A DNA stretch of 64,000 nucleotides. Origin: Lophium mytilinum. Its lineage: Eukaryota. The translations under genes and the position numbers were made by a program. Of the stretch, positions 1 through 64,000 are shown piece after piece (position 1 is the stretch's first letter; each line of letters starts with the position of its first letter). The stretch spans positions 1,521,032 through 1,585,031 of the forward strand of contig MU004182.1 in the NCBI GenBank assembly GCA_010093605.1, read 5' to 3'. A model generated the notes under the pieces. The model was not told the origin of the DNA. It saw only the letters and a program-made list of their open reading frames with translations, and did no database searches.

Positions 1-359
1 TCGCGGAGGTAGGCGAGGCCCATCGTGTCCGCGCCGCCGGCATTGGACATGATGAAGGTGTCGCCGTGTGCAATGGCTGTGTCGAGGTGTGATGCGTACT
101 GTGTATGGAATTGGGCGGTCGTTATGTCGATGTGACCCGAGATGAAGGCGACTCGTGGCCGTCTGCTATTTGCTGGATCTTTTTGGGGTAACCCCGTCGC
201 TGGTGATTCAAGAACTGGTCTTGAGTTTGATTGTGGAGATATGTTTGTTGATGAGGCTATAGCTTTTGGGGATGGTTGAACCGTTGATTTGGGCTGTTGG
301 GGAGTGGATGGCCTTCCTTTGCCAGCGACGGCTGCCCACGAGAGCGGTTGAGACTCCAT
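1..359 (-). CDS. 5' part of a conserved fungal protein with a SLOG-like (YspA/DprA-type Rossmannoid) domain; runs off the window start
   Basis: Manual translation from ATG at 359 is open to position 1: MESQPLSWAAVAGKGRP...RRPRVAFISGHIDITTAQFHTQYASHLDTAIAHGDTFIMSNAGGADTMGLAYLR. The AFISGH and GGADTM motifs resemble SLOG-fold signatures. Absent from the ORF track because it is truncated. Confidence 0.6.
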   Translation of the reverse strand, partial: MESQPLSWAAVAGKGRPSTPQQPKSTVQPSPKAIASSTNISPQSNSRPVLESPATGLPQKDPANSRRPRVAFISGHIDITTAQFHTQYASHLDTAIAHGDTFIMSNAGGADTMGLAYLR

Positions 360-1113
360 TTGAAGAACGCGAAAGATGAAGGCAATCGTAAGTTCTTGAA
401 ATGTTCACTCTTGACATCCCGTTGACTGTCGAATGGAGGCCATTCAGATATAAGTCAGATATTATGCGTGAGTCATCCAGCCACAAAGTTGACTCGTGGC
501 TGTGCTGTAGGCATAGACATCTAGCACACGGGGCATAAGATCTATAGGTGACACGATTCTTTGAACCAGCCGTGCTGGGTGCGTATGCTACTGTTTGGTG
601 TGCTTCAATGAGGTCCCCAGAATTTATTCGTGACGGAAGTTTCTCACTTTGGTCTTCACTGTTCTTCACTTTGAGCTATCTAACAAAACATTGAAACAGT
701 CCAACCAGTGGCGTCAAAGCGTACACACAGGTGGGATTCCTATCACGTGCTACGCTTTCTCGCCGGGCGTGCCTGGGTAGTCCAATGAGTACACCGACCT
801 TTCGAAGTCATAGGCCATCTTTAGTCCCTCAACTGAACCTTGCCTTACTCTATTGGGAGATTCTATGCAAAGAATTCTTGAAGAATACTGACTTCTAGAT
901 CTCGGTGATCTCAATAGTGATGTTGAGATATGTCTTCATAGTGAAGGCGCTCACCGCATCTTGCAGGGCATACATCGTACGATGCGCACGTGTCTTAAAA
1001 ACTCTATCCGGAAATGACCATTCTGCCGGTACACGAAGTCCTCATGCGGACTACTTCTCTCTTCTCTCTGAAGTTGCATTCCTAACCCTCAACATCAACG
1101 TCAGTCTCCAAGG

Positions 1114-1509
1114 ATGGCTTTCCATCCTGGCCTCGGCCCAATCGGCACCCTCCGAACCTCCATCTTCCTCAGCTTCGCTTTCACGTCCATGGGCATCTTC
1201 ACCTTCGTCTCCCCTACTCAACCTAAAGTTTTCGGACTCCCCTCTGAGATCGCCACCCGGGTCTGGAGCCTCGTGAGTGTCCGCGACATCACCATGGGCG
1301 TGGCATACGGAGTCCTCGCGTGGCAGCGCAACTACGCCGGTATCAAAGCGCTGATAACTGCTCACGTTATCACTGGCGGCGTGGATGCGGCGACGGTGTG
1401 GAAGTATGGCGAGAAACCGAAGACGTGGGGCCACGCAGCTGGCACGACGGCGATGGCGGCCATTGTTGCGGGGTGGTGGTTGAATGGCAGAGAGGCTATC
1501 GAGTTTTGA
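1114..1509 (+). CDS. Small multi-pass membrane protein, DUF4267-like
   Basis: 131-aa intronless ORF with about four hydrophobic segments. Has the FGLP...RD...G...D..V..YG....WGH pattern typical of DUF4267 proteins. Confidence 0.72.
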   Translation: MAFHPGLGPIGTLRTSIFLSFAFTSMGIFTFVSPTQPKVFGLPSEIATRVWSLVSVRDITMGVAYGVLAWQRNYAGIKALITAHVITGGVDAATVWKYGEKPKTWGHAAGTTAMAAIVAGWWLNGREAIEF

Positions 1510-1840
1510 GGAGAAGAGGGGATGCTACCTCACCGATATGTGAGGCTGCCGACAGGTATCGTCTTCCAATCCATATCGCTTTATTCTAGCACTGACCGGC
1601 CAGTTAACAAGTCAAAGGGAAAATCCACTGGTCCTCATCACCATTGCGCACACTCCAGTAGACCGACTAGGGGCAAATCCTTATTCTTTGCGGAGACAAT
1701 AGAGGAAATAGTCGAACGGGGTTCTAGAGGGGGTTGGTTTGGCTAGACGCGGTTGCGGATAGATGCTTGCTCAACTTTGGTTTAGCGGTAACTAGTCGTT
1801 GCTTTCGGTGTCATCCACGAATCAGATAACCAATCTTTAT

Positions 1841-1970
1841 GGACGAGTCTAATTATCACCCCCCTTTTTGCTACGTATCACCCCCCTTTTCACTCCATAT
1901 CACCCCCCCTACTTTTGACTAGCTCCGGGCCCGTATTTACATTGTTCCACCAATCAAACTCACTCGCTTG
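1841..1970 (+). repeat. Left TIR of the MULE
   Basis: Identical to the reverse complement of the right end over 1841-1954; beyond that only C/T differences (1955, 1961, 1967). Contains three TATCACCCCCC motifs. Confidence 0.94.
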
Positions 1971-2061
1971 GCCCTCTTGTGCTCAATTCGAATTCAATCA
2001 CCTACGTATTCTCTCTCTCAATGCATCAACACCACTTCCTCTACTTCATCACTTCATCACC

Positions 2062-4458
2062 ATGCCCCTACAGCCGCCCCCCTGGGGCCTCCACGCCTCC
2101 GTAGAGGAAGGTATGAAGTCTATTAATGCGTGGGCAAAGCAGAAAGGCTATGCAATTGTCAAATACAACAAAAAAATGGACAAGCGCATGCCCCCCCAGG
2201 TGCGCAAGGTGATGGTTCAATGCAAATGCGCAGGAGAATACAAGCCAGCCAATAGGAAGCGCCTAACCTGTTCGAAGAAGTCCAATTGCCTTATAAAAGG
2301 GGCCTTCACGAGAGACCTACTGCGAGGTAATTGGCTCTTTAAGGTTGAGGTTTCAGCTCACAATCACAAGGCGTATGATGCTGAGGATGGAACTCCAGCT
2401 GCGCATCGAGATCTCAATAAGGAAACCGTCCGAACTATCTACAACCAGCTCAACGGAGGCACGCCCGTAGGAGCTATCTTCAACAACCTCTTAGCTGAGG
2501 GCAAAGATGTAACCATAAAGGACCTCTACAACAAGCGCGTACAGTGGAAGAAAATGAAGCTCCAGGGCCTTACTCCGACTCAGGCTATACTCAAGGTACT
2601 TAAGGAACACGGCGGCAATAATCCGGACGCTCATTACCACTACAAATACAAGCTAGATAAAGTAAACCGGGTCAAGTACTTATACTTTATGCATCCTTAG
2701 AGTATTAAGATGTTTCAACACCATCTAGATGTCGTTCTTCTTAATTGCACCTATAAAACCAATCGCTTCAAGATGCCGCTCCTCCACATTAACGGCGTTA
2801 ACAATCAGGGCAAGAACTACAAGCTTGGCTATTGTTTCCTTCTAGAAGAAGAAGAGGAGGACTATATCTTTGCAGTGCGACAGCTTTACCTAATATGCCA
2901 GCGCCTAGGAGTTTTACCAGGCGTTTTTATTACGGATAAAGAGCTTGCACTCAAGAATGCGCTGGCTGAGTTCTTTCCTACTATTCCTCAAATCCTGTGC
3001 AAATGGCACGTGCAAAAGAACATCGCCAGCAAGGCTATAGCCGTTTAGAAGGTAGATAAGCAGGAAGCAACTAACGCTATTAATGTACAAGCTCCAGCAC
3101 GTGCCTCTCAAGATCTAACAGCAGCTGAGGTGGAAGCTATTCAGAGAGATAGGAAGAAGTTCATCAACAAGTTCAATTTCTGCCTCGCGAAACCTACGAG
3201 GCTCGCGTTTGAAGCTGCCTGAAAGAAGATAGAAGAAGACTATGCGCATAAACAAGACCTAGTCGATTACCTTACTAAAGAGTGGTGGCCTTTTCAACAG
3301 CAGATTACTAAGTACTATACCGCTCTTCTGCCGCACTTCGGAAATACTACAACCTCACGCCTAGAGGGCTCAAACAGCAGCATCAAGTCCTATCTTCAGA
3401 TCTCGACTGGCGACCTCTACAACGTTGTCACCCTTCTCTCTCAATACATTCACCGCCAGAGTGTAGAGCTAAAGGACAAGCTCGGCCGCCAGCGTAGAGC
3501 TCCGCAGCACGTCGTTCGGATTCCTAAGTTTAATGAGGTTCTTCGGAAGGTTACTAAGCAGGGCCTAAGGCTACTCGCTGGCCAGATCAAGAAGGCAAAA
3601 GCCGACAATTTCAACCCGGTATGCAACAGGATATTTAGGGGGACGTACGGCATGCCGTGCTGTCATGAAATACACTAAAAACTGCACGCTACTGCGACCT
3701 CTACGTATACAGTTGTCCTGGAGGATGTTCATCAGCACTAGTGGTTCAAGCGGCCCGTTCCAAACGAGGTAGACCTGCCTATAGATCCTCTCCTCCTTAT
3801 TAAGGCTCCGGCTATTATACTACGCCGCAAAGGGCGGCCAACAGGCTCTGCTGCACCTCGTTAAACTACGCGTGGCCGTGGCCGTGGCCGTGTTCGTGCG
3901 CCTGCAAATGCAACTCGGCGTGATCCATCTCAATTCGAACACAACGCTCAACAGGACCCAGTGAGTATAGCTCAGCGCGCGCGACGACGTGGTGGAGGGC
4001 CAGGATCACGTAGGGGAACGTCGCATCTTCGGCGAGCTCAAAAGGCTACTGCTCGTGCAGAATAAGCGGCGAGTGTTGCAAGCAGACAGGAATCAACTCA
4101 ATCGATGCAGATTAGAACACAGGGCAGCCAAATTACTATAACAGGCGTCTCTACGGGCACGCCGGGGGTCGAGCGGACTATCTAGGTGTTGAACGATCCT
4201 ACACAGTTCACAAATACAGCGCCAAATCGCTCCGCTGGACAGGCAGGCACTCCAACAGCTACTCAGGGCTCAATTTCCTTAGTCCCCGACAGCCAACCAG
4301 GCCCTAAGAATGCCCCTATGTCCACGCCAGAGGAAGAAGCTGCCCGTAGTAAAGGAACTAGAGGATATTCGGGCGTGAGGCCATAGTATACAGGCCTAGT
4401 TGGCGTTCCTTTCGGCCAGCAATTAGATGGTGGCCATCTAGGCGCCTTCCGCTTCTAG
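2062..4458 (+). pseudogene. MULE transposase pseudogene (FAR1-like N-terminus, DDE domain, SWIM finger)
   Basis: Track ORFs 1915-2700, 2710-3048 and 4186-4386 share one frame broken by in-frame stops (e.g. TAG 2698 and 3046). Motifs: INAWAKQKGYAIVK; LLNCTYKTNRFKMPLL (canonical D-x-TYKTN); ITDKELAL; LCKWHVQKN; CNRIFRGTYGMPCCH; RKGRP. The frame ends GAFRF* at 4458. Confidence 0.9.
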
Positions 4459-4562
4459 ACTAGCTTCAATAGATAGAGTAAATAGACTCCTAATAGCTAG
4501 TATACTGCAGCCTTTCCATTTTATAATGCATACTTACCATTTTGCGCAGCCTTCTATAAAGT

Positions 4563-4692
4563 CAAACGAGTAAGTTTAATTGGTGGAACAATGTAAATAC
4601 GGGCCCGGAGCTAGTCAAAAGTAGGGGGGGTGATATGGAGTGAAAAGGGGGGTGATACGTAGCAAAAAGGGGGGTGATAATTAGACTCGTCC
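4563..4692 (-). repeat. Right TIR of the MULE
   Basis: Reverse complement of 1841-1970, followed immediately by the TSD ATCTTTAT. Confidence 0.94.
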
Positions 4693-5958
4693 ATCTTTAT
4701 ACTATTCGGATTCAGAAGACGGATGCTGCTAGCGCGAGTCGTGACCATCACGTGATGATCTCGTCGTCATTGATCTTGGGAGTACTTTCATCCCAATATA
4801 AACGAGCTCACAATTAAAAATGCCTACCAAGACTTCAAAATAGTCGAAATGAATTCTAAGGCCGAGCACTCACCTGTGTACCTGTACAGGTTCCACTTAC
4901 TCTTTGTCCTTTACGCATCCATCACGAGCATCGCCTTTCTACGCGTCGCGCGACAGCCTTACAGCAGGCGCCTCAAGACGGAACAATATGAAACCATTTT
5001 CAAAGCTACGACGCTAGGTTCTGCTGTCGCGGGCATCGCCATGACGGGCGGATGGAACAAACCAAGGAGTGAGATCTGGAAGTGAGCTCCGGAAGCGCAA
5101 CAAAGCGACCGACTCAGCCACGTCCGCGCGAGGAGCGGCGATGAAAGACATTAGACGCCTGGGACAGCCTCGTTTGATCGGTCCGGGGAGCAAGTGGGCC
5201 GCCTTGCCCAGGGAGGAGAAGACGGATTGCGGACGTGCTTGTCAAGCGTGCTTGTCAGAGAATGTCTTGAAGGACACCAGCAAACGCTAGGTCGAACTCA
5301 GCGGTCACGGATTGCGGAGTCCGGGTGGTGAAGACGTCTGTAGAGTCGATCTATTGGGAGAGTCGCGTGGTGATAGCAGTCCTCAGGCGACGGAAAGGAT
5401 CAGGAACACGGCGGAGAGACGCGAAGGCATCAATGGATTCCAACGGCGGGCCCCCAACGCTTATAGGAGCTGGCCAGCACTGTAATTAGAACGTCTCCAC
5501 GGCGTTGTCGCATCAGCAAGCATGCCGCCTCGCCGTGTCGCGGGTGAAACCACTTAGTTGTCCGAATCGAGCAGCGCGTAATTTTGGTGTTCTCCGTTGC
5601 CATAGGCCGGCTTCTTGTCACGGCTGACCCAGCTGCCATCCATCACCTCTCCCAACTTCGACAGCACCATTGTACCACAAAGACTGCCTCACGCCGCCTC
5701 CAGTATCCAGCCTTCTTCACCATACCCTCCGCCAGCCAGGAGAGCGAGCTGTCGTGGTTCTTCTCCGCAGCACCCCTCATCTGCAACGGGACCTCTCACC
5801 CGACCCTCCTTCTCCGCACCCAGACAACTACCAGCTATCCAGACTCCGCTTCATTTACGCAATCGCCTCCGCACGCAGCTCCCTTTATCTGGACTCGATC
5901 CTAGCTTCCCAGCGCCTGCCTGCCTTCGCCTGGCTGGTGACCAGCTGTTCCAGCTATC

Positions 5959-8590
5959 ATGAAGGCTACGCCGCTCCTCGTCTCTTGGCACAACGAGAAT
6001 GCTCCGATATACTCGGCACACTTCGAACCCCATGGAAAGGCCCGCCTAGCTACTGCTGGAGGAGACAACAATGTCCGGGTAAGCTCATCTCCAGGCCTCA
6101 GTCCACAAGACTTCTGCTAATGCATCGAGCAGCTGTGGAAGGTTGAAGCATCCGGAGATGAGAGAAAAGTCGTCTATCTTTCCACCCTCATAAAGCACAC
6201 GCAAGCTGTGAATGTGGTCAGATGGAGCCCTCGGGGTATGTGCCCTCCAGTGCCGTCTCAATTGCTCTCTCTAACATGCATACAGGCGAGATCCTCGGTA
6301 GTGCCGGAGACGACGGCAATATCCTCCTATGGGTTCCCGCTGAGAATCAATCACATCCAGCCGCATTTGGCGAAGATGGTCTGGAGGACAAGGAGACATG
6401 GCGAGTCAAGCATATGTGCCGCTCGATGGGCTCCGAAATCTACGACATGGCGTGGTCTCCGGACGGTGCATTCTTCATCACAGGCAGCATGGACAACATT
6501 GCGAGGATATACAACGCCCAAACAGGTGAGCCAGGCAGCATTCCAGAAACCGAAGAGTCACCACTAAATACAACATAGGAAACTGTGTTCGTCAAATTGC
6601 AGAGCATAGTCACTACGTGCAAGGCGTAGCCTGGGACCCCCTCAACGAATACGTTGCAACCCAATCCTCCGATCGATCTGTACACATATACACGCTGAAG
6701 AACAAGGATGGACACTTCTCCTTGGCCCAACATAGCAAAGTCTCGAAGATGGATTTGCCAGCCCGGCGAATATCTTCGAATAGTCCGGCGCCCCCAGACT
6801 TCGGAGGTCGAGCTTCTTTCCCCACACACGAATCGGCCCTCACTATCGGATCACCTATACCTTCAGCACCAGGCACTCCCAACTCTCTAGCTCTGCCAAT
6901 GAACCCGCCACCGACATCTCATAGCCGCCGCTCGTCCTTTGGTTCGTCGCCGTCGATGCGCCGATCTGTTTCCCCAGCCCCGTCGATGCCTCTGCCAGCG
7001 GTGATGCCGAACTCGCCCAGCATTTCAAATCTTGGAGTTGGGGTTAGGAATGCGCCGATCTACGCCAACGAGACCTTCACTTCCTTCTTCCGCCGCCTTA
7101 CGTTCGCTCCAGATGGTAGTCTGCTGTTCACGCCCGCCGGACAGTATAAGACACTCCACCCGTCATTGAGCGAGCTGTCCAAAGGATCTGACGATATCAT
7201 CAACACAGTCTACATTTACACTAGAGCGGGCCTGAATAAGCCGCCAATCGCGTATCTTCCAGGACACAAAAAGCCCTCAGTCGCCGTGCGATGCTCCCCT
7301 ATCTACTACACGCTCCGTCAGCCTATTCTAACAACCAAGCAAATCACCATAGACACGACATCAGCAGAGGACGAGATACCAGCCCTACCAGAACCTGCTC
7401 TGCCATCCAAAATGCCTCCTTCCAATTCATCAATGGACCCCCCTCCGCTTACTAGTGTTCCTTCGCCATCGCCGAGTATGACCGCTGGTTCGCCTAGGCC
7501 TTATGACTCCGATTCTGCTACTCCAGGTAGTTTACCTTCTGGACCTCCTTCGGCCTTCAACCTTCCCTATCGGATGGTCTATGCTGTTGCAACACAGGAC
7601 GCGATTCACGTATACGACACGCAACAACAGAAGCCGCTGTGTGTTGTTAGCAACCTTCATTTCTCCACCTTTACTGATCTGAGCTGGTATGTCTCGTCTT
7701 CGCATCCTTTCAAACAATCCCATATCTGCGTCGAGGGAACAAATCATAATGCTAACACACTCGTCAGGTCCAACGACGGCTTAACACTGTTAATGTCATC
7801 CTCCGATGGTTTCTGCTCCGCGTTGACTTTTGCGCCTGGTGAGCTTGGCCAAGTATATCATGGCCCAATGCCATCGCAGGCAAAGCATCACCACACGCCA
7901 TCTTCCATCAATACCGCCAATGCTGCTTCTTCAAACCACTCTACTCCAACACCGACTCCGACATCAGCATCGATACCCACCTCAGTAACGCCAGGCGCAG
8001 TACCTATGCAAAAGCAACCCTCGGCTGGATTCCCCGCATCGCCATCATCATTTGCTCCGGCTCGACCTGGTAGCCCGACTAGGAGTAATTCTGTTTCCAG
8101 CGTAGCGACCATATCTTCTCTCCAAGCAACTGGAACAGGGGGCGCAGCTGGTGTTGCTCCAAGCCCTGGCGGAGGTGCTACCACCGACTATGGTGTCGTA
8201 TTAAATCACTCTACTCCGGTCATGTCAACCGTGCCGAGCGTCGCAGCCACGAACTCTGGCACTGTAGGCGGCATGCCGATGTGGACACCACCCCTGACCC
8301 CTGCACAGGGTGGTGGGAATACTCACAGCGCGTCTAGCTCTGTATCTGGCTTCGTTGGCGGCGCTCAATGGGTCGACGGATCAAGCATCAGTGCCCCCGA
8401 AAATTCGAGGAGGGAAAGCGAGAGCGAGAGGAGCGAACGTGCTGAAAGCGTCGCCTCGAGCGTGAAGCGCAACGCGGATGCCATCCCAACGACAGAAGAC
8501 AGGGCGGGAAAGAGGCGGCGGGTTGCGCCTACACTTGTCAGCAATGGTGGGACAGAGCCTGACGGCAGTGCGCCTCATCCCTCTGAATAA
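5959..8590 (+). CDS. CAC2: Chromatin assembly factor 1 subunit B (p60/Cac2), WD40 protein
   Basis: Spliced model with introns 6079-6132, 6236-6285, 6526-6578 and 7687-7767 (all GT..AG). Gives MKATPLLVSWHNENAPIYSAHFEPHGKARLATAGGDNNVRLWKV...HTQAVNVVRWSP...HSHYVQGVAWDPLNEYVATQSSDRSV...SFFRRLTFAPDGSLL. C-terminal Asf1-binding B-domain-like KRRRVAPTLV. Confidence 0.93.
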
Positions 8591-9421
8591 TGGCGGTGGA
8601 GCTTTCTTTTTACTTCAACGTTGATTGCGCGAGGACTCCTGCGAAGGCGCTACCCGGCGCTATGGCTGTACGAATATCCTCTTTTTTCATAGTTTTAGTC
8701 ATGATTTTCTCATCTAGCGTTCATGGCTGTGAGCGTTCATGACTACCCCAGGTAAAGGCGCGAGGCGCGTTTTAGGATCTTTGGGCTAGTACATGGGTAT
8801 TCTCCTTTCTCTTTGAGACAAAATGTAGTGCCAGTGGTCATATTGATTGAGATGACGTGGGGTTGTGCAATACGATACCAATTCTTGAACAAGATGAAGG
8901 ACTATGCAATTTCGGTAGATTAACCCATTTTACCACGCGACTTGACGTCGTTAGAAGTAAATTGTGTTGGTGTCTCTTTTCTGGTAAGGCGCTATCGTCA
9001 ACTTCCCTAACTTTTACCAAGGCCTACCTCAACATCTATAAAGCAACCTTTTTCCTCGCTCTATTCACCAAATATCAGCATTTGTAACCCTTCTCTTTTT
9101 CTTCCGCTTTTCAAGTTTTGCCCTGGCCCTCCACTATCCTCCCCTGCGAATGTAAAATTTAAGTGCCACATTCCTCTCCACTTAATATATATCCACTCCG
9201 GAATTATGGGCCGAACTCCCCAAAATTGAAGATCATAAAGAGTGTCGGGAGAGAGCTACACTTGCAGCCATATGACTTCTCCGGTAGCGCCAATGGAAGA
9301 CGGAGGCTTAGGCTGCGCAATTAAGCACATAAATGCCTCCACTTCGCCCATCTCCTAACATTCGCCTTCCTCTTACCCGTCATCATCATTATCAACTATT
9401 TCCGGTAATCCCTTCGCAACA

Positions 9422-10229
9422 ATGCTCCGCCAAACCGCCCTCCTCGCCCTCGCCCTCGCCCTCCTCCCCCTCTCCCTCGCCCAAATCTCCGAAGACTTCG
9501 AAACCGGCTGGAACCAAACCGCCTGGCCCATCTACGCCCCCGACTGCAACCAAGGCGGCGCCATAACCCTCGACAGCACGACCGCCCACAGCGGCAAGAA
9601 CTCGCTGCGCGTCGACAGCCCGGGCGGCTACTGCGGCCACATCTTCTTCGGCACGACGAGGATCCCTAGCGGCGACGTTTACGTGCGGGCATACGTGTGA
9701 GCTCCCACCTCCATGCTCTCAACACTATCCCACTACGAGGGCGGTGAAAGCAACATTAGCAGTTCTAATATATATATATGGTTTTAGTAAGGCTTCGAAA
9801 GCCCTAACCGACTCCCACGTCTCCTTTATTACTATGCCCGACGCCGCGCAAGCCGCCGGCAAGCACCTCCGCATCGGCGGCCAGAGCCAGATCCTCATGT
9901 ACAACCGCGAGTCCGACGACGCGACGCTCCCCGACCTCTCGCCGCAGGGGATCGCGGCGTCCACGGCTCTGCCAACGGGCAGCTGGCAGTGCTTCGAGTA
10001 CCATCTGGGCGCTGATGGGTCGATTGAGACGTGGTTGGGGGGGACTGCGATTCCGGGGCTGACTGTGAAGGCGGGGGTTGCGAATGCGGATGCAGAGCAG
10101 TGGCAGAGGAGTAGTTATGTGCCGAAGATTACGGGGGTGTATTTTGGGTGGGAGTCGTATGGGGGGGATGCGAATACGTTTTGGTATGATGATGTTGTTG
10201 TTAGTGCGGGGAGGGTTGGGTGTGTTTGA
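9422..10229 (+). CDS. cip1: Secreted Cip1 (cellulose-induced protein 1) homologue, core domain only
   Basis: Signal peptide followed by QISEDFETGWNQTAWPIYAPDCNQGG...GYCGHIFFGTT...HLRIGGQSQILMYNRESDDATLPDLSPQG...FGWESY...RVGC, closely matching the Trichoderma reesei Cip1 core as recalled. One intron, 9697-9787. Confidence 0.9.
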
Positions 10230-10279
10230 TAGGGGGGTGGTTAGGGGGAAGTGTTGTGTTGAAATGCCTCTATACGGCT

Positions 10280-13200
10280 CTAGTCCAAATCGCTCCAGTC
10301 CAGTTCCATCACTGGAAGCGACTCTTGACAAAAAGTGCCACTTTCTTGGTCTCCTTCGGGCGCTCCATGTGTTGTATTTGCACCACCCGATCGATACCTT
10401 GGTAACGGCCAAGGCGAAAATTGAAAGTCAGACAAGTACGGAACGTCTTGTTGTGGCAGCATCTTTACGAAGTTGTATGGCCCATATGCTAATCCAGATG
10501 GTTTTCGCCAACTAGCAGAGCTGCTTTCAGTGACAGGATCGGGTTCCCTTGAAATGTTTCCAGGAAAAGCGAAAGGCTCCGGTTCATGTTCTGTAGTAAA
10601 GAACTCGTCAAATGAAATGCCGATGGTGTCCTCGTCGCGATCGTAGGCCGACTGGGAGACAGCAGGATGGAACATGCTGTAACCAGCACTGCTCCCTGGT
10701 GCTGAGGCTTCCTGTCGACAGTTCATGCTCACATCGCTATCAGAAGCCACAAGGTGTTGTGGCCGTTTCCCTTGCGCTTTGTGTGATAGCGCCTCTGCCA
10801 TATGGACCACTTCGACGCTACTTCCCGAGTATCGAGACGTGGTAGGGCTTTCGAAAGACCCGGCTTGTTTAGTCGAGCTTCCGGGCTCGCTGTCGCTGCT
10901 GGCTCTGCAGGACGGTGTGCCAAATGTTGTGGAAACAGCTTCGTCGTCCGAGGATGAAGACGGGCTCATCAGCTTTTGACGGCAGCTCTCAATGATGGCG
11001 GGTATGCAGCCCTTGATTTTGGTCATTATTGGCTCGATGAGTGCGAGCTCACGAGTTAGTTCTTCTTCGAGGGCTTCGGAAAGGGCGCGCTCGAGTTGTG
11101 GGCTCATTCCTTGCTGCTCATCTGTTGTTGTTAGCGATGTAAAGAACTGAGACGTAGATGAAGTTGACGTACACGGCGATGGCATGTTGGTATGGCCCGG
11201 AAATAGTACCGAGAACAGCATCCTCCATTTATCCTCGACGTTCCTCGCGTTAGCATACGGAGCCTTCTTGAAGTCAAGCCGCTTCAATAGCTGCGGACGG
11301 ATCCGGTCATCTTGCGGTTCAGCCTTCTTCTTGCAGATATCCTCCTGTCGCAGATGTTCAGAGTAGGCCTCCTCAGACTCCATCTCTAGCCAGCACCGGG
11401 AACAGCGCGGTGGTTGCGTATGCACGCGTTTGATGTGGTCCTTCAACTTTGCCATATCCGTGAATCCTTCCCCTCTACATGCAGCTTTCCTAAATTTCTC
11501 TGGCTGCCGCTGATGGAAAGGACATTTTAGTCTGCGCCGAGGCAGTCGATCTGGGGGCCCTTTTCCACTCTTCTTTCTAGGTCGATCGCCTGAGTCCGAG
11601 TCGTCCCCGTCGCCATTGCCATCATCTGGGTCGCGTCCGTTATCTCGCAACCTCTTGTTTCTTTGTGGCGTTTGAGAATTCGAGATTAATAAGGAGAGAC
11701 TTGGAGAGGCGGAGCTACTGGCACCCCTGGCCATCGACGAATTTGATCCCTCTGGAGCGTCTGTGGCTTCAGCTAAAGCGTAGTCCAGAAGTTGTCGAAG
11801 AAGCAGATTCTTTAATACATTCATAGCTGTGTCTAGGGTACTCTTGACGCTGATATCGTGGTCCTCAGAAGCTGTGTTCCTTTCGCTAGCCACTTCATCG
11901 AGGCTATGATCTTCGTCATCTTCCGGCTTGCCCACGCTGCTGTCACTAATACTTTCTGGCGAGGGGATGGGACTAGAGTGGATAGCAACGGAAGACTCTA
12001 GAACATCACGCTTATTGGGTTTCAACAGCAGAACGAGCTCTTTTGGCTCAACAGCATTTTTTTCCCTCTCACTCCCGCCGCCACGTACAAGGCCCGGAAC
12101 CTGGCCATTTGACGATCCTGCTGCATGTGGAGACTTGAATGGAGCTGATTTAGAGAATGCAATGTCCGACTTTGAGCGTAATGAGACATCGCGGTGAGGT
12201 ATTTCGGCTTGGTAACGTCGACCTCCTGAGGAGATAGCGCTCTGTTGTTGTTTCAGGATGGCGTTATTGGTGGCGTTTTTCTGCTGGCGCTCCCAAAGCA
12301 GGTGTTTGCGAAGGGATTCGGTCAGTTCGGTCTGAATTATATTGCGTCGGTTCGTGCGCGGAGACAATACAGGGGGTTGAGTGTTGGAGGCTGTTATAAT
12401 AATAGGCTTAGATTGAGGAATCTGGCTAGCGCGTATTATTAATCCGGGCTCCTTATGTGGGGAGGTGGCAAGGGATGAACCGTTAGGGGAGGACGTCCGT
12501 GACTGGCGTAATGCGGGAGTGGATGGCGATGCTGCGTTCTGGCGTGCTTTAGCCCGGTTGCCCTCATGCATTAGTGTTGTAAGCAGCGAGCGGCGCGGTC
12601 TTAGGTTAGCACTCGAGTCAACGCGTCGAAAAAGCTCCTTGTCGGTGACGCTGAATGGGCCACTGTTGTCGTCGTCCTCCCACTGGTCATCGTCGTCTTC
12701 CGTGTCCTCGTCCTCGATAGCATTATCATCCGACTCGTCGTCATCGTCGTCTTCCTCGATGTCGGTCTCAATAGCGCCCTCGCTCTCTTCTTGATCACCA
12801 ACGAGGCTGGGGTCATTCAAATGATGATACGATCGTAGGTGCTCGGTAAGCTGGTCGCGTTTGTTGAAACCGCAAGAACCTACCCAACCACACCTGTGAA
12901 CGATGCAAGGGAATGGCTTGTCTCCGCCGTGCACGGTTGTATGGTGTCGTTGAAGGTCAGCCAACCGGACAAACAAAGGGTTGGAAGTGCAGCCTTCAAA
13001 CTCGCATTTGAAGGTCGACTTCGGCTTCCTAGTATATATTAGCTAGTAGATGCGTTGAGGAATAATAATACCTACGCCTTCCCACTACTTGTCCTTGAAG
13101 CTGGAGGGGTTAGTGGAGTCAAGTGGCTGGCATAGCGCTCATTTGCTATAGGATCTTTGCTCTGCCCCTGATAATCCGGGAGCTGAATATCTGGCAATCC

Positions 13201-13518
13201 TTGATGGTACCACGCATAGGAATCCATGGACCTATTTACCGGTTGTGCCGAGACGAGGTGGGGCGGTGATAGATTATGTCCGCCTGGTGACAGATGCGGC
13301 TGACCTTTTGCGTATCCATGACTTGTTGCATTGGAGGGAGTAGTTTCATAAACAGCAATTCTATTGGAATCGGGTGAAGATGCAATGTCGTAAGGTTTTC
13401 TAGGTGTTGCCGGTTGGCTTTGGCTTGACTCGTAAGGTTTTTGTGAATAGGTAGACTCTACGACATCAGCAGCAACGACGGGCGCAAGGGAACAGGTCTG
13501 CAAGGATGATTTATCCAT
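10280..13518 (-). CDS. C2H2 zinc-finger protein containing an internal DUF3295-like segment
   Basis: Exon 13518-13076 joins through a 47-bp GT-AG intron (13075-13029) to CEFEGC...ADLQRHHTTVH and CIVHRC...DQLTEHLRSYH fingers. A second finger region reads LKCPFHQ...C....F....LKDHIKRVH. Likely in-frame intron 11172-11122 (GTACGT..CTAAC..CAG). Confidence 0.75.
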
Positions 13519-14842
13519 CGCGTAAGCCCAAATGCTATAAATGTGAGCCTACTTTGTAGCGTTGACGATGAGAGGGAAGGTGGGAGCGTCCGCAGAGGCC
13601 CGCGATAGTCTCCCCATATTCTTGGCCAGTGTTTTCTCACGCACAAGGCTGCGCTGAACATAGATCAGCGACAGCACAGATGTGCGAATGCTGTGGCTGT
13701 GCAAGATTTCGTAATCCGTGTCCTGACCAATGCCAATTTCTGGCCCCCACACTCTTTCCCTGTGGCGTTCATGTTCAACCGCACAACTGTGCGGTCGATA
13801 GTTTGTGAGTTTAAAAAGTCGTTGGCATCAATGTTCGAGTATCGAAAGCCAGCAGTTGCACGGATACTCAAATGAAAAGTAGGAATGATAGCCTTATGAA
13901 AGGAGATGTATATAGAGAGTCGAGAAAGAGAGCAATGGCCACAGAGTACCAACAATCCAGATATCAGCCAAAAGAGAATTCTTCCACAATAGGCCTTTAT
14001 TTAATCTTTTTCCAGACTATCTCACACCAGTCACCGGACAACACGGAAACGCAGCGCTAAGATGGCGGCTAGCAGCCAAACAGCTCCTGCACCTACGGGA
14101 AACCAGCATGGGTTAGTGATACACTTGATGATTGGCTGCCAATTTTTCTGACTGTGCTACAGTTCTGGAACAGTTCGGGAACCACTCTCCTTCAGTATGC
14201 AGCGCTTTCTCGAGAACCGCGACGATGGAGCTTTGTTGCTTCATGAACAATCCAGTCAGAGCAGCTCTCGAAGTGATCGCTTGCAAGCTGTCATCGATGA
14301 AGTGGATCGATTGGCGTTATCTAGGAAAGACGCCGAGAGCAAAAGGACAAGCAGGGTGAAGACTCGTGAATGGCCCACGCGTGCAGAAGGAGTAGGTTGG
14401 TAGGACAATACAGACGCGTGTATTGGTGTTGGATGTCCGTAGCGAAGAAGAGACAAGGGCGAGGAGGATTATCCTTAGCGCACGGGTCCCGTGATGACTC
14501 AGCCCAGTGTCAACTGTAAACAGGCCATCATCATTGCGTTTTGTCCAGTCATCTGTTATTTAAGGAGTTGGGGTACGCAAGGTGCAGTATTCACGGGAAA
14601 CGTTAATCATGACTTATTGGAGCGTTGGGCTATCGTAGATAGAGCTATGCAAAATTCTCGTATATCTGCACCTATCAGTCACGTGTCTACTTGAATACAT
14701 AGAGTCTTGAAAATTTGCTCTGAGGTATCTCAAGTGCTTGAATTCGTCGATAATACACAGGTTATCCACTCCTCTTAGTTTATGTCTCTTAACCGTGAGC
14801 AATCCTCAACTCCTCCGACGTCAATAGCCAACCGCCTGCCCC

Positions 14843-16863
14843 TCAAGAGGACCTGCGACCATACGGCTCAAACGGAAACACCGCCGCAACCGCCGCCATA
14901 ACGATATACAGCGCGGCACAGATATAAATTGGCACAGGGGTGTTCGTCTACATTGCACGTCTATCATTAGCTTGACATCCCGAGGGCCTCAACATGGAGC
15001 TTACTCACATCCGCAACGGTCGCAATAACTGCGCTCAAAATCCCCATCACCCTATTAAACCCCACCGCAATCCCATTCCCGGTCCCTCGATGCGCACTCG
15101 GCAGTACCTCAGGCGTGTACGCATACAGCGTGCCGTAATACACGTTCAGCCAAAAGCTGATTGCGCAATTGAAGCCTAGGTTCTGCGCGTTGTTGCGCAC
15201 CTGCGTGTATGCAAAGAAGAAAGTCATGGTGACGAGTGCTCCGATGACCATGGTATATTTCCGGCCTAGTAATTTGAGGGAGCAGAGGTAGCCGGCTAGG
15301 ATAGGTCCGAAGATCGAACACATGTTTGAGAGGGCGTAGTTGCGCCAAGTAATATAGGAGGATGTTTCGCCGAATGAGGCGCCGCGGGAAGCGAGGTAGG
15401 AGGGTAGGAAGACGCTGTAGAGAGGGTATGCAAGGCCGATGAGGGTCCATGAGAACCAGATCAAGGAGGTTGAAAGAGCAATGCGTGGAGTCGCGAAGAG
15501 ACCTCGCAAGTGCACTGTGAGGCCCGAAAGGGCAAATCTAGAACCTGACTGTATAGCCGTGACGCCGCACGCAGAGAGTTTCTCGAGAGTTAATGAGCAG
15601 GAACGGCCATATCTTGTTGCAATGCCTTGAAGGGTTTCGACTACTTCGGTGTCGGCGCCGCGGCCGAGGAGGTATTTGGGGGTCTCATTGAGGCGGATCA
15701 CGGTGATTCGAAGAATTGACATGACGAATACTAGCGAGCCGGACGCGTACCAGATGTAGCGCCATCCTTTATTATTGGAGTAGGCGCAAGGGGCGGCGGC
15801 AGGGTCGATCGATGGATCAATACAGGAGAAATTGGGGATGAAGGCCCAGGCGAAGAGGCCTGCAACCAACTGACCAATTCCTGGTGTCGGTTAGCTGGAG
15901 GGTGGTAAACGACTGGAGTGATCTCAACCGAGTACTTCGAGTTGGGATACTGGGCGGAGAAAGAAAGCTTGAGTTTCGGGGAGCTTCGAATTCAAAGAGA
16001 TAGGCAAGCAGCTGACTCATGAGAAGGAATAGGTAGGAAAAATACGCACCCCACCATGCCGCCATCAAAGTCAGCAGCCACTGATCTTTACTGGGTAGAT
16101 ATTCTAAGAAGACTGTGGTGTCCAAAACCAGATTTCCTCCGGCACCAAATGAACTCAGGGCGATGAACAGCCCCAGTACATACCAATTTGGCGAGGTCCC
16201 AGCGAGAATGGCAAAGATAGAGCAGACCATGAGGGACACATTAAAGGCAAACTTCCTTCCAATGACGTCGGCGCCCATTCCCCAAAAAAGAGCTCCGATG
16301 AGCATCCCCGAGTAAGCGGCCATGGTCATGCCTTTGGGGTACGATGGATTGAATTCGAGGGCAGCCTGGCCTGCGATGATGGATTGGATGAGCAGGATAA
16401 GAGAATCAACGGCGTAGCTATAGGCTCGTGAGCGGGTGCATATGGACGGAAGGTGCACTGGGAAATATATCGTATCGGAGGAATGAGGTGCGTTCGGTGA
16501 TAAAAACATCTTTTGGGGCTGGAGCACGAGATTTCTGGATTGTTTACCCAAAACCGTTCAGCACGAAAAGCTTCCATTGATACGTGGTGAACCCAATCTC
16601 GTCAATAGCCTAGATAAAGCTGTGTCAGCCATGGAGAATGAGTACTAACACGTCCACAAATATTGCGATCATAGCTTTGAATAGGTTAGGTGATGGTTAT
16701 AGGTACTAACGTCGTTGACCAGATGCATTTTTGCATTAAGCACAGGATCCGTATGCTCTAGTTGTAATATGTCTTCGCCCTTATGAATTGAGATTGTTTC
16801 TAGTGATACCTGCTCAACATCTCCCGACAGAACTTTGATATCTTCATCTTTCTCTGACGTCAT
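14843..16863 (-). CDS. MFS transporter, SV2-like / sugar-porter-related
   Basis: Multi-exon. AIDEIGFTTYQWKLFVLNGFG; GADVIGRKFAF (MFS motif A); GGNLVLDTTVFLEYLP; YAYTPEVLPSAHRGTGNG; ends FPFEPYGRRSS*. Confidence 0.88.
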
Positions 16864-18752
16864 GGTGGATAGGTGGTTGATCTTGACGAGAGAATTCGTT
16901 CAGGACATCCGTCCGGTGATACCCAGCGTCCGATTTGGATTTTAAGAAAGCACTGGAGCAGGTCTCGGATGGGGTTGAAAGTTATGGCAGTCAGGTACCT
17001 CCCAACGTAACAATGAAACGGGCGAGCAATAGTGGAATAAAGTAAGACTGCAACTGTGAAGCGCGGGCCTGGACCAGGAAGCCAGCTATTCGTTGAGGGG
17101 AGGAAAGTATATGCAGGTGCTAATGACTTTATATGAAGGAAGGGCCAACCACAATGTTTTTGGTGCTGCTGGTGCCTTTATAACAAAAGGATACATATAA
17201 GCAAGATTAGATCCATCTTTCTACGGGCCTGAATTTGGCTTCATACGCCGTTGCTTTGACGATGCGCCCGAGGTTCCAAGGTTACCTTGTGGGGACGACC
17301 CCAATACACATCCGTTGATAGGTCAGACTAACTACGTAGGCGTCATGAAATATAAGAGGCCTCCTTATCTATAATCTTGAGATCCTATTCGACCTATTTA
17401 GGATGTTCATTCCACTGATGAAGTTTGCTGGCGGCCTCGTTATCACTGATGCCCCGCCGCCCCGCGCATCTGCTTTGCGATCCGTCGAATGAGTTCAGCT
17501 TCAAGTGGATCAATTCAATGAAAAGTACTCATATATTTGTGTTATCGCACCTTCGGCCTGATTAGTGTACCGGGGGACCACTGTGGAGATCGAACGTGAA
17601 GGTTGTTGAGATTCACGTTGACGACCATGCACTTGAAACCTGGGCTTTCGTACTGGGTAATACACGCAGACGGTGTAGACCTGGTCACGTCATTCTAGAA
17701 TCTCAACCCGACCACCCTACTTCCCTTCCGCGGCACCTGGCTCACCTTCGTCAAATGTTTGGATCCCATTGCTCGCAATCAATCGTTACTGATAGCAATC
17801 CCCTTCCGTGTTCCATGGCCATCGTACGCAACCTTTCCCTCCCATTCTCTGTATCTGTACATTAGGTTAAGCTCATCGATGCCACTTGACGGCTCTGCCT
17901 TCGGAAATTCTTTCCTTGTGACCTTCAAATAAGCCGGCAATGTATAATTTTAGTGGCGTACACATCTTCTAGTCTAGAAGATGCTGGAGACTATCTAGTC
18001 GGTTTGGAACTTGCCACTTTCAGGAAGAAGATCGCAATGCCAGAAGACGTACTCTCCAAGCTCCACAAGCGGGATACTAGAATGCAGGTGTCGGCTCCTC
18101 AAACACTCGCCAATATCGTCGCAATTGCCAAGGCGAAGGGACCGGGCGGTGTAAATCAAGAGCAGCTAATTATAGAATACGCCCTGGTGACTAGCGTGGG
18201 GAGAAACAGTCAATATATTGCAATTGTCCAAGTACAGCCCCTACTATGCAGACGTTTGCTATGGTTAGCATGCAGGTGGCGCCAAGGGTAAACTAGAGTA
18301 CTGGAAGATGATGAGAGAGATTCCATGGCCCGGCATCTCCTTTGCAGGGTTAAAAAGTCTTTTGTTACGCAGCATTTACGAGATGCACTAACCACAGTAT
18401 GCGCGAAGGGGCTGTACATTAACTAGAGCGTGCGTCTAGGGGCTGTAGTGGTAACGATTGTACCACCGTAAGAATAGATTCTCCTAAACCTCCTTCCTAC
18501 TTCTCGCTTTGCCTTTCCGCTCTTCTCCCTGTCTCAGATCCTTGTTGGAGCGTTCATTCGCCAGCCTTGCCACAACCTCGTGTGATGTGGCTGCAGCAAT
18601 ACATGCAAGTCGGGATCAGCTGAACTCGACAAAGACAAGGCTGGGCTGGAATCCGAAACTCAGGCCACAGCCTGATAAGCGCCCAGAACAATATAAAGCT
18701 CAAAATGCATGTCTCTGCTTAATTTCGATCGGCTTTTCGGTCAACCGACGAC

Positions 18753-20652
18753 ATGGCCGCAGCGCATGGTGTTGATGCGCAAAGCCCAGCGCCCTCAACA
18801 CTATCGCAATCGCAAATGGGCGATGGCCACACGCTCGACAATACAGGCTACTGCATCTTATCTTTGGACGGCGGGGGTGTTCGTGGCCTTGCGACGCTAT
18901 GTATGCTACAGAGCATCATGAACCGGCTGAACTATGAGCGCGAAGAGGCAGGGCTGCGGCCGAGGAAACCGTGCGAAATCTTCGATTTGATCGGCGGGAC
19001 GAGTACGGGAGGGTAGGCGCTTCCCATTTCTCCATTAAAAGATGCTGAACAGTGTCGCAGGCTCATCGCCATCATGCTGGGCCGGCTCGAAATGTCCGTC
19101 GAGGAATGCATAGTTGCATACAAGAAAATGATGAAGCAGGTCTTCGAAAAGAAAGCCAACCGTTCTTTCATTGGCATCCTGGGTGGTGTACAACCGAGGT
19201 TCTCGTCCAAGGCTCTCGAAAATGCTATTTCACAAGTGATCAAAGGATGTGGTCTCTCAGTCGATGAAAGGCTCGAGAACGGGACGAGGCCACGGTGTAA
19301 AGTGTGAGTCTATACGCGATGCCTGTCAATCTTCTTCAAAGCTAACAGTCCAGCTTCGTCTGCACAAAATTCCAAAAAACAAACGCCATCACCCGTCTAC
19401 GCAGCTACCGCCTCCCAGCAGGCTCCGACTTCCACCCAACTATCCTCGAAGCCGCTCTCGCGACATCCGCCGCCCCAACCTACTTCTCCGACACCGCCAT
19501 CGCCGGCAGCAAGTTCGTCGACGGCGCGCTCGGGGCGAACAACCCTGTCGTAGAAGTGGAGGAGGAGGCCGCGGATCTCTGGTGTGAAGAGACGGGCCAC
19601 TTGCAACCGCTCGTGAAATGCTTCATCTCCATCGGCACTGGACATCCCGGCACACGCAGCGTGTCCGACAAGGGACTGAAGAACCTCGTGCAGACGCTGC
19701 AAAAAGAGGCGACGGAGACGGAGAACACGAACCAGCAATTCCTCGGCCGATGGCGCGACTATGTGGAAAAGGACCGCTGCTTCCGCTTCAATGTCGAGCA
19801 CGGCCTTGAGAACGTGGAGCTGGCGGAGTTTCAGCAGCAGGACCTCATCCAGGCGGCAACTTCGACGTATCTGAGGGAACGGGGCACAAAGGGGAAGGTG
19901 CGGATGTGTGTGGAGAATCTGAGGACGAAGGAGTGTACGTCTAGCACGAATCTCGTAGAACTTGATATTGTGTGATATAAACAAGACATAGCTGATTCCC
20001 CCGCGTCCTTGCAGATCATCCCACAGCCGAATTCATAAGAGAGCTAAAGCAGAAAACGCTTGTAGGAGAGAGCCAGCGACCATCCCAAGCATTGTCGCGC
20101 GCTACGACGTCTGAGATCGCGGAACTCATTAATCTGGGGAACTCGAACCTTAAAGTGTCGCCTGACAGAATCACGATAGACCATCTGAAGCAAGCTCGCC
20201 ATTACTTCTCGAAGGCGCTGCACTATCTCGAGAACAACCCTGCAAGCTCGCCCAAGCAGGTCTCGCGGGTGTGTCAGAGATTGATGGAGACTTCAATTGG
20301 ACTGTCCATGAAAGTTCGCGACGCCGCGGAACGGAAGAGACACGCGAACCAAGCTCATGAGTACGGAAAGGCGGCTCTGGATAATGTGCTGAGGTGCCAG
20401 GATATATGCATGATTGCGCAAGTCCAGTTTCTGCTGGCTTGTGTGAGTGTGTGGAAGGTGTATCTGGAGGCGAGAACGAGTGGGGTAGAGCCGAAGAGTC
20501 ATCCAGAGAGGGATAACGTCGAGGTCCTGGTGGTGGAGAGGCTCGAGGAGTTGAGGAGGTTTCAGAATTTGGATATGGAAGCGTATGAGGCGCAGGCGAG
20601 AAAGTATCTGAGTTATCTGATGAAACCGTCACGAAATCAAGCGTGGGAGTGA
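18753..20652 (+). CDS. Patatin-like phospholipase with a C-terminal alpha-helical (TPR-like) domain, ~573 aa
   Basis: Exons 18753-19012, 19061-19303, 19354-19934 and 20015-20652 splice in frame. Motifs LSLDGGGVRG, GTSTG (catalytic Ser), ATSAAPTYF and FVDGALGANNP (catalytic Asp). Confidence 0.88.
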
Positions 20653-20807
20653 AATGTGATAGATAGAGTTCTTGTGTTCGCGAGATAGTTGACAAAGAAA
20701 AGGAAAGATATATTACTGTAGTAATTTCCAAGTCTCAGAGCAACCCTTGACGCCCAACTTCCCAAGCCTCGTTATGATGAAATCGTCACCGGGTGCCATT
20801 TTCCCGT

Positions 20808-21662
20808 CTACCATCTCGGATGATACGCCGGCGCAGCAGATACCAGCGTGTGAGCTGGTGGTGGCATCCCTGACACCATCGACACAGAATCATCGGGCGT
20901 GATTTCGGATCCGGCCATCTTTGGATAATACGGCTCGTGGTACGGGTTTGGTGGGTATACGGGTTGTAAGTTGAACGGAGGCTGTGGTGGGTGTGGAACT
21001 TTCCCTCCTCCAAAGCACTCCAGTTTCTTGAGCAAAGTCGAGAGGATCACCAAGCCGGCCAGTCCTCCAACAGCTATCCCAATGATTGCGGAGGTAGAAA
21101 GTCCGTGTGACTGTGAAGAGGAACTCTTTCCCGTTGAAGAGCTTGTCGGTTCAAGACTGACACCCGTAGCCGTCACCGTACTCGAACCCCCCGGCCCAGT
21201 TGTTGTCGCCTGTATTGTAGCGGGTCCAGTTACAGCAAATCCTTTCTCAACACAATACTGCGAATAGATGCTCCCTGCGGTGGAGGCATCGATCGCGACG
21301 TCGCCAACCTTGCACCCCTCCGACACACAGCTAGTCAAATAGCTTTGCGCTACGGGTTGCAAGTCCTGCCGGCAATAACAGTCGTTTTTAGCGAGCCAAT
21401 TACTGTCCTGGCAATCTGTGTGTGGTGCACAGCCTATTACACTTCCGAGAATATCGTTTGGACAGAAACCCGTCGTCACGAAGCAGTCTCGTGCGCATTC
21501 TTTTTGAGATGGGAAGGCAGACAGGGTGGTTACTTGTTGAGTTACTGTTCCGACTTGGGCGTGCGCGTTTGGAAGGATGAGGATCGTGGTCGAGAAGATG
21601 AGAAGATGCAACAAGGCATGGGAAGCTGAACATATGCTCCTCGTTTTTGAAGTGGTTGGCAT
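20808..21662 (-). CDS. Single-pass cell-surface protein with a Cys-rich CFEM-like ectodomain
   Basis: Signal peptide; Cys-rich domain (CARDC...CYC...SCVSEGC...YC); Ser/Thr stalk; transmembrane segment AIIGIAVGGLAGLVIL; Pro/Tyr-rich cytoplasmic tail. Confidence 0.78.
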   Translation of the reverse strand: MPTTSKTRSICSASHALLHLLIFSTTILILPNAHAQVGTVTQQVTTLSAFPSQKECARDCFVTTGFCPNDILGSVIGCAPHTDCQDSNWLAKNDCYCRQDLQPVAQSYLTSCVSEGCKVGDVAIDASTAGSIYSQYCVEKGFAVTGPATIQATTTGPGGSSTVTATGVSLEPTSSSTGKSSSSQSHGLSTSAIIGIAVGGLAGLVILSTLLKKLECFGGGKVPHPPQPPFNLQPVYPPNPYHEPYYPKMAGSEITPDDSVSMVSGMPPPAHTLVSAAPAYHPRW

Positions 21663-23113
21663 TGCGTTAGACTCGGTGCCAGAAGGGTGAGGGAAGACTG
21701 GACGGCGAGGCTGCGATTTTGCAAAGCTCCACAGTGATTATATCTGAAGGACCCCCGAAGATAAGAGGGGCTCTCGTCCATAGTGCTGGGCGTTTTCAGC
21801 TCGTATTAGCTGTCCCACCCTTCAGCAACGGGACGACCAGAAGAAACGATCAGCGGCCCGCTCGGCCTAGTTTGTCGTCGTGCATATGTTACCGCCTGTG
21901 GCGTTTACGGACGCAGGGGCGCTCATGCACGAGCACGCCACAGGAGGCCTTGTGCGATGCGTCTGCAGGGGCTAGAATTCGGGAGTTTGGGGGACACGAC
22001 AAAGTGACCGGTGAGAATAACTGAGCTGATTTCTCTGCATTCTTCGCATAAAAACTAGGAGATTCAACTTGACTGGGGTGAAAGAACGTGAGATGTTGGA
22101 CTGGAGATTTTGCCATTTACGAAACTGAGATGGATGTTACAGGCTGCAGAAAAAGAGCAATTCCACCACAGATATGAGCTCCCGTGTCTTCGTTCACTTC
22201 CCATATCAGCCAGACATATAGGAAGCTGAAGCTGTGAGATTAGAATCGCCAAACGACTTCCAACCGGGAGGGTACAGCCAAATATGGTGTACGATAAACT
22301 CATAAGAAAGTGAGGTAATTCGCACGAACTTGGAAGGAACTCTCTTTACCCTTATCACCTGCCGCATGAATGTCTGATAATACGCTCCCGTGGAGCAGTT
22401 CAACCTGCCTGTTGCTCGCAGAATCTCGAATCCGCGTCTGAGGGTAGAGAAGCGCCGTGACATCTCGTTCGAGTGCTAAGTCGAACACCGACCGCTGAAC
22501 TTCTGCGGAAATAACCTCACATTGCGAACTTTCAGCGTTCATTTTTCTTGGAAATGTATACACTGGATGGCTCGCGGTGTAGCAGAGCGACTCTTTGATC
22601 CAGGAGTCGCGATGGCAAAGGGTGATATTCTATAGTCAGGAGAATGACAAAGATCGCGTTTAAGTTGATACGGCCCTGTCGGAAAGATACCAAGAAGGCG
22701 CTGCCTCATTCTAACGAGTAGGTTGGAGTTATATCTTGGAAGGCATATCTAGGTCTGATGGCGGTGCAGTCAACCGTCTAGCAAGACGAGAGGGTGCACC
22801 TGCGCGGGCGATACACAGAGGGTAGAGGAAGTTAGTTCAGGAAAACGGTGGATAGTGATCTGCCGGGACGAGCTGTTAAGTTGACAAGAAGTTCGTGGTG
22901 TCCTAGAAAAGAGAATCCGCAGCGAGCGTCAAGAAATTTATGGGCAGGACTAGAAATTCACGTGTGATGAAACTTACGCCTACCTAGGTAGTGCATTCCC
23001 CTTAATCCAGATTCCCCTTAGACTAGTCTAGGTACGGATAGCCTGATAGGCAGCTGCCGTACCTCGCCCGCCAAAATCAACAACATTGAAACCTTCTATC
23101 ACTACAACCAACA

Positions 23114-24496
23114 ATGGCCTTTGACATCAGCGATACCACCATTGGTTGTCTGAACAACCTGCCTTCAGAAATACTTCTGTGTATTACCGAACAGCTTGGT
23201 CCCAACGACCTCCGCAACCTGCGGCTCGTCTCGCGCAAAATTAAACCTGCCGCGACTACCGTCTTATTTCGAACTCTTTCGGTTACGACTGATCGCCGAG
23301 GGTTCCCAGAGCTACCAATCCGCAACGTGGAACACGAGCATGAGTTAGCAAAGTTGGTTCGAGAGCTTCGTTTCGATCTCGCAGAGTCTGAGTTGTGGCG
23401 ACATCCACCCAACAGAATTCTTATAACTCGTGATATGCTCTTCCAGTCGATCCGAAACACGCCTTCTTTCCTCAACTTTCCCAATTGCAAGAAACTCACT
23501 ATCTGCGCCACCAATGCCAGTGATAAGAGCCTGTATCCTGATGTCTTTGTGCTTCCCTTCTTCTTGGCCACGCTATTCTCCGAGCTCCGACACCAGCAGC
23601 CTCAGATCCTCGTGGAGAGTCTCGACATCCACAATCTCGTGCACGACGTTTCTCGCCATTCCCTTTGGAGGGAGTCAAGCGACCACATATTGAGAAACCT
23701 GAAGCATCTCAGGCTCGAAATTTGGTCCCGACCCTCTCGGGAATTCGAAACTCGCAGGACTATGACACTCCTTCCGAGCGTCTGGCTACACCCCTGTCGC
23801 CACCAGCTCCGCCACTTATCGTTGAGCTGCAACGTTTATTATGGCTACATACCTAAGCTTGACCTTCGAGGAGTGCATTTTCCTTGTCTAAGGACGCTGG
23901 CATTTCGACGGTACATTTTCTCTGACAAATGGCAACTGGACTGGCTCGTTTCACATTCAGACACACTTTCTGAGCTATACATTGCTGATAGTGGGATTCT
24001 GTCGTTCACTACTGGCAAGCTGCTCCTGGACGACGAGTTCTACCCAAAATACAGTCTCTACGACTTAGAGGTAGGTCCTGAAACAATATACGTCATTAGA
24101 GGTCTGTCATGGGGTCACATATTCGATACCATAGGGAGCAAAATGTCGTTACGGCGCTTTGTCTTTGGCGAGGTGGTTGAGACCCTGCATCCCTACGAGG
24201 ATCGATGGGAAGAGCTCATCAAGACGACATGGGAATCCCCGGGCTACGTGACGGTAACGGATGCTCTCACAGAGCGGTTCGAGAAGCGGTACCAGCCATG
24301 GCCAAGGAAAGATGATAAGGACCCGTTTCCGGACTGGGAGACTCGGGGGAAAGATGACCGGGAGGCTCTGGTGAAGTTGGTTGAGGAAGTGGAAGGATAC
24401 CTAGTCGCCTGGGTAGAGAGTTCGTTGCTCAGTCAGAAAGTGCTTGAGCAAGCTCAGACTTTACACTTAGCTGAGTCTTCTACTTCAGAATCATAA
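23114..24496 (+). CDS. F-box protein with LRR-like C-terminal region
   Basis: LNNLPSEILLCITEQLGPNDLRNLRLVSR F-box motif, followed by LxxLxL repeats (LKHLRL, LRHLSL, LRTLAF). Confidence 0.82.
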   Translation: MAFDISDTTIGCLNNLPSEILLCITEQLGPNDLRNLRLVSRKIKPAATTVLFRTLSVTTDRRGFPELPIRNVEHEHELAKLVRELRFDLAESELWRHPPNRILITRDMLFQSIRNTPSFLNFPNCKKLTICATNASDKSLYPDVFVLPFFLATLFSELRHQQPQILVESLDIHNLVHDVSRHSLWRESSDHILRNLKHLRLEIWSRPSREFETRRTMTLLPSVWLHPCRHQLRHLSLSCNVYYGYIPKLDLRGVHFPCLRTLAFRRYIFSDKWQLDWLVSHSDTLSELYIADSGILSFTTGKLLLDDEFYPKYSLYDLEVGPETIYVIRGLSWGHIFDTIGSKMSLRRFVFGEVVETLHPYEDRWEELIKTTWESPGYVTVTDALTERFEKRYQPWPRKDDKDPFPDWETRGKDDREALVKLVEEVEGYLVAWVESSLLSQKVLEQAQTLHLAESSTSES

Positions 24497-24908
24497 GAGA
24501 CGGATCGATCAAGAACTTGACTATGGCTTCTGGGAAGATCATCGTAAGTGGCCATAAGATTCTCAGGCAGCTACTTGTGCAGTCATTCTACGTCAATTGT
24601 TCATGGATATCCTCAATTTGGGTTTACGCACGACGACTCACCATAGAAATCCGTACACTCGTTTACCACTGTTTAAGTTGTCCTTCAGTATTTTAAGCGT
24701 TCTGAATGGGGAACTTGCACAGCATTTTAAACTACTAGCAAACTCACGAGGCTACTCCAGACAGTGTCAACATGGTGTACAGATTAATAGTGTATCCGCT
24801 GTCTCCGGTTTCGTTAGTACGCCAGGCCCCCCTTCAAACAATGGTAGGGAAGTGTACGGATATCTTTGGCAAGGCACTGTACTTCCACATCTCACCTTTT
24901 CATCCTCT

Positions 24909-27117
24909 TCACAACTTCACATTCCCGCCCTTAATCGCAGCAAGTTCATACACCCCAAACCTCTCATACACCCTCTGACCGTTTCTTTCAACAAGCCAAA
25001 ACAGCACGTCCCCGCTCTGCTCCACATCGCCCACCTCAATGCCCTCAGCCTGAAACTCCGTCTTCTGATGCTTATTCGTCCCCGTCGTCTGCAGCTCCGT
25101 CGTAAACCTCAAAAACAGCGGAATCGAATACTTGGGCAACGACTTCCCCAAATGCCCTGCTAATGCCACCAACGCATACGGCCTCGGCATCCACCCCTTC
25201 TCCGTCTTCTCATGATGACTATCATCCAGCACGACCGCCGCGCAGCCCGCTCTGCCATCATGATTCGGCACCTTGACCCCAAACACAGCCGCCTCTTTCA
25301 CGACATTCCCCGGACACAGCCCCAGCGCCTGCGCAACCTCAGCCGTCGACACATTCTCCGACTTCCACCGGAACGTATCCCCAATCCGATCCACAAACCA
25401 CCACCTATTCTCCCGATCCCACCGCACCAGATCCCCAGTGCTGAAATACGCATCCCCCTTCCTCTTCACGTCTCTCAGAACCTTCGACCCCGTCGCGCCC
25501 TTGTTGCCGAAATACCCCTGGAACTTCGCCTTGATGTTCGCGGGGTCGAGCTTATATGCCAGCTCGCCAGGCTCGTCCCAGCCCGCTATTACGCACAACC
25601 CAGTCTTGGGATCGCGTAACGGTGCTGGTGGGTCCGTCTCGGGGTCGATTTTGATAACCGCGAGACCCGGCCCCATGAGCATAGTCGCGAGCGTGCCGTT
25701 GCGACCGATAGCGCCGGAGGAGAAGCCGTTCGTGCTTTTGTTGAACATGCCGCTGGGGCCCTCGGTGGCGGCGTAGAACTCGCAGATGGTGGGGATGTTG
25801 AAGCGGGCTTTGAAGGACTCCCAGACGTCTGGGCGCAGGCCGTTGCCGTAGGCGAGACGCACGCGGTGGGCTCGGTCGGTGGGGCGGGGCGGGGCCGAGA
25901 GGAGATAGCGGCAAGTTTCGCCGACGTAGTGGATGATAGTGGCGTTGGTGGCGAGGATCGAGGGCCAGAAGGTGTGGTGGGAGAAGCGGCGGTCGAGGGA
26001 GAGGGTGCAGCCGCGCGTGAGGATGCTGAGGGTGGCGAGGAGGGAGGCGGAGGAGTGGTAGAGGGGCATGCACTGGAGGGGTCAGGATTTGGGAACAGTT
26101 TTACACTGTAGTGGAATCAAGGGAAAGGTATTTCAGGTTTGAGGAGCACTGAGATGGAACAGAATTTTCTGAGATGGGCGTTCTCTTTCTGACTGAACTT
26201 TATACTCGCAGAGATTTATGATTGAAGAAAGTTTGAAGAATAAAAGACTATAACGCACTGTGTATAGTATGTCGTCCTTCTTTAGGGGTAGCCAGCCAGC
26301 AATGAAGCGGCTGCCCAGTCGAGCCTTCGACCAGCTCACTATAGCCGGCTTCGGGAGTCCTGTAGTCCCACTCGTATATATCAGAATAGCCATATCGTGC
26401 ATCTCCTGTCCGGACCTCGCCTCATCAGGTTCTCTCACAGCCTCACCGCTCTCAATAGCCGCCTCCAGCTCCGGTGTGAAGAAGACTAGCTCTACATCGC
26501 CTTTCCCGTCCCGGAAGTTCGGATTCGCCAATTCAGCGGTAACTGCTTCTGTAAACTCCTTCTTTGTCTCCGCATCGGCAAGGACGAGTCTCGACGAGGA
26601 AGTGCGGATCGAATGAAGCAGCGGCTTTCCCGTCAAATTATAGTTGATGAACGCAGGCTTGGCACCAATGCTCCACAGCCCGAACCACATCCAGATAAAC
26701 ACTTCCGAGTTTACAAAGTCCATCGCAACGACCTCATTCTTTTGCACGCCCTTCTCTCGCTTTAGCCACGACCCGTATTTCAGGACCAGTTCGTATGCCT
26801 CGCCGTACGTCCATGACTTGCCGTTCCAGAGGAGGAGGGGATGTGTGGATTTGGAGGATTTGGCGTGACCTTCGAGTATGTAGAAGAGGGTTGAGTGGTC
26901 TTTGGCAGCGACTAGGCGCTGCTCGATCCCGCTATGAATGTAGGTGGATAGAAGGTCCCAGTCGTAGATCAGGCCGATGCGCGCGTTGAGATAGGCGGCT
27001 GTGGCAGCAACAGCTGGAATGGCTACGGGGAGGGCTAATGGAGGTTCTTGGTCAGCGATGACTGTACATTGGAGGGTGGTATGAGGACTCGAGTAGATGG
27101 TGTGACTTACCAGCCAT
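24909..27117 (-). CDS. FAT1: Fatty acid transport protein / very-long-chain acyl-CoA synthetase (FATP family)
   Basis: AMP-binding motif IYTSGTTGLPK; YVGETCRYL; EFYAATEG; DRIGDTFRWKSENVST FATP signature. Introns 27110-27035 and 26258-26073. C-terminal VKL is PTS1-like. Confidence 0.92.
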
Positions 27118-28126
27118 AATATCCTACTCGGTGTGGAAATAGACTAGAATTACAATGAGTACAAGGACACAGAAGCTAGCATGAGCATAGAAAACATGAA
27201 TCAACAATGCTGCATCTAAATCGTAAAGATTTCATGGTGTAGGAAGCCTGGCAACGCCCAAAGACGTCTGTATGCATAGCTGGTCGGGGCGCTGAGTATC
27301 AGCAGAGAATCGGCCATATCGATGGCGGACAATGCCGAGGCACAGTGGGGCTGGCAAGGGTGTTGAATGTGGGGAAAAGTGACATGAAAAACCTTCTCAT
27401 GCTGTGCCTACTCAGTTTGAGGCAAGTGGGTGATTTGGATGATGGCTCATGATGAGGAGGTAGGAGTTAGGTGTTTGTAGGTTGCGTTATGCGCAGGGTC
27501 ATTAATTACAGTCAGTAAGCTTTCAGGCGTCTAGAACAGCTACCCCAGCTTCATGCTGATATGAATCAAGGGCATGACTTCTGCTGATCTGTTTCGCGTA
27601 TGGTCTTCATTAGAGGTCTTCTAGGATATGTGCAATGTGATGGGGGAATGAAGGTATTTCACAATCACGTGATAGACGGATCTAAATGCCGCTTCTCCTT
27701 GAACTCCTGTTCCTAGACAGTATTTATACTACTGTTCATGATGATACTTGTATTAGAAGAGATACTTGCTATCACTGAGTGTATTGGTGTCCAAGGTAGA
27801 GACAGTGCATATTCACGTGATAGTTCTACTTGATAGAGTCGGTGAGCCGCCCCATTCATCCCTCACAAACTTAGCAAAGACTTTACCTTACTTCCCTATC
27901 ATTCGCAACGGCTCCTATCCAGGTATTAGCTATCTTAGAAGGAGCGATCCTCCGTTTTCAACATCGTGTGTGTAGAATAGGGGCCTAGATTAACCCGAAC
28001 AGGACTTTTTAGTGCTTGGTGCCTAGGGAGACATTAGGATCCCAAGCCGCTAGACCCCAATTTAAAGGTCTATCCGCCCTCTTAGCCATACATCCCGCTT
28101 GCACCTCCTCATCACCATTAGCAAGC

Positions 28127-29548
28127 ATGCCCGTCCTTCTCGATCTCCCGAACGAATTGCTTCTCTCAATCTTCTCATTTGTCGACATAGACGATCTCGT
28201 AAGCTTCGCCGTCACGTGTAGACATATTCACGCCGTGGGCGAAGGTCCACTTCGAGAGCACAAGGCCCTTCAAGATAAATACCACACAGTCACTTGCGCC
28301 AATCAGGATGACTGTGCCAGCTGGAACCTCTTGTACGATGTCATACTGGATCCTCTTGTGGAGCTCTACGCCCGAGAGCTTGATTTTGCCGCAGAGAGGA
28401 AAATGGATTGGGACACGCACGAAGAATGGTGCCAAGTAGCCATGGAGCAGTCAAAAAGACTACCTGACCCGGACTGGCGCGACCTTCTTCTACGTAGGAA
28501 CGATGACCAAATTATCGAGCGTCTACTTCTAAGCTTTCCACGTCTTCGGAAATTGCATTATGTTCCCCACCGATGGAACAGTTCGCCCTTCGACACCGTA
28601 ATGAAAGCGGCGACGGGTTACAAGAGGGCTGAGTTAGGAATGCTCCCATTGGGCCACCTTGTTTTTCAACATTTGACCACCGTCTCATTCGCACATTGGG
28701 ATACCGAAGGGTCCGTCAGTTTTCAGTGGTTACTATACTTTTCCCGAATCCCCTCTGTGCGCACGGTCAACGGCCATATGGTCGGTTATGAGACGTCTAG
28801 GGAGGAAGCGGCATACTTTGCTGATAACCTCCTTCAATCCAACGCCACAAGCCTCACGATGTCGTTCAGCTGTGTTGGAATAGACGCTTTCAGGTCAATG
28901 ATAATGGGTATGCCTAAGCTCCGTAGTTTCGCTTATGACTACGCTGGGCCATCCGTGGATGACTACGACTTCGACGCCAAAGCCATGATCAACATACTTT
29001 CAGAATATACGAAAGAATCGCTGGAATCGCTCCAGCTCTTCGATGGCTCAGACTATGGATACGACGTAGGCCCGCCTCTACAATCTTTTGAAATCGTAAT
29101 TTCTGATAGCTTCTAGGAACAAGAAACTCCCCGAGTGTCGCTGACTGAGTTCAAACAGCTCCGCACACTCGCCACAGACTGGGACGCGCTACTCCCAGAC
29201 CCCGACGAGGACGCAGATACCATCCTCGACGATGCAGAGCTGTCGCAAGGGTTCTTCAAAGAAGACGAAAATGTACCTGCATCACCTGAGATCGCCGGCT
29301 TATTGCCATCGAGCCTTGAAGAGCTAAGCCTACGTAATTGTAGAGAGGACTGGTTTCGAGTACTAACAAGCTTGTGCGAGCAAAAGGAGGAGAATTGCCC
29401 CAAACTACGAAAAATAAACTTCATGGACCATCGGGGAGAGTTCGGTGCTGCGAAGGAGGCAAAAGTAGCTGATTTCAAGGAGTTAGCGAAGAAGTTCGGG
29501 GTAGAGGTGGAAAGGAGGAGGCTAATTGGTTTTATTGAGGGATGCTAG
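28127..29548 (+). CDS. F-box protein with LRR-like region
   Basis: MPVLLDLPNELLLSIFSFVDIDDLVSFAVTCR F-box. Intron 29066-29116 joins the two track ORFs in frame. Later motifs LRSFAY, SLTEFKQLRTL and LLPSSLEELSL. Confidence 0.82.
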
Positions 29549-29778
29549 AGCCGCTTCCAGAAGTGGTTCCGTGATCTCTGATCAGATTAAGGTTAGAACG
29601 TCTTTAGTATCAATTCTAGATGAGAATGACCATATCGGTACGTATCGGCGGTAATGTGAAGTTCGGGCGAGCAGATTTAGGGCAACTCCGTTCCTCCTTG
29701 GGACTACTACCAGACAAGACGCTACGTAACACTCATTAGCTATGAAGATCACGTCTTTATGCTAGACGTGATTTCTCC

Positions 29779-30931
29779 TCAGTCATAAGCGTCCTCAAGC
29801 TCCTCCTGATACTCTTCTTGAGCCTCCTCCAGCGCCTCCTGATCACTACTACTAGCGTCCGAATCCGCCGCCTTCTCCTGCGCTTCCTGTAACTCCTCTC
29901 TCGCTTCTTTAAGCGATTCTGCGTCACTGCTCGATATGGAGCCTGTCGGGGCAATGGGAGCAACATATGGGGCTGGAGTAAACACCGGAGCGGCAGCTGG
30001 AGCACCGTATGGTGCTGCAGCATATGGCGCAGCAGCATGTCCGTGTTCGTCATCTGAGGAATCGGAGTCGTGGAGAGCGGCGACGGCAAGACCGCCAACG
30101 AGAAGTCCACCGGCGCCAGCAGCAATGTATTTACCATTACCGTCCCTTTTCTTCTCGTTCTTGTCTTTATCTTTACTCTTGTCTTTCTCTTTACCCTCCT
30201 TGTCGCCAGCTGTACGTAAATTTAGTAGGCGCGTTTGAAGGGCTTTAGTTGAAGTGATGCCTAAGATTCGACTTACCGTATCCTCCATGCTCATCATGCC
30301 CGCCCCCGTGCGCATCATATGCTCCATAAGCCCCAGCAGGGGCTCCATAGGCAGCGGGTGCGCCATTGGCAGCGGTAGGTGCACCATGGGCATCGTACCC
30401 GCCAACATAAGCCGGTGCGCCGGGGCCTCCAAAACCTTTCTGGCCTTCGTAGCCCGGTGGACCTCCAGGAGGGGGTGGGTATGCACTATAGGTCGATGCC
30501 GGTGGAGGTGGGGAGAACATCGGAGGATCCCACTGTGTGCGACCGGTAGCTACCTCGACGTAGAACCAGCGCTGGCTGCTCTGGTCAAATTGAGCAGTCC
30601 ATCCCGGAGGGAGTGGAGGCGTGTTCGACGCATGGACAGGAGGAGGAGCAGAGTATGCCCCCGGCTGGCCGTATGGTCCGGGTTGTTGTTGGCCGTACGG
30701 TCCGGGCTGCTGTTGCCCATAGGGGTCGTAACTTGGCTCGCCTGAAGAATGAAATGGTAAGTAAGGCTGTTCATGGATAATTGTTCTTAGAAAGAGAAGA
30801 GACACACCTCGCTGTTCCTGGGGTTGCTCAGGATGATCTTCTTTTTTCTTCTCCTCTTTATCTTTGTCCTTGTCGGCAAACGACCCTTTTAGCTCCTCAA
30901 ACTCTTTAGTAAGCCTTTTGAAGAAAGACAT
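29779..30931 (-). CDS. WW-domain protein (Wwm1-like architecture)
   Basis: WW domain PPLPPGWTAQFDQSSQRWFYVEVATGRTQWDPP; Q/P/G/Y-rich repeats; glycine-zipper-like AGAGGLLVGGLAVAAL; acidic tail. Introns 30807-30742 and 30276-30210. Confidence 0.85.
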
Positions 30932-32004
30932 ATCTTGATAAGTGAAGGAGGCCCGATCTCTAAGGAAAGGAGAATACACCAGCCTCTTTTATATTCGTGG
31001 CTGTACCCTATAAAAAATATGGCGGGGCACAGCGAGCACAGCCACGGAATATAGACCTACTTCTCGCACACTTGTTGTCTGGGCACCTGGGCATACTTAG
31101 CTTGTGCCGTTATCCGTCTTGGCTGTTACGATATCAGCTGAAGTAGCCTGAATATTGGCTGCGGTCACGAAGACTAGTTTCTTGGCCGCAGAAAGAGATG
31201 TTGTTCGTGTAACTAGTGCGTCATGGGCTACGTGATGTTGTTTGTTTACGGAGTAGGATAGAAGCATGCTACGGATGCTGAGTCGGTATAATTCGCGCTA
31301 GGCTTGCTAGGTTCCCCAAGTCCTGAACCAGAGATTGTAGAGAAACAATGGCAAGCCAAAAGCACAGTGGACTTCGAGAAACGAGGGGCATCTCATCGTG
31401 GGGCTGCGCTGCATGGAAACCGCGCGCTAATGTACATGCTCGGAACGGGTAGGGCAGGCTTGCCGCTTAAGTGGAGTTCTCTAGACCTGATGCCGTAACC
31501 GCTGGCGTGAACGGAGAAAGAGTTGGAAATCCAAGCTATCGACATCGCTCTTCTCGTCGTTAAGCTCCATACAGGTAGGCTGCTAACCTGTCATGAGTAA
31601 CATGCCAAGACGAGCTTACGAGTCCTTTGACTCTTCTGCAGGTGGGCGGTAATTGAGACAGGAGGGCCAGCCCTTCATCAGGATACAGCGCATGAAGCTG
31701 AGAAAAGCTGAAACAAGCTGAAGAACGAGGAAGAAGACGAAACAACCTGTTCAGAGAGATGATAGAAGTACGCGTCAGTTTCGGCGAAGCTAGCTGGTTC
31801 CTAAGTCTGCTGAAGGGGAGAAAAGAGCGTTAAGCTGGGGTGGTCTTTGTTCACAGGACGTAGACGAGAAAGATCATAAGGAGAGCTCGCCTCCGTTAGT
31901 ACAACCGGATGTTTATAATAGGTACGTACCCACGCGGCTAACAGAAAAACGCGTACACCGAAAAAGCGCCGCGACCACCAAATGCAACAACCATTATAAT
32001 TATA

Positions 32005-33220
32005 TAAGTGTAGCACTACTTTTAAATGCCTAGAAGCATATAGATATTACTAAAATTTATATTTACTAATAAGCTATTATTTTTCTATCTAAATTAATTA
32101 CTGCTTGCAGCCTTTCTAGTATAGATTCTACTTACTTATTAATAAATCTTATTAATACCTTATTCTATTCTTTTTAGGCTAATTCTCTTATTATACTCTT
32201 ATTTTAATAGGGGAACTTCCTAATATACTACTTTAGGGGCTGCTAGTAGTTCTTAATAGGGGCTAGATCTAAAGAAGAGTAAATATTAAAGTAGTACTTT
32301 AGCCTATTCTATTCTTTCTAGGTTTAAATAATATTACTTTTATCTATACTATAGCTACTATCTCTATTCTCTTCTAGAATAAAGTTATTACCTCTCTAAA
32401 GCTAGAGCTTTATAAAAGGCTTTAAGATCTAGTCCTAGTATATCTTAAGAGTTATCTTTCTATTTAAATTTAAGGGGATATTATAGAATAAGAGTAGGCT
32501 CTTAAAGTTATAGCTAATAGCTATCTAAGAATATAGCTATTTCTATATATTCTCTATCTACTAATTATTTTATTCTTAAATATAATTAGAATAATAGCGC
32601 TTTTCTAGTTTTCTAATAATTTATATCTTACCTATAAAGTATAAGAAATAGATATAGAAAGAAGAGGTAAATATACCTTATAGTTTAATACTCTAATATA
32701 CTTTATTAGAGAAGTAAACTCTATACTAATTACTAGGCTCTAGATACTTCCTAAGTATATACTCTATCTATTTCTTTTAGTTTTTTCTAGTTCTTTTATT
32801 TATCTAGCCTTTCTAGTAGATAATATACTTATAATAGTTTATAGCCCCTATTATATACTATACTATTTAGCTAGAATAAAGAGAGCTATTTAGATACTTA
32901 TAACTAGCCTTAAAAGCTAGCTATTTCTAAGTAAATACTTTTACCTTAAAGCCTTCCTTATAAATAATACCCTCTAGTAGCCTTAATTTACTCTTTCTAA
33001 TAATAGGCTTTCTCTCTCTATTCTCTTCTACCTCTAGGTTATTATAGTATCTTTTTAGGTTATCTTTTAGTATATTCTATCCTCTTATATAGCCTACTTA
33101 AAAATAGTAAAAGATAGCCTTATTTTTATCTATAATTCCCTTTACTTTATTATAGAAAACAGCCTCTTAAATATAGACCTTAGTTAGTATCTTAAAATTA
33201 GATAGGCTAGGTAGGCTAGA
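32005..33220 (-). mobile_element. Tc1-like (DD37E) DNA transposon relic; 3' TIR end and most of the transposase, interrupted by Gypsy A
   Basis: The minus-strand frame, after reversing C>T/G>A changes, reads RGRKPII...VRFSDEVH...RKPGERYC..C...NSNGKMT...LEEDGDSGHG...SPDLAPIENCW...SMPERLQAVI...Y* (stop 32066-32068). Probable end TA|TAAGTGTAGCACTACTTTTAAATGC at ~32005; the exact end is inferred from one side only. Confidence 0.85.
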
Positions 33221-33441
33221 TATTATAGTATAATATAGAATTATAATAGAAAACTAATAGTATTAAGTATATAATAAAGTAGCTATAAAAAGAGAGAGTA
33301 GGGCGTAGAGCATTAGCTAAGAGGTAGGTAAGGCTAGCGCTAAGTAAGGTTAGATAATAGTAGTATGTAATAGAAAGCTATATAATACTATTATCTATAA
33401 TAGAAATATATTATAATAAGAATTATATTATAGCTATAATA
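33221..33441 (-). repeat. 3' LTR of Gypsy A (221 bp)
   Basis: TATTATAG...CTATAATA ends (RIP form of TG...CA). Adjacent to the polypurine tract. Homologous to the LTR at 47723-47942 in opposite orientation. Confidence 0.85.
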
Positions 33442-35382
33442 CTACCCTTCTTTAAAAGAAAGCTATATATATATAGCCTTTCTATTTTAGTATATATACT
33501 TACTATAGTTTCTTTTAGTCTTATAATTATATAGAGGGTTATTATTCTTCTAGATTATAGTAGATACTTACTAAGCCTTAGATATAAGGTTAGTAATATA
33601 GTTAATCTTATATATACTACTAAGCTTTATTATACAGTTTATATAGTACAGCGTTATCTAATTTATATAAATTAGTAATAGCTTAGCCGGCTAGTACTAG
33701 TTAAGTTAGTAAGATAGAGAATAGGTATTATCTATAGAGCGTTATTATAATTAGAGTAAGTAGCGGCTTCTAATATTTAGGCTTTTAGAAGGACTTATAA
33801 AATTCTTTTACTTTTAGATAGGCGTAGTAATAGTCTATAATAATATTATAGTAGTTAGTAATACTAGTATAAAACTTCTATTAAGAATTAGTATTCTATT
33901 TAGAGTAACTAGTATAGAGAATCTTATACTAAAGTAGGCCTTTTTATTTAGTAGCTAGGTTAAGTATAGCGTTATTAATATATAAGTCTATAATCTTATT
34001 AATATTCTATTACTTATAGCCTTCTTTATTAATCTTAATAGGTCTAGGTTTCTTCTAGATTTATTCTTTTAATAGCTTATATATAATGTAATAAAGTAGC
34101 TATAGATAGAAGATATTAAATACTCCCTTTATAGTATATAGAAGAGATAGTTAGTAGGTAGTATTATTAATAACCTTAGTAACTTTAAATAGACTAAGTT
34201 ATTTATAATTAAGAGATTTATTTAGGCGTTAGGTTTTAATATTACGCGCGTTAAGTATAACTTAATTACTAACTTTAAATTCTATAGCTAGTTTTCTTTT
34301 ATAGTTAGTAAACTCTACCTACCTAGCTTATACCTATATTAATTTATCTTAAAGAAAGAGGTAGAGGTTATTTAGTTACTTAGCGAGCGCGTTAGCTTTC
34401 TCTTTAAGGGGCTTCTATAGCCCTTTAACTATAGAGTTATCTACTAGCTTAAGACTAGAGTAAGAATTATATTCTTTTATAGTAATAAAGGGGGACATAC
34501 TAGTAGTTATTTTATCTAAATTAGCTTTAAACTTAGTAATAGATAGAAGATTAGCCTAGTTATCTTATTTATAGTTAATATAGGCGCGTAGATACTATTT
34601 AAGTGCTATATTTATAATTTTAGTCTAACTATCTATCTCTAGATAGAAAGTAGTAGAGAGTTTTAGCTTTATTTCTACTCTAGTATATAGCCGCTTTTAA
34701 AAGTAGAATATAAATTATAGTCTATAGTTAGAAATAATAGAGTATAGATATTCTTCTTCTTACTAAATCTATTTAATAAACGCCTAGGTAATATCTTTAG
34801 CTTCTATAGAGTCTATAGCTATAAACTTTCTCTTCTTTAAGAACTAATTAACTACTACTATAATATATTCTAGATTATAACCCTATTATTTATAGATTAG
34901 TAGGGGAGTAATAAAGTTAACTAAAATATAGTACTAGTATTAGTCTAGAATAGATAGAGGGTAGAGTAGGCCTTACTTACCTTTATATAAGTACTTTAAT
35001 CTTTTATAGGCTAGATATACACTAATATATTAGTCTATAGAGAATATTATTTAGGGCTAATAATAGTATTTATAAAGCTATATATAAGTTAATATTATTC
35101 TAGTATATTTTATAGGCTTAGGCTTATATATAGATTATATAATATAAGTATATAGTTATTTAATATCTAGAATATAAAGCCGCTTATAGATATAGAGAAG
35201 GTTATCTACTACTTTATAATTACCTAGCTCTATCTATAGGTAATAGTCTTAATAGAACTACGCAGGTAATTATTACTAGTTGCGTTATTTAGTATACTTA
35301 ATAGCCTAAATAATAGAGTTACTTTTAAAGTACTTCTAGACCCTTTAAAGAATCTAATTACTAGTAAGAATAGTTACTTTAT

Positions 35383-35561
35383 TATTATAGTTATATATAT
35401 TAGTAATACTTATATAGAGCTTATAGAGAACTATATATAATATATAGTATATATATATTAGCTATATAAGTATAGCTCTTAGTTAGTGCCGTTCTTAAGA
35501 TGGCGCTATAGCTCTAGCCTAATAGAATACCTTTTACCTCTATATCTTACTTCTTATAATA
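35383..35561 (+). repeat. 5' LTR of Gypsy B
   Basis: Colinear with 43085-43263; the differences seen are transitions. Confidence 0.93.
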
Positions 35562-38500
35562 AATAGTAGCTTAGTACTTTTATTAGAGCTTTATTATAGA
35601 AGCTTACTAGCCTTATATACTATAAGTACTAGGTCTATTATAGCTCTCTAGACTACTATTTTATATCTATTATCTTATCTATAGCTTTAGCTCCGCAGCC
35701 TTTATAAAACCTTAACCTTAATCTAAAAGACATTAATATCTAGCTTATAAGACCTTAACTTTAAGCTCTTATAAGCCCTATTACGTCTATAAGTACTACT
35801 TAACCGGCGTCCTTAACTGCCTATATTAAGGACCTTAGCATTCTATATACTAGTATCTAACTTAACTCTAGAAAGAGCTATATTATTATTAATAACTACC
35901 TAGCAACTACTATACTACAGCCTTCTACTATTAATAACTTTCTAGAACTAGTAGTCTTTTTAGAACCCGCTATCTTTAATAACTTCTAGGCTTTGCTATT
36001 CTATATACTCTTGCCTACGCGGCTTTACCTAGATATAGAAGAGTTTATAGGTTCTAAGAAAGTAGTTCTATAGTTTTAAGAAAACTATATTATTAATAAA
36101 CCCTATCTATCTTTCTTTTAAACTTTCTCTCCTTTATTAACCTCTTTTTTATCTATATCTTCTTTATTATAACGCCGGCGTATAGCTCTTTAACGCCCGC
36201 GTTTAGCTTTTAATACCGGCGTACAGCCCTTTAACACCTGCGTTTAGTTTATTAACGCCCGCGTTTAGTTTATTAACACCTGCATCTATAGCTTATTATA
36301 ACTCTATATTTAGTATAAGTAGCTCTAATACTTTCTTTCTATAGTATACCTATCTAGAGCTGCCTTAGAATATTATCTATTTTAGGTACTAGCTCTACGC
36401 CTTTAAGTATACTAACTCTAGCTAACTTTAAAGCTAGTTACTTAATATAGCCTTTAGAAGCGGTTTCCTTACTTAATTTTCTATTACTAAGTAGCCCTTT
36501 AGCTCTTACTAGATATATCTCTTAGAGTAGCTAATCTTATTCTAAATACTATAGGCTAATATTAGAAACTTTATATAATAGCTTAAATAACGCTAGCTTA
36601 CTATTATAGACTCTTTATATTTAGCTAACTCCGGCCGCATAAACTAAATAGAATAGGTTACCTATAATAAGAACTAGAACCCCCTTCTAATAGCTTTTAA
36701 CGCCGCCTAGCTCTAGTAGCTTAATAATCTTATCTAATAAGCTATCGCCGCTAGCTAAGCTATATAGCTAGGTTCTTCTAGACCTCTAGATTCTTCTAGG
36801 CCTTCTAGAGTAATAGAAGCGCCCGGTAATAGTATAAATAACGCCGGCGGAGGCTTCTAAATTTAAAAGATTAGCTTCTTCTATCTAAAGCTTAAGCCTT
36901 TAGTAGGCCCTATATAAGATAATATTATCTATATAGATAATAATATATATATCTATAATATATATATCTTTATAGAATAAATTAAAAATATTACTATTCT
37001 ATACTTAGAGAATATTATTAAGGCTAAGCTTCTATAATATCTATATAGCAGCGCCCTTATATAGTATATATTAGTAGTTATAGATATAGAGAAAGCTAGA
37101 ATATATTATACTACCCTTAATAATAGCTAGTATAAATCCTTAATCTAATAATTTAAAGAACTTCTTACCTAGTTTTTAATATAACTAACTATAGCCTTCT
37201 ATACCCTTAAAAATATAAAGAACTATTATAGCCTCTTAATATATATCTATAATATTCTAAGAAGTATAAGAGCTATAAATATTAATTATAATAATAGTAC
37301 TAATAGACTTATCTTTATATAGAAGGGTATTAACCCCCTCTTATAAAATAGGCTCTTAGCGCCTACTAACTCTACTACTATCTATAAGTTATCTAGTTGC
37401 TAGAAGCTAAGTATAATAACTAGAGTAATCTTATAGATATCTATCTATAAATAATAGCTAGCTATTAAGCCTAGCCTATAGGCTCTTAAGGTTAGTACTC
37501 TTCTTTACCTTCTTAATAGAATTTCTAGCCGTCTAGTTACCTAAATTAGAACTAGTAGAACTTCTAGTATAGATAGTACTATAGAGGTCTCTTATACTAG
37601 TCTAGTAGTAGCTATTTTAATAGTAACCCCTATCTAAACTCTTATACTCTATAGAATTAACTAAGCGCTTCTATAGCGCTCTTAAGACTAACTCTTCTAC
37701 TAGCTTATTAGCCTCTATAAATTATAAGTAGTAATAAATAGCGCTTACTATAAAACTCTAGAGGCTTAAGAACTTATAAATCTACTAGTAATAACCGCTT
37801 TAGTAAATAGTAGCCTAGGACTTACGCTAATAATACTAATTCTAATACTAATACTAATAACTAGTACTAGAAGAATATCTAAGTAGAAGTTAAAGAATAA
37901 CTAGCCTAGCTTAGGTATCTAGAAGTTAATAAGAGTAGCTACCTTAATAATAGCCTAAATAATAAGCTTAGTACTAAAGACGCCTTAAATATTATAGACG
38001 CCGGTTTTATTAATAGATACCTTACTATCTATAACGCCTATATATTGCCGGCTATCTTATAGCTAAAGAGAGCTTACTAGATATATAAGGCTAACTTTCT
38101 ATCTAATAATACCTTATTTAAATACCTATATTAGAACTACTAGCTAGTCTCTTAATATAAACACGCTATATCTTTAATAGCTACATTTTTAATACCCGCG
38201 TTTTTAGTATCTATATCTTTAACGCCTATACTTATAATGCTAAGCGCTAAAGATATTAATATAGCTACCGGCCTATATAACTCTAATACCTAGAAATCTA
38301 CTAGCGCGCTTACTAAATTTATAAGTAACTGCTATATTACCTCTAATATAAGAAACCTAAAGATTAGATCTAGAATTACCTTCTATAGGTATTACTATAT
38401 TATAATAAAGGCGTTATTAATAAAGCTAGGAGACCTTACTAATATTACCCTAGACTCTAGAAATACTATAACCCTAATTAGTAAGAACTTCTTAGCCTAA

Positions 38501-41500
38501 TAAGGCTACCCCTATAAGCTTCTCTATATAAAATAAACTATTATAGTTTAAGAAGTTAGAAGTAAGCTAATATCTATAAATAAGTTTATAGTTATTACCC
38601 TCTATATTTCTAGATAATAAGAAGTTGCGGTTATCTACTTTAAAGCTTATATTATTAATTACTTATAAGTAAACCTTCTTATTAGTACTAATATACTTAA
38701 TCTAGAGAGTATAATTATTAATCTATAAGTATAATAACTATATATTAGTAGCTACTAGAATCTTAAGGTTTCTATTACTATTTATGCGCGTAGTAATAAT
38801 AGTAACTTCTAAAGAACGCGCTGTATTATCTAGGTAAAGACTATAATAACTATAGCTACTTACTTAGTAGTAGCTATTTCTATTACTATCTAGAAATATT
38901 ATATAGTTACTAATTATAATCTTCTATTTACGCTAGAACGCCTCTCTTATAAGCTAGAGAATAAGAAAGAAGCCTACGCCTACCTTTTAAATATTAACGC
39001 CTTCTTTATATAGGTCTATAATAACTTAAAAGCTATATTTATAATTCTATAAAATACTAGGCTTAGGCTATTAAAGGACTATATTAAGAAAGAAGCCTAT
39101 ATAATTTATCTAGAAGAAAAGCCTCTTATAATACTCCGCGCGCCTCTTTAGTAACTCTAGTCTAGTTAGACGCTAGTGTTTCCGCTTTCTAGAGCTTATA
39201 ATATAGATACCTAGTAGATTAAGAATATTAGAGACCTTATTAATAAGGCACCTACTCTTAATAAGACGCCACCCCCCGTTAATAAAACGCCGCAGCCTAT
39301 TATTAATAAGACGTCCGCGCCCCTTATTAGCTATATTAGTCTAAAGCCCTATTTTAAGTTTAAAGGGCCTTTTAGTATTACTATCTATAGAGCTACTATA
39401 GAAATTACTATATAGATTAGTAGTATTATATAGAATTTTAAACCTATATTTATAGATAATAGAAAGCTAGCTAATATACCTAAGAATTAGTAGCTATAGA
39501 TTTCTCTTATTAATAATCTATTCTCTACTAAGATTATATACCGGGTTTATCCTCTAGAACCTTAAGAATATGCCCTAGTAGATACTAAGTTTAATAAGCT
39601 CTATAAATAGGGTTATATAGAGTAGTTAGAATCTACTTATTTTAGTTTCTCTATTTTTATTATTTAGAGAACTATGCTTATTAACGGCCTCTCTACTAGA
39701 AAGAGATGCGTAGTTATAGATATTTAAGGCCTAAATAGAGCTACTATAAAGAATAGCTACTCTCTTCTATAGTAGAAAGACTTTATAGAGGCGGTCTTAG
39801 GCTATCTATATATCTTAACTATTAATACCGCTTCTTTCTTCTACTAATAGCCTATAGCTTATAATAACTAAGAGAAGTTTATAGTTATCTCTTATTAAGA
39901 TTAGAAATACTTTAATATTACTATAATAGACTACTATAGCTCTCTACTATATATCTAGTAATAAGTTAATTATATTATCTACTAGTATAACCTATACTTT
40001 TATTACGTATATATTAATAATATTATTATTTTTAGCTATATACTTAAAGACTATCTTTAATATCTATAGGCCGTTTTCTTAGTATTACAGGCGTTAAATA
40101 TTACACTTAAGGCCTAAAAGTTCTATCTTAGCTATCTATTACTTATACTACTTAGCTAGAAGGTAAATGCCTTAGAAATAATAATATTATCTAAGAAGCT
40201 AGTAGCTATCTATAAATTAGACTTTTTTAAGATACTTAAGAACCTTAAGCACTATCTAGAACTTATAGGTTAGCTTTAATAGTATATTAGCTACTACGCG
40301 CAGCTATTAGAGGCCTTATAGAGTAAGAAGACCCGGCTACTAAAGACGGCGCCTATTACTAGCTAAGCTAGACTCTATTATACGCAGTTAATAACTATAT
40401 AAGATAAAGTAGATATCTATAACTTATATAAAGCTATATAAAAGGCCTTCTTCTAAAAGAAGATTCTTATTTACTTTAACTCTAAGTAACGCCTCTATAT
40501 AGATATAGACGCCTCTAAAGTATATAGCTTTAGTATTATAGTCTATTATATTATAGGGGACCTACTTCTAGATTAGCTAAAAGATATTAAACGCGGTAAG
40601 ATCTAGCCTATCTTATTCCTTAGTAAGCTCTTATTAGTAGTAGAAAGAAACTACTAGCCTACTAAGCTTAAAGTTACCTATTTTATATAGGCTATCTATT
40701 ATATTTACTATATAATATTATTATCTAAATACTCTATAGTAGTAATTACTAATTATACCGCTACTATAGCTATTATAAGGGCCTCTTCCCTTATAATATT
40801 AGCTACTAATAAGCTTAATATGCGCCTAGTAAGGGCTTCTTAGTACCTTTTATAGTTCTATCTAGATATCCGCTATAGACCTAGATAGCTATATATTATT
40901 CTAGATATACTATTATAACTACCTTTAGTAAATATGCGGCTTAGTAATACTACTTCTAATACTCTTAAGAAGCTAACCTTTAATATTTCTATTCTTAAAC
41001 TTACTAATAACTTCTATAACGCTCTAATTACTATATATAAAGTTAATAAGTAATAGGCTGGAATTTAATTACTAATTATAGAGTTATCTAGCCCTTCTAG
41101 AATACTTTTTATTATCTACTATAACCTACTCTATTACTGCAATATAGCTAATAGACACTTATAACTTTATATTTCTAAGGCTTTAAAGAGGGATATCTTT
41201 AAGAAGTACTATAATACTACCTATACCGGCTTTCTTAGAACTTATAAACGCGTTTAAGCTATATACTATATATAGTATCTAACCTAATATCTAATATAGT
41301 ACTTATAGTACTATATAATTTACTATATTAATAAGACTATATACTATAAGCCTTATAGAGCTTTTATATCTATCTAGTCCCTACTAATTTCTTTCTATAT
41401 AGTCTTCTTAGACTTTATTATTAGCTTACCTAAATCTATAGATAGCTATAACGCTATAGTAATAATTACTTATAAATTTTTAAAGCGTATTATAATAGGG

Positions 41501-43084
41501 CCCGGTAAGAATATATATAATACTAAAGATTAGGCCTATATAGTACTAGATCTTCTTATAGACTAGGGCGTTCTAGTTACTACTATTATAGACTATAATA
41601 CTAAGTTTATTAGCGCCTTCTAGAGAGAAGTCTTTAAATGTCTAGGTACTAAAATTCTAATATTAATAGCCTATTATCCGCGCACTAATAGGTAGTTAGA
41701 ACGCACTAACTAGATAGTAGAGATAGCTCTCTATTTCTACCTATTATAAGGAAATATAGAGTAGCTAGCCTTCTTATCTATACTATAATATCTATTTAAT
41801 AACTCTATTAATTAGTCTACTAGAAAGTCGCCTAATAAAGTTATCTATAGCTTCTAGTTAAATAAAGGCTTACTAGTAATTACTAATAATAATACTCTTA
41901 GAAGACTAGGTATATATAACCTCTTAAATATCTATAACCTATCTAGCCTAACCTAGTTATTACTTACTATATAAGCTCTAAGTTCTATAGATATTAGCTT
42001 TATTAACGCCTATAAAGTTGCTAGGTATAACGCCGCTAATATAATTACCTTTACCGCTACTAGAATAAAGATATAATTTAATATATCTAGAGCTAACCTC
42101 TAGCTATAACCCGGCGACTTAGTATATATATAGCTCTATAAAGGCTTTAAAATTCCCGAATTATACTAGAAGTTTAGCTAATAGTATATAGGCCCTAGAA
42201 TAATTAAGTATAAGGTTAGAAAGAACGCGTATAAACTTAATATACTCTAGAGCTAGAAGATCTATCTAGTTATCTCTATTAAATAGCTAGAACTAGTAAA
42301 CCCTCTAAATCTAGACCCCTATAGCTATATTTATAATAAAAGTATAAAGGTTATAGAGCCTATAGCTATAGAAGATAACTATAATAATAAGACTAGCGCC
42401 TTCTATAAGGTTTATTACTTACTTACTAGGCGCCGTTACTATATTAGATATTTAAAGAAGCTATTTATAAAGTACCTAGTTAAATAGAAAGGCTATAGAC
42501 CTAAATATAATTAGTAGTAATAATAAGAGAATATTAATAAGAACCTTATAAAGGCCTATAATAACGCCTATTAATAGGCTAATTACTATAGCTTAATTAC
42601 TTCTTAAAGCTTAATTACTATAGTATAATTACCCTAAACCTCTATTAATACGCCGTTATTATTAACCCCTATAAACCTATTACTAGAACCCGTAAATACG
42701 CCTATAGAAGCCTATTTTTACCTATACCTCTATTATCTTATCTAGGCAGCGTCTCTTACCCGCCCGTTATTATATTTACCGCCCGCTAATAGCCTTACTA
42801 GTCTATAAAGCTATCTTTAAAGCTTATATTTTATATAAAGCCGCCGTCTTTTATAACTTCTATAAAGCTATTCTTAAAGCTTATAACTTATATAAAGCTA
42901 CTATCTTTATAACTTCTATAAAGCTATCTTTTCTATAACCTTATCTAGAATATAAATATTATATACGCCTATATTACTGCCGCCCTTATTACCTATAACC
43001 TATTCTTATAACCTTATAATTCTAGATATTATTCTCTTAGGTACGCTTATTAAGGATAATAAGGTCTTTTTTATTTAGAGTAGT

Positions 43085-43263
43085 TATTATAGTTATGTAT
43101 ATTAGTAATACTTATATAGAGCTTATAGAGAACTATATATAATATATAGTACGTGCACATTAGCTATATAAGTATAGCCCTTAGTTAGTACTATTCTTAA
43201 GATAGCGCTGTAGCTCTAGCCTAATAGAATACCTTTTACCTCTATATCTTACTTCTTATAATA
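43085..43263 (+). repeat. 3' LTR of Gypsy B
   Basis: Direct repeat of 35383-35561, followed by TSD TTTAT. Confidence 0.93.
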
Positions 43264-46200
43264 TTTATTAGATAAATTATTTATCTTATTATCTATAGGT
43301 AACCTCTTAGTAGTAGAATTATATAGCTTATTCTCTAGTAGTATTTTATTCTTCTTAGGGCGTTCTTATAGGTAAGCTAGGCTAGAGTTATTTAGCTTAT
43401 CTAGCTTAGCTACTAGTTAAGGCGCTTTTCTAGGGCGACCTCTTATATAAACGCGTAGTCTAGAGTTATTTAGCTTATCTAGAGTAGTAGGTAGAGGGTA
43501 TATATATATAACTACTACTAAGTAGATATTATTATTATTATCTAGATAATTAAATTTACTAAAGTTATATATTATCTTAGCTAGTTTAATAGAAGTATAT
43601 TTAAATATATTAGTAAGAATATATATAAGCTTAATAGTATAATATATTTCTAGCTTATAGTTAGATAGTTTTAGTATAACTTATTTTTAATACTTATATC
43701 TATTATCTTCTAGGGCTAGCTTATTACCTAGTTATTAAGTTAGTAGGTTAGGCTTTTTATTCTACTTGCCTGGTTTATATATAATCTTAAAGTTAAACTT
43801 AGCTAGAAACTTAGCCTAGTAAGCTTATTAATAATTAAGGTACTTAGATATTATAAATATTTAGAGGTTCTTATAATCTAAGATAATATTAATAGAACTA
43901 TTATACTCTTATTCTTATCTAGTAAGCTCTAGTCTCTATTCTTTAAAAGTAAGTACTATAGTAAGAAGCTCTTTATTATAGATAGTATAGTTAATCTACT
44001 ATAGTATTATATAATATAATATAAATATAACTAGGTAGAATATTCTATCTAGTTAAACCTAAGAGAGTACTATAGTAGTAGTATAATTAGAGGAGTTATA
44101 TTCTATCTAAGTATTATAATCTAGGTTCTATAGTGCTAGCTATAGAGTAGCGCGGAAATATTCCTTAATATTATAGAAGGCTTTAGCTTTATTACTATTA
44201 TCTAGCTATAGAAACTTAAAACCTTTTTATATAGTAGAGGTTAGCGTTATTAGTAGGGCTATAAACGCGGAGTAGTCTATAATAAAATAATAGTAGAAGT
44301 TATAGAATTTTAAGAAGGCTTAAACATTCTTAAGGTTTTATAGCGTTAGCTAGTTAAGTATAGTTTAGACTTTAGCTAGATCTATTTAAACGCTATTAAC
44401 ACTAATAAGTATACCTAGGTATTTAACTTTATTAATAGTAAATTTGCATTTATAAATATTAAGAAATAGCCTAGCATTATAGAGCTTAGTAATAATTATA
44501 AAAATATACGCCTTATATTCTTCTAGTATATTACTATATATTAGAATATTATCTATATATATAGTATAGAAATTATTAAGATATTTCTATAAGGTATTAT
44601 TAATATAAGTCTAGAAAGAGCTAGGCGCGTTATATAGTCTAAATAGAAGTACTATAAATTTAAATAGTCTCTAGCGCGTAAGAAAGGCTATTTTATACTT
44701 ATTACCTTTCTTAATCTAGAGTGCATTAAATATACTAATAACATCTAGCTTAGTATAATACCTAGCTTTAGCTAGCAACGCAAGCGTGTCCTTAATAAGT
44801 AGTAGTATATTATAACTTTTAATACTAATTTTATTAAGACTATAATAATTAATATAAATATAAAGTCCTTCTTCTAGCTTCTTAATAACTAGCGTAGGTG
44901 CGGCGTATAATAATAAACTAGAATAAATAAAGCCTTTAGCGCGCATTTTATTAATAAAGGCTTTAATAATAGCAGCTTAATTTCTTAAAAGTCTATATAC
45001 TTTCTAGGCAGGCGGCTTAGAGTTAGGGAGGACATTAATTATATAGTCTATTAGTTAATAAGGTAGAAGCTTATTAGCTTTATAGGGATTCTACGCATCT
45101 ACTATATAGTATAGCTAATTAGAAAGTAACTTTTTAATCTCTTTATTAGTAATTAGAGGCCGATTTATCTTCTTAAAGAACTTCTAGTAATTAAAAGAGT
45201 TAATAGTAAAAATATTAGTAGTAAAAGTAGCTATTTATATATTATATAGAATATTATTAAGTTTAGTAAGGCTATATAGGGCTAGGTCTATTTCTAGTAT
45301 AGAGGTATAAGGCGTAGAAGAATAAGTTATAGGTAGAGGCTTTCTACGCTTATATTCTTCTATCTATTATAGCTTTTTCTAATTATTATTCTAGAGTTAA
45401 ATAATATAGTTCTCTTTACTATAGCGCTAGAGCTTTTAGTAGGCTACTATTATATTCTTTACCTTATCTAGTTCTAGGCTAAGTTTTTAATACTTATTAA
45501 AGACTTTCTAAAGTATAGTATTATATATATACTTACCTACTTAAATAATATTATAGTCTTTACTATTACTCTATATATATCTATATCTATCTATATATAG
45601 ATAATAATTATAGTAGAAGTCTTTATTAAAATTAAGGGCGTGCTTACTCTATATAATATTAGGCTTATATTTCTTAAATTATAGTATTTCTAGAATAATA
45701 TTATAGCCTTTAAGGTTAGTAATATAATACTATATATTCTCTATATAAGCTTCTAAGAATAGTATAAGCTAGGCCTTATAGGTTATAAGCTTTATAGGTA
45801 TACTATTAGCTAAGTATAGAGAAATAGAAGTAACTAGTAGTAGTATTATTAGCTTATTAGCTTTAGCGTATAATTATAAGATAAAGGTAAAGTAGAAATA
45901 GCCTATATTAGTAAGATAGTAGCTATTATTTATACTATTAGGTATATAAATTCTATACTTAAAATTTAACTACTTACTATAAGTAATATTTTAGGTTAAG
46001 TTAGTAGAATAAGCTAATAGTTAGATTTCGCCGGGCTTAGAAGGCGGCTATTCTAATTCTTAGATATAGACTATAATAGTACTTAGAAAGAATTCTATAT
46101 AGCTCTATTTATAACTATAGTTAGAGCCTATATAAAACTCTTCCTATTACTAATACTACTATTACTATTACTAAGAATACTAGATAATAAGAGTTTATTA

Positions 46201-47722
46201 GTATAAGTAATAATAGTAAGGTTCTCTCTATTACTATTAATAGATATTAAATTATTAGAACTATTCTTATTAGTATAGTAGATTATAGAGAGCTTAAGCT
46301 TAAGTCTATTCTTAGCTTTAGATAGTTACTTAGTTAGCTTACACTTAAATAGAGGGGGGTTATTAGCATAGGGGCGCTTAGAGTTATTAGCTTAATAACT
46401 CTTCTTAATATAGTAGAAGTAGTAGCCCTTAGTATATAGAACTAATATAACTAATAGAGGAAGGTAAATTATATAATTACCTTAATTACTCTTATTATTA
46501 TAAGGCGTAGATAGCTTTTATCTATAGCTCTACTTAGGGCGGCAGTCTTAGTAGTTATTTAGTTAGTAGTTACTTAAGCGGGTATTACTATAGCTATTAT
46601 AGTTATTACTATACCTATTATAAAAACTAGATAATTAAGTAGGCTAGGTAGTTATATTACACTAGGTATTATTCTAAAAAAAGGCTTTAGCGCGGAATAC
46701 TATAGTAATAAGCGTAGGCTAGTTCTAGTAGCTATTAGTACTACTAAATACTTAGTAGCTAAGATCTAGGCGTAGAAGATACTTAAGCTAGCCTTTCTTA
46801 GAAGTAAAAGGTATCTAGTTCTTATTATTAATATTAGTTATTTCTTTAAAATATAGTATATATATATTCTATAACTTATAGTTCTTTATTTTTATTTTAA
46901 AGCTATAGAGAATATTATCTATATAGATAGGCTTATTAAAGATAGTAAAGTATAGGTCTATATAGGTAAATATCTATTTAAGAGTCTTAAAGTTCTTATT
47001 TAGTAAAAGCTTCTTAAACTAGGTATAGCTATAAATAGTTACTTCTATATAATTAGTATAGTATAACTTAATATATTCTATCTTACTCTACTTATCTAGA
47101 TAGGCTAGTACTTTATATTAGAAGATAGTATAAGTATAGCTCTTCTAAAATAGGTATTAGTATTTATTATTCTTTTCTATAAATTTCTAGAGGTTATAAA
47201 ACTTAGATTTATTATCTCTATAGAGTTATAAGCGCGTAATCTAGGCTATAGCGTTATTATTTATAATAGTAAAGTTATTATAATTAGTATTATTATTATT
47301 ATTATCTTCTAAGTTATAATTTAGGTTGCCTGCGGCGGCGGCGGCTGCAAGGCGTAACTATACGGGCGCTAATAATACTATTTAGTTTACTTTTAAATTA
47401 GTATATTACTTCTTATAGGTAAGACTAAGCTCTTTAAAGTAATTATATTAGGTTTAGAGTTAGTTTAAATTCTATTAGGCTATAGTAATATTCTAATAGA
47501 GGGCGTTAATCTCTAGGCGTACTTTACTAAGCTAGAGAGCTTTATCTTTATAAGCCTTATACTTAGTTATAAATTTTTAGTTATACTTAGTATATACCTT
47601 CTTATTTTCTAATTAAAGACGTGTAATATTCTTATTTAATTAAGTAACCTTAGCTTATAAGCGTAAGATTTAATTAGGGTCTTAAGCTTAGTTATAAAGA
47701 GTAGTTAGTTCTATATCTTAGA

Positions 47723-47942
47723 TATTATAGCTATAATATAACTTCTATTATAATATATTTCTAATATATATAATAGTATTATATACTCTATAGTATATAA
47801 TTACTATTATATAACTAGGCTTAGCGCTAGCCTTGCCTACCTCTTAGCCGGCGCTCCGCGCCCTTCTTTCTTTCTTATAGCTACTTTATCTATATATACT
47901 AATATTAGGTCTTTTCTTATAATTTACTATTATACTATAATA
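47723..47942 (+). repeat. 5' LTR of Gypsy C (220 bp)
   Basis: TATTATAG...CTATAATA ends. Shares a core (CTTAGCGCTAGCCTT.CCTACCTCTTAGC) with the LTR of A. Confidence 0.85.
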
Positions 47943-50900
47943 TAAAGTAGCTACTAGAAGTTTCTAGAAGTACTTTTTTCTACCTACCTACTTACCTATA
48001 TATATATCTAGCTAATTTAATAGGCTAAAATTTTAATATATAAACCTAATACCCTCTATATTAATATAAGGAAGGCTTAGAAGAAGGCTCTATAATCTTA
48101 TAGTAAGAACTCTATATACCCTGCTAATTAGAGGCGCGCAGGCCCTATATACCTACTTACTATTACACGTAACTAACTAATATAAGTATAGTTACTTTCT
48201 ACTAATAGAGTAAGAACTATATATACTCTATTAGTAATAGGCTAGCGCATAGACTCTATATACCTACTTACTACTATTACGCGCAACTAACTAGTTTATA
48301 TATAGTTATTCTATTTTTATTTACTAATTAAAGGCAGCCGCTAAGTATAGTACTAGCTACCCTAGAAAGCACGCCTACTTTTAAGCTTTTATAAAGGACC
48401 TACACCCTCTACCTTATACTAACCTTTCTTATTAAATAGTTAATAAATACTTACTAGTAAAGATATAAATAATACCTCTAAGACTAGCTATACTAAGCTA
48501 TAGTAGAAAAACTCTAACTCTATATAGTATAGCTATACTAAGCGCGTAGTCTATAGATTTACCTTCTAGCGGCATAGCTAATAAGCGTCTAGTTATTCTT
48601 ACTTATACTCCTGCCCTCCCTACTAACTTATAAGCTACTTAATCTACTTTTATATTTAACTCTTAAAAGGCGCATAAGCTTAATTACTAAGAAAAGAAAG
48701 CCGCCTATAAAATAGGCGGCGGAGAAGTATTATAATACTAACTAACTATAACTCTAGAAGCTCTTACTATACGCACTAAAAAATTTAGTAATCTAGAACT
48801 AGATATTTACCTTCTACTAAATTAATTTAGTACTAACCTACTATAAAGCTAAGCCTATTATAACCTTACTAACTCTACTAAGTAGAATACTAATAATAAG
48901 GCCTATATAGATTAAGGTAAAGATAAAGAGAATTTTAAGTTATTTACTAAAATATCTATATCTTAAGCTATCTAATTTACTAAACCCCTAGTTAATCTAA
49001 CTACTCTATCCTTCTTCTAAATTCTAATTATATTAAAGGACTAGGTTATTACCTCTACTACTAATACTATTATAATTCTAAATACCTACTCTAGCTAAGA
49101 ATAGCCTAATATAGCTAACGCAGGCGCAAGTTCTACTAGAACTAGCGGCTAACTACCTAATTATTAATAGTCCCTTCTTATAGATAATAATAATAGTATA
49201 GTCTTTACTATTAACTAAGCTAGGAATAGCTAATCTATTAATATTACTATTAATAATATAGAAGAGCTCTATAATATAGCTTAAAATAAATATATTAGTA
49301 TTTATACTATACTACTTAACTATTACTAAGAACTAAGTAAGTTATATAAAGATGTTAGAAATATAGCGGTAGCTATTTAATAGAAAGATAATAAGATTAT
49401 ATAACTTTAAGAATAGAATATAGGCATGTTAAATAAGGTTAAACTTAAAAACCTCTATAACTAATATATAAAGCTCTATTACTAGATAGCTAAAATATAT
49501 ACTAACGCTACTAACTTTACTAATAAGCGTAATTACCTTACTAAGCAGCTAGCGGATAAGTATAAGAAGAATAATACTTAGACTATTCTTATTACTAAGC
49601 TTAGCGTTAAGATTAAAGGCCTTACTACTAAGATAGCTAAGGTTACCTTTTACCGCAATTAATATTAATAGTAGTATAATACCTTTTACGCCTAAGGTAT
49701 AGAATATAAAAAGAAGTATAAGTAAGCTATATAGTAGTAACCCTAAATATACTTCTAATAAGATAATACTACTATCTATAGTAACTATAGCTACCTCTCT
49801 AATAAAGGTAATAATAATAAGCTATCTAACTATAACTACTTTACCTAGCCTAACTTCTTATATAATCTAAACGCCTAACCTACTATAAACTTATATTAGC
49901 TATATACTAAGTTCCACAACCTATAGAAGTTTAAAAAACATAATAACTAGTCTAAATATAAATTATAGAAAGCTTACGCCTATACTATCTTCTATAATAA
50001 GCCTTAAAACTTCCGCGATAAATAAGCTAAGCTTAAGTACATTAAATTATACTATATAGAATTTACTAATAGCGTAGTATATAATTGCACCTAATAGAAC
50101 CGCCCTATAAATAATAACTTTAAAATAGTTAAAGAGATATTTAAGATAATAGACCCTTACTTTATAATTAAAGATAAGGCTATAGCTATAAATAATAAGC
50201 TCTATAGCTAGCAGGCGTATATAAAGTATAATAAGAAATAGTCTATTTTCCTCCTTTAATTCTAGAAAATAATTTCTATAGATAATAATAGAGAGATAGA
50301 CTTTATTAATTAAAAGGGATAGCTTAAGCGCCTTATTACCCCTAAACTCTAGACTTAGGTCTTTAGCGCCGCTAATAACTATACATTCTAGCTAGAACTA
50401 GTTACCGCTATTAACCGCGCAGTATTATATCTTGCTAGCGAGCGCAAACGCGCCCGCAAATAGTAATATTCTAACGGCCCTTTCTAGAATAATAGTAATA
50501 GCTTAAAATATACTAATAAGCTATTTACTAATAAGTCTAATTATAGCTTCTAATAGAACTTTAACTATAACTCTAAGATATACTTATTATATTCTATTAT
50601 AGATAATAGCTTACGCTGCTAAGACTATAATAGCAACACCCGCCGCATTTATCTCCCTCCTGCGGTAACTAAAGTCCTTAGTAAATAGAATAAGAATATC
50701 TACTATAACTATCTTAAGATAGAATATTATATATTAGATTATAACTATTTCTATATAAAGAACGCCTCTCCCTCTAAAAAAATAGTATAATAACGCCTTA
50801 TCTATTTCTAAAAAGGGCTAGATCTAAAGCTCTCTATAATTTACTATATAGATAATTCTGCATCTAATATTAAGCTTAGTAACGCCCTTACTACTATTAA

Positions 50901-51866
50901 CTATAATAGTAGTAATAATAACGCTATATAAGAAAACTTCTTAAATAGTAAGAATTTTCCCTAGGCTTTAACTATAGTTATAGTTAGAGTCTAGTAGATA
51001 TTTATCTAAGTATATTAGTTGCCTGCATTTACGAACTAGAGTAACTACTCTCTAAGCTAGATAAACTCTAGCTTTTAGCCTACGCTATTAATTCTTCTAA
51101 GAAAGTTATATAAGGAAAATAGCTTAACTTTAAATATAGAATTTATACTTCTACTACTAGTATTATTAATAGTAGGTACTTAATAGATATAGGCTACTTA
51201 TATCTAGCTTTTATATTATATATATTTATAAAAACCTAGAAGCTTATAACTATTATAATTACTAAACTAATATCTCTATAGCTCGCTAATAGTTACTCTA
51301 TACTAATAGTTACGCATAAAGCCTAGATTATACTATTACTTAGCGCTTATATTAAATACCTATAGTACTATATTACTAACCTTTAAGGCTATAATATTAT
51401 CCTTAGTATATTCTAGTTTAAGTACTATAAGCCCTATTCTATATAGAGAGAGTACGCTCTAGACTTTAACTCTAACTACTATGTAAGCTACTACCTATAT
51501 ATAGATAGCTGCCGGCGCATCTAGAGTAATAGCTATAACTAAGATATTATCTATAAAGGAAAGAAACTATATAATAGCGCCTTATATAAAATTATTAATT
51601 ATTACTATAAGCTTAGCCTTAACCTAGATAAAGCTAATAACTTTCTTACTAAATATTATAAACTTACCTATAAAGGTAAGAAAGATACTATTATCTAACT
51701 ATAGAATAAAGACTTTAATAAGCTTTACTATCTTAACGCCTATAAAAATAAGGCTACCTATACTAGTACTATAGCTAATAATCTAGCCCTCTATAGACTT
51801 AATAAGCTAAATAAGGCTCTAGCTTAGAAATAAGCTATATTTATATCTAATCTCTTTATAATTAAC

Positions 51867-52100
51867 TATTATAGATAAGCTATTATTACAGGCCGTGCAT
51901 ATATACAACGGGCAGTTATACGGCAGCGTTATTATAAGGTCTTAAATACGTAGTATAGAACTATTATATATTAGTAGAAGTATTAGAGGCTAACCCTCTA
52001 ATATATTATAGCTATCTATTCTAGTTTTATAACTATTTCTTTCTTTCTATTACCTACCTTTATATTACCTACACTCTATAGGGTTATATTATATATAATA
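51867..52100 (-). repeat. 3' LTR of Gypsy D
   Basis: Direct repeat of 62430-62663; the differences seen are transitions. Confidence 0.93.
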
Positions 52101-52159
52101 ATTACCGCGCCTAAGAATTATCTCTTCCGAGACGGTGTAATAAAGAAGGAGTATAGTAC

Positions 52160-55100
52160 TTAGCCCCGGCTACGGCTACCTCTACTATTACTGCCGCCGC
52201 AACCTTATTTTCTAGATAGTGTTGTTTATATCTTTATAGGCGTGTCTATCTCTATAGCTTATAGCTTTACCTTCTCTATTAGTTAGGTCTTTCTAGTAGA
52301 GTATCTTAATATAGGTAGATATTTCTTCTTTAGCCGCTTATTACTAATAAGGACTTATAGCTATTTAGTTTACTTCTTTTATTTAACTTCTTTATCTTTA
52401 GTAAGATTAGAGTATACTATAGCTGCGCCGGCGACTTCTTCTTATATAATATTGTTATTCTTCTTGCTAGTAGAGTAGTTAGAGGGGTTATTACTAGTAG
52501 AGTTATTATAGGTAGAGTTATTATAGGTAGGGTTATTATTATTATAGGTATAATTATTACTAGCAAGGTTATTATAGAGAGGCTATTTATCCTTACTATT
52601 ATTCTCGCTGCTAGGTATATAGCTATTAATATTAACTATTATTATATTAATCTTCTTCTTAATAATCTCTTTATTCTTACTATCTAATATATTCTATGCG
52701 GCCGGCTTTATTAAATTACGGAGTTCTAGAGGAGTTGCGCTTAGGTTTACTAGGTTGTTATTATCTAAGGCTACTTACTTATTCTTATTAACTATAGTAT
52801 TATTATAGTTTACTCTAGATAATAAGTTCTTTAGGTAATTATATTTAATGCGGAAGCTGTTAGACTCTTATTATTCTAGCTTTAGTTACGCCTAAGTTAT
52901 ACCGGTTCTAGTTATAGAATTATCCTTTAATAGCTTCTACTTTATAGTTATTACTTTTAGTACGCCGCTACTTATTATACTCTTTAGCTTTACTAGTACG
53001 GGTTCTACTAGAGTTAGTATTAATAACACTAGGTAGCCGCGTAGAGGTATTATAGGCTTTAGCCTATTATACTATATAGATAGCTTTCTAGATAGTATCT
53101 TATTAGTATCTCTTACGCCGCGTTATAATTTTAGAGTATCTATTAGTAATATATATAAAGTATATAGTAATTTCCCGCTCTACTAAAAAGGTTCTATTAG
53201 TATCTTTTTCTACTTAGCGGTATAAGCTTATAAACTAGTAGTTATTACCGCAGGTTCTATTAAAGCCGCTAATATAATAAACCCTAGTTCCTCTAGTATT
53301 ATCTTAGGTATATAGGGTTAGCTTACTAGTAATATTATCTTAATAGGTTATACCGCGTAAGAGTTAAAGTTAGTTTCTTGCGGCTTATTATTATTTATAA
53401 GAAAGGTAGAGGTAGTTATTACTACTCTACTTATTAGAGGTAGTAGAAGAATATTATATTCTAGAAGGGCCCGCACCCCTTAATTAATGCCTGCACCCCT
53501 TATAATAATATTCTATAGGTTAGCCTCTATTACTTTAATAGCCTTCTTATTAAGGCTTATATATAAGTTACTACTCTTATAAATTAGTTACTAGAACGCT
53601 ATAGTAATAGCGGCGCTATTATTAATTCTTTCTAAGTACTTCTCTATATCTTAAAGAAGAGCTTAATAAGCCCTAGTTTTCTATATAGGCATGCCTTAGG
53701 TAATAGTATTAACGCTAGCTAGAGTAGTAAGCGCTAATAATATTCTATCTATAGCTTATGCGGTCTTCTTATATATAAAGCTTTAAGTAGTCTATCTATA
53801 GTAGATGCGGGCGTAAATACTCTATAAGATATAGCTAGCGCCTATAATTAGGCGTTAGTCTTAAGTAGTTCTAAATCCGGCTTCTTTACCGCTCTCTAAT
53901 TATTTAGCCTAGGTAAGAAGTTTAGTCTTACGCGTAAGTTTCTCTTAGAGCGTGTTTACCTTATTCTAGAGCTTATTTCTCTACGCCTTTATCTTTATAT
54001 AGCCTATTAAGTTATCTTATAGATTACGCTTAGCTATATAGAACTTCTTAGCTAGAATTCTAGCTTATAGTAAGTTAAAAAGTATTACTAGAGTATAGTT
54101 TACTATTATATACTTAATAGTCTTCTAGAGCTCTTTATTAATAGTAAGCTTCTTTACTATCTTCTACTCTACTTTCTTAGCGTTCTTATAGGTAGCCTGC
54201 GGTTTAAACTTACTAGGGCGGTCTATAGAAAAGACCTCCTTAATATAGACCTAGTAAGCTTTATTCTAACTATAGATTTCTTCTCTAATTACTATATTAT
54301 AATAGATAGTATAGCGCTAATATACTATCTATAATATAAATATATTCTATATAGCTTACTATTAACTAGAGTTCTCTATATAGGCTTCTTCTAAGTTATT
54401 TTTATTATACTCTATTTTCTCTTTAGGCTCTAACTAGTCTATAATATTAGAAATCTAGGTCTTTTTAAGGCAACCTTACTAGTCTATATCTAGCCGGCCA
54501 CTATATAGCTATAGCTTATTACTCTTACCCTTCTAAACTTTAGATATAAAGCCGCCGTCTCTACTCTTTATTAAATTATTAGAGTTATTATTAGATAGTT
54601 CTAGGGCGTTATTATTATTATTCTTATTACTTGCAACGGCAACCTTTAGTAGTTATATATCTAGATCTTTATAGCTTATATACTTATCTTATATAAATTA
54701 TAGAATAACACCTTTATAGATAAGAGATATTTATAGCTTATATTTATTCTATATAATATATATAGTCTCTTTTAGGTTTTATTACTATGCTTAAATTCTA
54801 GAAGAACTTAGTATAGGGGGGTGCTTAGGTACTTTCACTTTAGAAACTATTATACTAAGGTTTAAGCGGACTTCTTCTTTACTATATAGTATACTTACTC
54901 TAAATATAAGTAAGTAGTAACTATTTTATTCTACTACTACTATTTTATATAGCTTCTCTATATAATCTCTAAGGAGACCTCCTTACTTTATAAAGGTTGC
55001 TAGGTATATTATAGCTAAGGTTACTATAGTTATCTTACTCTATATAACTAGAAGTAATAGCTTATTTATATACTAGTCTATTAATTATATATTTATAGGC

Positions 55101-55270
55101 GGCTAATTAGCCGGGTTATTTATTACTAGATACTAAAGAGTAAAGAGCTTAAACTTATAGCGGGCCGCGCCGTAGTAAGTATATTTATTCTTCTTCTTAT
55201 TCTTAATAAGGTCTTTAGGCAGGGCGCCTTCTCTATTATCTACTTTCTAGATGCGGGAGAACACAGCTAT
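52160..55270 (-). pseudogene. Additional ORF relic (~1000 codons, unknown function) downstream of pol in Gypsy D
   Basis: Protein-like codon runs on the pol strand. Asn/Lys runs consistent with RIP-converted Asp/Glu tracts (~54560-54630 and ~52480-52570). Basic C-terminus ending GCGGSNSRGSRSRG* at 52160. Frame changes by eye suggest introns or indels. Confidence 0.6.
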
Positions 55271-55319
55271 ATTACTGCAGGGGGGGGTTACTAACCTTTA
55301 GTTATGCGATAAGGTTGTT

Positions 55320-55367
55320 AAAAGATAAAGGTATTAAAAGATAAAGGTATTAAAAGATAAAGGTATT
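55320..55367. repeat. Tandem repeat, 3 x 16 bp (AAAAGATAAAGGTATT)
   Basis: Three exact copies between the pol stop and the extra ORF of element D. Confidence 0.9.
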
Positions 55368-58300
55368 AGTCTAAGAATAAGTTATTATAATATAGGCTAA
55401 GCGCTTAGACTATATTACTTAATAATACTATAAACAGCCTTATTGCTTACTAATAGTATAGAAGAATAGTTGCTAAAACGCTAACCTACTAAGAGTTTAT
55501 TACTTAGTAATAGCGCGGAGTAATAGTCGCCTAAATACTAAAAGTTTAAAGTAGTTAATATAAGGTCTTCTTCCAGCGCGCCTTAAATTTAGCTACTATA
55601 TCTAGAATATCTTCTTATAGCTATATAACAGGTTCTTATAATATTTTATTATAATTTTTCCACTTAACTTTATACTTATTACCGTCTTTAGTTATAATAT
55701 AGTATAGAATCTTCTCTATAACCTATTACTCTACTTCTTCTATAATAACTAGCTATAGAGAAGAATGCGTATAGTTATATAGGTTAGCTATAGCTTACTC
55801 TAGATATACTACGCTAATAACTAGATATATATAACTAAATTTCTTTAGTAACTCTAGTTTATATACTAGCTTACTAATTTATTACTTTATTCTAAATAGC
55901 TCTACTTTAACTAGCGACAGTAAAGAGCTGTTAGGAAGTTAATATTTAATCTTAGTGCCTTTTACTACTTTTAGGTAGACTAAGCCTATAAGGTTAGGCG
56001 GCGTATACTTCTTATTATAGTATATTACTATCTTAGCTTATACTAGCTTTAGCGCGTTAGTAACTTCTAAGTAAATAATCTTATAGTTCTATAAAAACTC
56101 TATATCTTATATATTAGAGTTATAAAAGGTCTTTAGCGTTATACTATAAGTAACTTTAAATAGGGTAAAGCCTATAGAGGTAGTAACTGCAGTATTAATT
56201 ATATATTCTACCTATAGTAGTAAGCTCTACTATATAACCTTATATTAGCTAATAAGAAGGCATTATAATATTATCTTAATAACTTAGTTTATGCGCTCTA
56301 CTTATCTATCTATAGAAGGGTAATAGAATATTATTATTTAGAGATTAACTTTATAGCGCGTAAATAGTTCTTTCTAGAAGGCGCTTATAAACTTAGAATC
56401 GCAATTACTAATAATACTATCTAGTAATCCCTAGTTACAGCAGACTCTATTAAAGAACCTCTGCGCCTATACTTCTACTAAGTTAGTATCTTTACTAATA
56501 ATTAGGCGGACTATCTTTATAAACTTATTAGTAACTATTAGTATAATATTATTATCTTCTATAGAAAGTAGCAGCGCTACTATAAAATTAATTACAACTA
56601 TTTAGAAAGGCTTATCTAGTACTAGAATAGGCTATAGAAGTCTAAATAGCTTCTACTTTCTTATTTTAGAGACCTTATACGCTAGATAAGCTAGAACCTA
56701 TTCTTTAAGCTTACTATAAAGCTTTAGAGTAAAAATCTTATAGCGTAATTAATAGTATATTCTAGTACTACTATTATAGCCTATATATTTATAGGCCTTC
56801 TTAATAGCGTCTATAACTATATTACTTAGTAGATAGAGGCGGCTGTAATTCTTATCTCTAATATATAGTAAGCCGTCCTTAAGAATAAAGCTATAGTAGT
56901 AAAAGGCTTTACCTTTTACTACCTTCTTCTATATATATTCTAGAATTATTTAGAATATCTTATTTTTTCTTAAGTTAGCTATAATCTTTATATAATATTT
57001 AGGTTTAATATACACTATTATTATAGCTATATACTGCGCTAGGTTACTATTTTCTCTTATAGAGTCCCCTATTACAGGTAGTCTAGATAAACTATTAGCA
57101 TTTTTATAGTATTTCCCGGGTTTATAAATAATCTTTATTCTTAGAAAGGTAGAGAGGTATAGTTTCTATTTATAGAGTCTTACTAACTATCTTTTCTTAC
57201 TACTAGTCTAGAGGGCTAATTTTAAGGCCTTATAGTTAATATAGACTATAAAGTTATTACTATTAAGATAATACTAAAGCTTATAGAGTACCTAAACTAG
57301 GGCTCCTGCTTCTAGTTCTATTATCTAGTAGTTCTTTTTATATTTTTTAAGTGCATAACTAATATAGGTAACTAGTTATTCTACCTTATTAGCTTCTATC
57401 TAGTATAGGGCGTATCTATATCCTCTCTCTTTAGAGCTATTAATATAAATAATAAATAGCCTATAGTAGTTAGATAGTACTAGTATAGGTTATTTATATA
57501 GCTTACTCTTTATAAGCTTCTATGCGCCTAGACACTCTTAAAAAGAATTAGTAATAGCCTATTACTAGGTATATATCTTCCGCGCACGGCCTTTTAGCAG
57601 GCTATCCTTTAGACTAACTAGTTTTAGTTCTTATAGTAGTTAAATTATTTCTATAAAGCCCTTAATATACTTATAGTACTATTTAAAGAATATAAGTTTT
57701 AATTCTAGTTTCTATAGCGTCTTTAGAAACTATATATTATAGATAGCTTCTATTTTTTCTTTAGTAGTACTTAGTTCTAGTTATAATATATAGTAACTAA
57801 GAAGATCTAGGCTAGAGTATATAAAATAGCACTTAGCTAATAATAGTGTAACTCCGGCTAACTCTAGCGCTATAAGATACTTATTAAGGTGTTATATATA
57901 TTCTTCTTTTAACCGGAAGTATACTAGAATGTTATTAATATATACTATAATAAACTTCTATAGGTATAGCCTAAATAGCGTCTCTATATAATATTAGAAG
58001 AAGCCTAGAGTATTTACTAAGTCTATTATAGTAATAGTAAGTTATTTATAGCCCCTATAGATAGAAATAAAACCTATTTTCTATCTATTACTCTCCTTAA
58101 GTTATTATTAGAAGAAGCCTTTAGTTATATCTATTAAGAAGAAGATAACAGCTCCCCCTAAGAGGTTAAAGATATTATTCTATTTTAGTAAGGGGTATAC
58201 GTCTAGATATAGCTTTATATTAACCTTCTAAAGGTTAACTACTACTTATAGCTTTCTATTTCTCTATATAATAAATGCTAGAGAAGCTGCTACTAAAGGT

Positions 58301-61300
58301 TATTCTAGAGGAATCTTTTTAACTTATTCTTATACTATTAGGGGGTTAAGAACTTTATCTATAGCCTTCTTATCTTATTCTAATAGCCTATAGGCTCTCT
58401 ACTTTAGGCTATAGATATTCTTTTTATCTATAAATAGTATTAGCATTTTAATACTATTATTAAATAGCCTAAGAGCTTTATTCTATAGCTTACTATACTT
58501 CTAGAGGTACTTAAGTACTTATTCTTTATAACTCTAGTCCTATTTATAGATGTTAGCTTAGAGTAAGTCTATAAGGGTGTCTTTCTTAGGGTTTATAATA
58601 AATAGAATATCTATTTCCGGGGCGTTATCTTTAATATCTTTTTAAAGCGTATTAGTGTTATTCTTTATAGGCTTTATATAGAGTGCGTCCGGTGTATTAG
58701 CTTTACCTAATTCTACGGGGATATTATCTTTAGCAGGTTTCGCCTAAAAGACTTGCGTAAGATTTACTTTAACATTCTATTCTTTTTAATTCTCGCTGTA
58801 GAAAGGTTTTATGTAGCCTATTTAGCGGCCTTTCTTAAGAATAAGTAGTCTTAACCTAAAGTTTAAGAACGGGATATTATTATTAGTATCTACTAGTAGT
58901 GCACGCGCTCTAAAGCTATAGATATTATTCTCTATATCTATAAAGTCTATATGCGGTTTAAATAATTATAGGCCTAGTTTCTATATAGAATAATGTGCCG
59001 GAATATTAAGGCTATATTCTAGCTTAATAATAATATCTGCTATTAGAAACACTCTAGTTGCCTTTACTTTTAGCTTTTATTTAGCGGGAATATTCTTTGC
59101 AAGAAGTTCTAGCAGGAAGAACCGGTCTCCTTATTATAATCTATTAATTTCTAGCTTATCCTTCTATATAAGGTTAAGGCCTACTAATTATAAATTATTA
59201 ATACTAAGAAGGAGCCCGCAGTCTAAATAGGGGATAATATAAGCCTCTATAGGCAAGTTAAGATTATATCTATTAGTATCTATTAATGTAATAATAATAT
59301 TTACCTAAGCTCTTAAGCGGACTACTTTATCTATAATGCCTAATATTTAAATGCTTTTTTTTCTAGGTATTTTAACTACTTATAGGTAATACTATTTTAT
59401 CTATTTATTATCTATAAGCGTAATAATAGTCCCTAAATCTAGTATTATAGTAAAAGGTATACTAGCGGGGGTACTAGCCTTTAGCTTAATACTAATATAC
59501 TATAAAAACCTATCTTCTAGTTAAATATACTTTATAATTTATACTTAATATACTCTAGCGGCATTATAATATAAAGATATTAGGTTGTTATCGGCCGGGG
59601 TTTATAGTTGCGGAATATAACTAGACGTTAACGCTCTAAGTTCTTATTTTCTAAGTCTTAGAGTAGTTGTTCTAATAGTTCCTTAGTATATAAAGATATA
59701 TTACTTATATTATTATTAGCTTTATTACCGCCGTCTTTATCTAATATTAGCTCTATTTTATACGCTTTATTTCTAGTTATTACTTTTAACAGCTTATTCT
59801 TATTATTTAGGCAGAATTTACTCTAGTATATCTACCCTATCTTTCCTTATACTTTATAGATAAAGTATTTCCGCAGGGGTAGCTTATTATAATTTTATAT
59901 GTCTAGTTTCTTATCTTAAATAGGTGCTGTTAATACGCCGTACTTCTTACTAGCCTGCGTAATAAGCTACTTAACTCTATCTATAGTACTAGTCTTATCT
60001 GCAGTTCTATAGGTATTCTTCTTACCCTAATTTAAGTATTAGCGCGTACTATTATATGCTAGCCTTACTTATTCTATTCTCTATAGCTTCTCTACTATAG
60101 GTAGTTACTACTAATAGTATTACTAGAAGCTCTAGAGATTATCTCTAGTTTTATAGATCTAAACTATATTTATTAAGTAGGTATTAAGGCTATACTAGAG
60201 TTTATAGATAACTTAGTATTTATTAGTAATGCCCGCTTTATATAGTAGATTAATCTTCTTAATTATATACTATAAGAAGAAGAGCTAATTCTACTTACTA
60301 AAGTAGAACTTTATATTTTACGCTTCCCGTTACGCCTTATATGTTAGCTTGCAATACTATTATACTAGTTAGTCTTTCTAGAATACTAGTCTATAGTTTA
60401 TATTCTCTTAAGCTTATATTAGTAGTAATATATACTATCTAACAGCGTCTTCTTAAAGGTAAAGTAGTAGAAGTATAAGTATAGCTTATTCCCTATATAA
60501 GGCGGCTAGTTAAGTAAACCTTCTAATAAATAGGCTAACTAGTTGTTTAAGAGGGTTAAAGAGCATAATATTGCTAGGCCGGAGTTTTAGCAGTTAAATA
60601 TTTACTAACGGCTGCGGCTACTAGGTGTACCTAGGTACTTAACTAGAGGAGTTATTAAAAGACTAGAGTTAGTAGTTATTCTATAGTTATAGCGCGTTTA
60701 ATAGAGGTTATTACGGCTGCCAGCCTAGGGCTTTAAACTATCTATAGCCGGGAGGGGGTTGCCTAAACTATCTATACTAGCTAAGAGAAACTTATCTAAA
60801 CTATCTATACTATCTAAGAGAAGCTTAAGATAGAGCTTATCTAAATAGTTCTTAGGGTAGAGCTTATCTAAAAGGTTCTAAAGGTAGAGCTTATTTAAAA
60901 GGTTCTAGGGGTAGAGCTTATCTAAACTTCTCTATCTCTTTACGCGCTTTAAGTTAATTAATGCGGCTAAGAATCTCCTAAAAGATTCTATTATTACTAT
61001 CTTTAATTATATTTTAGTTATAATATTAGTTGTAATATTAGTTATAATCGCCTTAGAGTAAGTTAGCTTACTTAGATATTATATTATCTTTAATAGAGGG
61101 TATAATATTCTATTTATACTAAAATATAATATTATCTAAGTTACTTATTATTTTACCTAGTTCTTATTAAAAACGGGCTATAATAGTACTAACGTATTAA
61201 AGGCCTTCTTATAGGCTGGAAAATATATAATTTATATACTTTAGGTTAAAGAGGTTAAGAACTTCTAATATTAGGTCCTTCTAGCGTTTATTTATTATTA

Positions 61301-62429
61301 TCTTTACTATCCCTCTTGCTTGCCCTTAAAGTGCTAATCTAATCTTAGCAACCTATAGAGGGTACTCTACTTATTACTAGAGAAGAGTTCTAATAAATAG
61401 CGCATCTCTCTTAAATTATTTCTTAGTGTATTAAGCAGCTAGTTCTAGCGTCTTCTTTAGTAGACCTTGCGTGCGCTTATTACACGGAGGTATTATTAGT
61501 CTCTATATAGTTACTCTCTATATAGTTACTTTCTATTTTTATTAATTATATACTGCCTATAGGCGTTAAAATAGTATTACTATCTTTACTTTACTAGAGG
61601 TTATTTCTAGCTATATATTATCTAGAGTGTTATTATTAAGTATTAAATAGATATCTTCTATTAGGGCCTCTAGAGCTTATTATTAAATATCGCCGGTAGA
61701 GTCTTATTACTACATTTTAGGAATAACTAGATTATTTACTGCTGCGGGAAAGTCTATAAGGACTATATTTAAGATAAATAATAGATTATTCTCTATAGAT
61801 AGTATCTTAAGATCTACTCTCTATATAGTAAGATAATAAGTAGTTTAAATAGAATTAGTAGAGAGGCTATTAAGAATATATATCTCTATACTTAATTCTC
61901 CGCTAGCAGCTATAACTAACTATATTAATAATATGTCTTATATAATAATCTATAGTACTAATTAAAAGTAGCCGGAGATAAGAATAACTTAGAGTATAAT
62001 GTTTCTTAAAGCTTACTAAATTAGAGACAGGGCTTACTTATAGCTATTATTATGTACTTATCTATATAGCTCGCGTATATATAATAGTAGTCTAGCTTAT
62101 ACTATTAAAAATTATTTTAACTTATTATTATTATAGGTAAGTAGTGTAGAGTAGTAATAGGTTATATATTATTATTTTTCTAGTAGTGCTTTCTACTATT
62201 AGTAGTTATTATTAGCTCTTTCTTACTAATATATCTATACTAATAAATCTAATATAGTAATTATTAGAGATAGAGGAGAGAGTATTAGCTACTACTATAG
62301 CTGCTATTACTTTACTCTATACTGCTACTTATCGCTTTTATAGAATAGAGGTAAGGTAAGATTTAATAGAAAGAGGAGATATATAGTGCTAGGCTAAGAG
62401 TTTTAAAATTATCTATCTTAGCTACTAAC

Positions 62430-62663
62430 TATTATAGATAAGCTATTATTACAGGCTATATATATATATAACGGGCAGTTATATAGTAGCGTTATTATAA
62501 GGTCTTAAATATATAGTATAGAACTATTATATATTAGTAGAAGTATTAGAGGCTAACCCTCTAACACGTTATAGCTATCTATTCTAGTCTTATAACTATT
62601 TCTTTCTTTCTATTACCTGCCTTTATATTACCTGCACCCTATAGAGTTACGTTATATATAATA
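62430..62663 (-). repeat. 5' LTR of Gypsy D
   Basis: Direct repeat of 51867-52100, followed by TSD TTAAC. Confidence 0.93.
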
Positions 62664-64000
62664 TTAACCCTACTAACTATAGAAAATTCTTTAATAAAAT
62701 AAATAGACTACCTATTACTAATAATAAGATTAAATAGCTACTACTAGATTAGCTCTATTACCTTTATAATATATAGAACCTATAAGTAGCTAATATACTA
62801 CCCCCCCACCGCAAAATAGACTACTTAATTAACTTTACGCCTAATAGTAAGCTACTAGTATAGAAGGTCTATAGTCTCTTATAAGATTAAGCCGCTATAG
62901 TTAAAGTATTTATTAATAAAATATAATCTAAAGGCTTTATTTAACTAAGTTTATCCTTCTTTACTACTCTAATACTTATTATTAAGAAACCTAGTAGGGG
63001 CCTATATATCTATATAGACTATAGAGGACTAAATAATATTATAATTAAAAGCTATAATATACCGCCTCTAGTTAAGAATATATTAGCCCTACTAGCTAAA
63101 GCTAAATACTATACTAAGCTAGATATTATTAGCGCCTTTAACGCTCTATATATTAAAGAAGGTAATAAATATAAAATAGCATTCTTAATAAGATAGGGTC
63201 TATTTAAATTCTTAGTCCTTCTATTTAGCTTATATAATGCACCTAGCTTATTCTAAGCCTATATTAATAATATACTATATAAGAATCTTAACTAGTACTA
63301 TATAGCCTATATAAATAACGTACTTATCTTTAGTAATAACCTAGAAGAGTATAAGAAATATATTATCTCTATAGTTATAAAACTAAAAGATATAGGCCTC
63401 TTTTTTAATATTTATAAGTCTAAATTTGCAGTCTAGAAAGTTAAGTACCTAGGCATTATTATAGGCGTTAACGGCGTGTATATAGACCTATATAAGGTTT
63501 AAATAGTACTTAACTAGCCTATTTCTAGAAACCTTAAGAATATCTAGACTTTTCTAGGTTTCTATAACTTCTACTATTATTTTATTACTAGATATTCTAA
63601 GTTTATAGTACCTCTCTCTACGCTTATATTATCTACTAGAAAATTATTTAAATTCCCCTAGAAAGATAATAGTAATAAAGTACACGCGTTTACCCGCATT
63701 AAGAAATATTTCTAGAATGCCCTCTAGCTAGCTCTATAGAACCTAGACTATAAGATATAGATTAAATATAATTTCTTAGATTATATAGTAGTAGCTATAC
63801 TATTATAGGTCTAACTAGATAGTACTCTATAACCTATTACCTTTATATTATAATAAATAATACTATAGTAAATTAACTATACTATCTATAATAAGAAACT
63901 GCTTACTATAGTTCTAGCGTTTAAAGACTAGCGCCTAGAACTTACCGGCTAAGGCTAGAAATATAGTAGCCCTATTAATATAATCTCTAACTATAAGAAC

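What the first reader, a model, noticed from the sequence alone, without database searches (positions are those of the whole stretch)
52101..55555. Fungal chromovirus carrying a ~3.1-kb extra gene between pol and the 3' LTR
Seen: D is 10.8 kb against 7.9 kb for B. pol ends after the chromodomain at ~55556, yet ~3.4 kb remain before the LTR, inside the TSD-bounded element. On the pol strand this stretch reads as protein: a putative start ATA-GCT-GTG (ATG after de-RIP) at 55270, four bases after a C-tract-TGCAG acceptor-like site. It continues through acidic tracts and a helical-looking middle to a basic tail de-RIPing to roughly GRGGSDGRGGRGRG*. I see no clear transmembrane segment, though RIP obscures this. 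Established: env and other additional ORFs occupy this position in some LTR elements and are often expressed from spliced RNA. Inference: a non-env accessory protein (acidic plus RGG, nucleic-acid or chromatin binding), possibly an anti-silencing factor or captured host gene. This is the best candidate for an undescribed system here.
Basis: partly seen in the sequence, partly recalled or inferred. Interest (0 to 1): 0.78.

Follow-up and report, generated by a model that had tools for sequence, protein, structure and literature searches.

The report
Dead fungal retrotransposon with third gene
A mutation-riddled jumping gene in a fungal genome carries, after its usual genes, the remains of one more large gene whose function cannot be read from this copy; such extra genes are known in this class of element, so it is a modest curiosity.

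Summary
Element D is a complete LTR retrotransposon on the minus strand: 234-bp LTRs at 51867-52100 and 62430-62663, a 5-bp TSD (TTAAC) and 10,797 bp in all. It sits in heavily RIP-mutated DNA of a Pleosporales fungus. pol ends at TAA 55557-55555.

The next 3.45 kb keep one codon register on the pol strand, that of 55270, down to TAA 52162-52160, 59 nt before the 3' LTR. In-frame stops number 79 in 1,035 codons (7.6%), all TAA or TAG. That matches the known pol frames of D (7.1%) and B (7.0%), so RIP alone can explain them. I found no termini of a nested element. Diverged contigs in DNA runs of the same species cover this stretch about as deeply as pol, so other copies carry it too.

The function is not recoverable here. 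There was no Pfam, PDB or 1.84-billion-protein match and no usable fold. This blank means little, because D's own pol is barely detectable after RIP. The acidic tracts, helical middle, splicing and anti-silencing role remain untested.

Additional ORFs of unknown function have already been drawn for fungal Gypsy elements. Verdict: a real, integral third ORF, now a fossil; a new member of a known kind; interest is modest.

The parts
51862..51866 (.). Target-site duplication TTAAC, left copy
   Evidence: Identical 5-mer at 62664-62668. The empty-site joint 51860->62663 shares 6 letters.
51867..52100 (-). 3' LTR of element D (234 bp)
   Evidence: Aligns to 62430-62663 with 20 mismatches, all transitions.
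52101..52159 (-). 59-nt tail of the internal region between the ORF3 stop and the 3' LTR. It contains a purine run GGAAGAGATAA but no clean polypurine tract abutting the LTR.
   Evidence: Read directly from the sequence.
52160..55270 (-). ORF3 remnant, minimal extent. It has 1,036 codons from ATA 55270 plus TAA 52162-52160, with 79 in-frame TAA/TAG and no TGA. The coding register may start as far upstream as 55582.
   Evidence: Stop density is 7.6% against 13.9% and 16.7% in the other same-strand frames, the same pattern as D pol and B pol. The RIP-invariant R/Y register supports it. The strand comes from the 64-codon model and the TAA/TAG pattern per frame.
52163..52204 (-). Gly/Arg/Ser-rich C-terminal tail, 14 codons (GCGGSNSRGSRSRG as read)
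   Evidence: Translation. Five of the six Ser/Asn/AGA codons have their first A in a TpA context, so they could have begun with G before RIP.
52473..52603 (-). In-frame 15-nt (5-codon) tandem repeat giving the N/S/T/Y/P-rich low-complexity tract
   Evidence: period 15, 3.5 copies, 92% matches.
55275..55287 (-). C8 tract followed by TGCAG, four bases before ATA 55270. It looks like a splice acceptor; this is untested.
   Evidence: It is one of only two runs of seven or more C in the AT-rich half of the window.
55318..55368 (-). Perfect 16-nt x 3.2 tandem repeat between pol and ATA 55270
   Evidence: 100% matches, and the period is not a multiple of 3.
55555..59700 (-). pol of D. The RNase H match is about 57148-57537, the SH3_Tf2-1 hit is weak, and the chromodomain is about 55648-55722. 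The first stop after it is TAA 55557-55555.
   Evidence: Pfam; sequence.
59701..62429 (-). 5' part of D. A gag-like coding remnant with low stop counts in frame p%3=1 lies at about 60200-61100 and contains in-frame 27- and 33-nt repeats. About 1.3 kb of leader has no steady coding register.
   Evidence: No Pfam hit.
62430..62663 (-). 5' LTR of element D
62664..62668 (.). Target-site duplication TTAAC, right copy

Best explanation
D is a RIP-inactivated Ty3/Gypsy chromovirus of a Pleosporales fungus. Its family carried a third, large open reading frame (ORF3) of at least 1,036 codons between pol and the 3' LTR, on the same strand. ORF3 was part of the element's transcribed and reverse-transcribed unit and was copied with it.

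Shown: before RIP it was most likely an uninterrupted ORF, because every in-frame stop is of the kind that RIP makes from Gln or Trp codons.

Inferred: it encoded a soluble accessory protein rather than an envelope protein. It has low-complexity tracts and a Gly/Arg-rich C-terminal tail, which would suit nucleic-acid binding. ORF3 lies in the -1 frame relative to pol. Expression would therefore have needed a subgenomic or spliced RNA, re-initiation, or a frameshift near the end of pol; none of these is shown.

Today all detectable copies are mutated fossils and the gene does nothing.
For: Integrity of the element. D has an LTR pair, a 5-bp TSD and an exact empty site in paralogous copies of the host repeat.

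Coding signal.
- ORF3's frame has 79 stops in 1,035 codons (7.6%; 42 TAA, 37 TAG, 0 TGA). The known pol frames have 98 in 1,377 (7.1%, D) and 102 in 1,460 (7.0%, B).
- The two off-frames run at 13.9% and 16.7%, like pol's 13.9% and 15.0%. In the +2 frame TAA far outnumbers TAG, as in both pols.
- As read, the frame has almost no Gln, Trp, His, Met or Cys (2, 0, 1, 1, 2), as expected if RIP converted them.
- The R/Y codon-class model, trained on the B and D pols, prefers this register over the other two by at least 37.8 nats over 3.1 kb, and in 50 of 60 sliding windows.
- Within that register the 64-codon model prefers the minus strand by 36.6 nats (trained on B) and 137 nats (trained on D). 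In cross-validation the true sense beat its in-register antisense by 27.6 and 39.3 nats.
- The 15-nt repeat is in frame.

Position. ORF3 ends 59 nt from the LTR. No TIR, LTR or poly(A) marks its borders.

Other copies. In DNA runs X1 and X2, summed contig depth over the ORF3 bins is 184-497 (X1), against 174-426 over the gag-pol bins and about 108-160 for single contigs. Two different contigs, about 95% and 84% alike, cover 52968-53346. The differences are almost all transitions.
Against: No homologue, domain or fold was found, so the gene cannot be shown to be a real protein family. The strand call rests on models whose frame-level cross-validation was poor, and the R/Y model cannot tell the strands apart. 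The plus frame p%3=0 has even fewer stops (78); the same antisense shadow is seen opposite pol. Copy number was inferred from contig depth only. I could not see the other copies' sequences or test for purifying selection. There is no RNA evidence. The start codon is undefined. Ten of the 60 windows prefer another register by small margins, so small indels cannot be excluded.
Confidence: 0.6

Rival explanations
1. ORF3 is a cellular gene, or a piece of one, picked up by an ancestor of the D family, for example by read-through or template switching. It was then carried as a passenger with no role in the element's life cycle.
For: It has no retroelement-like domain and no similarity to D, B or the other Gypsy element in the window. 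Capture of host ORFs by transposons is documented in another Pleosporales fungus, though there by DNA transposons (PMC3538342, passages read). Capture by LTR elements is documented in rotifers (PMC5408684, seen as a listing and the start of the abstract only).
Against: No host paralogue was found among 1.84 billion representative proteins or in the window by RIP-invariant matching. Both blanks are weak after RIP. A 1,036-codon uninterrupted frame with no sign of introns, filling the whole pol-LTR interval, fits a dedicated ORF better than a random capture.
Confidence: 0.2
2. The 3.4 kb is an unrelated transposable element, or a fragment of one, that inserted into a D copy in the same orientation. 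It was then propagated or duplicated with that copy.
For: Nesting of TEs is the rule in such AT-rich blocks (PMC3105345, passages read), and D itself sits inside another repeat. 'Complex' fungal LTR elements with additional domains have been attributed to multiple insertions (PMC3248453, passages read). RIP could hide a transposase or RT: RVT_1 and rve are missed in D's own pol.
Against: There are no terminal inverted or direct repeats, no poly(A) and no second TSD at the borders. One frame runs from about 300 nt or less after the pol stop to 59 nt before the LTR. Depth over the stretch in other copies is not lower than over pol.
Confidence: 0.1
3. There is no sense-strand gene here. The frame signal is either a by-product of composition, or the shadow of a gene on the plus strand, antisense to pol.
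For: The plus frame p%3=0 has the fewest stops (78). The R/Y model does not resolve the strand.
Against: The same low-stop antisense frame accompanies the proven pol. The plus-strand reading is a Leu/Ile/Phe/Tyr-rich string with no Pfam hit. Per-frame stop counts and TAA:TAG ratios fit the minus-sense pattern of both pols, not the plus-sense pattern. A register kept over 3.1 kb is far from the Markov control.
Confidence: 0.05

Closest known systems
[quoted passage not shown] 2010, PMC2864245; Figure 3 legend and text passages read, figure itself not seen)
   Same: These are fungal Ty3/Gypsy elements with a chromodomain-bearing pol and an extra ORF of unknown function. The paper reports element lengths from about 4.4 kb to more than 13 kb, so 10.8 kb is within range.
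   Different: I could not see which families carry the extra ORF, where it lies or how long it is, and the one supplement held as text has no mention of it. No sequence comparison was possible. The copy here is RIP-destroyed.
env-like third ORFs of Athila-type plant elements and insect errantiviruses (recalled; Athila is mentioned in PMC2864245; errantiviruses in the abstract listing of PMC13524379)
   Same: The ORF lies between pol and the 3' LTR on the sense strand. Expression from a spliced subgenomic RNA is the textbook solution, and a pyrimidine tract plus CAG precedes ATA 55270.
   Different: There is no signal peptide or clear membrane span in the RIP-invariant scan. The host is a walled fungus, no env homology was found, and splicing is untested.
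LTR retrotransposons of bdelloid rotifers with captured additional ORFs (PMC5408684; seen as a listing and the start of the abstract only)
   Same: They are LTR elements that carry extra ORFs beyond gag and pol.
   Different: They are animal elements. I did not read which ORFs they carry, and here no domain is recognisable.
Large RIP-degraded Gypsy families of Pleosporales AT-isochores, e.g. RLG_Rolly of Leptosphaeria maculans (11,875 bp, LTR 235 bp; Table 4 of PMC3105345, read)
   Same: It is an oversized Gypsy element (about 11-12 kb against about 7 kb for its neighbours) with an LTR of about 235 bp, in RIP-mutated AT-rich blocks of a Pleosporales genome.
   Different: No sequence was available to compare, and the paper's supplements could not be read. 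RLG_Rolly is described as specific to L. maculans 'brassicae' (PMC4210507). The best relatives of a host gene in this window are only 68% identical. This is a lead, not a match.

Membership tests
Ty3/Gypsy LTR retrotransposon | Two LTRs in direct orientation flanked by a 4-6-bp target-site duplication | tested here: met
   234-bp LTRs at 91.5% identity, TTAAC on both sides, and an exact empty site in paralogous repeat copies.
Ty3/Gypsy LTR retrotransposon | pol with PR-RT-RNase H-integrase in that order | tested here: inconclusive
   RT_RNaseH (6e-12) and RT_RNaseH_2 (7e-12) were found, plus a weak Tf2-type integrase SH3 (E 0.6) downstream. RVT_1, rve and RVP were not detected even at E<=10. 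The best protein match, P0001 (E 1.1e-13), carries rve, RVT_1 and RNase H domains.
Chromovirus | Chromodomain at the C-terminus of integrase | tested here: inconclusive
   The Pfam Chromo hit has E 0.004 and 17.5 bits, below the 25.1-bit cut-off, at the very end of pol. The residues read there (YKVKWKNYN...EP) resemble the usual chromodomain core, which I recall rather than tested.
env-carrying Gypsy elements (errantivirus / Athila type) | Third ORF between pol and the 3' LTR on the sense strand | tested here: met
env-carrying Gypsy elements (errantivirus / Athila type) | Signal peptide and transmembrane anchor in the ORF3 product | tested here: not met
   The second-codon-position (RIP-invariant) scan found only two overlapping 20-codon windows with 17/20 hydrophobic-class codons, and they include an Arg. 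The N-terminus as read is not hydrophobic. The test is crude.
env-carrying Gypsy elements (errantivirus / Athila type) | Expression from a spliced subgenomic RNA | not testable with these tools
   No usable RNA data were available; details are under Tried and rejected.
Independent nested transposon | Own termini (TIRs, LTRs or poly(A)) and own target-site duplication at the borders of the 3.4-kb stretch | tested here: not met
   Only short AT-rich matches of 70-84% complementarity were found, none at matching border positions, and there is no direct repeat of 60 nt or more.
RGG/GAR-box nucleic-acid-binding proteins | Clustered Arg-Gly-Gly repeats | tested here: inconclusive
   The 14-codon tail reads G, C, G, G, S, N, S, R, G, S, R, S, R, G, with no RGG triplet as it stands. 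Five of the six S/N/AGA codons could have begun with G before RIP.

The most novel reading that the evidence does not exclude
ORF3 is a lineage-restricted accessory gene of a Pleosporales chromovirus family with no cellular or retroelement homologue. It would encode a roughly 1,000-residue nuclear, nucleic-acid- or chromatin-binding protein, made from a subgenomic RNA, that helped the element integrate into or survive in heterochromatin, for instance by countering silencing. That would be a kind of retrotransposon gene not yet characterised in fungi.
Probability: 0.1. Interest if true: 0.7.

Novelty: new member of a known kind. Interest (0 to 1): 0.33.

Why it matters
If intact relatives exist, a 1,000-residue third gene in a fungal chromovirus would be a handle on how such elements deal with heterochromatin and genome defence in fungi. 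Extra retrotransposon genes have hardly been studied there. As it stands, this copy is a fossil. It mainly explains why element D is 2.9 kb longer than its neighbour B. It also shows that RIP can erase homology signals so thoroughly that 'no hit' carries little weight in such regions.

Tried and rejected
Homology and fold searches on ORF3
- phmmer of ORF3 (stops read as X) against 1,835,955,588 representative proteins: 0 hits at E<=0.001.
- Pfam at E<=10 on ORF3, and at E<=5 on the three plus-strand frames: 0 families.
- PDB sequence search: one match at E 0.21, treated as noise.
- AlphaFold2 on the single sequence: mean pLDDT 33.2, 0 of 1,035 residues at 70 or above. The model is unusable, so no fold search was run.
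- The ESM Atlas does not accept a read-through translation.

Sensitivity control
- D's pol, read the same way, found only 2 proteins at E<=0.001 among 7,999 candidates scored.
- It matched only RNase H-type Pfam families significantly.
- The blanks for ORF3 are therefore weak evidence.

Comparisons within the window
- blastn of D: only pol-level matches to B and to the other Gypsy element.
- blastp of ORF3 against six-frame translations of the rest of the window: best E 2.4.
- Exact purine/pyrimidine matches of 26 nt or more: 6, the longest 29 nt. Five shuffles gave 2-6, with longest matches of 26-29 nt.

Sequencing runs
- No RNA holder was listed.
- The one run guessed to be RNA (X3) laid 0 contigs.
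- The complex-prediction tool was not used.

Models and structure tests
- The 64-codon model does not resolve frames in cross-validation, so I used it only for strand.
- Amphipathic periodicity of the hydrophobic-class pattern: no signal at period 3.6 in the middle third (z -0.1). The same test finds nothing in pol either, so it says nothing about the 'helical middle'.
- Rfam at gathering threshold over D: 0 matches.

Other look-ups
- No whole genome is held for this window.
- Earlier findings of the scan returned nothing by place, by sequence or by words.
- Literature: a search for 'third ORF' with retrotransposon, fungus, gag and pol found 0 papers. The ORF3, Gypsy and fungal-genomes search found 3 papers whose listings looked unrelated; I did not open them.
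- The supplements of PMC3105345 cannot be read here. The one supplement of PMC2864245 held as text has no relevant term. Both may hold the structures of the relevant families.

Considered and not done
- A RIP-degenerate IUPAC pattern scan of metagenome contigs. It had a low chance of finding a fungal relative and would have meant typing an altered sequence.


Full report
Setting. The window has two halves. Bases 1-32000 are 46-61% G+C, and 32001-64000 are 24.5-32% G+C. The AT-rich half carries an extreme RIP signature: TpA/ApT is 1.78 and (CpA+TpG)/(ApC+GpT) is 0.13. In the finding's stretch the two indices are 1.87 and 0.16. A 763-codon ORF in the GC-rich half has 232 relatives at E<=1e-20. 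The best is 68% identical, and the named relatives come overwhelmingly from Pleosporales. No whole genome is held for this window.

The element. The repeat finder gives two LTR pairs: 51863-52106 with 62426-62669 for D, and 35382-35580 with 43084-43282 for B. Aligning D's ends sets the LTRs at 51867-52100 and 62430-62663. They are 234 bp each and differ at 20 sites, all 20 transitions. TTAAC lies on both outer sides. Contigs from two DNA runs of the same species (X1 and X2, one sample) join 51860 directly to 62663 with six shared letters. The flanks are about 15-20 times deeper than single contigs. D therefore inserted cleanly into another repeat family, and uninterrupted paralogues of that repeat mark the exact insertion site. 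D is 10,797 bp and B is 7,901 bp.

pol. On the minus strand, in frame p%3=0, Pfam finds RT_RNaseH (6e-12), RT_RNaseH_2 (7e-12), a weak SH3_Tf2-1 (E 0.6) and a weak Chromo hit (E 0.004, below its cut-off) at the C-terminal end. RVT_1, rve and the protease are not found even at E<=10. A search of the protein collection with this pol returned only 2 proteins at E<=0.001 among 7,999 scored. RIP has removed most of the homology signal from a domain set that is normally unmistakable. This calibrates every negative result below.

Is the extra stretch coding? No ORF of 60 codons or more survives anywhere in 48000-64000, so the test has to tolerate RIP. I used four lines of evidence.
1. Stop counts over 52107-55555. 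A first-order Markov control gives a minimum over six frames of 112 +/- 6.8.
2. Comparison with known coding frames in the same DNA. ORF3 has 79 stops in 1,035 codons (7.6%), D pol 98 in 1,377 (7.1%) and B pol 102 in 1,460 (7.0%). The off-frames run at 13.9% and 16.7% for ORF3, against 13.9% and 15.0% for D pol and 11.3% and 14.8% for B pol. In all three, TAA far outnumbers TAG in the +2 frame. All 79 ORF3 stops are TAA or TAG, the products of CpA-to-TpA RIP on Gln and Trp codons. The frame as read has almost no Gln, Trp, His, Met or Cys.
3. A RIP-invariant model. RIP makes only transitions, so the purine/pyrimidine string is unchanged by it. A model of the eight R/Y codon classes, trained on the two pols, prefers the register of 55270 by at least 37.8 nats over the other two registers. 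It does so in 50 of 60 sliding 240-nt windows from 51880 to 55659, and it switches to the pol register upstream.
4. An in-frame repeat. The 15-nt tandem repeat at 52473-52603 is in frame.

Which strand? The R/Y model cannot tell sense from its in-register antisense: in cross-validation it slightly preferred the wrong strand of D pol. The plus frame p%3=0 has even fewer stops, 78. An equivalent low-stop antisense frame also lies opposite the proven pol, so it is a shadow and not evidence for a plus-strand gene. Three things point to the minus strand.
- The per-frame stop and TAA:TAG pattern fits the minus-sense pattern.
- The 64-codon model puts minus ahead of the in-register plus frame by 36.6 and 137 nats. 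In cross-validation the true sense won by 27.6 and 39.3 nats, although that model does not resolve frames well.
- The plus-strand reading is a Leu/Ile/Phe/Tyr-rich string with no Pfam match.

Extent. From ATA 55270 the frame runs 1,036 codons to TAA 52162-52160, 59 nt before the 3' LTR. Upstream of 55270 the same frame has 8 stops in 104 codons (7.7%) back to 55582, which overlaps the last codons of pol. The true start is therefore unresolved. ORF3 is in the -1 frame relative to pol. It is one of only two runs of seven or more C in the AT-rich half. Whether it is a splice acceptor cannot be tested here. A perfect 16-nt x 3.2 repeat lies just upstream of it.

Integral or nested? There are no inverted or direct terminal repeats, poly(A) or second duplication at the borders of the stretch. 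ORF3 fills the interval almost completely. In runs X1 and X2 the whole element, ORF3 included, is covered by short contigs of 80-99% likeness. Their differences from the window are almost all transitions (X1: 787 of 868 listed changes). Summed depth over the nine ORF3 bins is 184-497 in X1, against 174-426 over the gag-pol bins and about 108-160 for single contigs. Two distinct contigs, about 95% and 84% alike, cover 52968-53346. At least one or two further RIP-diverged copies therefore carry the stretch. It belongs to the family, or at least to the lineage of copies present. Depth of contigs is a crude measure, and I could not inspect those copies or build an alignment.

What is the protein? 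This remains unknown.
- Pfam: nothing at E<=10.
- phmmer against 1.84 billion representatives: no hit at E<=0.001.
- PDB: only a match at E 0.21.
- The rest of the window: nothing at protein level or by RIP-invariant matching.
- AlphaFold2: mean pLDDT 33.

Some weak features can be read. There is no convincing membrane span in the second-codon-position pattern. The as-read tracts are Asn/Lys-rich; they could have been Asp/Glu/Gly-rich, because half of the sense-strand A's sit in TpA. There is a 5-codon repeat tract. The 14-codon Gly/Arg/Ser tail has Ser/Asn/AGA codons that mostly could have begun with G. These features fit a soluble protein that may bind nucleic acid, and nothing more. The 'helical middle' got no support from a periodicity test, which also finds nothing in pol.

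Comparison with what is known. Third ORFs between pol and the 3' LTR are classical in insect errantiviruses and Athila-type plant elements; I recall this, and PMC2864245 mentions Athila. For fungi, the legend of Figure 3 of Novikova et al. [quoted passage not shown] The text gives lengths of up to more than 13 kb. I could not see the figure or find the families in the one readable supplement. Muszewska et al. 2011 attribute extra domains in 'complex' fungal LTR elements to multiple insertions. Oversized Gypsy families exist in other RIP-rich Pleosporales: RLG_Rolly is 11,875 bp with a 235-bp LTR (Table 4 of PMC3105345). No sequence or structural description was accessible. My two literature searches for a third ORF in fungal LTR elements found nothing that looked specific.

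Verdict. The core of the interpretation, an extra gene that is part of the element, is the best-supported reading (0.6). A captured host gene (0.2), a nested TE (0.1) and no sense-strand gene (0.05) follow. The functional ideas are untested, and with RIP at this level they cannot be tested from this copy. I rate it a new member of a known kind, of modest interest.

Noticed in passing
window 43283-51862, minus strand (RVT_1 about 44410-44826, RT_RNaseH_2 about 43933-44193): This is a third RIP-degraded Gypsy-type element between B and D. Pfam finds RVT_1 at E 1.2e-11 and RT_RNaseH_2 at 3e-5. I did not look for its LTRs.
   Followed up: partly
window 49100-50900: The frame pair minus p%3=0 (1-7 stops per 100 codons) and plus p%3=2 (2-13) is unusually poor in stops for this DNA. 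It has no Pfam match in any frame at E<=0.1. It is an unidentified coding remnant, and its strand is unclear.
   Followed up: partly
window 51400-51860 and 62669-63100: The DNA on both sides of D belongs to a repeat present at roughly 15-20 copy-equivalents in runs X1 and X2: depth 2,267 and 1,658 against about 108-160 for single contigs. Several contigs run straight across D's insertion site.
   Followed up: partly
window 60763-60926: In-frame tandem repeats of 33 nt (2 copies, 93%) and 27 nt (3.7 copies, 86%) lie in the gag-like region of D. They give a repeated nine-residue motif in the p%3=1 frame.
   Followed up: no
window 61100-62429: About 1.3 kb between the 5' LTR and the first stretch with a steady coding register shows no consistent frame. 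That is a long leader for a Gypsy element, so D is oversized at its 5' end too.
   Followed up: no
window 55318-55368: A 16-nt unit is repeated 3.2 times with 100% identity inside DNA that is otherwise saturated with RIP changes. Either the unit has no RIP-prone sites left, or the array expanded after RIP.
   Followed up: no
window 10280-12571, minus strand: A 763-codon ORF in the GC-rich half has best relatives that are unnamed or 'hypothetical' or C2H2-domain proteins of Pleosporales, the closest only 68% identical. A conserved stretch covering about 15% of the ORF is shared with DUF1752/DUF3295 (areA-like) proteins.
   Followed up: no
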